A stretch of 64,000 nt of DNA from an uncultured Pelagibacteraceae bacterium. Its GTDB lineage: Bacteria > Pseudomonadota > Alphaproteobacteria > Pelagibacterales > Pelagibacteraceae. Below, piece after piece: positions 1 through 64,000 of this stretch (the stretch's first letter is position 1; each line of letters opens with the position of its first letter). The position numbers and the translations under genes were made by a program. The notes beneath the pieces were generated by a model. It did not search any database, was not told the origin of the DNA, and was given only the letters and a program-made list of their open reading frames with translations. The stretch is taken from assembly GCA_902628525.1 (NCBI GenBank), contig CACOMZ010000001.1, positions 141,186-205,185 on the forward strand, in the 5' to 3' direction.

Positions 1-60
1 TTATCATTTTTTAGAAACTTACTAATCTTCCATTTATTAATACTTTTTAAACTTTTCACT

Positions 61-1386
61 TTAACAGTCTAAAGTATTATCTTTTTCCCACTGAGTTACA
101 GGTCTTTTTTTATCGAATATATTTCGATTTCTAAAACTTTTTATTTCAGAATTTTTTAGTTTAATATAGCTTTTTATTACATCTGAACCGAAAGCTTCAG
201 ATAGTGATTTACTTTTTTCTAATATTTCTATTGCCTCAAAAATATCATTAGGTAATTTTTTTAAATTTGGATATTTTTTAAAGTCTTCATACATGTTGCA
301 ATGAAGAGGTTTGCCTGGATTTAATTTTTTATTAATTCCTTCAAGCCCAGCAGCAATTATGCCAGCTTGTAGCAAATAAGGGTTTGCTGAACCATCCATT
401 AATCTGAGTTCAAATCTTCCTTTGTCGGGAATTCTTATCATATGTGTTCTGTTATTACCCGTGTAAGAGATGCTGCTTGGTGACCAGGTAGCTCCAGATT
501 TTGTTGGTGGAGCATTAATTCTTCTATAACTATTTATTGTTGGATTAAAAAATGCTGAAAGTGCTTGAGTGTTATTCATAATTCCACCTAGGAAGTTATA
601 AGCTAACCTACTTAGACCTAATTCATCTTTATTATCTAAAAACTTGTTTTTGTTGCCGTCCCAAACTGAGACGTGAGCATGACATCCATTGCCCGTTAAA
701 TTGCTGAATGGTTTAGGCATAAATGTAGCCCTTAAACCATGCTTTTCAGCCAGACTTTTAACCATAAATTTAAAAAAAACATGTCTATCTGCAGTCACTA
801 GTGAGTCTGAGAAATCCCAGTTCATTTCAAACTGGCCATTAGCATCTTCATGATCATTTTGATAAGGTTTCCAACCCATTTCTAACATGCAGTCACATAT
901 TTCTTTTATTAAATCATATCTTCTCATTAAGGCTGATTGGTCATAACAAGGCTTAGATTGAATGTCTCTTTTATCTGCTATTGTTGAACCATCTTCAGAA
1001 ATTAAAAAATATTCACATTCTACACCAGATTTCACTTGAAGTTTTTTTTGCGACATTTTTTTTATTTGTTCTTTAAGCATAATTCTTGGCGAAGCTTTAA
1101 CTGGTTTACCATCCATGTATAAATCAGATGCCAACCATCCAATTTCCTTATTCCATGGTAGTTGAATTAAGCTATTAGGATCTGGCACTCCAAACATATC
1201 ACTATCTGCTGGTGTCATATCCAACCAAGTTGCAAATCCTGCAAAGCCTGCACCATCTCGTTGCATCTCGTTGATAGCCTGCGCAGGTACTAGTTTTGAT
1301 CTTAATACTCCAAATAAGTCAACAAAACTTATCAGAAAATATTTTATTTTTTTTTGTTTAGCAATTTTTGATAAATTTTTTGGCAT
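61..1386 (-). CDS. glnT: Gamma-glutamylmethylamide synthetase (GmaS; GlnT-type glutamine synthetase family)
   Basis: GS catalytic motifs ECEYF, DHEDANGQFE, FMPKPF..GNGCHAH, NNRTHMIR, RFELR. N-terminal FAGFA signature of GlnT/GMAS. Lies directly after mgsABC. Confidence 0.9.
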   Translation of the reverse strand: MPKNLSKIAKQKKIKYFLISFVDLFGVLRSKLVPAQAINEMQRDGAGFAGFATWLDMTPADSDMFGVPDPNSLIQLPWNKEIGWLASDLYMDGKPVKASPRIMLKEQIKKMSQKKLQVKSGVECEYFLISEDGSTIADKRDIQSKPCYDQSALMRRYDLIKEICDCMLEMGWKPYQNDHEDANGQFEMNWDFSDSLVTADRHVFFKFMVKSLAEKHGLRATFMPKPFSNLTGNGCHAHVSVWDGNKNKFLDNKDELGLSRLAYNFLGGIMNNTQALSAFFNPTINSYRRINAPPTKSGATWSPSSISYTGNNRTHMIRIPDKGRFELRLMDGSANPYLLQAGIIAAGLEGINKKLNPGKPLHCNMYEDFKKYPNLKKLPNDIFEAIEILEKSKSLSEAFGSDVIKSYIKLKNSEIKSFRNRNIFDKKRPVTQWEKDNTLDC

Positions 1387-1420
1387 AATTGATCTTATGA
1401 ATATAAAGGAATTCTATCAA

Positions 1421-2749
1421 TCATTTTTTTTCTTTTATTCCCGGTATCCAATCACTTCCAGCTAGAGGAACTCTAGCCATTGCTGCAGCTTCAACAGTGA
1501 GTGCGCATAAATCTTCAGGCTCTAGATTATGCAAACTATTTTTTCCACAAGCTCTTGCAAGTGTTTGAGCCTCTAGAGTCATAACCTTAAGATAGTTTGT
1601 TAATTTTTTACCAGCTTTTACTGGGTCTAATCTTTTCATCAAAGCTGGGTTTTGGGTCGATATTCCTGACGGATCATTGCCTTCGTGCCAATCGTCATAT
1701 GCCCCAGCGGTAGTACCTAACTTATTATATTCTTTTTCCCATTTAGGATCATTATCCCCTATAGCTATCATAGCGGCACTTCCAATCGACACGGCATCCG
1801 CACCTAGAGCTAAAGCTTTAGCAACATCTGCACCATTTCTAATTCCACCTGATATTATTAACTGTACTTCTCTATGAGCATTTAAATCTTGAAGAGCATC
1901 AACAGCTGGCCTTATGCAAGCTAAAGTGGGTTGACCGACATTTTCAATAAAGACTTCTTGTGTAGCTGCTGTTCCTCCTTGCATTCCATCAAGTACTACT
2001 ACATCAGCTCCAGCTTTAACTGCTAAAGCTGTATCATAATATGGTCTTGCACCTGCAATTTTTATAAAGATAGGAACTTTCCATTTTGTAATTTCACGTA
2101 GCTCTAAAATTTTAATTTTCAAATCATCAGGTCCAGTCCAATCAGGATGTCTACAAGCTGATCTTTGATCAACACCTTTTGGCAATGTTCTCATTTTTGC
2201 AACTCTATCATTGATTTTTTGACCTAATAACATTCCTCCACCACCAGGTTTTGCACCTTGGCCAATGACAACTTCAATTGCGTCTGCTTTTCTCAAATCA
2301 TCTGGGTTCATCCCATACCTAGACGGTAATAATTGGTAAACTAAATATTTTGATTGTCCTCTTTCTTCAGGTGTCATACCTCCGTCACCTGTAGTAGTAG
2401 ACGTACCAGCTGCGCTTGCACCTCTTCCTAAAGCTTCTTTTGCTGGACCTGACAAAGCACCAAAACTCATACCTGCGATTGTAATAGGTATGTCTAATTC
2501 TAGTGGTTTTTTTGCAAATTTAGTTCCAAGAGTGACATTAGTTGTGCATTTTTCTCGATAGCCTTCTAAAGGATATCTAGACATAGAGGCACCTAAAAAC
2601 AATAAATCATCAAAATGTGGAAGTTTTCTTTTAGATCCTCCACCTCTAATATCATAAATTCCTGTAGCTGCAGCTCTCCTAATTTCCGAATTGGTGTATT
2701 CATCAAAAGTCCAGGATTGACGAGGATGAGTTCTATTATTTTTTTTCAT
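1421..2749 (-). CDS. mgsC: N-methylglutamate synthase subunit C (FMN-binding glutamate synthase family, GlxD)
   Basis: GMSFGALS, GQGAKPGGGG, DGMQGGT and SGGIRNGADVAKALALGAD FMN-barrel motifs. No Fe-S Cys cluster. In operon with mgsAB and gmaS. Confidence 0.88.
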   Translation of the reverse strand: MKKNNRTHPRQSWTFDEYTNSEIRRAAATGIYDIRGGGSKRKLPHFDDLLFLGASMSRYPLEGYREKCTTNVTLGTKFAKKPLELDIPITIAGMSFGALSGPAKEALGRGASAAGTSTTTGDGGMTPEERGQSKYLVYQLLPSRYGMNPDDLRKADAIEVVIGQGAKPGGGGMLLGQKINDRVAKMRTLPKGVDQRSACRHPDWTGPDDLKIKILELREITKWKVPIFIKIAGARPYYDTALAVKAGADVVVLDGMQGGTAATQEVFIENVGQPTLACIRPAVDALQDLNAHREVQLIISGGIRNGADVAKALALGADAVSIGSAAMIAIGDNDPKWEKEYNKLGTTAGAYDDWHEGNDPSGISTQNPALMKRLDPVKAGKKLTNYLKVMTLEAQTLARACGKNSLHNLEPEDLCALTVEAAAMARVPLAGSDWIPGIKEKK

Positions 2750-2751
2750 AA

Positions 2752-3435
2752 CTAATAATTAGAAATATTATCTATTTTAAAATTATACAATTTCCTTGCT
2801 GAACCATATCTCTTAAAACTTTCAGCTTTTTGATTGTTTATATCTGCCTCTTTTAAAAGTAGTCTAAGTTTTTTAATATGCTTTTTATCCATTTTTTTTT
2901 CAACACAATCTGCACCAAGTGATTTAACCTTGCCTTTTATATATATGTTTGTTTCATATAAACTATCACCTAATGCCTCACCAGCATCACCACAAACTAC
3001 TAAATTTCCTGATTGGGACATGAAACCTGACATGTGGCCAACTGATCCTTTAACAACTATGTCAACACCCTTCATTGAAATACCACATCTTGAACTTGCG
3101 TCACCATCAATAATTAAAAGTCCACCGTGAGCTGTTGCTCCTGCAGATTGTGATGCATTACCTTTTACATGCACTTTACCTGACATCATGTTTTCAGCTA
3201 CACCAGTTCCTACGTTTCCATCTACTGTAATATTCGCTTTTTGATTCATGCCTGCACAATAATAGCCAACATGGCCTTTAATATTTATATTTAATTCTTC
3301 AGTAAGCCCAGCACATACAGCGTGATTTCCCTCAGGATTAATTATTGTAAAACTTCTATCATTTATTTTTCTATCTATATTTTGTAATTGTTCGTTTACT
3401 TTTCTTAACTTTAATTTTTTTAAATCTAATTTCAT
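2752..3435 (-). CDS. mgsB: N-methylglutamate synthase subunit B (GXGXG beta-helix, GlxC)
   Basis: Repeated GxxGxxxG beta-helix pattern. Start moved to ATG 3435 because it forms a TAATG overlap with the mgsA stop. Confidence 0.88.
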   Translation of the reverse strand: MKLDLKKLKLRKVNEQLQNIDRKINDRSFTIINPEGNHAVCAGLTEELNINIKGHVGYYCAGMNQKANITVDGNVGTGVAENMMSGKVHVKGNASQSAGATAHGGLLIIDGDASSRCGISMKGVDIVVKGSVGHMSGFMSQSGNLVVCGDAGEALGDSLYETNIYIKGKVKSLGADCVEKKMDKKHIKKLRLLLKEADINNQKAESFKRYGSARKLYNFKIDNISNY

Positions 3436-4319
3436 TAATTTCCCCAAGAATATACAATACCAGGTTCTGGCTCAAAAATTTTTGCATTATTAACATCTGG
3501 AAGATGTGCCATTGCCTGAAATTCAGATGCTATTGCAACATAATTTTTTGTTTCAGCTATAACTGCAGGCTTGCATGCAATTTCATCTCTTACTACCGCA
3601 AATCCTTTTCTGGTTCCTGCTATAAATGTATAAAAACCATCCAGGTCTTTTAGACCTGAAACAAGTGTGTTTTTTAATGAATTATTATTTGAGAGACTAT
3701 TAGAAACATAGCCAGCGGCAACTTCAGTATCGTTTTCAGAAGTAAAAGTGTTTCCTTTTTTTCTTAGCTCTCTTCTTAAGTTATTATGATTAGATAAGGA
3801 TCCGTTATGAACTAAACATTCATCTTCTCCAGTTGAATAAGGATGGGAACCATCAGTGGTTATTGCACTCTCGGTTGCCATTCTAGTGTGCCCAATTCCA
3901 TGTGTACCACTAAAACTTTCTAAATTAAATTTTTTAACCACCTCTTTTGGATTACCTACTTGTTTAAAAATCTCAATTGAGTGTCCATATCCAACAATAG
4001 AAACTTCAGGGAATTCTTTAGTCATAAAATTAATAAATTTTTTTGGTGTTTCAGTTGTTTTTATAATTACGTGATCTGAATATTGATTTAGTTTTAATTT
4101 TTTAATTTTTTTTGAAATATCTTTTTTAAATTTTTTAAAATCTAGATTATTAATGCATAAAGAATATTTATATTCACTTTTGTCTGAATTCTTATATATA
4201 GCAAATCCTGCACTATCTGGTCCTCTAGACTCCATGTTGTTAAGCATACCTGATAACATTTTACCTAATTTATTTTCAAATTTTTTTGTCTTGAGGTATA
4301 TACCAACAATTCCACACAT
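3435..4319 (-). CDS. mgsA: N-methylglutamate synthase subunit A (class II/Ntn glutamine amidotransferase, GlxB)
   Basis: MCGI N-terminal nucleophile, RGPDSAG, GHTRMATES, HNG, NDTE motifs. Confidence 0.88.
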   Translation of the reverse strand: MCGIVGIYLKTKKFENKLGKMLSGMLNNMESRGPDSAGFAIYKNSDKSEYKYSLCINNLDFKKFKKDISKKIKKLKLNQYSDHVIIKTTETPKKFINFMTKEFPEVSIVGYGHSIEIFKQVGNPKEVVKKFNLESFSGTHGIGHTRMATESAITTDGSHPYSTGEDECLVHNGSLSNHNNLRRELRKKGNTFTSENDTEVAAGYVSNSLSNNNSLKNTLVSGLKDLDGFYTFIAGTRKGFAVVRDEIACKPAVIAETKNYVAIASEFQAMAHLPDVNNAKIFEPEPGIVYSWGN

Positions 4320-4332
4320 AGATTTTAGAGTT

Positions 4333-4485
4333 TTAATTAATTAACGATAAAAAAAATTCTTTATAATAGATAAGGTTTACAACTACAATGATGATAATAG
4401 CCGCTATTACTCCATACTTAGCTTTTGGAAAAGCTACACCTCTCATTTTACTAGGTCTTAGTTCTTCGTTATCTTTATCTGTCAT
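4333..4485 (-). CDS. Small single-pass membrane protein (50 aa)
   Basis: MTDKDNEELR...VIAAIIIIVVVNLIYY. ATG 4485 is preferred because the longer track start lies inside a terminator hairpin. Confidence 0.6.
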   Translation of the reverse strand: MTDKDNEELRPSKMRGVAFPKAKYGVIAAIIIIVVVNLIYYKEFFLSLIN

Positions 4486-4495
4486 ATTTTTTGTT

Positions 4496-4528
4496 AAAAA
4501 AAAAGGGCGCCACAATAAAGTAGCGCCC
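4496..4528 (-). terminator. Rho-independent terminator after amt and the small membrane protein gene
   Basis: Minus strand GGGCGCTAC-TTTATT-GTGGCGCCC (9 bp, one G.U) followed by T9. Confidence 0.85.
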
Positions 4529-4543
4529 AAATTTTAATTTAGA

Positions 4544-4774
4544 TTACCAATCGGTAATATTGCTTTTATGGTCATTAGCACCATGTCTTTTTCTAGCTAG
4601 TCTATCAAGTTCTTCACTTTCAGATCTAGCTGTTAAAACATGCCAACCAACCCATAAAATAATAGCAATGATTACTAGTATTCCTTCACTAGATCCAGCA
4701 CCAGGATAAACAGCACCAGCAACCTCTTCAGCTGGTTTGTTAAGGTGATCTATCCAGTTTGTAACTGTAGCCAT
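4544..4774 (-). CDS. Small membrane protein co-transcribed with amt (76 aa)
   Basis: Strong RBS AAGGAG. One TM segment (ILVIIAIILWVGWHVL). 13 nt after the amt stop. Confidence 0.8.
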   Translation of the reverse strand: MATVTNWIDHLNKPAEEVAGAVYPGAGSSEGILVIIAIILWVGWHVLTARSESEELDRLARKRHGANDHKSNITDW

Positions 4775-4787
4775 ATATTACTCTCCT

Positions 4788-6188
4788 TTACCTGGTTGAG
4801 GACGCAACTGCTTTTTCGTCTTCTTTAGCAGTCTCCATTATTTCATAGTCTAGTCCAGCTATTTCAACTTCACGAGGGATTCTTAATTTACCCATACCAT
4901 GAAGCACCTTAGCTATGACATAGCCCGGTATTAGCCCAAGAACAACGAACATTATTAATGCACCGATGAATTGACCTAATGGGTTTATTGAAGCGTAGGT
5001 AGTTCCGTCCCACATAGCACCAACACTGTAACCAGAAGCTGGGTAACCATTTAAGACAAATCCACATATCACTAGACCTATAAAGCCAGCATAACCGTGT
5101 ACTGCAACGGCACCAACTGCATCATCAATTTTGAACTTACGTTCAACCCAATAATGTAGTTTGTATGAAATCACAACACCAATCATACCAATGATCATTG
5201 CTTGAATTGGATGATATAAATCATTTCCAGCTGAAGCACATATTATACCTGCTAGTCCACTTGAATAAGTCCAGAAAGGATCACCTTTAGCAATCCAATA
5301 TCCGGCCAATAACCCTCCTGACAATGACATCAAGAAGTTAAAGGTAATACCACTCAGTGTAGTAGGGGTTACATAAATGTTTGTTGCTGTCCAATAAGAT
5401 ATGCCTTCCATACCGTATTCAGGTCCCAGATCAAAAATTGGTATATTACAAGCTGCATAAAATCCCCAGAAACCAGTATAAATTAAAAATAATCCAATTG
5501 TTACTAGCCAAGGATTTCTTGGTCCAATGTTTCTTGGTTCACCACTCGATGAAAATTTTCCAATTCGTGGTCCCAAAACCATTAGAACACCTAATGCAAA
5601 TCCACCTGCAATTGCGTGAATTACACCTGATGCATAAGCATCATGATATCCTAAAAGTTTTAACATCCAGCCATCAAAGTGCCATCCCCAGGCTGCATCT
5701 ATTACCCAGAACACAGATCCAATTGCAATTGCTAAAATTCCAAATGCAAAAGTTGTTATTCTTTCAATAATTGCTCCTGACACGATAGAAGCAGCAGTCC
5801 ATGAGAATAATAAGAATGCAGCCCAGAAGACACCAGAAATATGGTCTCCTAGATTTACAGCCATTAAATCACTTGTTGCCGTATACCATGTTGCACTAAA
5901 TGCGGACTCGTCTGTAATGAGAGCGGTGCTTTCATTCATTATTGATGGTGCTAATCCCGGTCCTGTAGGAAAAGCCCAATAAATCCACCAACCAAATAAA
6001 AACCACGTCACTGTTACCAATGGTATCAGCATAGTATTTTTCATAAGAGTGTGTTGATGGTGTTTGTATCGAGAAGCTCCAACTTCATACATACAGAAAC
6101 CGACGTGAATTAAAAACATCAGTACTACAGTTACCCAGTAGTAAAATTCTGTAAATATGGTAGTAAGAGCAGCCAACTGATCAGTCAT
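4788..6188 (-). CDS. amt: Ammonium transporter (Amt) family protein, divergent; probably a methylamine transporter
   Basis: About 11 hydrophobic segments, SIVSGAIIER, twin His (VIHAIAG, AVHGYAG), LGPR, IDDAVGA motifs. RBS GGAGAG. Confidence 0.9.
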   Translation of the reverse strand: MTDQLAALTTIFTEFYYWVTVVLMFLIHVGFCMYEVGASRYKHHQHTLMKNTMLIPLVTVTWFLFGWWIYWAFPTGPGLAPSIMNESTALITDESAFSATWYTATSDLMAVNLGDHISGVFWAAFLLFSWTAASIVSGAIIERITTFAFGILAIAIGSVFWVIDAAWGWHFDGWMLKLLGYHDAYASGVIHAIAGGFALGVLMVLGPRIGKFSSSGEPRNIGPRNPWLVTIGLFLIYTGFWGFYAACNIPIFDLGPEYGMEGISYWTATNIYVTPTTLSGITFNFLMSLSGGLLAGYWIAKGDPFWTYSSGLAGIICASAGNDLYHPIQAMIIGMIGVVISYKLHYWVERKFKIDDAVGAVAVHGYAGFIGLVICGFVLNGYPASGYSVGAMWDGTTYASINPLGQFIGALIMFVVLGLIPGYVIAKVLHGMGKLRIPREVEIAGLDYEIMETAKEDEKAVASSTR

Positions 6189-6257
6189 ATTCTCTCTCCA
6201 TATTAGTTTATAGAATCCTATTAAATTTTGTGATTCGTTACAAATATAAAAATGGAT

Positions 6258-6287
6258 TAAAAACCTATTATGAACAATAGGTTTTTA
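6258..6287. promoter_or_regulatory. Perfect 12-bp inverted repeat upstream of amt (weak terminator or operator)
   Basis: TAAAAACCTATT-atgaac-AATAGGTTTTTA. Confidence 0.45.
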
Positions 6288-6313
6288 AAAATTATCAACT
6301 GTTGATTGTAAAA

Positions 6314-6730
6314 TTAAAATTTTAAGTAAGCTTTTTTCAAATCAACTAGAGGATGCTTTGGAGACATTTGAAACTTAACTAAAAGTTCTCTTGCAATCAT
6401 ATCTCTATCTTGTTGATTGTTTGGAAGTTTAATTGATTTCGGAATAGTAACCCAACCATTTGCATTTCTGCAAAATACTGCCGGTCTATCTTCCTCATAT
6501 CCCATATGAACATCTTCTAACCAGTTTAAATCATCCCATCCCATTGCTTCTATATATTTTTTTAGAAATGGTGTAATTTTACTGTAATCAGGTAAAAGAT
6601 TAACATCATATCGGTAACCAATTGATTGACCGATCATTTTTTCTCTTGCTGTTTCTGCTTTTTTACCTAGTTGACCTTTGATTTCTTTATTTTTTGCTTT
6701 AACTATCTTTTTACCCTTTTTTTTTGCCAT
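6314..6730 (-). CDS. Hypothetical protein, last gene of the second mgs-like operon
   Basis: 138-aa ORF 11 nt after the mgsC-like stop. No family recognised. Confidence 0.8.
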   Translation of the reverse strand: MAKKKGKKIVKAKNKEIKGQLGKKAETAREKMIGQSIGYRYDVNLLPDYSKITPFLKKYIEAMGWDDLNWLEDVHMGYEEDRPAVFCRNANGWVTIPKSIKLPNNQQDRDMIARELLVKFQMSPKHPLVDLKKAYLKF

Positions 6731-6741
6731 AGTTATTACCC

Positions 6742-8154
6742 TTATATTTTGTGATAGTTATCAACTCCAACAGTATAATTTGTTCCTGCTAATGGAACTT
6801 TTGCTAAAGCTGAAGCCTCCGATGTCAAAGCAGCTAAGTCTTCAGGCTCTAGTGAATGAATATTTGTTTTACCACATGCTCTTGCTAAAAGTTGAGCTTC
6901 TAAAGTCATAGAGTGTAAATAATTATAGACCCTAAGAGCGGCATCATCAGGATTTAGTCTTGCTCTTAATTTTGGATCTTGAGTGGCAACACCTACTGGA
7001 CATCTTCCAGTATGGCAGTGATAACACTCACCAGCTTTTACTCCCATTTCTTTTTCAAAGTTTGCTTCTGGAATATCTTTATTACAATTAAGTGCAATCA
7101 TTGAACCAGTACCAATCGCAATTGCATCAGCACCAAGAGCTAAAGCTTTAGCCATGTCAGCACCATCTCTTACACCACCTGCATAAATTAATGTTACTTT
7201 TCCAGTTTTACCAACATCATCAATCGCTCTTCTTGCTTCTCGAATGGCAGCAATACCAGGAATACCAGTATTTGCAGCAGCAATGTGCGGACCTGCACCA
7301 GTCGATCCTTCCATACCATCTAGATAAATAGAGTCAGGATCACATTTAGCAGCCATACGTACATCATCATAGACCTTTGAAGCACCAAGTTTTAACTGAA
7401 TTGGAACTTTATTTTTTGTTAATTGTCTTAACTCCTCGACTTTAAGAGCCAAATCATCTGGACCTAACCAGTCAGGGTGCCTTGCAGGAGATCTTTGATC
7501 AATACCCGATGGTAAAGATCTCATCTCAGCAACTTGGTCAGTAACTTTTTGGCCCATTAAGTGACCACCCATTCCTACTTTTTGTCCTTGCCCGATAAAA
7601 ACTTCAATACCATCAGCCAATTGTGCGTGATGAGGGTTAAAACCATATCTCGATTGGATACATTGATAGTACCATTTTTCAGAATACCTTCTTTCATCTG
7701 GTATCATTCCACCTTCCCCAGAGCATGTTGCGCTTCCAGCCATTGTAGCTCCACGCGCTAAAGCTGTTTTTGCTTCATAAGACAGTGCACCAAAACTCAT
7801 TCCTGTTATATAAACAGGTATTTCGAGTTCGATTGGATTTTCACATCTTGGTCCAATTACAGTTTTAGTCTCACATTTTTCTCTGTAACCCTCGATGACA
7901 AATCTCGTTAGTGTTCCTGGTAAGAATACCAAATCATCAAAAGTTGGAATTTTTTTCATTAGCGCCATACCACGCATTCTGTATCTGCCTAATTGAGATT
8001 TAATGTGGATGTCGTCTATTACTTCTGGTGTAAAAATAGCATTGTGTCCTAATAAGCTTTTATTTCTCTTTCCCTCCTCGTGGACATGAACATCAGCTTT
8101 ACCTCCAACACCTTTTCCATTTTTTTTAATTTTTTTATTTTTTTTCTTAGGCAT
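6742..8154 (-). CDS. FMN-binding glutamate synthase family protein (MgsC paralog) with Fe-S Cys motif
   Basis: GMSFGALS, GQGQKVGMGG, DGMEGSTGA, AGGVRDGADMAKALALGAD, plus ALNC...CYHCHTGRCPVG. Confidence 0.88.
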   Translation of the reverse strand: MPKKKNKKIKKNGKGVGGKADVHVHEEGKRNKSLLGHNAIFTPEVIDDIHIKSQLGRYRMRGMALMKKIPTFDDLVFLPGTLTRFVIEGYREKCETKTVIGPRCENPIELEIPVYITGMSFGALSYEAKTALARGATMAGSATCSGEGGMIPDERRYSEKWYYQCIQSRYGFNPHHAQLADGIEVFIGQGQKVGMGGHLMGQKVTDQVAEMRSLPSGIDQRSPARHPDWLGPDDLALKVEELRQLTKNKVPIQLKLGASKVYDDVRMAAKCDPDSIYLDGMEGSTGAGPHIAAANTGIPGIAAIREARRAIDDVGKTGKVTLIYAGGVRDGADMAKALALGADAIAIGTGSMIALNCNKDIPEANFEKEMGVKAGECYHCHTGRCPVGVATQDPKLRARLNPDDAALRVYNYLHSMTLEAQLLARACGKTNIHSLEPEDLAALTSEASALAKVPLAGTNYTVGVDNYHKI

Positions 8155-9008
8155 TAAATTGCTCCCTTCTTCTCTGTAGGTTCCAAATTGTCATAATTCC
8201 AAAGTTTTTTACCCGCTACAATTTTTTTCATTTTACTTACATCAAAATTTTCACCAATTTCTGCAACTTTTAACTTTCTTTTTAACCAATCTTGATCACT
8301 AAGTGTTAATTCTGAATCTACCGCATCACTACCATAAGATCCAATTTCTCCACCTACGAAAATTGTCCCATCATACATTGAGTCGCCCAGGTTAATTCCA
8401 ACATCTCCAAGTATGATTATTCTTCCTCTTTGCATCATAAAACCTGTAAAAGCACCGGCATCACCACCTATTATTATAGTTCCACCTTTCATATCAATAC
8501 CTGTTCTAGCTCCAACACTACCTTTGCATATTAAATCTCCACCTCTAATAGCCGCCCCAAAACAAGATCCAGCATTTTTTTCGATTACTACTTTTCCAGC
8601 CATTAAGTTTTCTGCACAGGACCATCCAACTCTACCATTAATTCTCACAATAGGTCCATCACACGAACCCATTCCAAAATAACCTAAGCTTCCTTCAAAT
8701 ATTAAATTCAATTTATTTAAGATACCAACCCCAAGGCTGTGTTTACCTTGTGGATTTTTTATCACAATAGTTCCATAACCCTGGCTCATGAGATTATCTA
8801 TTTCCTTATTTGCTTCAGGAGCTGTCATATCTTTTACATCAAGGTCAGTTCTTTTATTGAAATCAACATCATAAGTACCAAAATAATAAAAGTTTTCGGC
8901 CTCATCAGGATTAAAAAACTTTTGTTGAGTTCTACCTGTTAAAACTTCAGTATGCATACCCATAGCTTGGGCTTTGGTTTTTTTAGATACAGTTTTTAAA
9001 TTCGCCAT
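8154..9008 (-). CDS. GXGXG beta-helix protein (MgsB paralog)
   Basis: GXGXG repeats. C-terminal KKLWNY resembles RKLYNF of mgsB. RBS GGAGG. Confidence 0.87.
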   Translation of the reverse strand: MANLKTVSKKTKAQAMGMHTEVLTGRTQQKFFNPDEAENFYYFGTYDVDFNKRTDLDVKDMTAPEANKEIDNLMSQGYGTIVIKNPQGKHSLGVGILNKLNLIFEGSLGYFGMGSCDGPIVRINGRVGWSCAENLMAGKVVIEKNAGSCFGAAIRGGDLICKGSVGARTGIDMKGGTIIIGGDAGAFTGFMMQRGRIIILGDVGINLGDSMYDGTIFVGGEIGSYGSDAVDSELTLSDQDWLKRKLKVAEIGENFDVSKMKKIVAGKKLWNYDNLEPTEKKGAI

Positions 9009-9940
9009 ACTTTAACCTCCCCATCAAATGGATCGTATGTATCAATTTCTTGAGGCAATACGGATCTTATTGCAATTTCTTCTGATCCCATTGCTACTAA
9101 TTCGTCACTTTCATACAAAACTAGAGGTTTTGCGGCCATTGTATCTTTCGCCATTCCCAAAGAGTCTTTTGTTGCAACAAAATAAGTAAATACACCATCA
9201 AGACCAGTTAAAGAATCCTTCATTCCTTCTTCAAGAGTTGCTCCCTCTCTCATTTTCTGTGCTATATAAACTGCTATTAATTCAGAGTCACATTCAGACA
9301 TAAATCTCATACCTTTATTTTCTAATGCTCTTCTGTTGTTCCAGTAATTTGTAAGCTGTCCATTGTGGACTACTGAAACATCGCTAAATGGATAGCCCCA
9401 AAAAGGGTGAGCTGATTTAATATCAACACCTGACTCAGTAGCCATTCTAGCATGGCCAATTGCATGAGTTCCCACTAATTTATCTAGAGAATATCTGTCA
9501 CAAACTGCTTTTGCATTTCCAAGATCTTTAATTACCTCTAAAGATTTACCCATTGATAATATTTCAACACCAGGTATGCTTTCAATAGTCTGTGAGAAGT
9601 TTAGTAAGTCTTTTACATTATAGTCAATTTCATATCTTAATGAATAAGGAAGAGTACGTTCTTCTTTAATTACTTTCGCTCCAAGTTCAGCAAGGGTTTC
9701 GTCTACAACTTTTTTTCTTTCATCATAAACAGAAACATCCTCCATAACTGAAGAAGACCCCTCTCCAACATTTTCTCCAACCTTAAAACGCATAATGAAA
9801 TTTTTACCATCTGTGTCACCGTATAAAGCATAACCAGTTGAGTCTTCTCCTCTATGTTTTAATGCTTGAAGCATTCCTTGTAGTTCAGACCCAACGTTAG
9901 AGGACTTCCCTCTATGAATTAACCCAGCTATTCCACACAT
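8996..9940 (-). CDS. Class II glutamine amidotransferase (MgsA paralog)
   Basis: MCGI, RGEDSTG, GHARMATES, HNG, CDSE. Confidence 0.87.
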   Translation of the reverse strand: MCGIAGLIHRGKSSNVGSELQGMLQALKHRGEDSTGYALYGDTDGKNFIMRFKVGENVGEGSSSVMEDVSVYDERKKVVDETLAELGAKVIKEERTLPYSLRYEIDYNVKDLLNFSQTIESIPGVEILSMGKSLEVIKDLGNAKAVCDRYSLDKLVGTHAIGHARMATESGVDIKSAHPFWGYPFSDVSVVHNGQLTNYWNNRRALENKGMRFMSECDSELIAVYIAQKMREGATLEEGMKDSLTGLDGVFTYFVATKDSLGMAKDTMAAKPLVLYESDELVAMGSEEIAIRSVLPQEIDTYDPFDGEVKVWRI

Positions 9941-9967
9941 AAATTTATACCCTTTCTATTTAACGAC

Positions 9968-11437
9968 CTACGGTAGACAATCAAGATAAGTATCAAGATC
10001 CCATTGTGTAGTTGCACCAAGGAATCTTTCCCACTCATCATTTTTGTACCAATGGAATACTTTATACATTTCGTCTGGCATCGCAGATTTGATTACCTCA
10101 TCCTCTGCAAGTCTATCTAGAGCTTCACCAAGACTTAATGGAAGTTTTTTAACATCTTTACCAGCTTTCTGAGCTTCATAAATATTTCTTGACTCTGGAG
10201 CGGCTGGTTTCATTTTTTTGCTAATACCTTCGTCACATGCTTTTAGTAATGCTGCACCTAGTAAGTAAGGATTATGCATAGAGTCAACCGATCTGTACTC
10301 AAATCTTCCTGGTGCTGAAACTCTTAAACCACAAGTTCTATTTTGGTATCCCCAGTCAGCATATACAGGAGCCCAAAATCCTTGATCCCATAATCTTCTA
10401 TAAGAATTTACTGTAGAAGATCCTAGTGCAGTTAATGCTGGTAAGTGTTTCATGATACCAGCTATAGATTGTAATCCAATTTTTCCAGGAAGTTGTGGAT
10501 CTTTAGTGTCAGGCATGAAGGTATTTGTTCCACCTTCTACATAACTAAATACTTCGTCTACACCTGGCAAAGACTTATGTCCAAGTTTATTTAATTTTAC
10601 TTTTCCACCTTTCCATAAAGACATATTTGTATGACAACCACTAGCAGAAACACCCATAAATGGTTTAGTCATAAAGCATGCAATTAAATTGTGTTCCCTC
10701 GCAACTTGTGCACAAATTTGTCTATAAGTAGATAATCTGTCTGCATTTCTCATAACATTGTCGAAAGTCCAATTAAGTTCTAATTGACCAGGAGCATCCT
10801 CGTGATCACCCTGAATCATATCAAGACCCATAGCGTTTGAATATTCAATAACCTTCATAAAAACTGGCCTTAACGACTCGAATTGATCAATGTGATAACA
10901 AAATGGTTTTGAGAAACCTTTACCAGTCGGTGTACCATCATCATTTTTAGTTAACCACATCATTTCAGGTTCAGTTCCGACTCTTAATTCTAGACCATGT
11001 TTCTTTTTAAACTCATCCATGAAAATTCTTAAGTTTCCTCTGCAATCTGAAGTAAGATGACCACCTGGGTTTACTCTTTCCTCTCTATTTCTAAAACATG
11101 TACAAAATACTCTTCCAACTCTTTTATCCCATGGCAATTGAACAAAAGTTTCAGGGTCAGGTATACCAACAAGCTCCATTGCTTCTGGCCCATATCCTAT
11201 ATAATTATTATGACGATCTAAAAATAAGTTTGCTGTTGAACCGTAAACTAGTTGAAAACCTTTCTCAGCCGTTCGTTCCCAATGATCAGCAGGAATACCT
11301 TTTCCAACAACTCTTCCAGTAACTGAAATGAATTGAAAATAAATATATGTGATACCTAATTCTTTGATTTTTTCTCTTACTTTTTTTACCAGTTTAGCTC
11401 TTCCTGGTTGATTTACATGTTTTTCTAAATCAGTCAT
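9968..11437 (-). CDS. Glutamine synthetase family protein (probable gamma-glutamyl-amide ligase, second copy)
   Basis: GTEPE, DHEDAPGQLE, FMTKPF..SGCH, NRTCGLR, RFEYR. The ammonia-site flap Glu is replaced (GFWAP). Confidence 0.88.
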   Translation of the reverse strand: MTDLEKHVNQPGRAKLVKKVREKIKELGITYIYFQFISVTGRVVGKGIPADHWERTAEKGFQLVYGSTANLFLDRHNNYIGYGPEAMELVGIPDPETFVQLPWDKRVGRVFCTCFRNREERVNPGGHLTSDCRGNLRIFMDEFKKKHGLELRVGTEPEMMWLTKNDDGTPTGKGFSKPFCYHIDQFESLRPVFMKVIEYSNAMGLDMIQGDHEDAPGQLELNWTFDNVMRNADRLSTYRQICAQVAREHNLIACFMTKPFMGVSASGCHTNMSLWKGGKVKLNKLGHKSLPGVDEVFSYVEGGTNTFMPDTKDPQLPGKIGLQSIAGIMKHLPALTALGSSTVNSYRRLWDQGFWAPVYADWGYQNRTCGLRVSAPGRFEYRSVDSMHNPYLLGAALLKACDEGISKKMKPAAPESRNIYEAQKAGKDVKKLPLSLGEALDRLAEDEVIKSAMPDEMYKVFHWYKNDEWERFLGATTQWDLDTYLDCLP

Positions 11438-11504
11438 ATTCCCCCTTTTGAATTTCTAGATCAAAAAGGTAACTGAAAAAAAAACGTTTGTCTACTTAGA
11501 TAAA

Positions 11505-12833
11505 TTAACTCCAAGGAAATGGACTGTTCGATGTGGGGTGTAATTCACCCTTAGCATAACGAGCATATCTAAACGGTTTTAATAACTCACTTTCTTGACC
11601 TAAAATCTCTTGAGCAACTAGATGACCAACACCAATCATTTTATAACCATGATTAGCATCAGCAATCATATATACGTTTTCAAAAAATCTATCAAATATT
11701 GGAAAAGAGTCAGGCGTTAAACAACCTAATCCTCCGGATGGACCTTTTCTATATAAATTAGATTTTCCCTCAAATCTTTTTTGAATGTGTGCTAGCGCTG
11801 ATGTCCACATATCCGCAAATTTGTCTGTGGTTTGAAACTCTGGTGATTCTACTCCATAAGGATCAACATTTACTTGATCAAAATGTTTTTGAACAATGTA
11901 AGGTGAGGTTCCTCCTTGAACTCCCAATCCATCTATATCTGGTTTATAATAAATTCCCCAAAGTTCATCAGTAATTAATTTTTTGTCTTTATCAGAATAT
12001 AAAGGAGCATCAGTATCCACATGAATTACAGGTGGTTGTTTACCTTCATTAGTCTTTAAATAGTCAGCATCAACACCTAAGACGCCTTCTTGTAAAAACC
12101 AATATTTCCACATTTCAACTTCGTGCATTTTTCCATCTTTGCCTTTGATCTCAGTTGATTTTGGTAATTCAAGCATGTTCCAAAAGTCTCTAACCCATGG
12201 TCCAGCTCCTACGACCACTTGATCACATTCTATAGTTCCTAAATTTGTAACTACGCCCGTTATTGCATTACTATTACTACCTCTTTTAAAACCTGTAACT
12301 TTTACACCTTTGTGCACTTCTACACCATTTGAGTTGGCTTTGTTCTCTAAAGCTTTTATTGAATCTTTATTGAAAGCATATCCACCTTTTTTTTCATGAA
12401 GAACAGATGTTATGCCTTTAGCTTGCCAATCATCGAAAATACCTTTCATATAATTCGTACAATCTTTTTCACCTTCTATGAAAACTGACTCATACCCAAT
12501 TGCTTTTTGCTGTTCATAAATGCTAGCTACATCCTCATGCATTACCTCTGGTGATATTTGCATGTAACCAACTGGATTATACTTAAATGCTTTAGGATCA
12601 CTTTCCCAAACAGAAACCGAATGAGCCATGAGTTCTCTCATAGCTGGCTGGAAATAATTGTTTCTAACAACTCCACAAGCAATTCCACTTGCACCAGCTG
12701 CAGTATCTTTTTTTTCTAGTACAATTACATCTCCAGGATTTTTGTATGTTTCTGAAAGTTTCCAAGCGGTACTCAATCCGTGTATACCACCACCAATTAT
12801 AACTACTTTAGCTTTTGTTGGTAAAGTGGACAT
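11505..12833 (-). CDS. FAD-dependent oxidoreductase (DAO / sarcosine-oxidase-beta-like)
   Basis: GGGIHG dinucleotide motif, GASGIACG, TPDSFPI, HGYK. Confidence 0.85.
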   Translation of the reverse strand: MSTLPTKAKVVIIGGGIHGLSTAWKLSETYKNPGDVIVLEKKDTAAGASGIACGVVRNNYFQPAMRELMAHSVSVWESDPKAFKYNPVGYMQISPEVMHEDVASIYEQQKAIGYESVFIEGEKDCTNYMKGIFDDWQAKGITSVLHEKKGGYAFNKDSIKALENKANSNGVEVHKGVKVTGFKRGSNSNAITGVVTNLGTIECDQVVVGAGPWVRDFWNMLELPKSTEIKGKDGKMHEVEMWKYWFLQEGVLGVDADYLKTNEGKQPPVIHVDTDAPLYSDKDKKLITDELWGIYYKPDIDGLGVQGGTSPYIVQKHFDQVNVDPYGVESPEFQTTDKFADMWTSALAHIQKRFEGKSNLYRKGPSGGLGCLTPDSFPIFDRFFENVYMIADANHGYKMIGVGHLVAQEILGQESELLKPFRYARYAKGELHPTSNSPFPWS

Positions 12834-12935
12834 ATTAAAACTTTATTTTTTGAAAATACATATTTATATAATTTTTTATAGAACTAAAATTTATATATAA
12901 AAATTAGATATTTTGCTTTCTAATAAAATTATCTG

Positions 12936-13286
12936 CTAATAACTTATGTTTTTTAGAGTAACTAAATATTTATTAAACTCATCAATAAAAGATTCACTTG
13001 GCATTATATTTTTAATTCTTTGGTCGGTTGAAGTTTTTTCTAATCTAAAGAATCCTTTTTCACAGGCTTCTGTAATTATTAATGCTGATTTAGGTCTTGA
13101 AGTTTTAAAAAGTTTTGTCTTAAGTTCTTCTACAGATAATTTATTTCCCTCTTTGTAGGCAGACATAACTAATAACATCATATGATAATGCGACGGAGAT
13201 TTTCTAAAAAAATAATTACTAGATGTATGTGACTGTCGCATTTGATCTTCCCAAAAATCTAGAAGTGTTTTCTTGTCTTTTACCAT
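12936..13286 (-). CDS. Small protein, probable winged-helix (MarR-like) DNA-binding protein
   Basis: LSVEEL...SRPKSALII..ACEKGF...DQR resembles a MarR wing (D-x-R). Coupled to the tdm stop. Confidence 0.6.
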   Translation of the reverse strand: MVKDKKTLLDFWEDQMRQSHTSSNYFFRKSPSHYHMMLLVMSAYKEGNKLSVEELKTKLFKTSRPKSALIITEACEKGFFRLEKTSTDQRIKNIMPSESFIDEFNKYLVTLKNISY

Positions 13287-13290
13287 AAGT

Positions 13291-15651
13291 TTACGCTCTT
13301 ACTCTAGACTTTGTTGGATCATAAAAAGGAAAACCAACTACTTTTGCACTAATTCTTTTTTGATGTCCATCAATTTTACCAATTTCCACTTCAGTTCCAA
13401 TTTCTGAGTACTGAACATCAATCCTGCAAAGTGCAATATTTTTATTTAAAGTGGAGGATAAACATCCACTTGTAACAATACCAATTTGAGATCTTCCAAT
13501 ATGAACACAATCCCCATGTCCAGCTATTTCTTTTCCAGCAAGTTCTAGACCTACTAATTTTTTTTGTGGATTAGCTTTTCTTTTAATCAATTCATCTTTA
13601 CCAATAAAATCTTCCTCCTTTGTTTTCAATGGCACAGCAAAACCTATACCAGCCTCAAAGGGATCTTGCTCACCATCAAACTCAGCACCAAATAAAATTA
13701 AACCAGCTTCAATTCTAAGTTTATCCAATGCCGCAAAACCAGCTGGTATTAATCCATCATCTTTACCTGCCTCCATTAATTTATCCCAAACTTCTGGAGC
13801 ATGTTTTGGATGGCACCAAACTTCATAACCCAATTCTCCAGTATATCCTGTTCTTGACACAATTAGTGGAATCCCTTGAAGCTCTTCAATTCTACAAATT
13901 GTAAATCTAAACCAACCTAGTTCGTCTATTGAGGGCTGAGTTGGTGGTGTAAAAATTATTTTTTTTAATATTTCTCTACTTTTAGGTCCCTGTAAGGACA
14001 CATTGCTGATTTGGTCTGTAGAGTTTTTAATAAACGCATTAAAATTTTTCTTTTTTGCAATTTCTTTAAGCCATTCTCCACCGTATTCATCTCCACATAT
14101 CCATCTAAAACCTGTTTCACTTAATCTTAAAAGCGTTCCATCATCAAACATCATACCATTTTCGTAACACATGGCTGAATAAACAACTTGTCCAACAGAA
14201 AGTTTTTTTATATTTCGAGTGAGAGTATAATTTAATAGCTCCTCTGCATCTGGACCAATAATTTCAAATTTCCTCAATGAAGAAAGGTCAATTAGTACAG
14301 CATCATTCCTGCATGCATTATATTCATTGACTAAACCGTGTTTGGTGTAATCGTTTGGAAGCCAAAAACCTCTAGCATCAACAAAGTTTCTAGTTAATTG
14401 AGAAGTTCTATCGTAAAAACCTGAATTTCTTGTAAGTTTTTTTTCTGAGTCTGTTTTCATTCTAAATGCAAATGATTTACTAAATTCTTTTTTTTTGTCG
14501 TATGTTCTAACAAAAATATCTGTTGGATTCCATGAATTACAAGGATCAATATCACTTGGGCATGCGGTCGTTCCAATTGTTAAATCTTTTAGAGCTCTAA
14601 ACATTACGTAATCACCTGGACGTGAATAAGACTCATCTGAAATAACGGAATTTAAACCAGCTGCAGAAGTGTTAAAAAATAAATTAATCGCGTGCCAACC
14701 TTTCTGTTTTTTTACTCCAAATTTAGACATACTTTCAGTTAAATTATCTGAGCAATTTGGATGTCCAAAGTAACCTGAATCTTCATAATATTTAGAAGTA
14801 CAAGCAAGATTGAAAGTATCATGTTTGCCAACTGTATCTCTTACAACCTCTACTAGTGGTTCATGATCAGTATCATAAAATTTTGAAAATAGACCAGGTC
14901 CAGGAAAAGTATTGCCCATAAAAGTTCTAGTGGTTTGCCAATCTAATCCTTTTTCAATTCCTTTTTCTAATTTTCTTGTATCGAATGCAACAAAATCTGA
15001 GCATTGTCTACCTGTAGGACTTATAATTTGTATATAGTCACCTTCTTTAACCTCATAAGATGTACAAGTTTGCCTTAAGATATTTTCTTCATGTGCTGGC
15101 TCATAAACAGGGTCAGGAATTACATTTAACTCTTTATCATTTATAATTTTTGACCTTTTTATAAATATTGTTAATTCACCAGGAGGATTTTGATTTGTAA
15201 CATCCATATCATCTCCAGGAGAAGCAAATATTGCATAACAATTATCTTTTGATTTTAATTTTATAGTTTCCCCTACAGCTGTATCAGTATCGAAAATTAC
15301 AGAGGACTTTGAATTTGAAATATTTAAATTTCTTTTTTTTAATTGATAGTTTGTTGCAAGAATTGCCTCATCTTTTCCTCGCAAAATATTTTTAATATAA
15401 TTTTTTTTACTATTTTCTCTTAGATTTAAGATTCCAAGTTCAGAATCTCCATCTTTATTAAAACATATAATTTCACAAATTTGATTTCCCTCACTATTTA
15501 TTATCTCTATTTCGTCATCTGGAAAAATTTGAAATCCAGTAAGACCACCACCATTAACAATATGCCGTTCAACTCCAGGTGGTAAAACATTTAAACCAGG
15601 ATATTTGATATCTTTACTAGTACCTAACATTTTTAAATTTTCTGTGACCAT
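13291..15651 (-). CDS. tdm: Trimethylamine N-oxide demethylase (DUF1989 + GcvT domains)
   Basis: DUF1989 with QCSDF, HDTFNLAC..GHPNC and ACP Cys/His ligands fused to a GcvT domain (SRTGYTGELGYE). Divergent from tmoX. Confidence 0.9.
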   Translation of the reverse strand: MVTENLKMLGTSKDIKYPGLNVLPPGVERHIVNGGGLTGFQIFPDDEIEIINSEGNQICEIICFNKDGDSELGILNLRENSKKNYIKNILRGKDEAILATNYQLKKRNLNISNSKSSVIFDTDTAVGETIKLKSKDNCYAIFASPGDDMDVTNQNPPGELTIFIKRSKIINDKELNVIPDPVYEPAHEENILRQTCTSYEVKEGDYIQIISPTGRQCSDFVAFDTRKLEKGIEKGLDWQTTRTFMGNTFPGPGLFSKFYDTDHEPLVEVVRDTVGKHDTFNLACTSKYYEDSGYFGHPNCSDNLTESMSKFGVKKQKGWHAINLFFNTSAAGLNSVISDESYSRPGDYVMFRALKDLTIGTTACPSDIDPCNSWNPTDIFVRTYDKKKEFSKSFAFRMKTDSEKKLTRNSGFYDRTSQLTRNFVDARGFWLPNDYTKHGLVNEYNACRNDAVLIDLSSLRKFEIIGPDAEELLNYTLTRNIKKLSVGQVVYSAMCYENGMMFDDGTLLRLSETGFRWICGDEYGGEWLKEIAKKKNFNAFIKNSTDQISNVSLQGPKSREILKKIIFTPPTQPSIDELGWFRFTICRIEELQGIPLIVSRTGYTGELGYEVWCHPKHAPEVWDKLMEAGKDDGLIPAGFAALDKLRIEAGLILFGAEFDGEQDPFEAGIGFAVPLKTKEEDFIGKDELIKRKANPQKKLVGLELAGKEIAGHGDCVHIGRSQIGIVTSGCLSSTLNKNIALCRIDVQYSEIGTEVEIGKIDGHQKRISAKVVGFPFYDPTKSRVRA

Positions 15652-15668
15652 AATATAATCAAAACGAG

Positions 15669-15697
15669 TTGACTATAACTTTAAATAAGCACATACT
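15669..15697 (+). promoter_or_regulatory. Sigma70-type promoter for tmoX
   Basis: TTGACT-17 nt-CATACT, 36 nt before the ATG. RBS GAGAGG. Confidence 0.55.
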
Positions 15698-15733
15698 TAA
15701 TCATTAATATATTAATAATAGAGAGGGTATAAA

Positions 15734-16678
15734 ATGAAAAAAATAATATCATTACTATCTGCTCTAGTTATTTCTGTAGTAAGTTTTGCAGGAATTTCTA
15801 ATGCTGATAGCAAAAAACCCATCGTAATTCCAACTCATAACTGGTCAAGTCAAATTGTAATGGCTTACGTTATTGGTGGTATTTTCGAAAGTATGGGTAA
15901 TAACGTAAAATATGTTAACGCTGACTCACAAGCGGTATACGAGTCTATTAGAATTGGAGATGTTACTATATCTCACGAGGTATGGGAGTCTGCTTTTGGA
16001 AAATCTTTTACAACAGCACTTGATAAAGGCGGTCTATTAGATTTTGGAGATCATGAAGCAAGAACTCTTGAAGACATGGGATATCCAAACTGGGTTGCTG
16101 AAAAAGGATTGTGCCCAGGTCTACCAGACTGGACAGCTCTTAAAAATCCAGATTGTGCAAAAAACTTTACAACACCGGACTCTCCAGATGGAAAAGGCAG
16201 AATGTTGGAAGGACCACAAACTTGGCATGGTGACTTAATTCCACAAAGAGTTGACGCTTTAGGTTTAGGTGATCTTTGGTGGGTTAAGTTTGCTGGAAGT
16301 GCAGATGCGCTTTGGGCGGAATTAGCAGCAGCTGAAAAAGAAGGTAGAGGAACAATTATATTTAACTGGACACCTAACTTTACAGATGGTGCTGGTTTTA
16401 CATTTATTGATTTTCCACCATATACAGCTGGTTGTAGACCAGAAGATGGCGGAGATGGTAAATGTGGTTCTCCTGATGGATACTTGAAAAAAGCAGTTCA
16501 TGAGGATTTTCCAAAAACTCATCCTGACGCAGCAGCTATGTTTAAAAAATTGTCATTCTCTACAAGTCAAATTGGTGCAATGGCAGCTTTAGTTGATGTT
16601 GACAAAATGACTCACGAAGATGCAGCTAAAAAATGGTTAGCTGATAACGAGTCGGTTTGGAAAGCATTTACTAAATAA
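15734..16678 (+). CDS. tmoX: TMAO ABC transporter substrate-binding protein
   Basis: Signal peptide. PIVIPTHNWSSQIVM, DSQAVYES, EVWE, CPGLPDW and FNWTPNF match TmoX as recalled. Adjacent to tdm. Confidence 0.9.
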   Translation: MKKIISLLSALVISVVSFAGISNADSKKPIVIPTHNWSSQIVMAYVIGGIFESMGNNVKYVNADSQAVYESIRIGDVTISHEVWESAFGKSFTTALDKGGLLDFGDHEARTLEDMGYPNWVAEKGLCPGLPDWTALKNPDCAKNFTTPDSPDGKGRMLEGPQTWHGDLIPQRVDALGLGDLWWVKFAGSADALWAELAAAEKEGRGTIIFNWTPNFTDGAGFTFIDFPPYTAGCRPEDGGDGKCGSPDGYLKKAVHEDFPKTHPDAAAMFKKLSFSTSQIGAMAALVDVDKMTHEDAAKKWLADNESVWKAFTK

Positions 16679-16697
16679 GGATTATAGTTAAAAATTT

Positions 16698-16734
16698 AAA
16701 ATCTCCCCCAACTTGTTGGGGGGGATTTTTTTTT
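16698..16734 (+). terminator. Rho-independent terminator after tmoX
   Basis: ATCTCCCCCAA-cttg-TTGGGGGGGAT followed by a long T run. Confidence 0.85.
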
Positions 16735-16759
16735 ATATGATCTTTAATAAAATAAATTC

Positions 16760-17137
16760 ATGAAAAAGACACTACTTTTAGTATTTGTAAGTTTTTTGGT
16801 ATGCTCAACAGTATTTGCTCGAAGCACTGGCTGTAAAGAAGGTAATTGCGATAATGGTTATGGCAAGTGGGTTTATACTGACAAAACCACTTATGAGGGT
16901 GAGTGGGTTTCAACAAAAAAACAAGGACAAGGTGTAGAGACATGGCCTAACGGATATATTTATAAAGGGGAGTTTAAAAACAGTGAGTGGAGTGGGCAAG
17001 GAATTTTAACTTTTCCTGATGGATCTACTTATGATGGTGAATGGTCAAAAGGTTTTATGAATGGCAAAGGAACATTCACTTGGGCTGATGGAAGACAGAA
17101 AACAGGTATTTGGATAAACGGTAAGTTGCAAGAATAA
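16760..17137 (+). CDS. Secreted MORN-repeat protein
   Basis: Signal peptide and repeated YEGEW..G.G / YKGEF..GQG / YDGEW..GKG units. Confidence 0.88.
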   Translation: MKKTLLLVFVSFLVCSTVFARSTGCKEGNCDNGYGKWVYTDKTTYEGEWVSTKKQGQGVETWPNGYIYKGEFKNSEWSGQGILTFPDGSTYDGEWSKGFMNGKGTFTWADGRQKTGIWINGKLQE

Positions 17138-17688
17138 TGTTAAAAGAAAATTATATTAGCAAAATTAAGAATTTTCCTGAATCTCTAAGACAATTTATTG
17201 GTCTAATAATTATTACAGTAATAGTAATAATTTCTTTCAGTATTCTAAATGGAATTTTTGGACAGGGTGACGATTTAGTTGAAAGAATGAAGTTAGAGGA
17301 GGAAAGAATTGCTGAAGAAAAAAAATTAAGTGCATTAATATCTAAATTACCCTCAGGTATATTGGTTTCATTTGATGGTACAGATCATTATAAATTAACA
17401 GATGAGGTATATGAACAAGTATGTAAAGCAACAAAATTAATCCCTCAAAGAGCTATTATGGGAGCCAATTTTTTAAATTTCAGAGCTCATGAGCTTTATA
17501 CAATTAATGGAAATAAAATTGATGAAACTTTTGTTAAATGGGATGAAGAAAAAAGAAAATGTTTTGCTGGTTTCACAGTTAGTGGGAATAATGTTGGGGT
17601 AGATGAAAGTGTTACAATAAGTGGAGAGGCTCTTAGTTTTTTAAGCACCGGCATTGATACGAGGGTTTATTTTATTAAAAATTTTTAA
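17137..17688 (+). CDS. Hypothetical membrane-anchored protein
   Basis: N-terminal TM helix and short coiled segment. TAATG coupling to the MORN gene. Confidence 0.75.
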   Translation: MLKENYISKIKNFPESLRQFIGLIIITVIVIISFSILNGIFGQGDDLVERMKLEEERIAEEKKLSALISKLPSGILVSFDGTDHYKLTDEVYEQVCKATKLIPQRAIMGANFLNFRAHELYTINGNKIDETFVKWDEEKRKCFAGFTVSGNNVGVDESVTISGEALSFLSTGIDTRVYFIKNF

Positions 17689-17753
17689 CGAGGAAAGGAA
17701 GCAATTATTAACATTTTAATTTTATTAATTTTAATATAACTTTAAAAAAATTT

Positions 17754-18785
17754 ATGTCTGAAACTGTTATCAAATGTGAATCGGTTTATAAAATTTTTGG
17801 ACAAAACGCCAAAAAGATGCTTGAAGAAGCTAATGGCAATGTAGACGCAAAAACTTTTCAGGAAAAAGGTTGTATAGTTGGAGTTAATAATGCTTCTTTT
17901 GAAGTTTCGAAGGGAGAAATGTTGGTAGTGATGGGTTTATCTGGTTCAGGTAAATCAACATTGCTCAGATGTATTTCAAGATTAACAGATGCAACAGGTG
18001 GTAAAATTTTTATTGAAGGTCAAGATTTATTAGAACTAAACAATAAGGAACTTATTGAACTTAGAAGAAGTAAAATGGGAATGGTTTTTCAAAGTTTTGC
18101 TTTACTGCCTCACAAAACTGTTGTTGAAAATATTGCATTTCCATTACAGATCAAGGGTACTAATACTGAGGACAGTATAAACAGAGCAATGGAGATGGTG
18201 AAATTAGTTGGTCTAGATGGGAGAGAAAACTATTTTCCAAGAGAACTTTCAGGTGGTCAACAACAAAGAGTGGGAATAGCTAGATCTTTGGCTGTGGAAC
18301 CTGATATCTGGTTTTTAGACGAGCCTTTTTCTGCACTAGATCCATTAATAAGAAAAGAAATGCAAGATGAGTTTTTGAGACTTCAAGAAAAATTACAAAA
18401 AACCATTATGTTTATTACACATGATTTTGATGAGGCGTTAAAGTTAGCTGACAGAATAGCAATTATGAAAGACGGCATCATTGAACAATTAGATACACCA
18501 GCAAATATTGTTTTAAATCCAGCCACCGAGTATGTGAGAAAATTTACTGAAGAGGTTCCTAGAGAAAAAGTTTTGATAATTGAAGATGTAATGGATACCT
18601 CTATAAAAGATAATTTAGGTGATTTAAAAGTCTCAAAAGACGATATTATTGAGAATGTAGCGGAAAAAATTCTTACACAAGAAAAAATAGTAGGGGTAGT
18701 TGACTCAAATAATAATATTGTAGGCTCTATCAAACCTTCAAAAATAATAGATACAGTTTTTGGAGGAAGAAAGAATGGCAGTTAA
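17754..18785 (+). CDS. tmoW: TMAO/betaine ABC transporter ATP-binding subunit (ProV family)
   Basis: GLSGSGKST, LSGGQQQR, FLDEPFSALD, ITHD. Confidence 0.88.
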   Translation: MSETVIKCESVYKIFGQNAKKMLEEANGNVDAKTFQEKGCIVGVNNASFEVSKGEMLVVMGLSGSGKSTLLRCISRLTDATGGKIFIEGQDLLELNNKELIELRRSKMGMVFQSFALLPHKTVVENIAFPLQIKGTNTEDSINRAMEMVKLVGLDGRENYFPRELSGGQQQRVGIARSLAVEPDIWFLDEPFSALDPLIRKEMQDEFLRLQEKLQKTIMFITHDFDEALKLADRIAIMKDGIIEQLDTPANIVLNPATEYVRKFTEEVPREKVLIIEDVMDTSIKDNLGDLKVSKDDIIENVAEKILTQEKIVGVVDSNNNIVGSIKPSKIIDTVFGGRKNGS

Positions 18786-18788
18786 AAT

Positions 18789-20942
18789 ATGGAATATCTA
18801 AAAAAATATCCAAAATTATTCCAATGGTTATTTTTGTTGGTTGTATTTTTTGCTCTGTGTTTTGCAATTGATGTTCCTGAAACCTATAAATTCATAAGAG
18901 GCCAGGCAGAATTTGTTAAAGATCCTAATCAAAGTGTTTATTTTTTCCTAGGTAAAGAAGTTAGATATTACGCTTTTGATGTATTTTGGAGATTACCTCC
19001 TCTTCTTGGGTGGTTGCCTATTTGGATAAATGACTCACTATTCTTTTTGATGAACGAGTGGATGCCAATGGAGTTTTGGAACGAAGATACTCAGGAGTTC
19101 AAAACACGTCCATTATTACTTCAAATAAGCAGAAATTTAACAGCATTCATGACTTTTTTGATTGAATTAATTAGAGAGATATTATTAGGCGGATTAGAAA
19201 CTATTGTTGCATTCACTAGCTGGGATTTTATAGATGCATATCCTTGGTTAGAATTACCAGGTTTACCGTGGACTATTGTTGCAGCTGGAGCAGCAATACT
19301 TTCTTACAAGTTAAGTGGTAAAGGATTGGCGTTGTTTGCAGGCTTAACAATGATTTATATTTCTTTATTTGGTCAATGGAAGCCTTCAATGCAAACACTA
19401 TCTTTTATACTTGTTGCTGCACCCCTCTCATTTATTTTTGGTTTAGGTTTGGGAATTGCTGCTTACAAAAGTAAACGTGTTGAAAAAGCTTTATATCCAA
19501 TACTTTTGGTGATGCAAACTATGCCACAATACGCTGTGTTAGTCCCTGCATTAGTTCTTTTTGGTGTTGGTGATCATGCTGCTGTAATTATTACTATGGT
19601 AGTTGCAGTCCCACCAATGATATTATTGACAATTTTAGGTTTGAGGGCAATTCCTCCAGAGGTTATTGAAGCTGGAAGAATGAGTGGCTGCACTAATTGG
19701 CAATTAATGTTAAAAGTTTTAATTCCTACAGCAAGAAGAGATATTTTAATTGGAGTTAACCAAGTAATTATGGTTTGTTTTTCAATGGCAGTTATATCTG
19801 CATTCATTGGTGCTAAAGGTTTAGGGTTTAATTTATTATTAGCTTTAAATCAACTTAACATTGGATTGGCTTTAGAGGCTGGATTATGCATCAGTTTAAT
19901 TGCCATACTACTTGATAAGATGTCTTTAGCTTGGGCAAACAAACAAACAGATTATTTTGGAAATCTGACATTTTTCCAAAGAAATAAAAATACAATATTT
20001 TTTGTAGCCTCTGTAGTAATTGGAATTATTCTTGCTTATGTTGGAACTTTTGTTTTCAAAGGAAGCTTTAATTATTTATTTGAGGTTCCACATAACAAAG
20101 GAATATCTACAGCAGATTTTTGGAACAAAGGAGTAGATTGGATATTTGATACTTTCTTTGTTTACATTAAAGCATTCAATACATGGTTAATTGTAGACGT
20201 ACTGCAACCAATGAGAGCTTTATATTTAAGAATGCCTGCAGTAGCTACATTAGTATTAGCTGTTGGGGCAGGGTATTTAATTGGGGGAATTCGTTCTGCA
20301 TTAGTTGTTGCAGCTTTAACTTTATTTATTGCTCTAAGTCCGTGGTGGGATAGAGCACTTGTAACACTATACATGGCTACTTTTGGTGTGATTGTTTCTT
20401 GTTTAATAGGTTTCACAGTTGGTACATTGTGCTTTCAGAATAAAAAATCAGCCGCTTTCATGCTGGGTGTCTGTGATATATTTCAAACTTTCCCATCTTT
20501 TGTATATTTAATTCCAGTAATGATGCTTTTTGGAATTACAGATACATCAGTTTTAATAGCTGTAATTGTTTATGCAACAATACCTGCTACAAGATATACG
20601 ATAGAAGGCTTAAGAAGTGTTCCTGTTGGCCTACATGAAGCTGCAACAATGTCTGGTGTTAATAAATTTCAGAGATTAACTAAGATTGAATTCCCATTAG
20701 CTTTTCCTCACATGATGCTTGGTTTAAATCAGACAATAGTTTTTGCACTATTTATGGTAATAATTGGAGCATTTATTGGAACCGAAGATTTGGGTCAATA
20801 TATTTTAAAAGCACTTTCAGATAAAAATGGAGCTGGTATTGGTTTAACGCTCGGTATCTGTGTTGCATTTATAGGCTTAATTTTTGATAACTTAATAAGA
20901 ACTTGGGTTGGAAAAAGAAAAAAGCATCTTGGTATAGATTAG
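18789..20942 (+). CDS. tmoV: TMAO/betaine ABC transporter permease with two fused ProW-type domains
   Basis: Two BPD_transp_1 modules (QTMP..EAGRMSG; QTFP..EAATMSG). Confidence 0.87.
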   Translation: MEYLKKYPKLFQWLFLLVVFFALCFAIDVPETYKFIRGQAEFVKDPNQSVYFFLGKEVRYYAFDVFWRLPPLLGWLPIWINDSLFFLMNEWMPMEFWNEDTQEFKTRPLLLQISRNLTAFMTFLIELIREILLGGLETIVAFTSWDFIDAYPWLELPGLPWTIVAAGAAILSYKLSGKGLALFAGLTMIYISLFGQWKPSMQTLSFILVAAPLSFIFGLGLGIAAYKSKRVEKALYPILLVMQTMPQYAVLVPALVLFGVGDHAAVIITMVVAVPPMILLTILGLRAIPPEVIEAGRMSGCTNWQLMLKVLIPTARRDILIGVNQVIMVCFSMAVISAFIGAKGLGFNLLLALNQLNIGLALEAGLCISLIAILLDKMSLAWANKQTDYFGNLTFFQRNKNTIFFVASVVIGIILAYVGTFVFKGSFNYLFEVPHNKGISTADFWNKGVDWIFDTFFVYIKAFNTWLIVDVLQPMRALYLRMPAVATLVLAVGAGYLIGGIRSALVVAALTLFIALSPWWDRALVTLYMATFGVIVSCLIGFTVGTLCFQNKKSAAFMLGVCDIFQTFPSFVYLIPVMMLFGITDTSVLIAVIVYATIPATRYTIEGLRSVPVGLHEAATMSGVNKFQRLTKIEFPLAFPHMMLGLNQTIVFALFMVIIGAFIGTEDLGQYILKALSDKNGAGIGLTLGICVAFIGLIFDNLIRTWVGKRKKHLGID

Positions 20943-20946
20943 TATT

Positions 20947-22425
20947 TTGAAAAAATTTATTATCTCAATAGACCAGGGGACAACCTCTTCTAGGGTCGTA
21001 CTTTTTGATACTAAAGGTAATGTTAATTTCATTTCACAATATGAATTTAAACAATACTTTCCTAAAAATGGCTGGGTTGAGCATGATCCAAATGAAATTT
21101 GGTCAACAACCCTGAAAGCTTTAAAAGAAGTAATTAAAAAAGCCTCAAAAATGAGAGGGCATATACTTACAATTGGAATTACAAATCAAAGGGAAACTAC
21201 AATTTTATGGAATAAAAAAACTGGCAAACCTGTTTATAATGCAATCGTTTGGCAGGACAGAAGAACTCAGGAGTATTGTAAATCTTTAAAAAATAAAAAT
21301 TATGAAAATAATATTAGAAAAAAAACTGGTTTATTTATTGATCCTTATTTTTCTGCCACTAAAATTAAATGGATCATAGAAAATATAAAAGTTTCTAAAA
21401 AATTACTTAAATCTAATAATTTATTATTTGGCACGGTAGATACTTTTTTGATCTGGAAACTCACTAAAGGTAAGCAGCATTTAACAGAAGCCACTAATGC
21501 AAGTAGGACTATGTTATTTAATATTAATTTTAATAAATGGGATAAAGATATTTTACGAAAACTAAACATACCAAAGAATATTTTGCCAGAAGTAAAAAAT
21601 TCTGCAGATAATTTTGGAAAAACAGATAAGAGAGTTACAGGAAAAGAGATATCAATTTCTGCTGTTTTAGGAGATCAACAAGCAGCAGCTGTAGGACAGG
21701 CTTGTTTTGAAAAAGGGTCTATAAAGAGCACATATGGCACTGGTGCATTTATAATAATGAATACAGGATCAAAAAAAATTATCTCAAAAAATAAGTTACT
21801 AACTACAATTTGTTATCGATTAAAAAATAAGACCACATATGCCCTTGAAGGATCTATTTTTATAGCAGGTGCGGGTGTGCAATGGTTAAGAGACAAAATT
21901 AAACTTATTAACAATGCTTATGAAACAGAAAAAATAGCTAAATCAACAAAAAGTAACAATGAGGTTTATATAGTGCCAGCTTTTAGTGGCATAGGAGCTC
22001 CTTATTGGAGACCTGATGCAAGAGGTTTAATAACAGGACTTACAAGAGATAGTGATTGGAAGACTTTAGTTAGAGCAACAGTAGAGTCGGTAGCTTATCA
22101 AAGTTATGACTTATTTAATTCAATGAATAAAGATGGATTAAAGCCTAGAATAGTAAAAATTGATGGTGGAATGGTAGCTAATAATTGGTTTTCACAATTC
22201 TTAGCGGATGTAATTAATTTGAGAGTAATAAGACCGAAAGTTTTAGAAACCACTGCTCTTGGAGCAGCACTGCTTGCAGGATATCAAGTAGGAGAATTCA
22301 AATCATTAAATCAGATTAAAAATACATGGAAAAAAGACAAAGCTTTTATGCCAAAAATTAATAAAAAGCTTAGAAATCATTTATTGCATGGATGGAAGCA
22401 AGCAATTAAAAAAACCTTAGCATAA
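20947..22425 (+). CDS. glpK: Glycerol kinase
   Basis: IDQGTTSSR, GITNQRET, WQDRRT, GDQQAA, TYGTG, DGG, ETTALGAA. TTG start. Confidence 0.95.
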   Translation: MKKFIISIDQGTTSSRVVLFDTKGNVNFISQYEFKQYFPKNGWVEHDPNEIWSTTLKALKEVIKKASKMRGHILTIGITNQRETTILWNKKTGKPVYNAIVWQDRRTQEYCKSLKNKNYENNIRKKTGLFIDPYFSATKIKWIIENIKVSKKLLKSNNLLFGTVDTFLIWKLTKGKQHLTEATNASRTMLFNINFNKWDKDILRKLNIPKNILPEVKNSADNFGKTDKRVTGKEISISAVLGDQQAAAVGQACFEKGSIKSTYGTGAFIIMNTGSKKIISKNKLLTTICYRLKNKTTYALEGSIFIAGAGVQWLRDKIKLINNAYETEKIAKSTKSNNEVYIVPAFSGIGAPYWRPDARGLITGLTRDSDWKTLVRATVESVAYQSYDLFNSMNKDGLKPRIVKIDGGMVANNWFSQFLADVINLRVIRPKVLETTALGAALLAGYQVGEFKSLNQIKNTWKKDKAFMPKINKKLRNHLLHGWKQAIKKTLA

Positions 22426-22443
22426 AGATAATAAAAGATAAAA

Positions 22444-23400
22444 ATGAAAAATATATTAATTATTGGTGCTGGAGCTATGGGGGCTGCTTTTTCAATACCT
22501 TTGATAGACAATGGTCATTCAGTTGTACTTGCAGAGCCACACAATTTTAAACTAATTAAAAAAATAAACTCAAAAAAAAAATTTCATCCATCATTAAACA
22601 TAAATTTACCTAAAAAAATAAACGTCAAAAAATTTTCAAGTGAAATTTTAAATTATAAATGGGATCTAATCGTGATAGCAGTGAGTTCTATAGGAATAGA
22701 CTTGATTGGAAAAAATCTATCAAAAATTAAAAAAAAATTACCTATTTTAGTTCTTACAAAAGGTCTTAAATACGATTGTGGAAATTTAATTTCAATGTCT
22801 AGTCTATTAAGAAAATATAATAAAAGTTTAAATATTTCAGTTTTGAAAGGTCCTTGTTTGGCAAAAGAATTAGCTAGAAAAGTAAAAAGTTTCACAGTTG
22901 TTGCTAACAAAAATATAGATACAGCTAAAAAGATTGCAAAACTAATTTCAACAAATTATTATCAAATAGAATTTAGTAGAGATGTCAATGGAGTTGAATT
23001 TTTATCTGCTATAAAAAATATTTATTCAATGATTATTGGAGCTGGGCAATCGCACAATACATCATCAGCATTATTTAGAAAATCAATAGATGAAATGAAG
23101 TATCTTACAAATTATTTTAAAGGTAAAAAAGAAACTGTTTATGGTTTAGCAGGATTAGGTGATTTATATGTGAGTGCAATGGGTGGAAGAAATAGTAAAA
23201 TGGGAGAATATCTTGGAAAAGGCTATACTTTTACTAAAGCAAAAAAAGGTTTTATGAAAAATGACACAGTAGAAGGTGCTGATCTAGCAATAGAAATTGC
23301 TCCTTTTATATTTAAAAATTTTGATAAAAAAAAAATTCCTTTAATGATCTCTTTATTAGATGCAGTTGTTAAAAATAAAAAACTTAAAATTAATTACTAA
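22444..23400 (+). CDS. gpsA: NAD(P)H-dependent glycerol-3-phosphate dehydrogenase family protein
   Basis: GAGAMG, TKGL, GPCLAKE, IKNIY, GLGDL..GRN. Confidence 0.8.
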   Translation: MKNILIIGAGAMGAAFSIPLIDNGHSVVLAEPHNFKLIKKINSKKKFHPSLNINLPKKINVKKFSSEILNYKWDLIVIAVSSIGIDLIGKNLSKIKKKLPILVLTKGLKYDCGNLISMSSLLRKYNKSLNISVLKGPCLAKELARKVKSFTVVANKNIDTAKKIAKLISTNYYQIEFSRDVNGVEFLSAIKNIYSMIIGAGQSHNTSSALFRKSIDEMKYLTNYFKGKKETVYGLAGLGDLYVSAMGGRNSKMGEYLGKGYTFTKAKKGFMKNDTVEGADLAIEIAPFIFKNFDKKKIPLMISLLDAVVKNKKLKINY

Positions 23401-23404
23401 TTTT

Positions 23405-24736
23405 TTATTTGTTTAAAAATGTTTCCATAGAGTCATCCATTGCCTTTTCCCAAGGCGTGTGATGCACTGGCGCAACTGATCCAGTTACTGGAGAAGAAAA
23501 TGATTTATTTCTATAAGTTAGAATATCCTCAACTTTATGGTGCTCCCATTCTTTAAAATGCTTTCTTATTAACTCAAAGTCAATTTTTGGATAATCAGAC
23601 ATTTCATGAAGCTCTTTGGTATACTCTGTTTGAAAATCAATCATTTGATCCGGATTTTCTAATTTTTCCTCCATAGAAACCCAATTTTTAATATCTTTAT
23701 CTATTTCATTTGCGCTTGGCATTTTAATTTTGCCCATAATTACGTCTCTTGCAAACCAAGCTTGGCAGTCAAACATATTAAAAGTATGAAATTGATCTTG
23801 CATGCCTAAGTAAAGAAGTTTGTGATTATCTTGTAAGACAACACCTTTATAAAGTTTAGGTGGATATAATCGGTTATGCGTTTTTAATTTTAAACTTTCC
23901 TCTAAAAATGGAAAATGATGCAAGTAACCAGTACAAAGTATTATTGCATCAGCATTTTGTTCAGTTCCATCTTTAAATATAGCTTTTTTACCCTCTAATC
24001 TATCAAGATAATGTACCTCTTTCATACCTTTTGGCCATTTGAAACCCATTGGGTTATGTCTATACCCAATTGTTACACTCTTAGCACCATACTTATTGCA
24101 TTGAAGAGCAACATCCTCAGCCGAATAACTGCTTCCTAAAACAATTACATCCTTTCCTCTAAACTCTTCAGCATCTCTAAAATCATGCGAATGCATTATT
24201 CTACCTGGGAAAGAGTGCATACCCTCATACTCAGGAATAAAGGGTACAGAAAAATGACCCGTAGAAACAACTACATAATCAAAAGTGTCATTTAAAATTT
24301 TATTATTAACTTTATCTTGGTAGCTTATTTCAAACTTATCATTTTTATAAATAGTACTTGTAACTCTAGTATTAAATTTAATTTTACTTTTAATATTTCC
24401 TTTACTCACTCTTCCTAAAATATAGTTTTGCAAAACCTCTCTAGGTGGAAAAGAGGGAATAGCTTTTCCAAAATGTTCATCAAAAGAATAATCAGCAAAT
24501 TCTAAACACTCTTTAGGTCCATTGGACCATAAATATCTGTACATACTATTAGGAACTGGGTCTCCATATTGATCAGAACCAGTTCTCCAGCTGTAGTTCC
24601 ACAGACCACCCCAACTTTCTTGCTTTTCAAAGCAAACTATCTCAGGTATTTTTTCTCCTTTTTTTTCTAAATGTTCAAACGCTCTTAAAATTGAAAGTCC
24701 ACAAGGTCCCGCACCAATGATTGCTACTTTTGACAT
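23405..24736 (-). CDS. tmm: Trimethylamine monooxygenase (bacterial flavin-containing monooxygenase)
   Basis: GAGPCG, WGGLWNY, SMYRYLWSNGPKECLEF, FPGRIMHSHDFR (FMO motif), GSSYSAED. Start set at MSKVAIIG (ATG 24736). Confidence 0.93.
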   Translation of the reverse strand: MSKVAIIGAGPCGLSILRAFEHLEKKGEKIPEIVCFEKQESWGGLWNYSWRTGSDQYGDPVPNSMYRYLWSNGPKECLEFADYSFDEHFGKAIPSFPPREVLQNYILGRVSKGNIKSKIKFNTRVTSTIYKNDKFEISYQDKVNNKILNDTFDYVVVSTGHFSVPFIPEYEGMHSFPGRIMHSHDFRDAEEFRGKDVIVLGSSYSAEDVALQCNKYGAKSVTIGYRHNPMGFKWPKGMKEVHYLDRLEGKKAIFKDGTEQNADAIILCTGYLHHFPFLEESLKLKTHNRLYPPKLYKGVVLQDNHKLLYLGMQDQFHTFNMFDCQAWFARDVIMGKIKMPSANEIDKDIKNWVSMEEKLENPDQMIDFQTEYTKELHEMSDYPKIDFELIRKHFKEWEHHKVEDILTYRNKSFSSPVTGSVAPVHHTPWEKAMDDSMETFLNK

Positions 24737-24813
24737 AGAATTTTTCCTATCATTAATAAATTTATAATTATATCTTACTAACAATTTTTAAAAAAATAAA
24801 ATTATATTTTATT

Positions 24814-25971
24814 ATGGGTATCAATTGGAATTATCCTACGACTATGTGGATAGGAGAAAACAGAATTGAAGATTTATCTTTGGCTTGTAAAGAGCTCAAA
24901 ATTTCCAATCCATTATTTGTGACTGATAAAGATTTAATTAATCTAGATTTTATAAAAAATATAATACTTAATTTAAAAAAAAGTTTTAAAAACTTGTCCA
25001 TCTTTTCTAATTTTACGGGAAATCCAATTGGTCAAAATGTAGAGGAAGGTGTTAACACTTATAATACCTTCGGATGTGATGGTGTAATAGCATTAGGAGG
25101 TGGTAGTGGTTTAGATGTTGGAAAAGCTATAGCATTTATGTGCAATCAATCTAGGCCTTTATGGGATTTTGAGGATATCGGTGATTATTGGAAAAGAGCA
25201 GATAGATCGAAAATTTCAAAAATCATTGCAGTTCCAACAACTGCTGGTACTGGATCTGAAACTGGAAGGGCATCTGTTATAATTAATAAAGAAACTGGTG
25301 CAAAAAAAATTATTTTTCACCCTATGATGTTGCCATCAATTGTAATCTTAGACCCTTTACTCACTTTAGATTTATCCCCAAGATTAACTGCTGCTACAGG
25401 AATGGATGCTTTGGCGCATAATTTAGAAGCCTTTTGTGCACCAGTATATCATCCAATGGCTGATGGTATGGCAATAGAAGGAATTAAATTAATTAAAAAT
25501 TCCTTATTAAAGGCTTACAATAACGGTAAAGATATTAATGCTAGAATGGATTTACTTTCTGCAGCCTCAATGGGCTCAACCGCATTTCAAAAAGGACTTG
25601 GGGCAATTCACTCATTGAGCCATCCTGTAAATGGTAAATTTAATGTTCACCATGGTTTATCAAATGCAATATTTATGCCATATGTCTTAACATTTAATAA
25701 AAGTTCAATTGAAAACAAGATAATTTCAATATGTGATTATCTAAAATTGAATAAAAATTTTAAAAGTTTTTTAGATTGGATTTTAGAATTAAGAAATAAT
25801 CTAAATATTCCACACAAACTATCTGAAGTTATGGATTGTAATAATATAGATCTAGACGAACTTTCCTTAATGGCTTACGAAGATCCATCAACTGGTGGTA
25901 ATCCAAAAAAAATAAATAAAGAAGATTTAAAAGAAATGTATAAAAAAAGTATTTCCGGAGAATTATTTTGA
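24814..25971 (+). CDS. Iron-containing alcohol dehydrogenase
   Basis: GGGSGLD, PTTAGTGSE, GMDALAHNLE, IHSLSH, HHG. Confidence 0.92.
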   Translation: MGINWNYPTTMWIGENRIEDLSLACKELKISNPLFVTDKDLINLDFIKNIILNLKKSFKNLSIFSNFTGNPIGQNVEEGVNTYNTFGCDGVIALGGGSGLDVGKAIAFMCNQSRPLWDFEDIGDYWKRADRSKISKIIAVPTTAGTGSETGRASVIINKETGAKKIIFHPMMLPSIVILDPLLTLDLSPRLTAATGMDALAHNLEAFCAPVYHPMADGMAIEGIKLIKNSLLKAYNNGKDINARMDLLSAASMGSTAFQKGLGAIHSLSHPVNGKFNVHHGLSNAIFMPYVLTFNKSSIENKIISICDYLKLNKNFKSFLDWILELRNNLNIPHKLSEVMDCNNIDLDELSLMAYEDPSTGGNPKKINKEDLKEMYKKSISGELF

Positions 25972-26759
25972 TGAAAAAAATACTTATAGTTGAAGGTAAT
26001 CCAATTGAAGAAAATAAACAATTCACTATTGCAGGTATTCAAACTCATACAGAGAGTTTAAAACATAGTCTTAGTTATTTTACTGATAAATTATTAATTG
26101 ATGTTGCTAATCCATCTTCAGATAAAAATATCGAAGATATAGTTAAAAATCTTGAAAGTTATGAGGGGCTCATATGGGGTGGAAGTAGTTTAAATATTTA
26201 CAACGCTACTCCTGAAATAAAAAAACAAATAGAATTTATGAGGGAATGCCAAAAAAAAATTAAAAAAATTTTGGCAATTTGTTGGGGTATGCAGGTAGCT
26301 GTAACAGCAGCAGGGGGTGTAGTTAAAAAATGTGACAAAGGTTCTCACAAAGGAATTGCAATGAATATCGAAATTAATGAGAATGGTTTGAAACATCCTC
26401 TTTATAAAAATAAAAAAAGAAAATTTAATACACCAGCTTTTAACTTTGATGAGGTAGTAAAAATGCCAGATAATTGCACCTTGTTAGCTTCTAACTCGAT
26501 TAATAAAGTTCAAAGTTTAAACTTCAAAGTAGGAGAATGTGATGTTTGGGGACTTCAGTATCACCCAGAAATAACTTATCAAAAAATGATAAATTTAATT
26601 ATTTTTAGAAGAGATAGACTTTTAAAAAAAGAGGCATTTAGCGATGAAAATGAGATAGATAATCATATAAGATTAATAGAGATGGAAAATAAAAAATTAG
26701 ATAAAAATTCTCGTATGACTGAACTAAAAAATTGGTTAGACTATTTAGAATTAAAATAG
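25968..26759 (+). CDS. Class I glutamine amidotransferase-like hydrolase
   Basis: AICWGMQ nucleophile elbow and QYHPE catalytic His-Glu. Confidence 0.87.
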
Positions 26760-28436
26760 TCCTTCAATTTCTCCTTTGTCATTTAACCTTATAGAGTCAG
26801 CCGCAGGAATTCTTGGAAGACCTGGCATTGTCATAATAGCTCCACAAACGACAACTATAAATTCTGCACCAGATGAAAGTCTAATCTCTCTAATAGGAAG
26901 TGCATGACCAGTAGGTGCGCCCTTTAGGTTTGGATCTGTTGAAAAACTATATTGTGTTTTCGCAACACAAATTGGTAACTCACCATAACCAGCCTCTTCA
27001 AAATTTTTTAGCTGTTCTTTTATTTTTGCATCTGCTATCACTTCATCAGCTCTATAGATTTCTTTTGCAATAGTTTCTATTTTTTTAAATAAAGGTATTT
27101 TACTTTCGTATAAAAAATTGAATTTAGCGTCACTTTTTTCACATAGATCAACCACATGTTCTGCAAGTTCTTTTGTACCTTCACCTCCATTTGACCAGTG
27201 AGTACATAGACTAGCCTTCACTCCTAAACTTTCACAAAAATCTATTAATGCTTTAACTTCATTTTCTGTATCTTTTATGAAGTGATTAACAGCCACAGCC
27301 ACTGGTAACCCAAATTTTTTTACATTTTCCACGTGTCTTTCTAGGTTGACTAACCCTTTTTTGAGAGCATCTACATTTTCATTTTTTAAATCATCTTTAG
27401 CAACACCCCCGTGCATCTTTAAAGCCCTAATAGTTGCAACTATTACTACACAGCTTGGTTTCAAATTAGATTTTCTACATTTAATATCTAAGAATTTTTC
27501 AGCTCCTAAATCAGCACCAAAACCTGCTTCGGTTACGACATAGTCAGCAAGTTTTAAACCTGTCTTAGTTGCAATTACAGAATTACATCCATGTGCAATA
27601 TTTGCAAATGGTCCGCCATGAATAATGGCAGGATTATTTTCTAGTGTTTGGGTAACATTAGGTCTTATTGCATCTTTAAGTAAAACTGTCATGGGTCCTT
27701 GAGCCTTTAAGTCTTTTGCATAAATAGGTTTTTTTGATCTATTGTAAGCGATTGTAATATTGCCTATTCTTTTTTCTAAATCTTCCAAATCATTTGATAA
27801 GCAGAAAATAGCCATTATTTCAGAGGCAACAGTTATATCAAAACCATCCTCTCTAGGAAAACCATTGGCTACACCACCTAAATTAATATTTATTGATCTT
27901 AACGATCGATCATTCATATCCATCACTCTTTTCCAAACTACTCTTCGAACATCAATGTCTAACTTATTCCCCCAATAAATGTGGTTATCAATCAAAGCTG
28001 ATAATAAATTATGAGCAGAGGTAATAGCATGAAAGTCACCTGTAAAATGAAGATTAATTTGTTCCATTGGCACCACCTGAGCATATCCTCCTCCTGCAGC
28101 TCCACCCTTCATTCCAAAAGAGGGACCAAGGCTTGGTTCTCTCAAACATACAATTGATTTTTTTCCAATTTTATTTAAACCATCATGAAGTCCTACAGAT
28201 GTGGTAGTTTTTCCTTCACCCGCAGGTGTTGGTGTTATAGCAGTTACTAATATTAATTTACCATCAGGTTTGTCTTTAAGTGTATCTAGATATTCCAAAT
28301 TTATTTTTGCAATGTGTCGCCCCATAGGACTAAAAGCTGCACTTTCGTCAGGCACATTTATTTTTGCCAAAACATCATTAATTGGCTGCATTTTAGCTTC
28401 TCTAGCTATTTGAATATCTGATTTTACATCACTCAT
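26751..28436 (-). CDS. fhs: Formate--tetrahydrofolate ligase
   Basis: [49 protein letters not shown]. Confidence 0.97.
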
Positions 28437-28565
28437 TTGAAATCCTTTAAATTAAAAACATTTACTTGATGACTTCATATCCTTTTTTGAGATCTTTGGA
28501 AACTTCTAAAAAATATATATAAAAAAAATAAGAACTATTTATATTCTTTGTTATAAAATTAATGC

Positions 28566-29822
28566 ATGCAAAAATATTCAATATTTAATCTAGTTAAAAA
28601 TGCATTTTCAAATCATCAAAATTGGGATTTGGCATGGAAGGACCCATCACCTAAAGAAGAATATGATGTAGTCATAATTGGTGGAGGAGGGCACGGTCTT
28701 GCAACAGCGTATTACTTAGCAAAAGAGCATAATATAACAAAAGTTGCAATTATCGAAAAAGGATGGATTGGTGGCGGAAACGTGGGACGTAACACAACAA
28801 TCATTAGATCGAATTACATGCACGATGAAAATGGACTATTCAGTGAATTTGGAATGGATCTTTGGAGAAAAATGAGTCAGGACTTAAATTACAATGTAAT
28901 GTTTTCTCCAAGAGGAATTATTAATCTTGCTCACTCTGATGCACAAATGAATGCTTATGCAAGAAGAGGAAATTCTATGAGGTTAAATGGAATAGACGCA
29001 GTTCTTTTAAATAGAGAACAAGTTAAAGAAATAATTCCTATGGCTGATTTTTCTGAAAACGTAAGATTTCCAATTTTTGGTGGTCTGATGCAACCAAGCG
29101 CAGGAACCGCAAGACATGACGCTGTTGCTTGGGGTTATGCACGTCAAGCAGATTCTATGGGTGTAGATATTATCCAAAATTGTGAAGTAATTGGATTTGA
29201 TATTTCTGCAGGAAAAATAAACGGCATTAGAACATCGCGTGGAAATATAAAAGCTAAAAAAGTTGGTTTATGCGTAGCGGGCAGTACAAATATTTTAGCT
29301 GAAAAATTAAACATGACGCTACCATTAGAGACACACCTTCTTCAAGCTTGCGTTTCAGAACCTGTAAAACCAGTTTTAGATAGCGTTGTCACTTTTGGTG
29401 CAGGACATTTTTATATAAGTCAATCAGATAAAGGTGAAATGGTAATGGGTGGAGATTTAGATGGATACAACAGTTATGCCCAAAGAGGAAATTTGCCAAC
29501 TCTACAACACGTATTGACAGAAGGAATTGCTATGATGCCTTTTTTAAGCAAGTTGAAGATGCTTAGAACTTGGGGTGGAATAATGGATATGTCGATGGAT
29601 GGTTCACCGATAATCGATAAAACACATATAGATGGTTTATATTTAAATTGCGGCTGGTGTTATGGAGGTTTTAAAGCAACTCCAGCATCTGGTTGGACGT
29701 TCGCACATACTATTGCACAAGATAGAGTACATGAATTAAATGCTGGATATAGTTTAAATAGATTTAATACAGGTCATTTAATTGACGAAAAAGGACTAGG
29801 AACTAAAACCTGGATATCTTAA
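28566..29822 (+). CDS. soxB: Heterotetrameric sarcosine oxidase / N-methylglutamate dehydrogenase beta subunit (SoxB/MgdA)
   Basis: GGGGHG, GRNTTIIRSNY, ARHDAVAWGYAR, GWCYGGFKATP. Confidence 0.9.
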   Translation: MQKYSIFNLVKNAFSNHQNWDLAWKDPSPKEEYDVVIIGGGGHGLATAYYLAKEHNITKVAIIEKGWIGGGNVGRNTTIIRSNYMHDENGLFSEFGMDLWRKMSQDLNYNVMFSPRGIINLAHSDAQMNAYARRGNSMRLNGIDAVLLNREQVKEIIPMADFSENVRFPIFGGLMQPSAGTARHDAVAWGYARQADSMGVDIIQNCEVIGFDISAGKINGIRTSRGNIKAKKVGLCVAGSTNILAEKLNMTLPLETHLLQACVSEPVKPVLDSVVTFGAGHFYISQSDKGEMVMGGDLDGYNSYAQRGNLPTLQHVLTEGIAMMPFLSKLKMLRTWGGIMDMSMDGSPIIDKTHIDGLYLNCGWCYGGFKATPASGWTFAHTIAQDRVHELNAGYSLNRFNTGHLIDEKGLGTKTWIS

Positions 29823-30092
29823 ATGCTATATATAAAATGCCCACATTGTGGAATGAGACCACAAATAGAATTTTCTTATGGTGGAGACGCAACTGTAAAA
29901 AGACCTGAACTTAACAAAGAAATATCTGATCAAGAATGGGATGATTTTGTTTATAACAGAAAGAGTTTAAGAGGAAAGCATTTAGAGCTTTGGCAACATT
30001 TATCTGGTTGTAGACAATGGATAAAAGTAGAGAGGGATACTGCAACTCATGAAATATTCAAAACTTTTAAAGCTAATGAGGAAGTTGCTTAA
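29823..30092 (+). CDS. soxD: Sarcosine oxidase / NMG dehydrogenase delta subunit (SoxD/MgdB)
   Basis: CPHCG.R...EF and H..GCRQW zinc motif. Confidence 0.9.
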   Translation: MLYIKCPHCGMRPQIEFSYGGDATVKRPELNKEISDQEWDDFVYNRKSLRGKHLELWQHLSGCRQWIKVERDTATHEIFKTFKANEEVA

Positions 30093-33088
30093 TGTCCCAA
30101 GACTTCAGATTAGAAAATGTTGGATCAATTAATAGAGATAAAAAATTATCTTTTAAATTTAATGGAAAAAAATATTTTGGGTACGAAGGTGATACTCTTG
30201 CGTCTGCTTTGCTTGCAAATGGTGTTCATTTAGTAGGTAGAAGTTTTAAATATCACAGGCCACGAGGTTTTTTTGGAGCAGGGGTAGATGAACCTTATGC
30301 AATAGTGCAGCTTTATAGAAACAATGAAACAGAGCCAAATATCAAAGCAACTGAACAAGAACTTTTCGATGGTTTGGAAGCAAAAAGTGTAAATTGCTGG
30401 CCAAGTGTTAATTTTGATATTGGTGCAATAAATAATTTTTTAAAGATTTTTTTACCAGCTGGTTTTTATTACAAAACATTTATGTGGCCAAAAAGTTTTT
30501 GGTATAAAGTCTATGAGCCATTTATCAGAAAAGCTGCTGGCCTAGGTGTTGCTTCTACAAAGCATGACAAAGAAAGATACGAACATAAATATGAATATTG
30601 TGACTTACTGATTGCGGGATCGGGTCCTTCAGGTTTATCTAGTGCTTATGCTGCAGCTAAAAACGGAGCAAAAGTAATTTTAGCTGAGGATAAACCAAGA
30701 TTTGGAGGATCTTTATTAACAAGTGACGTAAATATTGGAAATCAATCTGGAAAAGATTGGGCTGAAGGAATTGTGGCAGAGCTTAAGACGATGCCAAATG
30801 TTGTTGTCAAAAATAGATCTCAAATATTTGGCTACTATGATCATAACATGCTTGTGATGTCAGAAAAAGTAAGTGATCATTTGCCAAAGACTAAAAAATA
30901 TCACCCTAATAAAAGACTTTGGTATATCCGAGCAAAAGAAGTTTTAATTTCTTCAGGATCAATTGAAAGACCAATTGTTTTTGGAAATAATGATACACCG
31001 GGCGTAATGCTTTCTTCTGCTGCAAAAGAATACTTAAAAGTTTATGGTGTTTTAGTTGGTCGAAATCCTCTCGTATTCACAAATAATGATAGTGGGTATG
31101 AAACAGCAATAGAATTTAAAAAACATGGCGTTGATCCAATAATCTTAGACTCAAGAAAAAACCCTACTTCAGAGATTATTGATGAAGCAAAAGAATTAGG
31201 TATAAAAATTAAAAATTCTTATGTTGTTGTTGCAGCTAAAGGTTATAAAAAAGTAAAATCAGCAGATATAGCAAGTATTTCAGAGGATAAAAAAAAGCTT
31301 GGTAAAATAGAAAATATTAAATGTGATTGTATATGTGTCTCGGGCTTTTGGACACCTTCTATTCATTTAGCATCTCAATCAGGAAACAAAACAAAGTTTA
31401 AGGAAGAAATTGATGCATTTGTTCCTGGAACTTCAAAGCAAAATGAAACAACATTGGGTGCAGCTAATGGAATATTTTCACTAGAGGAAACTTTAAAAAC
31501 CTCATTTGAGGCAGGCAGTGAACTATCAAAAAAAATAACTGAGAAGAATAATCAAGTATCTGTTCCAAATGTAGTTGAAAAAAAATCTTCAGTTCATGAT
31601 AAGTTCTGGTGTGTCCCTTTACCTGCTGGAAAAAATTATAAGAGATTTTTAGATTTTCAAAATGATGTAGCAGTATCTGATATAGAAATAGCCCTTAAAG
31701 AAGGTTACCGGTCAATTGAGCATGTTAAAAGGTATACAACACTTGGTATGGCGACCGACCAGGGAAAAACTAGTAATTTAAATGGTTTGCAATTGGTATC
31801 TGAAATTGAAAATAAAGTTGTTCCTGCAGTTGGTCATACAACTTTTAGACCACCATATACTCCAATTTCTATTGGTGCAATTGTTGGAAGGGAAGTTGGT
31901 AAACACTCTAAGCCAACAAGAAAATCTCCAATGCACGCCTGGCATGAGAAAAATAACGCAGTATTTGTTGATGCAGGTGTTTGGTTGAGACCAAGATATT
32001 ATAAAAAAGGAAACGAAAATTTATTTGAGGGTTCGAAAAGAGAAGCTAAAAATGTAAGATCAAATGTAGGTGTTTGTGATGTAACTACCCTAGGTAAAAT
32101 AGACATTAAAGGACCAGATGCAGCTGAGTTGCTAAATAGAGTTTACACTAATGCTTGGTTGAAGCTACCAGTTGGTAAAGCAAGGTATGGTGTAATGTTA
32201 AGAGAAGACGGTATAGTGATGGACGATGGAACAACAACAAGAATTTCTGAAAATCATTACCATATGACAACAACAACAGCTCAAGCAGCTAATGTTCTTT
32301 CACATTTAGAATATTATTTACAACTAGTGTGGCCAGAATTGAATGTAAATGTAGTTTCTACTACAGAACAGTGGGCAGGAGCAGCAATTGCAGGACCTAA
32401 ATCTAGAGATTTACTACAAAAATTATTTCCAAATTTAGATGTTTCGAATGATGGCTTGCCTTTTATGGGATATATGGAAGGCGATTTATTTGGAGTAAAA
32501 GCTAGAATATTTAGAATTTCTTTTTCTGGAGAGCTTGCATATGAGGTTAATGTTGAGTCAGATAATGGAAATTTCATGTGGGAAAAAATTATTGAAATTG
32601 GTGAGGAGTTTAAAATTCAGCCTTATGGTACAGAGGCATTGTCAACTTTGAGAATTGAAATGGGACATGTTGCTGGATCAGAGCTTGATGGTAGAACAAT
32701 TCCTTACGATAATGCTCTGGAGGGTCTTGTAAGTAAAAAGAAAGATTTTATTGGAAAAAGATCTTTACAAAGGTCTGCATTTACTGCCGAAAATAGACAA
32801 AGAATAGTTGGGGTAGTTCCGATAGATAAAAAGACAAGTATACCCGAAGGTTCTCATTTAGTTAAAGATGCTAATGCGCCGTTACCAAATCCAAAACTTG
32901 GTCACATTTCAGCATCATGCTGGAGCGTCGAATATGATAATCCCTTTTCGTTAGCAATTTTAAAAGATGGAAAAAATATGATCGGTGAAAAGCTGTTTGT
33001 CATGTCACCACTTAAAAACAAAGTAATTCCAGTTGAAATTGTTTCTTCACATTATGTAGACCCTAAGGGAGAAAGAGTTAGATCATGA
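30092..33088 (+). CDS. soxA: Sarcosine oxidase / NMG dehydrogenase alpha subunit (SoxA/MgdC)
   Basis: [47 protein letters not shown]. Confidence 0.92.
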
Positions 33089-33672
33089 GTCAAATTTCAG
33101 CATTAGCAAATGTTCATACAACGGGTCAATTCGGAGATTATGGAGGTAAAAATGAAAATGATCTTTTGAAAATTTCAGAAAATAAAAATTTATTAATAGT
33201 TCAAATAGTCCAATATAAAGATTCAAAAACCTTATTTGAAAATATTAATATTGATGGTTTAAAACTCAAAAATGAGGCTTTAAGCGTAGTTTGTAATAAT
33301 GATACAAGAATTTTGTGGAACGCTCCAAACAATTGGCTTCTAGTATCAAAAAAATTAAGTTTAATGAAAAATATTTTAGATGAATTCAAAGATACAGACT
33401 TTGCAGTTACAGATTTATCACATTCTAGAGCTATAATAGAAATAGAAGGCAAGGATGTAAAAGAAGTTTTAAAGAAAGGATGCCCTTTTAATTTTGATAT
33501 TCTAGAAAAAAATAATTCAGTAAATTCCACTTATAATGGTATAGCGTTTACTGTAGACATGTTAGATGATAATCCAAATAAAGTAAGACTCTTTTCACTA
33601 AGAAGTTTTGGAGAGTCTTTGTATCACTCAATTACTGACGCCTCTTTGGAGTTCGGTTTTAAATCAATATAA
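33085..33672 (+). CDS. soxG: Sarcosine oxidase / NMG dehydrogenase gamma subunit (SoxG/MgdD)
   Basis: TDLSHSR, KGCP, RSF motifs. Fourth gene of BDAG with an ATGA overlap. Confidence 0.87.
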
Positions 33673-33676
33673 TTTA

Positions 33677-34525
33677 TTATTCTCTAGTAGCAATATAAAC
33701 ACCGATTGAGGTTACAAGAAATCCGATTAAATCCAAATTAGTTAAATTTTCATTTAAAAAAAGCCAAGCCATAAAAGCAGATGTTGCTGGTATTAAAAAA
33801 AATATTGAAACAGTTTTGCTTGCTGAATTATTTTTAATTAAATACATTAATATTGTGAAAGCACCAAATGATACTAAAAAAATTTGGTGACTCAATGCCA
33901 AAATAAATGACAGTGAAAAATTTATATAGGGTTCAACAAAAAAAATTACAATTAGTAAATGAAATATACACCCACCTAAAGCTTGATTCATATTACTCAC
34001 AGAAAGAGGTAAATTATTACTCAGTTTTTTTTGCCATAAAGTAGAAAAAGTGATTGCTAATAATGCAATGATTGTTGAAATTAATCCAATAGTTGGTATT
34101 TCAGATCCAATGTCAAAACCTAAAACAAGTGCAGCTCCAAAAAAACCTAACAAGATACCAAGCCATTGTTTTAAAGAAACCTTTTCTTTTAAGATTGGGC
34201 CACTGAGAGCATTAGTAAGAACTGGTTGAAGTGTAACTATTAATGCGGCAATTCCTGTTGGCATTCCTATTGAAACTGAATAAAAAACTCCTCCAAGATA
34301 AAAACCATGAAAAAGTACACCACTTAAAAAGGACTCTAAAAAGTTTTTTTTATTAACTAAAATTTTTTCTTTTGAATAAATTGAAAATAAAAAAAAACCA
34401 AAAGCAACTAATGCAAACCTAAAAGCTAATGCAGAAAATGGATCACTGTCATCTATTATCGGCTTTGTTGTAATAAATGCAGATGACCAAAGAAAAATAA
34501 AAATGAATGGAAAAATTTTTACCAT
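33677..34525 (-). CDS. DMT/EamA family transporter
   Basis: About 10 TMs, LWSSAF, LAFRF, GIAALIVTLQP, LKEK, FLNE. Confidence 0.88.
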   Translation of the reverse strand: MVKIFPFIFIFLWSSAFITTKPIIDDSDPFSALAFRFALVAFGFFLFSIYSKEKILVNKKNFLESFLSGVLFHGFYLGGVFYSVSIGMPTGIAALIVTLQPVLTNALSGPILKEKVSLKQWLGILLGFFGAALVLGFDIGSEIPTIGLISTIIALLAITFSTLWQKKLSNNLPLSVSNMNQALGGCIFHLLIVIFFVEPYINFSLSFILALSHQIFLVSFGAFTILMYLIKNNSASKTVSIFFLIPATSAFMAWLFLNENLTNLDLIGFLVTSIGVYIATRE

Positions 34526-34530
34526 TCTTT

Positions 34531-34965
34531 TTATAACTTTAGTTTAATTAGTCTATTTTGCTTTGTTTCTTTACACCACATCTCATAACTTTCACATACT
34601 CTCCAAAGATGATCGAAGGCTCTTTGAGATATTTCTAAAGGAAAATGGCTTTTTGTGTAATAGAGTTTTGGTATTTTAATCAAAAATTTAACCATAGAGT
34701 TTTTTTGAAGCTCTAGTAATCTTAAGGTTTCAGTATTAATTTTTTTACCAGTTACTTTATCAATAAAGTTGTTATTTTTTAGATCTACAAACCATTTATC
34801 ATGAAACTCTCCAGAACTAACAATATCATAATCTTTTGTAGTCATAAAAATTTCGAAAGCTTGTATATTGTTTATTTCAGGATTTTGTTTTTTAATTTCA
34901 ACCATTTTTAAGTATATAAACTCAGCTACTCTTAATACATATGGCTTTTCAGTTTTTGAGGGCAT
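34531..34965 (-). CDS. Hypothetical protein
   Basis: 144-aa ORF tightly packed between the racemase and DMT genes. Confidence 0.7.
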   Translation of the reverse strand: MPSKTEKPYVLRVAEFIYLKMVEIKKQNPEINNIQAFEIFMTTKDYDIVSSGEFHDKWFVDLKNNNFIDKVTGKKINTETLRLLELQKNSMVKFLIKIPKLYYTKSHFPLEISQRAFDHLWRVCESYEMWCKETKQNRLIKLKL

Positions 34966-34968
34966 AAA

Positions 34969-35715
34969 TTACTTTTTATATTTAGCCATTGCTGATTGAG
35001 CTAATATTAAGTTTGGATCTAAGAAAATTTTTGATGATTTGATATTATTAAATGATTTAAACGCAAATATCGCAATAGGAAGTTCAGTGCATCCCAGAAT
35101 TATTTTTGAACATTTAAATTTAATTAGAGAATTTATAGCTGGTTTAATTGCTTTTGCTGCAGCTTTAACATTTCCCATTTTTACAAATTTAATTGCTTTA
35201 TTTACTGAATTGTTTTGGATTTTTTGGGATGGTATAATTAATTGATAATTTTTATCAAAAAATTTGTTGTAAACTCCAGTTTTTAATGTTCCTTCAGTAG
35301 CAAGTAAGCCAACTTTTGAATTCTTTTTACAGTTTTTTTGGGTAAACTTAAAAACTTCATCGGGCATATTAATTATAGGAATTTTTATTTTCTTTTGAAG
35401 ATCATCATACCAATAATGTGCAGTATTGCATGGTATAACAATAAATTTGCAATTATTTTTTTCAAGTAACTTACAGCCTTTTAGCAAACTATCTAAAACT
35501 TTTTTATATTTCAATTTGCTTTTTTTATTATAAGCTTTATTGGATAAATTCTTAGTTTGTAAACCAATAGACTCTGGTCTGCCTGGAATATTTGATTTGT
35601 TATAAAGAACAAACAATGGATATTCTTGATCAATTTTACCTCGATTTAATATTGCAAGTTTGTTACAAAAATCAAGGCCTGCTTGAGTTCCCATTCCTCC
35701 TAAAATTCCAATCAT
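34969..35715 (-). CDS. Aspartate/glutamate racemase family protein
   Basis: IGILGGMG, IPCNTAH, LATEGT, LGCTEL (both catalytic Cys present). Confidence 0.9.
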   Translation of the reverse strand: MIGILGGMGTQAGLDFCNKLAILNRGKIDQEYPLFVLYNKSNIPGRPESIGLQTKNLSNKAYNKKSKLKYKKVLDSLLKGCKLLEKNNCKFIVIPCNTAHYWYDDLQKKIKIPIINMPDEVFKFTQKNCKKNSKVGLLATEGTLKTGVYNKFFDKNYQLIIPSQKIQNNSVNKAIKFVKMGNVKAAAKAIKPAINSLIKFKCSKIILGCTELPIAIFAFKSFNNIKSSKIFLDPNLILAQSAMAKYKK

Positions 35716-35799
35716 AAATTTTTATTAGTTGAATTATTTATTATTGTTTTAAACGAATATTTAAAAAATGTGTTTAAACAATGTTTTGTTATTTTCTGG

Positions 35800-35853
35800 T
35801 ATTGGCTGAATAAAAAATTACAAAATAAGTTTAATATTTTCCTTCAGCCAATA
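35800..35853 (-). other. Long stem-loop in the 3' UTR of the cold-shock gene
   Basis: Perfect 11-bp arms TATTGGCTGAA (35800-35810) and TTCAGCCAATA (35843-35853), with a partly pairing AT-rich interior. Confidence 0.6.
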
Positions 35854-35865
35854 GGAAGTGTGAAA

Positions 35866-36072
35866 TTATGCAGTTTTCAAGTTAACTGCTGAAGGACCTT
35901 TGGGACCATCTTCAACATCGAAAGTCAAAGCTTGACCCTCATCTAAACCGTTCATACCAGCATCTCTTACTGCTGAAACATGTACAAACACATCTTTTTC
36001 TTTATCTTCTCTTTCAATAAAACCATAACCTTTGGTTGGATTGAACCATTTTACTTTACCTTGTAGACTCAT
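35866..36072 (-). CDS. cspA: Cold-shock protein (CSD RNA chaperone)
   Basis: GKVKWFN..KGYGFI (RNP1), DVFVH (RNP2), GPKGPSA. Exact paralog name uncertain. Confidence 0.93.
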
Positions 36073-36183
36073 ATTTATCTTCTTATTTTTATTATTAATT
36101 TATTACTTATAATTAAGCAATCTTCGCTTTCTTTAGATTTTAAAAGGTTTTGTCAACAAAATAGATAAGTTTTTATTATAAAC

Positions 36184-36642
36184 TTAAATTTTTTTGGTTA
36201 AATAAACGGAATTAATGTCTACCTCATAGTGCGCAAAAGGTTCGCACTCGCTAAATCCCGTTCTTTTGAAAAGTTTTCTAGCTGGTATAAAAAAGTCACC
36301 TGCACCTGTCTCTATACTTATTCTTTTTATATTAAGTTTTTTAGCTTCGTTTATTAAATGATTGATTACATTAATTCCTTGACCCTGTCTCCTAAAACTA
36401 TCGTGAATTCTTATAGATTTAAACTCACCATGTTCTTTATCTAAAAATTTTAAAGCACCACAACCAATTAATTTTTCTCCGTACCATAAACTCCAAAATT
36501 TAATTGACGGCACTTTTAAACCAGGAATATCTAAAACGTGAGCGCTTCCTTCAGGTGAAGCAGCCCTAAGTTCTACAAAATGTTTTGTAAGAAGTTCGTT
36601 AACTTCTAAATTATCAAAATTACCCTCTATTGATTTTAACAT
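36184..36642 (-). CDS. GNAT family N-acetyltransferase (YsnE-like)
   Basis: HGEFKS, RRQGQG acetyl-CoA motif A, IETG...PARKLF..GF. Confidence 0.87.
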   Translation of the reverse strand: MLKSIEGNFDNLEVNELLTKHFVELRAASPEGSAHVLDIPGLKVPSIKFWSLWYGEKLIGCGALKFLDKEHGEFKSIRIHDSFRRQGQGINVINHLINEAKKLNIKRISIETGAGDFFIPARKLFKRTGFSECEPFAHYEVDINSVYLTKKI

Positions 36643-37689
36643 TTATAATAAAGTTGTGACATGCCCCATTTTTCTTTTTTCTTTTATCTCCTTTTTTAAA
36701 TAATCAAAGAAAAACTCGTTATGATTAAATTTTTGTACATTTCTAAAATGTATAATTTGATCTCCAAGAAGATTTACCATTTTAGCATTAGATATTTTTT
36801 TTAATGGAATTTGCTCTAAACCACACACAGCTCTAATGTGATTTTCAAATTGACTTACGTTAAAAGCATTTATTGTTAAATGTCCTGAGTTATGCACTCT
36901 AGGTGCGATCTCATTTACGTATAGGTTATCGTTTCTATCAATAAAAAATTCTACACACAAAGTTCCCACATATTTTAGTTCTTCAGCAATCAGCATAGCC
37001 CAATCTTTAGATTGATTAAAAATTTTATCGTTAATTTCAGCTGGAATTTTAGAATATTTTAATATTTGGTCCTCATGAGTATTTTCAATAGGTTCATATA
37101 TCTCGTATTTATTATTTTTAAATCTTGTAATGATAATTGAAATTTCTTTTTTAAGTTTAACAAGTTTTTCAAGAATATATCCTTTTGAAAAATCTAAATT
37201 TAATGAAGAAAGTTCTTCACTTGAATTTATTGGAAATTGACCCTTACCATCATATCCTAAAGTTGTTGTTTTCAGAATACCTGGCAAGAAGTCTTCCAAT
37301 GCATCTAGTTCTGATTTTTTTTCGATTGAAACATACCTTGTTGTGCGAATGTTTAGTTTATTAATGAAATCTTTTTCAGCCAATCGATGTTGAATTAATC
37401 TATTAATTGAAGGTTTTGGTAAAACTGGTTTTAACTTGTTAATTTCGTTTAATGTATCAAAAGGTATATTTTCAAATTCATAAGTGACTAAATCAACCTG
37501 ATTTAAAAATTCTGATATTTTTTCTTTATCATCATAGCTTCCAGCAATAAATATATTACAAAAATTTTGTGCTGGAGCGTCTGCATCATCACAAAAAACA
37601 ACAGTTTTAACATTTAATTTTTTGGCTGCTATTGCAAGCATACTACCAAGCTGGCCACCTCCAATGATACCAAGAATAATTTCAGACAT
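36643..37689 (-). CDS. purK: 5-(carboxyamino)imidazole ribonucleotide synthase
   Basis: GGGQLG, TYEFEN, GYDGKG, NEIAPRVHNSGH, SQFENH, RKMGH. Confidence 0.96.
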   Translation of the reverse strand: MSEIILGIIGGGQLGSMLAIAAKKLNVKTVVFCDDADAPAQNFCNIFIAGSYDDKEKISEFLNQVDLVTYEFENIPFDTLNEINKLKPVLPKPSINRLIQHRLAEKDFINKLNIRTTRYVSIEKKSELDALEDFLPGILKTTTLGYDGKGQFPINSSEELSSLNLDFSKGYILEKLVKLKKEISIIITRFKNNKYEIYEPIENTHEDQILKYSKIPAEINDKIFNQSKDWAMLIAEELKYVGTLCVEFFIDRNDNLYVNEIAPRVHNSGHLTINAFNVSQFENHIRAVCGLEQIPLKKISNAKMVNLLGDQIIHFRNVQKFNHNEFFFDYLKKEIKEKRKMGHVTTLL

Positions 37690-37690
37690 T

Positions 37691-38182
37691 TTATTTTGGA
37701 GTTTTCTTTACGGATTTAGTTTGAGAAATTCTATAATTTTTAAGTTTTTTTCGAACATTAAGATCGTTATTAGCAATTATTGCTGCAGCAAATAATGCTG
37801 CATTAATAGCGCCGTCTTCTCCTATAGCAAGAGTGCCCACAGGTATTCCCTTAGGCATTTGAGCAATTGATAATAAACTATCTAGACCTTTAAGTTTTTT
37901 ACTTTCAACAGGAACACCAAGAACAGGCACATGAGTAAGTGCTGAAATCATCCCCGGAAGATGTGCAGATCCACCAGCACCTGCAATTATGACACCTACA
38001 TGATTTTGCTCCACTTTTTTAGTATAATCATACATTCTTTGTGGTGTTCTGTGAGCAGATATAATTTTTGTTTCAAATAAAACTCCAATTTTTTTGAGGG
38101 TTTTTTCTGCTAGTTTCATTATTTTGTAGTCAGATTGACTTCCCATAACAATTGAAACTTTTAATTTTTCATTTTTTTTCAT
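37691..38182 (-). CDS. purE: N5-carboxyaminoimidazole ribonucleotide mutase
   Basis: MGSQSD, SAHRTP, AGAGGSAHLPG, QMPKGIPV. Confidence 0.96.
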   Translation of the reverse strand: MKKNEKLKVSIVMGSQSDYKIMKLAEKTLKKIGVLFETKIISAHRTPQRMYDYTKKVEQNHVGVIIAGAGGSAHLPGMISALTHVPVLGVPVESKKLKGLDSLLSIAQMPKGIPVGTLAIGEDGAINAALFAAAIIANNDLNVRKKLKNYRISQTKSVKKTPK

Positions 38183-38276
38183 GAAATTTGGTCAATGTGT
38201 TTATTTCAAAATTAACTTAAAATTTCAATAAAATTAATAGTATTTAAAATGCATATTGATTAGAGTTAAGCATACT

Positions 38277-39242
38277 ATGAATTATAAAATCGATAATCTT
38301 CAATATTGCAATTGGTCGAGAAAAATCTTTGAGATTAACAGATCCGCTGGCTTAGATGCTGTCCACGTTACAATTGTATACCATGAAGATTTTGATGAAT
38401 TACAGCTTGAAATCAAAAAATGGCAAAAATTATTTCATGAAAACCCTGATTTAATTTTTCTTGGTAAGAATTTTCAAGATATTGATAAAGCTAATAAAGA
38501 AAATAAAACTGCAATATTCTTTGGTTTTCAAAATTGTTCGCCAATTGAAGATGATATAAAGTTAGTTGAAAAGGTTTATGAATTAGGATGTAGATTCATG
38601 CAACTTACTTACAATAATCAATCTTTGCTAGCAACGGGCTGTTATGAAAAAGTAGATAGTGGAGTTACAAATTTTGGACGTGAGGTCATACGAGAAATGA
38701 ATAGAGTTGGCCTTGTGATTGACATGTCACATTCTGCAGAAAAAAGTACTCTAGATGCAATTGATTTAAGCGAAAAACCAATTGCAATCACACATGCTAA
38801 TCCATCTTTTTGGCATCCTGCTAAAAGAAACAAATCTTCAGAATTATTAAAAATTTTGAGTGATAGTGGCGGCATGTTGGGTTTATCATTATACCCTCAT
38901 CATTTAAAAGATAATACAAATTGTACTCTAGATAGTTTTTGCGAAATGGTGGCAAAAACAGCTGAAATAATGGATGTAAAAAAAATAGGAATAGGATCAG
39001 ATCTTTGTTTAGATCATCCTGATACTGTTGTCGAATGGATGAGAAATGGTTCTTGGTCTAAAAGTAAAAATTTTGGTGAAGGTTCGAAAAATAAACCAGG
39101 TTTTCCAAAACAACCTGATTGGTTTCTTGATGCAAGAGGCTTTTCAAATATTGAAAAAGGTCTAAAAAAGGTGGGTTTTTCAGATACCGAGACACATGGA
39201 ATACTTGGAAATAACTGGTACAAATTTTATAAATCTATTTAA
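38277..39242 (+). CDS. Membrane dipeptidase (M19)-like amidohydrolase, divergent
   Basis: QLTYN, G..VIREMNRVG..IDMSH, THAN, IGIGSD, ILGNN. Start set at ATG 38277. Confidence 0.85.
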   Translation: MNYKIDNLQYCNWSRKIFEINRSAGLDAVHVTIVYHEDFDELQLEIKKWQKLFHENPDLIFLGKNFQDIDKANKENKTAIFFGFQNCSPIEDDIKLVEKVYELGCRFMQLTYNNQSLLATGCYEKVDSGVTNFGREVIREMNRVGLVIDMSHSAEKSTLDAIDLSEKPIAITHANPSFWHPAKRNKSSELLKILSDSGGMLGLSLYPHHLKDNTNCTLDSFCEMVAKTAEIMDVKKIGIGSDLCLDHPDTVVEWMRNGSWSKSKNFGEGSKNKPGFPKQPDWFLDARGFSNIEKGLKKVGFSDTETHGILGNNWYKFYKSI

Positions 39243-39244
39243 TT

Positions 39245-40906
39245 ATGAAAGTTGAATTAAGAGACCCAAACAAAATAATGAAATTATCAAGGTTAGGATC
39301 TTTTCATCAATCAAAATTATCTTTTTTAAGAAGTTTTCTTAATGAATTTAAAGAGTGGGAATACAAAAGAGATTTATTTAATTTAAATGAAAACGGTTTT
39401 GGTGAAGCTGTTTATTCATTTAAAAAAGATAAAAGGGTTTATTCTTTGGTTTGCTTTGCAAATGAAATCAAAGATGAAGAAAGATCAGATAGAGTTATTG
39501 CTACAAAATGGGATGCAGCGTTTACACTACATGATGGCGTTCCCACAAAAAAAGATATTGAAAGATTAAAAAATGAAGTTCCAAAACAAGAAGTTGGTAG
39601 ACTTTCTTATAAAGAATTAACTTTATCAAGAGCAAACAAATCAGTAAGAATTTATAATCACGTAGTTGAAAGTTTAAGCAAAGGTCAGCAACCAGATTTA
39701 AACTTATTATCAAAAGTAGGCTATTTATATAGGACTACTGCAGTATATGGCTCAGGTAAATTTGGTCTTGCAGATCGATTTAGAATTAAAAATCGTGAAG
39801 AAATTAATGGTCCATTCAGATTAGAAATGATGTTGGTTTATTTGGTAAGACAATTTACTTTTGATCAGGTTAATCATGTTGCTTATCACAAAAACCCAAA
39901 ATCAGCTGTTAAACTAGATCATAACATTTGTAAAAACTTAGGAATTGGAAATTCTACAGGCTTAGGCATGGCTCCTTTTATAGTTAATCACCCAACACTA
40001 CTAAACAATTGGATTTTAAGTAGAGAAAGAGCACTTAAAAAAATTAGAGAAATAAAAGATGTAAAATATCAAGATAGCGACTTGTTTATAGATTGTGTAA
40101 AAAAATCATTAAGAAACATAACAAGCTGGAATACTGATAGTGAATATCAAAAAAAAAAAATTTCTTTATTATTAAAGGATGTTGAAAAATTCTTAAATTT
40201 CTTAGACAAAGATTTTAATTTTGAAACCGAATATCCTTTTAACAAAATATATCAATGGTTAGAGGACAATACTTGTGAGGAATGTATTGAATACATAGTT
40301 TCAATAATGATGGAACCCTATAATGATATTGTAAATCCTTTGGTAAAAGAAATGAGCTCGGAAGAAGAAAAATATTTTAATATACCAACGTATAGAAAAG
40401 TTGAAGAATTACGAAATATTATTGAAGAAAAGTATACAAATATTTTAGATATTAATTTTGAAGAAAAAGAAAATAATAAAAACTTTTGGTTTATTTCGAA
40501 AAATAAAGAAGAGCCCAGATTAGCAAATCGTTTTGAAGAGCATGGATCAGAATTAGAACAACCTTTAGCAATTGCAAGAGATATAAAAAAACTTTATGAA
40601 AAATTATTAGTCTCAAAAAATAGTTTAACTATTGCTGATTTTTTAACATCAAATTCTGAGTTAAGACATGTTGTCAGAAGAGCTTTCATTGTAGAAAAAT
40701 TTCCTTATTCAGAAATTCAAGATAATACAATTGGTAAAGATTTAATGCCAATTGATATGCTAAGATTAAAATTATCTTTTTTTGGAGCATTAAAATTTGA
40801 TCCACGATCTGACAAATGGTTAAGAATTTGCATGTTCCAAGGAGCTCCACTTCCAAATGAGCTTAAAAGTTATGACGAGCATTGGGTATATAAAACCAAT
40901 ATTTAA
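39245..40906 (+). CDS. Hypothetical protein (553 aa)
   Basis: Long ORF 2 nt after the dipeptidase-like gene. Conserved-looking blocks (TTAVYGSGKFG, GIGNSTGLGMAPF). No family recognised. Confidence 0.82.
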   Translation: MKVELRDPNKIMKLSRLGSFHQSKLSFLRSFLNEFKEWEYKRDLFNLNENGFGEAVYSFKKDKRVYSLVCFANEIKDEERSDRVIATKWDAAFTLHDGVPTKKDIERLKNEVPKQEVGRLSYKELTLSRANKSVRIYNHVVESLSKGQQPDLNLLSKVGYLYRTTAVYGSGKFGLADRFRIKNREEINGPFRLEMMLVYLVRQFTFDQVNHVAYHKNPKSAVKLDHNICKNLGIGNSTGLGMAPFIVNHPTLLNNWILSRERALKKIREIKDVKYQDSDLFIDCVKKSLRNITSWNTDSEYQKKKISLLLKDVEKFLNFLDKDFNFETEYPFNKIYQWLEDNTCEECIEYIVSIMMEPYNDIVNPLVKEMSSEEEKYFNIPTYRKVEELRNIIEEKYTNILDINFEEKENNKNFWFISKNKEEPRLANRFEEHGSELEQPLAIARDIKKLYEKLLVSKNSLTIADFLTSNSELRHVVRRAFIVEKFPYSEIQDNTIGKDLMPIDMLRLKLSFFGALKFDPRSDKWLRICMFQGAPLPNELKSYDEHWVYKTNI

Positions 40907-40908
40907 AA

Positions 40909-41520
40909 ATGAAATCACTGAGTGAAATTGAAACTACCGTAAAAAGAGCTTCAAAAGCGGCAGGATATTCTTGGGGAGTTTCTGAAGAAACAGGAAAAAG
41001 TATAAGGTTGTTAGAGTTATTTAGTTTACCGGGTGTTAAGCATCTTAATGAATATTTTAATGAAAAAAATAAAAGTAAATTTGAAAATTTAAATTTAATT
41101 AGTAAAAATAACCCTTTATCAAAAAATCCCTACTGTCCAATTGCTTTAGGTGTTAGTTTTTTAGATCAAATAAATGTTTTAGAAAATTTACAAAAAATTG
41201 AATTTAAAAATGTTGCTTATCCAATAATTTTTATTTCCTTCATAAGTCGTTCATCAGAAATTGTTGGAAAAAAAATTTATGTAAAAATAGATAAAAAAAA
41301 AATTTTACTAAATTTAAATGTGAATATAAATTCAAATTTTATTGATCAAGAATTTCCAAAAATAGCAAATACAATTGAGGTCATTCTGCTTGAAAATGAA
41401 GATAATTTTACAGATGATGAATGGAATAATTTATATAAATTATCTGAAGAAACTTTTGTCGAAGAAAGTGACAGTTTAAAAGAGGGTGCTGCAGGTGCTG
41501 GTTTGACTGATAATGATTGA
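40909..41520 (+). CDS. DUF3726-like protein
   Basis: N-terminal SLSEIE..VKRA..G.SWG..EE and C-terminal FVEESD....GAAGAGLTDND, as recalled for DUF3726. Confidence 0.7.
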   Translation: MKSLSEIETTVKRASKAAGYSWGVSEETGKSIRLLELFSLPGVKHLNEYFNEKNKSKFENLNLISKNNPLSKNPYCPIALGVSFLDQINVLENLQKIEFKNVAYPIIFISFISRSSEIVGKKIYVKIDKKKILLNLNVNINSNFIDQEFPKIANTIEVILLENEDNFTDDEWNNLYKLSEETFVEESDSLKEGAAGAGLTDND

Positions 41521-41680
41521 CAAAATTGATGAAAAAAATCTTAAGGTAGATACTGAAGAATTAAATAATATTTGTGACGAATGCAAAGAGGAGGACGAAA
41601 GTGTTACTCAAAATTTAATTCTTACTGGATTTAAATTGTGTAAATCTTGTAGAGTATCTAAGACTATTTTTCCACTTTAA
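41513..41680 (+). CDS. Small zinc-finger-like protein (55 aa, not in the ORF track)
   Basis: MIDKIDEKNLKVDTEELNNICDECKEEDESVTQNLILTGFKLCKSCRVSKTIFPL, with two CxxC motifs. Overlaps the upstream gene by 8 nt and fills the gap. Confidence 0.65.
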   Translation: MIDKIDEKNLKVDTEELNNICDECKEEDESVTQNLILTGFKLCKSCRVSKTIFPL

Positions 41681-42222
41681 CTAATTTGACTAACTGGAAG
41701 CATATTCATTCTGCTCATCACAAATGAGATAGATAAAAATGCTATAATTAAAAAAGATAAAAGTACAATCCCAAAAGATTTAAAATTAGATTTTAAACTC
41801 AATATTTGTTTAGTTGATATTATTAAAGCTGCAAAAATCCAAAACTGGGTAAGGAAAATTATTGGGATCATTAAATCTGGTGTGACAGCAAAAAATCTTA
41901 ATAAACCAGGTGCATGTGCAAAACCAACTGCTGTTAAAACTTTTTTGAACGAAACTTTGGTTTGCTTATCGGGAAATAATTTAACTCCAATTACAAAAAT
42001 AAAAATTGCCCAGATTAACCAAGTAACTATTGCGGTAAGACCAGACATTGCAACAGCAGTTTTAATGATTGTATTTGCAGCTACTGCCCCTGCAATACCA
42101 TCTAGAATCATTATAATCCCAGCAAAGTATATTGATGCTTCTCCAAAATTTTTATTATCTGAATAGAGAGTTTTGTCTAACTTGATTGACTTAAAAATTA
42201 TATTTAAAAATTCAGCAAACAT
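41677..42222 (-). CDS. Multi-pass membrane protein (Yip1-like)
   Basis: Five hydrophobic segments. FKKVLTAVGFAHAP resembles the Yip1 core. Confidence 0.7.
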   Translation of the reverse strand: MFAEFLNIIFKSIKLDKTLYSDNKNFGEASIYFAGIIMILDGIAGAVAANTIIKTAVAMSGLTAIVTWLIWAIFIFVIGVKLFPDKQTKVSFKKVLTAVGFAHAPGLLRFFAVTPDLMIPIIFLTQFWIFAALIISTKQILSLKSNFKSFGIVLLSFLIIAFLSISFVMSRMNMLPVSQIS

Positions 42223-42332
42223 TAATTTTTTTTATTTTTATTTTTTTGAGCCTTATAAGATACAATTAATGGAAATATTATTAAAGCAATAGCAATGATA
42301 ATGCAAACTGCTATTAAAAAGCTTTTTGTCAT
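42222..42332 (-). CDS. Small membrane peptide (36 aa, not in the ORF track)
   Basis: MTKSFLIAVCIIIAIALIIFPLIVSYKAQKNKNKKN. Its TAA overlaps the next ATG (TAATG). Confidence 0.5.
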   Translation of the reverse strand: MTKSFLIAVCIIIAIALIIFPLIVSYKAQKNKNKKN

Positions 42333-42340
42333 TAGAATTG

Positions 42341-42366
42341 AAAAGGGGAGCTGAAATTAGCTCCCC
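42341..42366 (-). terminator. Rho-independent terminator after the GcvT-family gene
   Basis: Minus strand GGGGAGCT-AATTTC-AGCTCCCC followed by TTTT. Confidence 0.8.
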
Positions 42367-42375
42367 CTATAAATT

Positions 42376-43734
42376 TTAGCCTTTCACAACTTCTCTTGTA
42401 TTTGCGTTGAAAGACTCTTTGAATGGAATATCCACAACTACAGCATCTACAGGTGTTCCTGGAGTGTCTGAGTATTTTTCTGGAAGATGAACCTTAAATT
42501 TAGTTCCTACTTTTCCTTTAGGAAATCCATTAGGGTTTAAAGTTCCATCAAAAGGGACATAACCCATCGCTATATTAGTTTTCTTTTCCGGGTGCCACCA
42601 TGGTGAAGTTAAAAATCCCACAGGATCTCCTCCGTTCTCAGGCGATACAAGCCAAAAGTCAGGTGCGTAATCTTCAATAGGTTTTCCACCCAACTCCATT
42701 CCAACTAATTGAAGTTTGTAGGGTTTTTGACCAGCTGCAATTTCTGCTTTCATTTTTTCAAGAGCAGCTTTACCAACATAATCAGATTTTTTATTCCACT
42801 CACCTTTTCCAGATAAAGAAACTTGATATCCTAAATTACATTGAAAAGGGTTGTGTTGTTGATCCATATCTTGTCCCCAAGAGAGAATACCAGCTTGAAT
42901 TCTTCTATGGTGTGCGGGTGCAATTACCATTAAGCTGTGTTTTTTTCCAGCATCTAGTACTGCATTCCACATATCTTCCGCGTATTGTGTTGCATTTCTA
43001 AGATATATTTCATAACCAGCTTCTCCAGAAAAACCAGATTGAGAAATTACACAACTTCTTCCACCAATATTTGCTTCAGCTAGTCCATAAAAAGGCATAT
43101 TATCAAAATCAACCTGATCTCCACAAAGGTCTTTCATCAAAGCTTTTGATTTTGGACCCTGAATTTGAACTGGGCAAGCATCAATTTCTTCAATTGTGCA
43201 ATTAAATCTGCCGTCTGCGTTAACTCCTTGCAAATACATACCAATATCAGAATCAGATAACGAAAACCAAAATTCGTCTTCAGAAATTCTTAAAAGAATT
43301 GGATCATTTAAAACTCCACCGTATGCATTACATAAAATTACGTATCTTGCTCTCATTGGAGAAATCTTTGTGGCATCCCTTGTAATAACATAATCTGTGA
43401 ATTTTTCTGCGTCTGGACCTTTAACTCTAATTTGTCTCTCTACTGCAACGTTCCACATTGTTACATGATTTACAATAGCATCATATTCAACCATTGCCCC
43501 ACCATCTTCGGGTTTAACATAGCCTCTTGGATGATAAATTCGATTGTATACCGTTGCTCTCCAACATCCTGCTTGCATTGATAAATGCCAATAAGGTGAT
43601 TTTCTTACCCTTGTTGAAATTAATAATTCAACTTTTGTTGGCCCACTTTGTCTTAAGTTATATGGTACTTCTCTGTCTGATTGATCAACAGATGTAACAT
43701 GTTTTAGTTTTGTATAGTCAAATTCATTAGACAT
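42376..43734 (-). CDS. GcvT-family THF-dependent demethylase/aminomethyltransferase (DmdA-like)
   Basis: VTMWNVAVERQI.V.GPDA, LNDPILLR, FWFSLSDSD, IQGPKS, QSGFSGEAGYEIY. Longer than DmdA, with N- and C-terminal insertions. Confidence 0.87.
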   Translation of the reverse strand: MSNEFDYTKLKHVTSVDQSDREVPYNLRQSGPTKVELLISTRVRKSPYWHLSMQAGCWRATVYNRIYHPRGYVKPEDGGAMVEYDAIVNHVTMWNVAVERQIRVKGPDAEKFTDYVITRDATKISPMRARYVILCNAYGGVLNDPILLRISEDEFWFSLSDSDIGMYLQGVNADGRFNCTIEEIDACPVQIQGPKSKALMKDLCGDQVDFDNMPFYGLAEANIGGRSCVISQSGFSGEAGYEIYLRNATQYAEDMWNAVLDAGKKHSLMVIAPAHHRRIQAGILSWGQDMDQQHNPFQCNLGYQVSLSGKGEWNKKSDYVGKAALEKMKAEIAAGQKPYKLQLVGMELGGKPIEDYAPDFWLVSPENGGDPVGFLTSPWWHPEKKTNIAMGYVPFDGTLNPNGFPKGKVGTKFKVHLPEKYSDTPGTPVDAVVVDIPFKESFNANTREVVKG

Positions 43735-44455
43735 AACTATTCTCCCTCAACCACTTGTTTGTTTCCTTCAAGCCGCCGAATGTATAAATGTGGAAGTTAT
43801 CAGTATGCGATTTAACTTTCCCAATTAAATCATTAGGGTCTTTAGGTTTCAATAAATCTAATGCCTTAGTAAAATTAGATTTAAGAAAGTTTAAGGAATT
43901 TTTTGCCCCAACAATATTAGCAAATTTTATTAAGCTAGATATTTTTAATGGCCCAGTGATTCCCACATGCACTGGTACGCTTTGCTTAGAAATAAAATCT
44001 ATGATAGGCTGAGGATCTAGTAACCACTGGGTTACAATATAATCAGCGTAAGGCTTTTTATCTATCATAGCTTTTTCTAAATCTGAGTCGGATATATCAG
44101 GACTCCCCTCTGGATGTCCAGCAATTCCTATTTTCATTTTTTCAAAGTAACCTGTTTCTAAAAGTTGAAAAGAACTATCAAATTTTCCTGTAGGCTCTCT
44201 ACCACCTCCTATAATCAAAGCTTGTTTTACTCCACCATCTTTGCATCTTGAAACATAATCTTTAAGTTCGTTTTCATCCTGCATTGATCTTGCTGGAAAG
44301 TGAGGAACAGGGTTAAATCCTTTTTTTACTAGTTCAATGGCTTTTTCAGCTGTCTCTTTATAGTCTCCGCCAGGCAGCATTGTAATGTAAACGTCATTCA
44401 CAGCAGGGACTGTTTCGATGTCGGTTTTAGGGCCTATTTCCAAAGAAAAATTCAT
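43727..44455 (-). CDS. metF: Methylenetetrahydrofolate reductase (short form)
   Basis: FSLE, PVPHFPARS, AGHPEGSP, YIVTQ, HIYTFGG. Confidence 0.85.
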   Translation of the reverse strand: MNFSLEIGPKTDIETVPAVNDVYITMLPGGDYKETAEKAIELVKKGFNPVPHFPARSMQDENELKDYVSRCKDGGVKQALIIGGGREPTGKFDSSFQLLETGYFEKMKIGIAGHPEGSPDISDSDLEKAMIDKKPYADYIVTQWLLDPQPIIDFISKQSVPVHVGITGPLKISSLIKFANIVGAKNSLNFLKSNFTKALDLLKPKDPNDLIGKVKSHTDNFHIYTFGGLKETNKWLRENSYV

Positions 44456-44519
44456 TTTTTCTGGATCTTTATTTATTTTAAAATACGAGTCTAGAAAATT
44501 CGATGCCTCAAAGTATCAA

Positions 44520-45404
44520 CTACTTTATTTGACCTCTATGCTTTTGGATCCTTCTCCCATACTCTTGAGTTACCCTATCAAAAACAATTGCAAGAGCCAC
44601 TATTGCTAATCCGTTCATCATACCAAGTGCCAAATATTGGTTAGAAACAGCTCTCAATATCGGGACACCAAGACCTTTAACACCTATCATAGAGGCGATA
44701 ACTACCATGGCCAGAGCCATCATAATCGTCTGATTTACGCCAGCAAAAACAGTAGGTAAAGCAAGTGGAATTTGAACAGATTTTAATTTTTGAGTTGTGG
44801 TTGCTCCAAAAGCCTCACTAGCCTCTAAAGTTTCTTTGTCCACTTCTCTTATGCCCAGATTAGTTAATCTGATAATTGGAGGAACTGCATAAACACAAAC
44901 AGCAATTAATCCTGGAACTTTTCCAATTCCTAACAACATCAAAATTGGTATTAAATAAACAAAACTAGGAATTGTTTGCATCATATCTAAAATAGGAAGT
45001 ATTGTTTTTTCTGCTCTAGTAGATCTTGACATGATAATTCCTATTGGAATTCCAACAACAATGCAGATAATTGTACAAACTGTAATAATAGCAACTGTTG
45101 CCATACAATCTTCCCACATTCCAAAATAGCCAATTAATAAGAAAGCAATTGCACTACCTGTAACTAATTTCCAACTTTTTGAACCCAACCAGGCCAATCC
45201 ACAAATTATTGCAATAATCATTATCCATGGTGTAGATAAAAGTAATTTTTCCAATGATACTAAAAAAAATAATAATGGATCAAAAAATGCTTCTATATTA
45301 TCACCATATTCTCTTGAAAAATTTCTAAAGGCTAAGTCTATACCTTTTCTTAACTCCATTTGGGATTTTCTTCCCATTTCTGGAAATTCAGTAAAAAATT
45401 CCAT
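44520..45404 (-). CDS. Glycine betaine/proline-type ABC transporter permease (ProW family)
   Basis: LDMMQTIPSFVYLIP, RLTNLGIREV..EA..AFG, QIPLALP, AGVNQT. Confidence 0.9.
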   Translation of the reverse strand: MEFFTEFPEMGRKSQMELRKGIDLAFRNFSREYGDNIEAFFDPLLFFLVSLEKLLLSTPWIMIIAIICGLAWLGSKSWKLVTGSAIAFLLIGYFGMWEDCMATVAIITVCTIICIVVGIPIGIIMSRSTRAEKTILPILDMMQTIPSFVYLIPILMLLGIGKVPGLIAVCVYAVPPIIRLTNLGIREVDKETLEASEAFGATTTQKLKSVQIPLALPTVFAGVNQTIMMALAMVVIASMIGVKGLGVPILRAVSNQYLALGMMNGLAIVALAIVFDRVTQEYGRRIQKHRGQIK

Positions 45405-45416
45405 AAATATAATTTT

Positions 45417-45445
45417 TTACGAGCCTATATTAAATAGGCTCGTAA
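45417..45445. other. Intergenic stem-loop between the SBP and permease genes (mRNA stabiliser or attenuator)
   Basis: Perfect 12-bp TTACGAGCCTAT-attaa-ATAGGCTCGTAA. No U-tract on the coding (minus) strand. Confidence 0.6.
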
Positions 45446-45456
45446 TTAAAAGTTAA

Positions 45457-46476
45457 TTATAAACTTTTTTTGATTTTTTTTGCAGCATCAGAAGACACCC
45501 ACTTAGTCCAAATATCTTCATGCTTAATTAAAAACTCAACTGCAGCATCTGAACCTTTTGCTTGATTGTCTGCCATATAAACTAGCATTCCATTCATTAC
45601 TGTACCTGGATAAGTTCTCTTTTCAACATAACCAAGAACATCTTTTCCACCAGTTTTAGCAAAGTTAGCACTTACAATCGAGTTTACCTCTGATTTTGTC
45701 CATGCAGTTGGTTTTGGATTTGCACAATCTTGCTCAGCAAGAGTAATACAATTATCCCAATTATCTCTTCCTGCAAAAGGGACACCAAAGTCAACTGGTT
45801 GTAAATTATATTTTCCAACCATTGATGTAGGGTTCCAATAATAACCAAACCAAGGTTCACCAGAATCTGACGCTTTTGCAATAGAACCATCTAAACCTGC
45901 GGCTGAACCTGGATCAATAAGTTTCCATCCTTTTTTTTCCATCTCAAACGCTCTGTATAGATTTGCGTTTGCTAATTGACATCCCCAACCAGCAGGGCAA
46001 CCCATAAATGCACCTTTTGATGGATCCTCTTTATCAGGAAATAAATCAGGTCTTTCCAAAATTTGCATAGCTGTCATACCTTTAAGCTCTGGGTGTTTTT
46101 TTAAAGCTGCTGGATTTAACCACCAACCTTCTCCAAGCCCAGTTATTGGTGCTTTGTTTGCAATAATTAATCTTTTCTCACTTACTGCTGCTTTTAAAGG
46201 AGTGTAAACTGCATTTGCCCATTGTTCTGGGTTCATGTCAGGAGTTCCTTTATCATTCATAGATGTAAATGTTGGCATAGTAGCACCAGGTACTAACTCG
46301 ACCTCACATCCGTATCCCTCTTCTAGGATAATTTTATCAACGTTTGCCATTAACTCGGCAGAAGCCCAGTTTTGTTCGGCAATAACTAATTTTCCGCAAG
46401 CATTAGCAACATTGCTAACAGCCGTCATTCCAAAAGCAATAACTGCAGAAAGTAGTATTGTATTTAGTTTTTTCAT
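45457..46476 (-). CDS. Glycine betaine-type ABC transporter substrate-binding protein (ProX/OpuAC family)
   Basis: Signal peptide, NWASAE, GYGC, CPAGWGC, DPGSAAGLD, GYYWNP. Confidence 0.88.
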   Translation of the reverse strand: MKKLNTILLSAVIAFGMTAVSNVANACGKLVIAEQNWASAELMANVDKIILEEGYGCEVELVPGATMPTFTSMNDKGTPDMNPEQWANAVYTPLKAAVSEKRLIIANKAPITGLGEGWWLNPAALKKHPELKGMTAMQILERPDLFPDKEDPSKGAFMGCPAGWGCQLANANLYRAFEMEKKGWKLIDPGSAAGLDGSIAKASDSGEPWFGYYWNPTSMVGKYNLQPVDFGVPFAGRDNWDNCITLAEQDCANPKPTAWTKSEVNSIVSANFAKTGGKDVLGYVEKRTYPGTVMNGMLVYMADNQAKGSDAAVEFLIKHEDIWTKWVSSDAAKKIKKSL

Positions 46477-46535
46477 TATTTCTCCGTCAGTTTAATTTCT
46501 AATACATAACTAGAACATATCATCTTATAGATTGC

Positions 46536-46565
46536 AAATTACTTTCAACTTCAAGTTGAAGTCAA
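46536..46565 (-). promoter_or_regulatory. Putative promoter of the SBP gene with a dyad operator in the spacer
   Basis: Minus strand TTGACT-18 nt-TAATTT, enclosing the palindrome TTCAACTT-N-AAGTTGAA (46544-46560). Confidence 0.45.
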
Positions 46566-46747
46566 ATTGTCTTTAAAACTTAATTTTTTAGAGTTACAGT
46601 TTTAAAATGAAGTTTTATTCAAATTTCTTTTTTAAAGAATTTGTTTATTTGCTTAATTGTAAAACTGTTTTTCAACAAGTCATAATTAAAGAATCATAAA
46701 AACTAACTTTTCTTAATTAATCTCGAGATTGATTGAAAGGAGGTTTG

Positions 46748-47938
46748 ATGGAGATTGAAACTAGAAAGTTATCTCAAATAATTGATTTAAATAAGATCAG
46801 AGTTGTTAATAGACCTATTGAACAAGCTCATGGCCTTCCAAATGAGTGCTATACCAATAAAGATTATTTGTTTTTTGAAAGAAAAAAAATTTTTGAAAAT
46901 AAATGGGTGGTAGTAGGAGTTGGTAGTTCTATTCCCAATATAGGAGACGCAAAACCTTTTGATCTTCTTGGAATTCCTTTAATAATTTTAAGAGATAAAA
47001 ATAAAAAAATTCGTGTTTATCACAATGTTTGTAGTCATAGAGGATATAAAATTTTACAGGAAGAATGTAAGTTAAAAAATGTTATAAGGTGCCCATATCA
47101 TTCTTGGTCTTATGATATGAATGGAAAATTAGTTGCCACTCCTCACATAGGCGGCATGAATAAGCACAGCTGTAGTAATTTCAATAAGTCTAAAAGTTCT
47201 CTTAAAGAAGTGAAATCATATACATGGTTAGATTTAATATTTGTAAACTTAAATAATAATGAAATAGAATTTGAAAATTATATTAAACCTTTAAGTGATA
47301 GATGGGCTAAGTTCTGGCCAGAGGCTGATAGAGATCTTATGGTTTATTCTAATGATTATGGATATTTTAATCTAAATGCAAAATGTAATTGGAAATTTGC
47401 AATTGAAAATTATTGTGAAAGTTATCATCTTCCATGGGTTCATCCAGGACTTAATTCATATTCAAAGCTTGATGATCATTATCACATTCAAGGTTTACCA
47501 AACAGATTTGCTGGTCAGGGAACACTTGTCTATAATCCAAGGTTTAAAGGTAACTTAATTTTTCCTTGTTTTCCAAATTGGCCAAAAGACAAAGAGCATG
47601 TAGCGGAGTATGTTGCGCTATTTCCAAATGTAATGCTCGGAATTCATAAAGATCATTTTTATGCCTATTGGTTAGAACCGATAAGCAATGAATATACTAA
47701 AGAACACATGGAAATTTATTATGTTGGTAATGAGGCTGCTAACTCAAAAAAATTTAAATCATTACGAAAACAAAATTTTGAACTTTGGAAAGGAGTTCAA
47801 AGTGAAGATCTAAATATTATCGAAGGTATGCAGGAGGGAAGAAACTCCCCATCTTATAATGGAGGAAATTTTTCACCTAAAATGGATAATCCAACACACC
47901 ATTTTCATAAATGGGTTGCAAGTAACTTAATGAAATGA
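46748..47938 (+). CDS. Rieske non-heme iron oxygenase alpha subunit (choline monooxygenase/GbcA/CntA-like)
   Basis: CSHRG..CPYHSW Rieske ligands; ENYCESYH....H and ED mononuclear Fe site. Start set at ATG 46748 after the RBS AAGGAGG. Confidence 0.9.
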   Translation: MEIETRKLSQIIDLNKIRVVNRPIEQAHGLPNECYTNKDYLFFERKKIFENKWVVVGVGSSIPNIGDAKPFDLLGIPLIILRDKNKKIRVYHNVCSHRGYKILQEECKLKNVIRCPYHSWSYDMNGKLVATPHIGGMNKHSCSNFNKSKSSLKEVKSYTWLDLIFVNLNNNEIEFENYIKPLSDRWAKFWPEADRDLMVYSNDYGYFNLNAKCNWKFAIENYCESYHLPWVHPGLNSYSKLDDHYHIQGLPNRFAGQGTLVYNPRFKGNLIFPCFPNWPKDKEHVAEYVALFPNVMLGIHKDHFYAYWLEPISNEYTKEHMEIYYVGNEAANSKKFKSLRKQNFELWKGVQSEDLNIIEGMQEGRNSPSYNGGNFSPKMDNPTHHFHKWVASNLMK

Positions 47939-47949
47939 AAGGATAAATT

Positions 47950-48990
47950 ATGAAAAAAGACTTGATATCAAGATTAAATGAGGGTCCGATTATGTGTGCA
48001 GAAGGATATCTGTTTGCCATGGAAAGACGAGGGTATCTTTCAGCAGGACCTTTTGTTCCTGAAGTCGTACTAGAACATCCAGAAGTAGTTTCACAGTTAC
48101 ATAAAGAATTTATCCGAGCTGGCTCAGATGTAGTTCAAGCATTCACATATTATGGGCATAGGGAAAAGTTAAGAATAATTGGTAAAGAGGATATGTTAGA
48201 GCCACTTCAAAAAAATGCGCTTAAAATTGCCAAAGATGCTGCAAATGAATTTAAGGATTTGGATTTAATGGTGTGTGGAGACGTGGCCAATACAAATATT
48301 TTTGATCCCGGAGACACAGGCACCCACAAAGAATGTCAAAAAATGTATGAGGAACAAATAGCATGGGCAAAAGAAGCTGGTGTAGATTTTGTAATTGCTG
48401 AAACAATTAATTGGACAGAAGAAATGAAAATTGCACTTAAAGCAATAAAAGACTCAGGTCTGATTGCTGTATGTAATTTTGCAATACCAAGGGGAGATAG
48501 AACTCGAGAGGGACACAGTGCTGAAGATGCATGTAAGATGATGGAGGATTTAGGCGCAGATGTTGTTGGTTTAAATTGTTACAGGGGACCAGAAATGACC
48601 ATGAAGCTGTTGAAAAAAGTTAGAGAAAAAGTTTCTTGCCATGTTGCTGGCCTTCCTGTCCCTTACAGAACAACCGAAGAAGAGCCAGGTTTTTTAAATA
48701 TTACTGATAATGGCTGCAATTGCATTCCTGGGGGAAACGCATTTCCAGTTGCTCTTGATAATTTGTTTTGTAATCGATTTGAAATGGCAGAATTTGCTAA
48801 AGAGTGTGTCTCAAAAAAAATAAATTTTATAGGTATTTGCTGTGGTGCCGAAGCTCATCATGTTAGAGAGATGTCAGTTGCAATTGGAAAAAAACCAATT
48901 TCGATGAAATATATGCCAGATATGAGTAAACACTTTCATCATGGAACAGATAAATCTTTAAAAAAAGTTAATAAGGAAATTAAATATTAA
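47950..48990 (+). CDS. bhmT: Betaine--homocysteine S-methyltransferase family protein
   Basis: EGYLF..ERRGY, RAGSDVVQAFTYY, Zn ligands GLNC and GICCG. Confidence 0.88.
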   Translation: MKKDLISRLNEGPIMCAEGYLFAMERRGYLSAGPFVPEVVLEHPEVVSQLHKEFIRAGSDVVQAFTYYGHREKLRIIGKEDMLEPLQKNALKIAKDAANEFKDLDLMVCGDVANTNIFDPGDTGTHKECQKMYEEQIAWAKEAGVDFVIAETINWTEEMKIALKAIKDSGLIAVCNFAIPRGDRTREGHSAEDACKMMEDLGADVVGLNCYRGPEMTMKLLKKVREKVSCHVAGLPVPYRTTEEEPGFLNITDNGCNCIPGGNAFPVALDNLFCNRFEMAEFAKECVSKKINFIGICCGAEAHHVREMSVAIGKKPISMKYMPDMSKHFHHGTDKSLKKVNKEIKY

Positions 48991-51395
48991 TGGAAAAAAA
49001 CGCTAAAGTAGTTGTTATAGGCGGAGGTGTTGTTGGTTGTTCAATTCTATATCATCTATCAAAATTTGGTTTAAAAGATTGTATACTGCTCGAGAGAAAT
49101 GAGCTTACATCAGGTTCATCTTGGCATGCTGCTGGAAATGTTCATGTAATTTCTTCAGACCCAAATATTTCTAGAATGATGGCTTATACAATTGGTCTTT
49201 ATAAAGATATTGAAAAAGAATCGGGTCATTCAGTTGGATTTAAACCAAGTGGTGGATTTTATTTAGCATCAAATGAAGTATGGGCCGATTATCTTAAAAG
49301 AGAAAGATCAAAAGCTAGATACATGGGTTTAGATCAAGAATTTATTTCACTTGATGAAGTAAAAAAGAAACATCCTTTAATAGATCCATCTCGATACTTA
49401 TTAGCACTCTGGGATCCTATAGATGGAGAAGTTGATCCATCAGGAGTAACGTATGCTTTTGCGAAAGCTGCTAAAGTTCATGGAGGAAAATATTATACTC
49501 ATACAGTAGTTAAAGATACTAAGCAAAAAAAAGATGGAACCTGGGATGTTTTTACAGATAAAGGAAATATTAATGCCGAAATCATCATTAATGCTGGAGG
49601 ATTATGGGCTAGAGAGGTAGGACAACTAGCAGGATTACATTTACCTGTTCAGCCCATGGAACATCATTATTTAATAACAGAAGCTATCCCAGAAATAGAG
49701 GAAATGGGTGATCAAAGATTACCTATTGGAACAGATTTTGAGGGAAATATTTATTTTAGGCAGGAAGGAAAGGGTATGCTGCTTGGAACCTATGAGCCAA
49801 AATCAACGCCTTGGAAAATTGAGGGAACACCAATGAATTTTGGTCATGAATTATTAGAGCCTAAATTAGATAATATACAAGATAGGCTAGCGATTGGTTT
49901 CGAGCGTATGCCTGCTTTAGAGAGAGCTGGTATAAAAAATATTGTTAATGGACCTTTTACTTTTGGGCCAGATGGAAGTCCTTTAATTGGTCCAGTTCCT
50001 GGAATGAAAAATTATTGGGTTGCCGTAGGTGTTATGGCTGGATTTTGCCAAGGTGGTGGTGTTGGAAAATGTATTGCTGAATGGATAATTGATGGTGAAC
50101 CATCTATAGATGTATGGGCAATGGATGTCGCTAGGTTTGGGGATTATGCTTCTCCACAATATGGGACAGTTAAATCTTCTGAAAACTATGAAAGAAGATT
50201 TATAATGACTTTTCCAAATGAAACTTTACCAAAAGGAAGAAAACAAAAAACCACAGCACTTTATGATCGATTTATAAATCAAGGAGCCGTTATGGGAGAC
50301 AGCTTTGGTTTAGAAAATGTTTTATGGTTTTCAAAGGATAAAGATGATGCTTTTGAAGAACCCACAATAAAGAGATCAAGATCACATGATTACGTATCAA
50401 AAGAAGTAATTAACGTAAGAGAAAACGTAGGATTGATAGAAGTTGCTAACTTTTCAAAGCATGAATTCAAAGGACCAGATGCTAGAAAATTCTTAGATCA
50501 TATAATGGCAGGAAAACTTCCAAAACCAGGAAGAATTTCTTTATCACCAATGCTATCTTATAGAGGAAAATTGTGTGGAGATCTTACAGTCGCTTGTTTT
50601 GAAGAAAATGAATTTATAGTGTTTGGGTCCGGGGCAGCTCAAGAAATGCACAGACGTTGGTTTGAAAGCCATTTAGGTAAATTTAATTTAAATTATGCCA
50701 ATAGATCAGATGAATTCCATGGATTATCGATCGCCGGTCCAAATTCCAGAAAGGTTCTTGAAAAAATAGTCAGGGATGATGTTTCTAACGAGAAATTTAA
50801 ATTTAGAGATACAAGAAAAATGTTTGTTGGAGGTGTACCTGCAATTATAAATAGAATTTCATTTACTGGTGAACTTGGTTATGAAATATATGTAGCTCCA
50901 CATTACCAAATAAAACTATATGAAGAGTTAATTGAAGCTGGAAAAGAATTTAACATTAAACCTTTCGGCGGTAGAGCTCTCATGTCAATGAGATTAGAAA
51001 AAAATTGGGGTGCTTGGACTTTAGATTATAGACCAGACTTTACAGCGAAGGAAACAGGTTTGGATGTTTTTATAAATTGGGATAAAGACTTTATTGGTAA
51101 GGAGAGTGCTCAAAAAGAAGATAGTTCAAATAAATTAACTCCATTAGTTGTTGAAACTAATGATATTGATGTAACAAACAACGAAGCTGTAATGAACGGT
51201 GATCAAAGTATAGGCTATGTCACATCTGGTGGATTTGCTCATTATATTAATAAAAGTATGGCTTTTACTTTTATTGATCAAAAAAAAATTACAGCAGACA
51301 ATAAAATTCAAATAGAAATAAATGGAGATCTATTTAATTGCTCAATCATAAAAGAACCACTTTATGATCCAAGTGGTCAAAAAATGAGAAGCTAA
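48990..51395 (+). CDS. Dimethylglycine/sarcosine dehydrogenase family (FAD + GcvT)
   Basis: GGGVVG, SGSSWHAAG covalent-FAD His, RISFTGELGYE. Confidence 0.9.
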   Translation: MEKNAKVVVIGGGVVGCSILYHLSKFGLKDCILLERNELTSGSSWHAAGNVHVISSDPNISRMMAYTIGLYKDIEKESGHSVGFKPSGGFYLASNEVWADYLKRERSKARYMGLDQEFISLDEVKKKHPLIDPSRYLLALWDPIDGEVDPSGVTYAFAKAAKVHGGKYYTHTVVKDTKQKKDGTWDVFTDKGNINAEIIINAGGLWAREVGQLAGLHLPVQPMEHHYLITEAIPEIEEMGDQRLPIGTDFEGNIYFRQEGKGMLLGTYEPKSTPWKIEGTPMNFGHELLEPKLDNIQDRLAIGFERMPALERAGIKNIVNGPFTFGPDGSPLIGPVPGMKNYWVAVGVMAGFCQGGGVGKCIAEWIIDGEPSIDVWAMDVARFGDYASPQYGTVKSSENYERRFIMTFPNETLPKGRKQKTTALYDRFINQGAVMGDSFGLENVLWFSKDKDDAFEEPTIKRSRSHDYVSKEVINVRENVGLIEVANFSKHEFKGPDARKFLDHIMAGKLPKPGRISLSPMLSYRGKLCGDLTVACFEENEFIVFGSGAAQEMHRRWFESHLGKFNLNYANRSDEFHGLSIAGPNSRKVLEKIVRDDVSNEKFKFRDTRKMFVGGVPAIINRISFTGELGYEIYVAPHYQIKLYEELIEAGKEFNIKPFGGRALMSMRLEKNWGAWTLDYRPDFTAKETGLDVFINWDKDFIGKESAQKEDSSNKLTPLVVETNDIDVTNNEAVMNGDQSIGYVTSGGFAHYINKSMAFTFIDQKKITADNKIQIEINGDLFNCSIIKEPLYDPSGQKMRS

Positions 51396-52018
51396 TGGCT
51401 CAAAAAGACGTTGGAAATAAAATCCCAATTTACAAACTTAAAACCACAGATGAAGTTATGAAGTACTATGACGAGTGGGGTGATGAAGACAAGTACAATA
51501 AAGACATGGTTGATTGGAACTATACAGGACCAAAAGAAACTGTTGAAATATTAAATAAATATCAAAAAAACAAAGATATACTTATATTCGATGCAGGTTG
51601 TGGAACAGGTTTAGTTGGAATAGAGTTAAAGAAGTATGGATTTGAAAACTTTCATGGTGCTGACTTGTCACAAAAATTATTAGATACAATTCCTAAAAAT
51701 CTTTATCAAAAATTAGAGAAAGTTGATCTAAATAAAAAAATTCAATCTGATGAAAGTTTTTACGATGCAGTTATGTGTGTTGGCACATTTACTTTCGGGC
51801 ACGTAAAGCCTAATGCGCTTGATGAATTTGTAAGAATTACTAAACCAGGTGGCTTAATATGTTTTACTATTAACGAAGGAATTTATGAAGAGTATGGTTT
51901 TGATAAAAAAATAGAATATTTAAAAGATGATAAATGGGAAGAAGTAGAATTTTTTAAATCTGATTATATTGCAAGTAAAGATGTAAATGCTTGGTTAGGA
52001 TTATATAAAGTAAAATGA
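51395..52018 (+). CDS. Class I SAM-dependent methyltransferase
   Basis: FDAGCGTG motif I, GADLS, YDAVMCVG, RITKPGG. Confidence 0.9.
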   Translation: MAQKDVGNKIPIYKLKTTDEVMKYYDEWGDEDKYNKDMVDWNYTGPKETVEILNKYQKNKDILIFDAGCGTGLVGIELKKYGFENFHGADLSQKLLDTIPKNLYQKLEKVDLNKKIQSDESFYDAVMCVGTFTFGHVKPNALDEFVRITKPGGLICFTINEGIYEEYGFDKKIEYLKDDKWEEVEFFKSDYIASKDVNAWLGLYKVK

Positions 52019-53250
52019 GATTTAGTAGAAAAATAGCACCTGACGTTAAGACAAAACAAAATTTTATTATTAAAAAAAGATTAAGAGAAGATCAAATTAA
52101 TTTTGAAAAATTAAGATCATACCGTCTAAGTAGAGTAAGAAAAGAATTAGAAAAAAATAATTTGGAAGCTTGTATTTTGTTCGATCCTGTCAATGTTCGA
52201 TATGCATTAGATACTGTCAACATGAGTGTCTATAATATGCATAATTTAACAAGATATTGTTTTGTTCCTGTAAGTGGTCCAACAATCCTATATGAATATT
52301 TTAATTGTGAAAATTTATCTTCCCATTTAAATTTAATTGATGAAATAAGACCTGCAATTACTTGGGATTATTTTAGTAATGGTAGTCAGGCATCTAATGA
52401 ATTAAAAAAATGGATTAATGAGATCAAAGATCTTTCAAAAAGTTATTTCAAATCAAAAAAAATAGCAGTTGATGTTTTAAATGGACCAGCAGTTTCAGCA
52501 TTAAATAAAGAAGGAATTGAAGTAGTAGATGCTAAACTTATTCTAGAACAGGCAAGAGTAATTAAGTCCCCAGATGAATTAATTTGTATGAAAGCAGCAA
52601 TTGAGGTTGCTGAGATTGGTGTTTCAAAGATGAGATCTGAACTTAAGCCAGGTATGACGGAGGATGAGTTATGGTCAATTTTACATAAAACAAATATTGA
52701 AAATGGTGGTGAGTGGATTGACTGTAGAATATTGTCATCTGGGCAAAGAACTAATCCTTGGATGCAAGAAAGTAGCAATAAAGTAATTCAACAGGGAGAA
52801 ATAGTAGCTTTTGATACAGACATGGTTGGTCCTTATGGATATTGCGCAGATATTTCGAGAGCCTTTGTTGTTGGGCACAGATTTAATGATAATCAAAAAA
52901 AATTATATCATATGGCTTTAGATCAAATAAATCATAATTCCAGATTGATTAAAGACGGCGTGTCTTTTCAGGAATTTACTGAAAAATCTTGGATATTACC
53001 TGAAGATTATTATCCTAATAGATATTCAGTTATGGTTCATGGAATTGGAATGTGTGACGAATGGCCTGCAATTAGATATCCAACTGATGGTGGCGAAAGA
53101 GGAGGAACTTTCGTTAAAAATATGACGATAACTGTGGAAAGTTATATTGGAAAAGTTGGTGGTAAAGAGGGAGTTAAACTTGAACAGCAATATCTGATAG
53201 GTGAAAATGGACTTGAACTCATGTCCCATCATCCGTTAGAAGATATCTAA
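52015..53250 (+). CDS. dddP: M24 metallopeptidase-fold protein, DddP (DMSP lyase)-like
   Basis: FDPVNVRY..TVNM...HN, GGEWI..R.LSSG.RTNPW.QE, FDTD..G.YG.CADISR, HGIGMCDEWP, VES and KLE blocks match DddP as recalled. Activity unproven. Confidence 0.72.
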   Translation: MRFSRKIAPDVKTKQNFIIKKRLREDQINFEKLRSYRLSRVRKELEKNNLEACILFDPVNVRYALDTVNMSVYNMHNLTRYCFVPVSGPTILYEYFNCENLSSHLNLIDEIRPAITWDYFSNGSQASNELKKWINEIKDLSKSYFKSKKIAVDVLNGPAVSALNKEGIEVVDAKLILEQARVIKSPDELICMKAAIEVAEIGVSKMRSELKPGMTEDELWSILHKTNIENGGEWIDCRILSSGQRTNPWMQESSNKVIQQGEIVAFDTDMVGPYGYCADISRAFVVGHRFNDNQKKLYHMALDQINHNSRLIKDGVSFQEFTEKSWILPEDYYPNRYSVMVHGIGMCDEWPAIRYPTDGGERGGTFVKNMTITVESYIGKVGGKEGVKLEQQYLIGENGLELMSHHPLEDI

Positions 53251-53660
53251 TGAAAATAATTTTAGTAATGGGTTTACCTGGAGCAGGTAAGACTACATTG
53301 GCAGATGAAATGGCTCCACTTTTAAATGCAAAAAGACTTAATGCAGATGAAGTTAGAAAAGCTGCTGATGATTGGGATTTTTCAGCTGAAGGAAGAGAAC
53401 GTCAAGCAAAAAGAATGGCAGATTTTGCAATAAAAATAAAAAATGAGGGAAATTATGTAATTGCTGATTTTGTAGCACCCACTCCGGCAGCTAGAAAATT
53501 ATTTCCAGCTGATTATGTTATTTGGGTAGACACAATTAAAAAAGGAAGATTTGAAGATACTAATCAAATGTTTGTAAATCCTGAAAATTTTGATTTTAAA
53601 GTTACTACCCAAGATGCTAAAAATTGGGCTCCAAAAATTGTTGAAGAGATAAAAAAATGA
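53250..53660 (+). CDS. Small P-loop kinase, adenylyl-sulfate kinase-like
   Basis: GLPGAGKTT Walker A; NADEVR, DFS.EGRERQ..R and DFVAP parallel APS kinase motifs. Confidence 0.8.
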   Translation: MKIILVMGLPGAGKTTLADEMAPLLNAKRLNADEVRKAADDWDFSAEGRERQAKRMADFAIKIKNEGNYVIADFVAPTPAARKLFPADYVIWVDTIKKGRFEDTNQMFVNPENFDFKVTTQDAKNWAPKIVEEIKK

Positions 53661-54031
53661 CATACCAATGGGATAATAAAAAACCTACTGCGCAAATGTT
53701 AGGCAGATGGCAACCATTCCACGATGGTCACTACAAGTTATTTAAAGAAATTATAAAAAAAACTGGCCAAGTATGTATTCAAATTAGAGATGTTCAAGGT
53801 GTTGATGATAATCCCTTTGACTTTGAAACAGTAAAAAAAAATATTGAAGACAGACTTAACCCTGAATTTGAAGGACAGTTTAAAATTATGATGGTACCAA
53901 ATATCACTAATATTTGTTATGGTCGAGGTGTTGGATATAAAATAGAGGAAATAGTTTTAGATGAGGAAACTCAAAAAATTTCAGCAACAAAAATTAGAGC
54001 TAAAATGAGGGAAGAGGGTAAATTAAAATAA
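53657..54031 (+). CDS. HIGH-superfamily nucleotidyltransferase (NMNAT/cytidylyltransferase-like)
   Basis: GRWQPFHDGH and ISATKIR motifs. ATGA overlap with the kinase gene. Confidence 0.82.
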   Translation: MTYQWDNKKPTAQMLGRWQPFHDGHYKLFKEIIKKTGQVCIQIRDVQGVDDNPFDFETVKKNIEDRLNPEFEGQFKIMMVPNITNICYGRGVGYKIEEIVLDEETQKISATKIRAKMREEGKLK

Positions 54032-54034
54032 ACT

Positions 54035-54889
54035 TTGATGAACGATAGACTTAAAACTATTGTAGACTTAAAAAAATATCCAATCCATAACTTAAATTCA
54101 CCAGTTATTAAAAATTTAATAACAAAATGTAAAGAAGAACTCGAAGAACAAAGTTGTTCTACAATACCAGATTTTATTCTACCTGAGTCATTAAAAATTA
54201 TGAATTCAGAATTAGAAAATCAACTTGATGAAGTTTATATGTCAAAAGAGAGTATTAATGCATATCTCTATGCAAAAGATGATACTTCTTTACCAAAAGA
54301 TCATCCAAAAAGAAAATTTATGAATAGATATAATGGATATTTAAACTCAGATTGTTTTTCAAAAAATTCTGAAATGAAATTTCTTTATGAAACCGAAGAA
54401 CTTTTAAAATTTGTTTCTGCATGTTTAGGTGTCTCTCCTATATACAGATGGGCAGATCCATTGGCTTGTCATGCTTATAATGTTATGAAGACAGATGGAA
54501 TCCTTCCTTGGCATTTTGATAGCTGCGAATTTACCTTAAGTTTAATGATTCAAAAACCAGAGAGAGGTGGAGTTTTTGAATATTGTCCAAATATTAGAGA
54601 ACCTGGAAATGAAAATTTTGATGAGGTTAAGAAAGTTTTAAATGGCGATAGAACAAGAGTTCGACAGTTAAAACTAGAGCCTGGTGATTTGCAAATATTT
54701 AAAGGCAGATTTACAATGCATAGGGTAACTAAGGTAGAAGGTAAAAAATCCAGATATATGTGTATTCCTGCTTATGTTTTAGATCCTTATAGGGTAAATA
54801 CTCCCGAACATTCTAAAGCTATTTACGGTAAAGTTTTACCAATTCATTTAGAAAGAAATCAGGCTAGAAGTGATGGATTAACAGATTAA
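54035..54889 (+). CDS. 2-oxoglutarate/Fe(II)-dependent oxygenase (BesD/HalD-like fold, hydroxylase-type motif)
   Basis: LPWHFD (HxD), PGDLQIFKG..MHRVT distal His, and downstream Arg. Start may be ATG 54038. Confidence 0.75.
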   Translation: MMNDRLKTIVDLKKYPIHNLNSPVIKNLITKCKEELEEQSCSTIPDFILPESLKIMNSELENQLDEVYMSKESINAYLYAKDDTSLPKDHPKRKFMNRYNGYLNSDCFSKNSEMKFLYETEELLKFVSACLGVSPIYRWADPLACHAYNVMKTDGILPWHFDSCEFTLSLMIQKPERGGVFEYCPNIREPGNENFDEVKKVLNGDRTRVRQLKLEPGDLQIFKGRFTMHRVTKVEGKKSRYMCIPAYVLDPYRVNTPEHSKAIYGKVLPIHLERNQARSDGLTD

Positions 54890-55669
54890 ATGAAAAGTAA
54901 TATTAAAATTAAGAAAATTAACAATGAAATTGCAAGTATAGTTATAGATGAACCAAAAACTTACAATTCATTGTCATTTAAAAATCTTAGAGATTTGTTG
55001 AAAGTATTAAAAAAACTAGACTCTGATAAAACAATAAAAGTAATAATTATAGAAGGTGCGGGCAAAGGTTTTAGCGCAGGACATAATCTAAAAGAAGTAA
55101 GAAATTTGAAAAAAAGGGATAATTATAAAAAACTATTTAATCTTTGTTCAAAAGTAATGATCCAAATAGTTGAGGGTAGAAAACCTGTTATTGCAAAAGT
55201 TCATGGAGCTGCTTTTGCTGCAGGTTGTCAACTTGTAGCAAGTTGTGATTTAGCTTACGGTACTAAAGATGCTTTATTTGCAACACCAGGAGTTAATATA
55301 GGTTTATTTTGCAGTACACCTATGGTTGCTGTAAGTAGAAAAATTAACAGAAAACCTATGATGGAAATGTTGTTAACTGGTCAACCTATTACAGCAAACT
55401 CTGCTAAAGAAATTGGTTTAATAAATGATTATTTTTCAAACAAAAAGTTAAATAGTGAAATTTTAAAAATAGCTAAATTGATAGCATCAAAATCAAATTT
55501 AACAATAAAGATTGGCAAACAAGCTTTTTATAAACAGCTAGAGATGCCTTTAAAGAAAGCATATGCTTACACTAGCAAAATGATGACAGAAAACATGATG
55601 GCTAATGATGCACAAGAGGGAATATCTGCATTTTTAGAAAAAAGAAAACCAAAATGGCAACATAAATAA
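54890..55669 (+). CDS. Enoyl-CoA hydratase/isomerase family protein
   Basis: FSAGHNL, KPVIAKVHG.A.AAGCQLVASCD, TPGVNIG, MLLTG, EGISAFLEKR. Confidence 0.92.
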   Translation: MKSNIKIKKINNEIASIVIDEPKTYNSLSFKNLRDLLKVLKKLDSDKTIKVIIIEGAGKGFSAGHNLKEVRNLKKRDNYKKLFNLCSKVMIQIVEGRKPVIAKVHGAAFAAGCQLVASCDLAYGTKDALFATPGVNIGLFCSTPMVAVSRKINRKPMMEMLLTGQPITANSAKEIGLINDYFSNKKLNSEILKIAKLIASKSNLTIKIGKQAFYKQLEMPLKKAYAYTSKMMTENMMANDAQEGISAFLEKRKPKWQHK

Positions 55670-55869
55670 TGAAAAATAAAAAAAATATTTTAATTATCAT
55701 TTTTGTATTTGCTGCAATGATTTTTGTTCTTAACTTTAGAGATCATAATTTCAAAAGAGCGGTTGACGCATGTATTGCTGGAAGTCAAAAATTATCAGAA
55801 ACAAAAATTACTGATCTTGAACAAGCTAAAAAATTTTGTGAGGATCAAATAAGTAAAGATCAAGATTAG
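55669..55869 (+). CDS. Small membrane-anchored hypothetical protein
   Basis: N-terminal TM segment, two Cys, TAATG coupling. Confidence 0.65.
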   Translation: MKNKKNILIIIFVFAAMIFVLNFRDHNFKRAVDACIAGSQKLSETKITDLEQAKKFCEDQISKDQD

Positions 55870-55874
55870 TTTCT

Positions 55875-56282
55875 ATGTCTCAAATTAAGGAAATTCTTTC
55901 TAAATATAAAAATATTGCAATCTTAGGGGCAAGCAAAGATTTATCTAAAGCTTCGTCTGTTGTAATGAAGTTTATGAAAGAATATGGTTATAAAGTTTAT
56001 CCTGTAAATCCAGCTGCTGTAGGCCAAAAAATTTTTAATGAGCAGGTTTTCGCAAAACTTACAGATATAAAGGAAAAAGTAGATATAGTTGATGTTTTTC
56101 GACCGTCAGAGGAGGTCGAAGAAATAGCAAAAGATGCAATAAAAATTGGAGCAAATGTCCTGTGGCTCCAACTTGGCATAACTAATAAAAATGCAGAAAA
56201 ATTAGTACTCGAAAATGGAATAAGTTATATCGAGAATAAATGTACAAAAATAGAATATGAAAAATTATTTTTAAATGAATAA
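55875..56282 (+). CDS. CoA-binding protein (YccU family)
   Basis: IAILGAS, YPVNP, VDIVDVFR, WLQLG, C.KIE. Confidence 0.9.
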   Translation: MSQIKEILSKYKNIAILGASKDLSKASSVVMKFMKEYGYKVYPVNPAAVGQKIFNEQVFAKLTDIKEKVDIVDVFRPSEEVEEIAKDAIKIGANVLWLQLGITNKNAEKLVLENGISYIENKCTKIEYEKLFLNE

Positions 56283-57885
56283 AATATTTAAATTTTTAGA
56301 CAATACTTTTTTTGATTTGGGAAGACAATTCAAACTAAGTTATCTCCCACCATTAATGGTTTACCTGGCTGCAGGAATTTCTGGCCTTACAGGTATTGTA
56401 GGAACTTTCTTTGTTAAAGATTATTTAAATTTGTCAGCAGCTTTTTTAGCTGGACTTGGTTTTTGGGCTGGAATTCCCTGGGCGTTAAAAATGCCTTTAG
56501 GGCATTTAGTTGATCTTATTTGGGAAAGAAAAAATTATATGGTTTACTTTGGGGCGTCATTAATAGCTCTAAGTTTATTAATTATGTATGGTCTTATTAT
56601 ACATACTGAGGAAATGGCCCAAATATTTTCCGTTGAAACTTGGTTTGTAGTTAGCGTTATTCTTGCACCCGTTGGTTACGTGGTTCAAGATGTTGTAGCA
56701 GACGCAATGACTGTAGAAGCAGTTCCCTTAATTGATGAAGCAGGCAACGACTATTCACGTGATGAAATAAAAATAATGCATACAACAATGCAAACACTTG
56801 GTAGATTTGCAATAATTGGCGGTACAGTCCTAGTTGCCTTAGTTAACGTAATTTTATTTAGAGATGTTGATGGTTTAGAAGAAGCAGACAAAATTATTTT
56901 GTATGGTAAAATTTATATTTATGCTCTTATAATTCCCATAGTCTCTATCCTGGGTGTAATTTTTGCTAATTATTTAAAGCAACAGAAACAATTAAATTTA
57001 AGATCTCAAGGCTTAGAATTTAAAGATGAAAGAGGCAATCAGAAGACAAAAGTAAATTGGTGGATTTTAGGAGGCAGTTTAATTTTTGTCATATTTACCT
57101 TATCTGTTGGCTCATTTAATGTTCCTTTTGCTCAAGAGATTGTCTTTCTAGGTTCGGTAGTAATTATTTTATTCTTAATGTTTAAACTTATAAAAGAGTT
57201 ACCAGAGGAATTAAGACTGACCATAGTAGGAACAGCTGTAATTATTTTTATATTTCGCGCCATGCCAGGACCAGGACCAGGGTTAACTTGGTTTGAAATT
57301 GACGTGCTAGGATTTAATGAACAGTTTTTTTCAATTTTATCTTTACTCGCATCTATTTTAACTTTAGCTGGAATTGTTTTATTAAGACCGTTTATGGCAA
57401 ATAATTCTATAGCTAAAATTATTGTCGTTTTAAGCATCGCAGGCGCAATTTTATTTTTACCAAGTGTTGGAATGTATTATGGTTTTCACAATTGGACGTC
57501 CTCTTTAACAGGTGGAGTTGTTGATGCAAAATTTATAGCTTTAATAAACACAGCGTTAGAATCTCCATTAGGACAAGTATCCATGATACCTTTACTTGCT
57601 TGGATTGCAAAAAATGCACCAACTCATTTAAAAGCAACTTTTTTTGCAGTATTCGCTTCATTTACTAATCTTGCATTATCTGCCAGCGCATTGGGAACAA
57701 AATATTTAAATCAAATTTTTACAGTAACAAGAGAAGTTAAAGATAAGGTTTCAGGCGAAATTCAAACTACTGCCGATTACTCCGAACTCGGGATATTATT
57801 AATTGTTGTTACAATTTTAACATTAGTTTTACCTATTATTTTCGTATTTATTATTAATAATAGTGAGTACAAAACATCAGAATAA
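56275..57885 (+). CDS. MFS transporter, BT1 (folate-biopterin transporter)-like
   Basis: About 12 TMs. PWALKMPLG..VD, QDVVADAM.VE and ATFFA..ASFTN resemble BT1 motifs. Confidence 0.7.
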   Translation: MNKIFKFLDNTFFDLGRQFKLSYLPPLMVYLAAGISGLTGIVGTFFVKDYLNLSAAFLAGLGFWAGIPWALKMPLGHLVDLIWERKNYMVYFGASLIALSLLIMYGLIIHTEEMAQIFSVETWFVVSVILAPVGYVVQDVVADAMTVEAVPLIDEAGNDYSRDEIKIMHTTMQTLGRFAIIGGTVLVALVNVILFRDVDGLEEADKIILYGKIYIYALIIPIVSILGVIFANYLKQQKQLNLRSQGLEFKDERGNQKTKVNWWILGGSLIFVIFTLSVGSFNVPFAQEIVFLGSVVIILFLMFKLIKELPEELRLTIVGTAVIIFIFRAMPGPGPGLTWFEIDVLGFNEQFFSILSLLASILTLAGIVLLRPFMANNSIAKIIVVLSIAGAILFLPSVGMYYGFHNWTSSLTGGVVDAKFIALINTALESPLGQVSMIPLLAWIAKNAPTHLKATFFAVFASFTNLALSASALGTKYLNQIFTVTREVKDKVSGEIQTTADYSELGILLIVVTILTLVLPIIFVFIINNSEYKTSE

Positions 57886-57918
57886 TAACTATATATATTT
57901 AATACTCTGGTAAATTTT

Positions 57919-58488
57919 ATGAAAAAAGTATTTCTTATTTATGGTCATTATAATGAAAACTCTTTTAATGCCGCCATACGAGATACTTTCATCAAAACTA
58001 TTGAAAAAAAAGGTCACACTGTAGATGTAGTGGATTTGTATAAAGAAAAATTTGATCCAGTATATTCTGGGGAGGAACCAGATGAAAATGTTTTAAATCA
58101 TAGAAAAAGAATAGAAGAATCAGATGCAATAGTAATTATTGCACCAATATGGAATTTTAGAATGCCAGCAATAGTTGAAGGTTGGATAGATAAAGTTTTA
58201 GCTCCACCTTGGGCATTTAAATTTAAAAAACTGTTTGGAAATTATGGTTATCCTATTGGAAATCTGAAAGGTAAAAAAGCAGTTGTATTTTGTACCTATG
58301 GATCACCCCAATTTGCTGTAAGAACCTTTTTTTTAAATATGCCAACGAAAAGATTAAGAAGAGGTGTTTTTAATATATGCGGCATCACGGATATTATATA
58401 TCGACGTTACTTTGCTGTACCATTTGTAGTAAGTGAAAAAAGAAAAAAATATTTAAAAGATGTCGAAAATACTGCAAACAAAATTTAA
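57919..58488 (+). CDS. NAD(P)H-dependent oxidoreductase (flavodoxin-2 / quinone reductase family)
   Basis: GH...SFN, DLY...FDP, PIWNF.MPA....WIDKV. Confidence 0.9.
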   Translation: MKKVFLIYGHYNENSFNAAIRDTFIKTIEKKGHTVDVVDLYKEKFDPVYSGEEPDENVLNHRKRIEESDAIVIIAPIWNFRMPAIVEGWIDKVLAPPWAFKFKKLFGNYGYPIGNLKGKKAVVFCTYGSPQFAVRTFFLNMPTKRLRRGVFNICGITDIIYRRYFAVPFVVSEKRKKYLKDVENTANKI

Positions 58489-58933
58489 GATAATATTGTT
58501 ACTGTTAATCTTCACTTCAATTTCGAAGGCAGATATATTAAAACCAAATAAAGATATTTTACCCTCCGAAGTGGTCAAAATTCAACTTACAGGTCTTCAA
58601 AATAATGACTCAGATTTTAAAGATGGAGGTATAGAGCAAACTTGGAACTTTGCACATCCCAATAATAAAAAAGTAACTGGTCCTTTGGGAAATTTTAAAA
58701 GAATGATTAAAAGTGATTCTTATCAAATGATGATTAATCATTTGACCCACACCATTACTGAGCTGGGTAGTAGTGACAAATGGGCTCAATTTGAGGTAAT
58801 TATTTTAGATAAAAATAAAATTTATCATAAGTTCAATTGGCAAGTAGAAAAATATACTTTAGATGGAGCATTAAAGGATTGCTGGTTAACCACTATGGTC
58901 TCAAATCCAATTCCTCTTGGCAGCTCAATTTGA
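58460..58933 (+). CDS. Exported hypothetical protein (DUF4864-like)
   Basis: Signal peptide, P.EVV.IQL..L, FAHP, F..MI...Y, CW.T pattern. Confidence 0.65.
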   Translation: MSKILQTKFKIILLLLIFTSISKADILKPNKDILPSEVVKIQLTGLQNNDSDFKDGGIEQTWNFAHPNNKKVTGPLGNFKRMIKSDSYQMMINHLTHTITELGSSDKWAQFEVIILDKNKIYHKFNWQVEKYTLDGALKDCWLTTMVSNPIPLGSSI

Positions 58934-58986
58934 CAATTTGTATATTTATTTTGTTTCGTATTTATTAAAAATTTAGTAGGAATTGC

Positions 58987-61422
58987 ATGATGAAAACAAA
59001 AACTAAAGTTGTAGTAGTTGGAGGGGGAGTTGTAGGCGTTAGTGCACTTTATCATCTTGCAAAAAAAGGCTGGTCGGATGTTGTATTGATTGAGAGAAAA
59101 GAATTAACTTCAGGATCTACATGGCATGCTGCGGGTTTATTACCATTATTTAACATGAGTTATTCTGTTGGACAGCTTCATAAGTATGCAGTAAATCTTT
59201 ATAAGAAATTAGAGGAAGAAACTGGAAAGAATGTCGGTTTTAGTGTTGTTTCAAATATTCGTCTAGCTAGTACAAAAGATAGAATGGATGAGTATCATCA
59301 GTATGCAGGTGTTGCTCGTACTATTGGTGTTGATGTTAAATTTTTAACCCCTCAACAAGTAAAAGAAATTTGGCCTTTGTGTCATACAGATGATTTAGTT
59401 GGTGCAATACAACACCCAGAGGATGGATACATCCAACCAGCAGATTTAACTCAAGCATTAGCAACTGGTGCAAGAAATAGAGGTGCTGAGATTTATAGAA
59501 ATACAACTGTTATTTCAATGAGACAAACTAAAGATGGATGGGTTGTTGAAACAGACAAAGGTTCTATAGAATGTGAACATGTTATTTCATGTTCAGGAAA
59601 TTTTGCTAGGCAAACTGGTGAGATGGTAGGATTAGATATTCCAGTTATACCAGTTGAGCATCAATACATAGTTACAGAACCACATCCAGAAATTCAAAAA
59701 AGAAAAAAAGATGGCTTACCTGAAATGGGAGTATTAAGAGATAGTGATAGCAGATGGTACATGAGAGAAGAAGCTGGTGGATTGATTTTAGGACCTTACG
59801 AAGATGGAGCACCTGCTTGTTATGTTGAAGGTCCATCAAAAAATTCAGAGTATGAATTATTTCAAGAAGATTTAGATAGATTAGCCCCACACATAGAAGG
59901 AGCAATTCACAGAGTCCCTGCTTTTGGAGAAGTAGGAGTTAAGAAAGTTTACAATGGAGCAATATGCTATACTCCAGATGGTAATCCAATTGTTGGACCT
60001 GCATGGGGTTTAAAAAATTTTTGGATTAATGAAGGACATAGTTTTGGAATAACAGCTGCCGGTGGAGCAGGATGGCAGTTAGCTGAATGGATAATTGATG
60101 GTGAGCCAACGATAGATATGTTAGGTGTAGAACCAAGACGTTATGGAAACTATGCAACTAAATCTTATTTAAAAGCAAAAAATGAAGAAGCATACAGTCA
60201 TGTATTTATAGTTCATTACCCAGATGAGGAAAGACCTGCAGCAAGACCATTGAGAACTGCTCCATGTTATGAACGAATGAAAAATCTGGGTGCAGTTTTT
60301 GGTCAAAAATTTGGATGGGAAAGACCTAATTTTTTTGCAACAGATGGCATGGAACAAAAAGATGATTGGTCATTTAGAAGATCGAAATGGTTCGATGCTA
60401 TTAAAAAAGAATGCCAAAATGTTAAAGAAAATGTTGGTCTTTTAGATATGACTGCTTTTGCAAAATGTAGAATTAGAGGACCTAAAGCTGAAGAGTTTTT
60501 AGATTATTTAGTCGCAAATAAACTTCCAAAAAAAATTGGAAGAATTAATTTATGTCATGCTTTAAATACAAAAGGTGGAGTTCATTCTGAATTTACTATC
60601 ATGAAAGAAGCAGAAAATAGTTATTATTTAGTCTCTGCTGGAGCTAATTTAAGATTAGATCATGACTGGATACAGAAATGGATGCCAAATGATGGTTCAG
60701 TTATTTTTGAAGATTTAACTAATAGCACTGGAGTTTTAGTTGTTGCAGGCCCAAAGGCCAGACAACTAATGCAAAAAGTTTCTACAGACGACTTTTCAAA
60801 TGAGAATTTTAAATGGCTTACTGCAAAAAATGTAAACGTTGGCTATGCTCCAGTAAATGCAATGAGAGTAAACTTTGTTGGTGAACTTGGTTGGGAGTTG
60901 CATCACCCAATTGAATATCAAAATCATATATTTGATAAGTTAATGGAGGCTGGTAAAGACCTAGGTATAAAACCTTTTGGAATAAGAGCGATGAATAGTT
61001 TGAGAGTAGAGAAATCTTATAAACTAGTTGGCACTGAACTTTCAATTGAATACTCTCCTTACGAATCTGGTCTTGATAGATTTGTTCATCCAAACAAAGG
61101 TAACTTCATAGGATTAGAGGCTTTAAATAAATGGAGAGAAAAAGGATTTGATAACAAATTAGTAACTTTAGAGGTTCATAATACTAAAGATGCTGATGTA
61201 TTAGGAAATAATCCAATTTTTAAAGATGGCAAAGTAGTTGGTAGAGCAACTGGTGGAGAATTTGGTTTTAGACTAGATAAATCAATAGCTTTAGCAATGG
61301 TAAAACCAGATTGTTCAAATGTGGGCGACAAATTACAAGTTGATATTTTAGGCGAAATGTATGACGCTACTGTTCTAGACGAGAGTCCATATGACTCAGA
61401 AAATAATTTATTGAGAGCTTAA
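58987..61422 (+). CDS. Dimethylglycine dehydrogenase family (FAD + GcvT)
   Basis: [36 protein letters not shown]. Coupled to etfBA. Confidence 0.9.
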
Positions 61423-62171
61423 TGAAAATTTTAGTCGCTGTAAAAAGAGTAATTGATTACAATGTCCAAATCCGAGTTAAGGAAGATAATTCTGGTATAG
61501 TAACCGACAACGTCAAAATGTCTACAAATCCACCAGATGACAATGCGATTGAGGAGGCTGTTAAAATCAAAGAGTCAGGTAAAGCAACTGAGGTGGTTGC
61601 AATAACTGTAGGAGAAGAAAAAGCTCAAGAGACAGTAAGAAAAGCTCTTGCAGTAGGAGCGGACAGAGGAATTCATGTTAAAGCAAATGGCATACTTGAA
61701 CCATTAGCAGTTTCAAAAATTTTAAAAATAATTGTAGAAAAAGAAAAACCAGATTTAGTATTTATGGGTAAACAAGCAATTGATGATGATTGTAATCAGA
61801 CGGGACAAATGTTGAGCGCATTATTAAACTGGCCACAAGCAACTTTTGCATCCAAAATTGAAGTTAAAGATAATAAGTTAGAGGTTACAAGAGAAATAGA
61901 TGAGGGACTTGAAACAATTGAAATTAATACTCCAGCTATTGTAACATGTGATTTAAGACTTAATGAACCAAGGTACGCTTCATTGCCAAATATAATGAAA
62001 GCAAAAAAAAAACCAATTGAGGAATTACTGGCATCAGATTTAGGAGTAGATATAACACCAAGACTTGAGCAGATTAAGGTAGAAGAACCTCCTAAAAGAA
62101 AAGCAGGTATTAAAGTTGCAAATGTTGCGGAATTAGTTCAAAAATTAAAAAATGAAGCGAAGGTGATATAA
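61422..62171 (+). CDS. etfB: Electron transfer flavoprotein beta subunit
   Basis: [26 protein letters not shown]. Confidence 0.95.
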
Positions 62172-63124
62172 TGGCAGTCTTACTTATAGCTGAGCATAAT
62201 AATAAAGAATTAAAACCATTTACTCTAAATGCAGCCACTGCTGCTTCTCAAATTGATGCAGAAGTCCATGCGGTTGTGATTGGCCATAATAGTGGTGAGG
62301 CCGCAAAAAAATTGTCAGAGCTTCCAGTAATTAAAAAAGTACTAAATGTAGAAGCAACCTATTACGAAAATTATACTGCAGAAAATTTTGCTCCAGTAGT
62401 AATTAAACTTGCCGAAAACTATTCACATGTAGTTTGTTCTGCTAATACGTTTGGAAAAAATTTAATGCCAAGAATTGCAGCACATCTAGACACTTCACAA
62501 GTAAGTGACATTATTAAAGTTCTTGGGCCAGATACTTTTTTAAGACCAATTTACGCTGGTAATGCTTTTGCTACAATAAAAAGTAATGATGCAAAAAAAT
62601 GTGTAACAATAAGACCAACTTCTTTTGATCCCTGTGAAAGCACTGGAGGTTCAGCACCAATTGAAAATATAGATAGCAGTGAAGAATTTTCGAATACTAA
62701 GTTTATAAAAAGAGAAGAAATAAAATCTGACAGGCCTGAACTTGGAACAGCAAGAATTGTTGTCTCAGGTGGAAGAGGTATGCAAAGCGGAGATAATTTT
62801 AAACTGATTACTGAAGTTGCAGATAAACTCGGTGCAGCAATAGGTGCATCTAGAGCAGCTGTTGATGCTGGCTATATTAGTAATGATCATCAAGTTGGCC
62901 AAACAGGAAAAGTTGTTGTTCCTGATTTATATATAGCAATAGGAATTTCTGGAGCAATACAGCATTTAGCAGGAATGAAGGAAAGCAAAATTATAGTAGC
63001 AATTAATAAAGATGGAGAAGCGCCAATTTTTAGCGTCGCTGATTACGGATTAGAGGCTGATTTATTTGAGGCCATCCCTCAGTTCATGGAAGAGTTGAAC
63101 AAATTAAACACTATACAAAAATAA
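62171..63124 (+). CDS. etfA: Electron transfer flavoprotein alpha subunit
   Basis: RPIYAGNA, SGGRG, ASRAAVD, QVGQTG, GISGAIQH, INKD. Confidence 0.95.
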   Translation: MAVLLIAEHNNKELKPFTLNAATAASQIDAEVHAVVIGHNSGEAAKKLSELPVIKKVLNVEATYYENYTAENFAPVVIKLAENYSHVVCSANTFGKNLMPRIAAHLDTSQVSDIIKVLGPDTFLRPIYAGNAFATIKSNDAKKCVTIRPTSFDPCESTGGSAPIENIDSSEEFSNTKFIKREEIKSDRPELGTARIVVSGGRGMQSGDNFKLITEVADKLGAAIGASRAAVDAGYISNDHQVGQTGKVVVPDLYIAIGISGAIQHLAGMKESKIIVAINKDGEAPIFSVADYGLEADLFEAIPQFMEELNKLNTIQK

Positions 63125-63147
63125 TCCTTACAGTTAAAAACTAGAGT

Positions 63148-64000
63148 ATGTCTAGAGAATCCATGGAATATGATGTTGTAATTATTGGTGGGGGGCCATC
63201 AGGTTTGTCAACTGCAATTAAAATAAAACAATTAGATCCAAATTTAAATGTTTGTTTATTAGAGAAAGCATCAGAAATTGGAGCTCATATTTTGAGTGGT
63301 AATGTTTTTGAAACAAGAGCATTAGATGAATTATTCCCAAATTGGAAAGAATTAAATTCACCAATTAAAACAAAAGTCACTAAAGAGAAGTTTTTATTTT
63401 TAGGAAAAAATAAATCCCTAAGTTGGCCAACTTGGCTACTTCCATCTGTGCAACAAAATCATAATAATTATATTATTAGTTTAGCAAATTTATGCAGATG
63501 GCTAGCAGAGCAAGCTGAAGCTTTAGGAGTAGAAATTTTTCCAGGATTTCCAGCAAGTGAGGTCTTATATAATGAAGATGGATCTGTAAAAGGTGTTGCA
63601 ACCCAGGATATGGGAATAGATAAAGAAGGTAAAAAAAAAGATAGCTTTGAACCTGGAATAGAACTTTTAGGAAAAGTAACTGTTTTTGCAGAGGGCTGCA
63701 GAGGTCATTTAGGAAAACAATTAATTCAAAAATTTGATTTAGACAAAGGAAAAGATCCTCAACAATACGGGATTGGTTTTAAAGAGATATGGGAAGTAAA
63801 TGAAAAAAATCATGAAGAGGGTTTAGTAATGCATACTGCTGGATGGCCGCTAGACAATAGCACTTATGGGGGCAGTTTCATGTATCATGCAGAAAATAAA
63901 CAAGTTTTTTTAGGTTATGTGATTGGTTTAGATTATAAAAATCCACACTTATCACCCTATGATGAGTTTCAAAGATTTAAAACTCATCCAGCGATTAAAA
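63148..64000 (+). CDS. ETF-ubiquinone oxidoreductase (5' part; runs off the window)
   Basis: Own translation from ATG 63148: MSRESMEYDVVIIGGGPSG...LEKASEIGAHILSG...AEGCRG...HTAGWP. Open to the window end. Confidence 0.92.
   Translation, partial: MSRESMEYDVVIIGGGPSGLSTAIKIKQLDPNLNVCLLEKASEIGAHILSGNVFETRALDELFPNWKELNSPIKTKVTKEKFLFLGKNKSLSWPTWLLPSVQQNHNNYIISLANLCRWLAEQAEALGVEIFPGFPASEVLYNEDGSVKGVATQDMGIDKEGKKKDSFEPGIELLGKVTVFAEGCRGHLGKQLIQKFDLDKGKDPQQYGIGFKEIWEVNEKNHEEGLVMHTAGWPLDNSTYGGSFMYHAENKQVFLGYVIGLDYKNPHLSPYDEFQRFKTHPAIK

Follow-up and report, generated by a model that had tools for sequence, protein, structure and literature searches.

The gene cassette that follows tdm in this Pelagibacteraceae genome is likely a non-homologous replacement for the dimethylamine (DMA) monooxygenase Dmm, and its genes and their distribution make DMA its probable physiological substrate. 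The core of the cassette, GS2-mgs2ABC-orf138, is an old, separate module that occurs across several bacterial classes. It is held almost only where Dmm is missing, and is thus likely the DMA route of SAR11, in which the fate of the DMA made by Tdm is posed as an open question in three papers (PMC3870248, PMC5520151, PMC8918994). The absence of dmm has led to the proposal of a metabolic bottleneck, with DMA escaping to seed marine aerosols (PMC5520151). We tentatively propose, at slightly less than an even chance, that SAR11 and many marine, sponge and soil bacteria degrade DMA without a monooxygenase, via gamma-glutamyl-dimethylamide and N,N-dimethylglutamate, with a four-subunit glutamate-synthase-like enzyme transferring the secondary amine. 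This would be the dominant DMA route outside one dmm-rich family (24 versus 4 of 33 tdm-positive Alphaproteobacteria), and the oceanic "DMA bottleneck" would then be an artefact of counting dmm only.

Layout of the cassette and its genome context

The window, that is, the whole stretch of 64,000 nucleotides analysed, contains the following features.

13291-15651, minus strand: tdm, TMAO demethylase with DUF1989 and GcvT domains; the DMA source
12936-13286, minus strand: 116-aa ORF, a possible HTH protein, in SAR11-like loci only
11505-12833, minus strand: FAD oxidoreductase (PF01266), SAR11_1304 type by gene order
9968-11437, minus strand: GS2, GS-family amine:glutamate ligase in its own clade, SAR11_1305 type by gene order
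8996-9940, minus strand: mgsA2 (PF13522), class II (Ntn) amidotransferase subunit with N-terminal Cys
8154-9008, minus strand: mgsB2 (PF01493), GXGXG beta-helix subunit
6742-8154, minus strand: mgsC2 (PF01645), FMN-binding glutamate-synthase-like subunit with a Cys cluster motif
6314-6730, minus strand: orf138, 138 aa, no known family, directly behind mgsC2
4788-6188, minus strand: amt (PF00909), divergent Amt, SAR11_1310 type by gene order
4544-4774, minus strand: 76-aa gene with one hydrophobic stretch, a conserved partner of amt
4505-4528, minus strand: terminator-like hairpin closing the cassette (9-pair stem, 7 G-C pairs, T run)
61-4319, minus strand: canonical mgsA1B1C1-gmaS of the monomethylamine pathway (TIGR03105 above cut-off)

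All cassette ORFs are intact and lie on the same strand with the domains that the initial annotation had described, separated from tdm through the 76-aa gene by 4, 102, 67, 27, -13, -1, 11, 125 and 13 bp. The complete canonical set that it had placed next begins 224 bp past the cassette, beyond the terminator-like hairpin, a kind of site that the scan overall found no more often than in shuffled sequence. The canonical GmaS scores 625 bits with TIGR03105 (cut-off 470) and 568 bits against RhGmaS (7cql). Between set 2 and the canonical set, identities are 27% for GS, 30-32% for MgsA, 34-36% for MgsB and 49% for MgsC.

Tdm matches NF053776 over its full length at 1087.7 bits (cut-off 1100; congeners score alike) and has the domains PF09347, PF01571 and PF08669. 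The ORF that had been called a wHTH gene is present, but the HTH label has no Pfam or NCBIfam match behind it; the lead comes from ESM-Atlas neighbours, in which the MarR/Lrp HTH family covers 11% of members. This gene was seen in SAR11-like loci only, and elsewhere a divergent GntR/FCD gene stands in its stead. Amt falls under the TIGR00836 cut-off (178 bits) and has relatives of 65-66% identity in three Dmm loci (L194, L205, L213); since Dmm-type clusters also have it, we regard it as a general methylamine-cluster gene. The 76-aa gene, absent from the earlier gene list, travels with amt in many loci and has no Pfam match.

No homologues of DmmA, DmmB, DmmC or TMA/DMA dehydrogenase were found in the genome itself (68% complete), nor of DmmA or the dehydrogenase in three 99%-complete congeners, where positive controls matched. 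The gene order and annotations match those of SAR11_1303-1310 in 'Ca. Pelagibacter ubique' HTCC1062 (AMT, monomeric sox, glnT, gltB2, hypothetical, amt), a match by order rather than by sequence (PMC3160333, PMC3870248). In the passages covered, SAR11_1304 alone comes up as a potential amine demethylase and SAR11_1305-1309 are given no DMA role; our literature search likewise found no assigned function for the homologous SAR11 loci, as the initial annotation had supposed. HTCC1062, which has no dmm, grows when TMAO is its sole source of nitrogen (PMC8918994), and this speaks for a DMA route. Counting against it, SAR11_1304 rose under nitrogen limitation while SAR11_1305 and SAR11_1308 protein fell (PMC3870248), and the genes are therefore not co-regulated as one unit in HTCC1062.

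The ligase, the Mgs2 trio and the FAD oxidoreductase

The cassette shares the plan of the GmaS/Mgs N-methylglutamate pathway (RhGmaS 7cql, MgsABC, MgdABCD), a GS-family ligase with a split glutamate-synthase trio. GS2 itself is not GmaS: it scores 294 bits with TIGR03105 (cut-off 469.6), is 27% identical to GmaS and falls in a separate clade with 100* support, with a distribution that follows tdm and excludes dmm. Assignment as type I GlnA was rejected (Val64 and Trp at the Asp50' and flap Glu sites; TIGR00653 241 bits versus 429), as was gamma-glutamylputrescine synthetase (NF045547 217 bits versus 650). With the RhGmaS amine-pocket residues as reference set (PMC7948447), GS2 keeps all seven (Y147, Q175, D177, E179, E186, N188, K30') together with the metal ligands and flap Trp, whereas Asp50' and the flap Glu of GS are missing; the pocket pattern, the flap Trp and the lack of Asp50' hold for the window protein and 130-131 of 131 GS2 rows. 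All checked amine-pocket, metal and phosphate residues of RhGmaS are kept except for substitutions that include A48'->V, Y174->I, N176->G, G231->A and H237->N, and the flap is five residues shorter. RhGmaS turns over DMA with a Km of 16 mM, and promiscuity is a feature of GmaS-type pockets (PMC7948447). The pocket residues by themselves do not single out DMA, because the sister group of GS2 (53-60%) has the same seven residues beside other transporters and hydrolases. We predict that GS2 is a gamma-glutamyl-dimethylamide synthetase.

The adjacent trio has the MgsABC architecture: an Ntn amidotransferase with Cys1, a GXGXG subunit and an FMN domain. Catalytic motifs of MgsA2 are kept in 112-114 of 114 homologues. 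MgsC2 is not canonical MgsC: it forms a sister clade to MgsC1 (reciprocal, 99* each, 48 fixed differences), where the canonical set consists of gmaS-linked homologues from sampled loci rather than assayed proteins, and the Cys cluster motif occurs in 106/106 MgsC2 versus 4/21 MgsC1. The phylogenies called for by the initial annotation thus place both GS2 and MgsC2 in clades of their own. Its view of the cassette as a second paralog set needs correcting, as these are not recent paralogs, and in Pelagibacteraceae Mgs2 is core (73/73 genomes) and canonical Mgs accessory (36/73), with 37 genomes lacking the canonical trio and none having it alone. MgsC2 was present in 68/74 sampled genomes of the window's genus.

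A further difference from canonical MgsABC is the extra partner, orf138, which accompanies mgsC2 in 81/85 non-SAR11 and 23/23 SAR11-like loci. Its homologues average 70% identity with many invariant Trp/Tyr, no cofactor motif was seen, and its model (pLDDT 75.7) matched no solved fold clearly (best Z 2.7, Foldseek E >= 0.9). Orf138 is likely a fourth subunit or helper of Mgs2.

The FAD protein model (pLDDT 91.9) has the fold of N-methyl amino-acid oxidases (Foldseek E 1e-22 to 1e-28), with SoxB, monomeric sarcosine oxidase (MSOX) and dimethylglycine oxidase and dehydrogenase (DMGO, DMGDH) as best matches at query TM-scores of ~0.67-0.74; it is, however, only 17-22% identical to them, lacks the folate-binding domain and is an accessory gene. 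It is not sarcosine oxidase beta/MgdA (TIGR01373 70 bits versus 529), and soxDAG does not lie beside it in the window. Its fold favours demethylation of dimethylglutamate, and the structural model leads us to predict an N,N-dimethylglutamate demethylase. The initial annotation had listed it with the cassette, but it is dispensable: of ten near-complete GS2 genomes, picked because the FAD gene was not beside GS2, nine yielded no copy. The demethylation step would therefore rest on Mgd paralogs, which number two to three per cassette genome.

Distribution with respect to tdm and dmm

In one family (f88, 201 genera), 30 of 53 genomes with true tdm carried Dmm only, 21 GS2 only and none both, against 11.9 overlaps expected; tdm was present in all 21 GS2 genomes, and two genomes with tdm and neither system (G495, G559) count against the replacement. 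The rpoB tree of this family implies ~8 Dmm/GS2 state changes, of which starred branches force at least 6, and six independent pairs gave a sign-test median p of 0.031; without conditioning on tdm the exclusion is weak (p 0.028). The cassette is linked to tdm/tmm in many gene orders, and tmm/tmo/tdm clusters hold either dmm or the cassette in the same place, filling the same predicted pathway gap as DmmDABC of Ruegeria pomeroyi (PMC5520151). The two systems share no homology: Dmm is heme/O2-dependent, whereas the cassette is predicted to draw on ATP and glutamate and to give N-methylglutamate in place of free MMA.

Across 401 Alphaproteobacteria, tdm occurred in 33 genomes, GS2 in 36 and both in 24 (~3 expected), with the dmm operon in 0/24 tdm-positive genomes with GS2 versus 4/9 without it. 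Fifty non-SAR11 GS2 genomes included 38 with tdm and one with DmmC. All four Pelagibacter genomes without MgsC2 also lacked tdm. This dmm exclusion (0/53 overlap), the tdm linkage and the co-loss in Pelagibacter bear out the co-occurrence of GS2 with tdm where dmm is missing, and they support the Dmm-independent glutamylation of DMA that the initial annotation had suggested, as a probable route.

Some genomes fit less well. One MAG (G630) has GS2, DmmC and DmmA together, which counts against the replacement, and tdm is absent from 12/36 and 12/50 GS2 genomes. A full-length orthologue of TMA dehydrogenase, another DMA source, was found in 5/24 GS2-positive tdm-negative genomes versus 0/30 controls, in one (G097) ~11 kb from GS2; no DMA source was found in the other 19/24, which counts against our preferred explanation. 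The best match of the cassette GntR is the regulator at the TmoR position in three of four Dmm genomes and a gene ~7 kb from dmmC in the fourth, at identities of only 29-42%; the main effector of TmoR is DMA (PMC13390433).

Predicted route, competing explanations and significance

In the predicted route, each chemical step of which is inferred from gene content, catalytic residues, linkage and dmm exclusion, GS2 would use ATP to join Tdm-released DMA to glutamate, and an Mgs2ABC-Orf138 complex would move the dimethylamino group to 2-oxoglutarate, giving N,N-dimethylglutamate. The FAD oxidase, or an Mgd/SoxBDAG paralog where it is missing, would take off one methyl, and the resulting N-methylglutamate would likely enter the known Mgd step. 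The two methyl groups would be lost as formaldehyde or methylene-THF, with the nitrogen finishing up in glutamate. The route has no need of free methylamine and probably never releases it, since 8/36 GS2 genomes have no canonical GmaS. Counting against the route, our literature search found no report of secondary-amine transfer by an Mgs-type enzyme, and even for Mgs no reductant is known (PMC6237917). We consider the chances of this order of steps to be about even.

With the same substrate, an oxidase could instead demethylate gamma-glutamyl-dimethylamide to GMA, Mgs2 being an ordinary GMA-to-N-methylglutamate isozyme. Mgs2 is the sole Mgs in 37/73 Pelagibacteraceae and gmaS was kept in 3/3 single-contig genomes of this kind, so Mgs2 probably accepts GMA; yet gmaS also persists without any Mgs (G706), which weakens the isozyme argument. 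The tmm-tmo-tdm cluster of genome G552 combines GS2 with a flavodoxin, a reductase and a P450 in a genome with canonical Mgs only, which suggests that in this genome the amide is what is demethylated. By pathway scheme, this set resembles the Ipu pathway (PMC6776027), in which IpuC (gamma-glutamyl-isopropylamide synthetase) glutamylates the amine and a P450 then oxidises it; the main cassette, in contrast, has an Mgs-like trio and no P450. Locus L062 (tdm-tmm-GS2-desaturase-like-hydrolase), in a genome where no Mgs was found, points the same way. However, the Mgs2 cassettes do not all share a demethylase, since the FAD oxidase is often missing and orf138 shows no cofactor motif; a redundant GMA isozyme would not be expected in 81/85 loci; and the FAD protein resembles amino-acid rather than amide oxidases. 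We judge demethylation at the amide stage to be rather unlikely as the general order.

That the cassette handles another small amine, such as ethylamine or a different secondary amine, and merely co-occurs with TMAO metabolism would accord with the promiscuous pockets, the GS2 genomes without tdm and the other contexts of the sister group, but it leaves the 0/53 overlap, the repeated switching, the shared tmm/tdm position and the TMA-dehydrogenase link unexplained and appears improbable. A set for monomethylamine, or a GS/GOGAT set for ammonium assimilation, that is redundant or under different regulation, which would suit the public glnT and gltB2 labels (PMC3870248), the conserved MMA pocket and Mgs2 as a genome's only Mgs, is very improbable, given that GS2 lacks Asp50' and the flap Glu, that canonical GmaS stands alongside in 28/36 GS2 genomes while GS2 keeps its own Mgs clade, and that exclusion of Dmm, itself a maker of MMA, would make no sense for an MMA isozyme.

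SAR11 bacteria are very abundant and DMA is an aerosol-forming amine. Should DMA be consumed by the cassette, most TMAO users that lack dmm would be complete degraders, estimates of DMA sinks and organic nitrogen use would change, GS2, mgsC2 and orf138 would serve as marker genes, and new enzyme chemistry would be added.

The cassette and its host genome

SAR11 bacteria were shown to lack dmm, the gene for dimethylamine (DMA) monooxygenase, and a metabolic bottleneck was proposed for them (PMC5520151, accessible text). The accessible text of PMC3870248 leaves the SAR11 route for DMA open and speculates on SAR11_1304 alone; under nitrogen limitation SAR11_1304 was up, and SAR11_1305 and SAR11_1308 protein was down. 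Strain HTCC1062 grows weakly on TMAO nitrogen, and an unknown Dmm isoenzyme was postulated (PMC8918994). An account from June 2026 gives, in its accessible part, the Dmm route only, with DMA as the main effector of TmoR (PMC13390433). The initial annotation knew of no assigned function for the cassette behind tdm, the TMAO demethylase gene and source of DMA, and we likewise found no DMA role for it among the openly accessible papers retrieved. Within the same scope, neither gamma-glutamyl-dimethylamide nor N,N-dimethylglutamate was found named in this sense.

Every gene that the initial annotation had named was found intact and in the same orientation, with short gaps between genes. The parts needed here are:

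61-4319, canonical mgsA1B1C1-gmaS set
4544-6188, minus strand, divergent amt and a 76-aa gene
6314-6730, minus strand, orf138, the gene of a 138-aa protein
9968-11437, minus strand, GS2, the second GS-family ligase

The canonical set lies downstream of the genes named initially, with the 76-aa gene and a terminator-like hairpin in between. Further along the window are tmoXWV, tmm, fhs and soxB/soxA. Gene order is the same as in HTCC1062 SAR11_1303-1316 (as listed in the accessible parts of PMC3160333 and PMC3870248), a match by order, not by sequence. In Dmm-type and GS2-type clusters alike, the divergent Amt is accompanied by its 76-aa partner, which may be an Amt accessory. Extra genes occupy 16760-17688 and 20947-23400: tmoX is parted from tmoWV by a MORN-repeat gene and an uncharacterized 183-aa gene, and between tmoV and tmm stand two genes that by eye resemble those for glycerol kinase and glycerol-3-phosphate dehydrogenase. 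The search for a riboswitch upstream of amt gave no Rfam match at 6189-6313, a spacer included without a motif name in an RNA survey (PMC2704228, accessible part), and a promoter scan returned fewer sites than in shuffled sequence. RNA contigs from four runs in three studies cover the cassette at 90% likeness, relatives included, and serve here as evidence of presence only, not for ranking genes. A metagenome scan with orf138 yielded 80 loci at 80-98% identity; a plasmid search yielded relatives at 38-53% only.

We regard the window as SAR11-like because its GC content is 26-36% and its GS2 is 89-97% identical to that of loci titled Pelagibacter or Pelagibacteraceae. The host genome assembly totals 861 kb over 32 contigs, with a completeness of 68%. 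The absence of a Dmm or dehydrogenase, initially noted for the window, extends to this genome at that completeness: DmmA, DmmB, DmmC and TMA/DMA dehydrogenase were not found (TMA, trimethylamine). Nor were DmmA and the dehydrogenase found in three 99%-complete congeners, with positive controls detected.

A core module across bacteria

Scanning GTDB contigs gave at least 551 GS2 loci, of which 80 were kept; those listed belong to Alpha-, Gamma- and Betaproteobacteria, Acidimicrobiia and others. A class sample added 40 stretches, and one family a further 20. The second Mgs-like genes mgsA2, mgsB2 and mgsC2 (mgs2ABC), together with orf138, stand behind GS2 in 81 of 85 non-SAR11 and 23 of 23 SAR11-like loci, counting those with at least 4 kb downstream, a few of which may be one genome twice (L007 = L094). 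The FAD oxidase gene was present in 66 of the 95 non-SAR11 loci with 2 kb upstream, and a divergent GntR/FCD gene upstream in 80 of 108. Because GS2, mgs2ABC and orf138 co-occur steadily while the FAD gene is often missing, the core module is GS2-mgs2ABC-orf138. The FAD oxidase as an obligatory step was rejected, since the gene is missing genome-wide from nine of ten GS2 genomes (94-100% complete) chosen for having none beside GS2. Near orf138, 60 of 108 non-SAR11 loci carry a 197-aa gene without a family match (e.g. L183:9813-10403); it was not found in the window's genome and, considered as a substitute for the FAD oxidase, does not stand in for it. A nitrilase-family gene lies behind or near orf138 in 18 loci. 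Close to the cassette, the loci L010:3-4800, L032:151-5540 and L096 carry yet another Mgs-like set, the third, in which the GXGXG and FMN domains are fused and an NAD(P)H subunit resembles GltD.

GS2 scores below the cut-offs for GmaS, GlnA and glutamylputrescine synthetase, and a quick 59-row tree gives it a well-supported clade to itself, without a firm placement relative to GmaS; it is not a GmaS member. All seven methylamine-pocket residues, as assigned for GmaS in PMC7948447 (accessible part), are present in it, as are the flap Trp and the metal ligands, and the Asp and Glu with which GS handles ammonium are missing; for these reasons it is best read as a predicted small-alkylamine ligase. 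A sister group at 53-60% identity has the same seven residues in different gene contexts, and therefore the pocket does not identify the amine. In L126, L128, L129, L130 and L359, sister-group proteins have Trp/Phe at the Asp50' site; partners in the group are a second GS-like gene plus an ABC transporter, or an aldehyde dehydrogenase plus glutamyl hydrolases. TMA cannot form an amide. The substrate list of RhGmaS, whose Km for DMA is 16 mM, also includes TMA, so the assay, as the accessible part of PMC7948447 presents it, may not be product-specific.

MgsA2 retains the amidotransferase motifs, and MgsC2 forms a sister clade of canonical MgsC (MgsC1) with 48 fixed differences. A Cys cluster motif was rejected as a sign of different chemistry because 4 of 21 canonical MgsC also keep it. 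At the positions of the four Cys of MgsC2, the window's canonical MgsC (1421-2749) carries Asp or different residues, and other Pelagibacter have an MgsC1 type at 74-75% identity that keeps the Cys; two MgsC1 types therefore circulate in the genus. Profile, fold and Atlas searches gave no family match, no fold match and nothing usable for Orf138. A fusion search returned singletons joined to MgsC2, which we set aside: of three inspected, one was clean and in frame and two were probable frameshift artefacts. The FAD protein has a modelled fold like that of sarcosine and dimethylglycine oxidases.

Distribution relative to tdm, Dmm and canonical Mgs

Of 401 Alphaproteobacteria, 33 carry tdm and 36 carry GS2; the overlap is 24 genomes, against an expectation of about 3. 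Called as a HODM gene adjoining a reductase, dmm is present in four of the 33 tdm-positive genomes, all four without GS2; five have neither. Four of these five score 608-1023 bits for tdm, under the cut-off, and their match may be a paralog or a fragment. The co-occurrence of GS2 with tdm in genomes lacking dmm, proposed initially as a test, is thus borne out in 24 of the 33, and again in the family sampled below. PF11927 matches nine of the 33, and alone it is too broad a dmm marker: 7 of 11 matches had no adjacent reductase among scanned ORFs, and in two GS2 genomes with a match the homologue stands alone (1.5 kb flanks). The first scan supplied 50 non-SAR11 genomes, of which, among the matches listed, 38 have tdm and one has DmmC; the latter genome (G630) has DmmA too and is an exception, either real or from binning. 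A full-length TMA-dehydrogenase orthologue occurred in 5 of 24 genomes with GS2 and no tdm, in 0 of 30 controls and in 1 of 24 with both (p 0.013). The Tyr of the 1djn 'TEYCS' motif, at which DMA dehydrogenase presumably differs from TMA dehydrogenase, is kept in four of the five orthologues, the four checked.

In one bacterial family (f88), sampled as one genome from each of 201 genera, 33 genomes have DmmC, 21 a GS2 orthologue and 58 a tdm match. Five genomes whose sole tdm match scored 1010-1053 bits, like second copies elsewhere, were set aside, as was one 53% GS2 paralog (G459). The 53 remaining tdm-positive genomes comprise 30 with Dmm only, 21 with GS2 only, none with both and two with neither (Fisher p 8e-13, or 4e-10 with the five retained, kinship ignored); across all 201 genomes, without conditioning on tdm, p is 0.028. 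Because kin are not independent, we built an rpoB tree from the 49 of 54 genomes with rpoB, the five dropped all being Dmm genomes. The Dmm/GS2 state changes eight times on this tree, and in six independent pairs Dmm never occurs together with GS2 (median p 0.031, range 0.031-0.125). Both systems occupy the same tmm/tmo/tdm cluster; the cassette is not a Dmm member. G087, G533, G427, G552, G545, G508 and G496 carry an additional full-length Tdm-like paralog (1015-1065 bits) away from the methylamine cluster; such a paralog is the only tdm form in five genomes.

Among 151 Pelagibacteraceae genomes, 73 have MgsC2, of which 36 (the unpublished G775 counted among them) have MgsC1 too, and none has MgsC1 alone. 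MgsC2 was present in 68 of 74 sampled congeners, and in four congeners without it tdm is missing as well. Three single-contig genomes with MgsC2 and no MgsC1 keep gmaS, a pattern suggesting that the monomethyl amide is a substrate of Mgs2 as well; G706, which keeps gmaS with no Mgs whatever, weakens this argument. Canonical GmaS is missing from 8 of 36 GS2 genomes, four of them tdm-positive, so free methylamine need not be an intermediate of the predicted route.

Predicted chemistry and the order of steps

By analogy with the GmaS/Mgs cascade proposed in PMC6237917 (accessible part), GS2 would join DMA to glutamate as gamma-glutamyl-dimethylamide, MgsA2 would hydrolyse this amide, and an iminium formed with 2-oxoglutarate would be reduced by MgsC2 to N,N-dimethylglutamate. 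The FAD oxidase would convert the latter to N-methylglutamate, which would pass to the N-methylglutamate dehydrogenase step (Mgd). Genomes without the FAD oxidase hold two to three SoxB-family paralogs, one of which would carry out the demethylation.

The main rival keeps DMA as the substrate and has the methyl group taken off at the amide stage. In its favour, G552 has GS2 beside a P450, a reductase and a flavodoxin with only canonical Mgs present, an arrangement like the Ipu pathway (PMC6776027, accessible part), and L062 reads tdm-tmm-GS2-desaturase-like-hydrolase in a genome where no Mgs was found. In these variants GS2 remains within tdm clusters although different genes follow it, and this supports DMA as the substrate under either order of steps.

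Several of these arrangements deserve description. At L180:2280-6814 and L277 (G552), a flavodoxin, a ferredoxin-reductase-like gene, GS2 and a cytochrome P450 lie within the tmm-tmo-tdm cluster; G552 has canonical gmaS-mgs-mgd and no dmm, and its P450 is a candidate amide N-demethylase. At L062:5902-13632, in a record titled Synechococcales MAG, a fatty-acid-desaturase-like gene and then an alpha/beta hydrolase follow GS2, possibly a third way of oxidising the glutamylated amine or a binning error. At L125:4534-10688 (G081) and L065:9989-15638 (G651), soxB/soxA-like genes stand directly behind GS2 with no Mgs2; G081 is without Mgs, gmaS and tdm.

The cassette is a real, old and widespread module. 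It is best explained as the missing DMA-consuming route and is predicted to work as a dimethyl version of the N-methylglutamate pathway.
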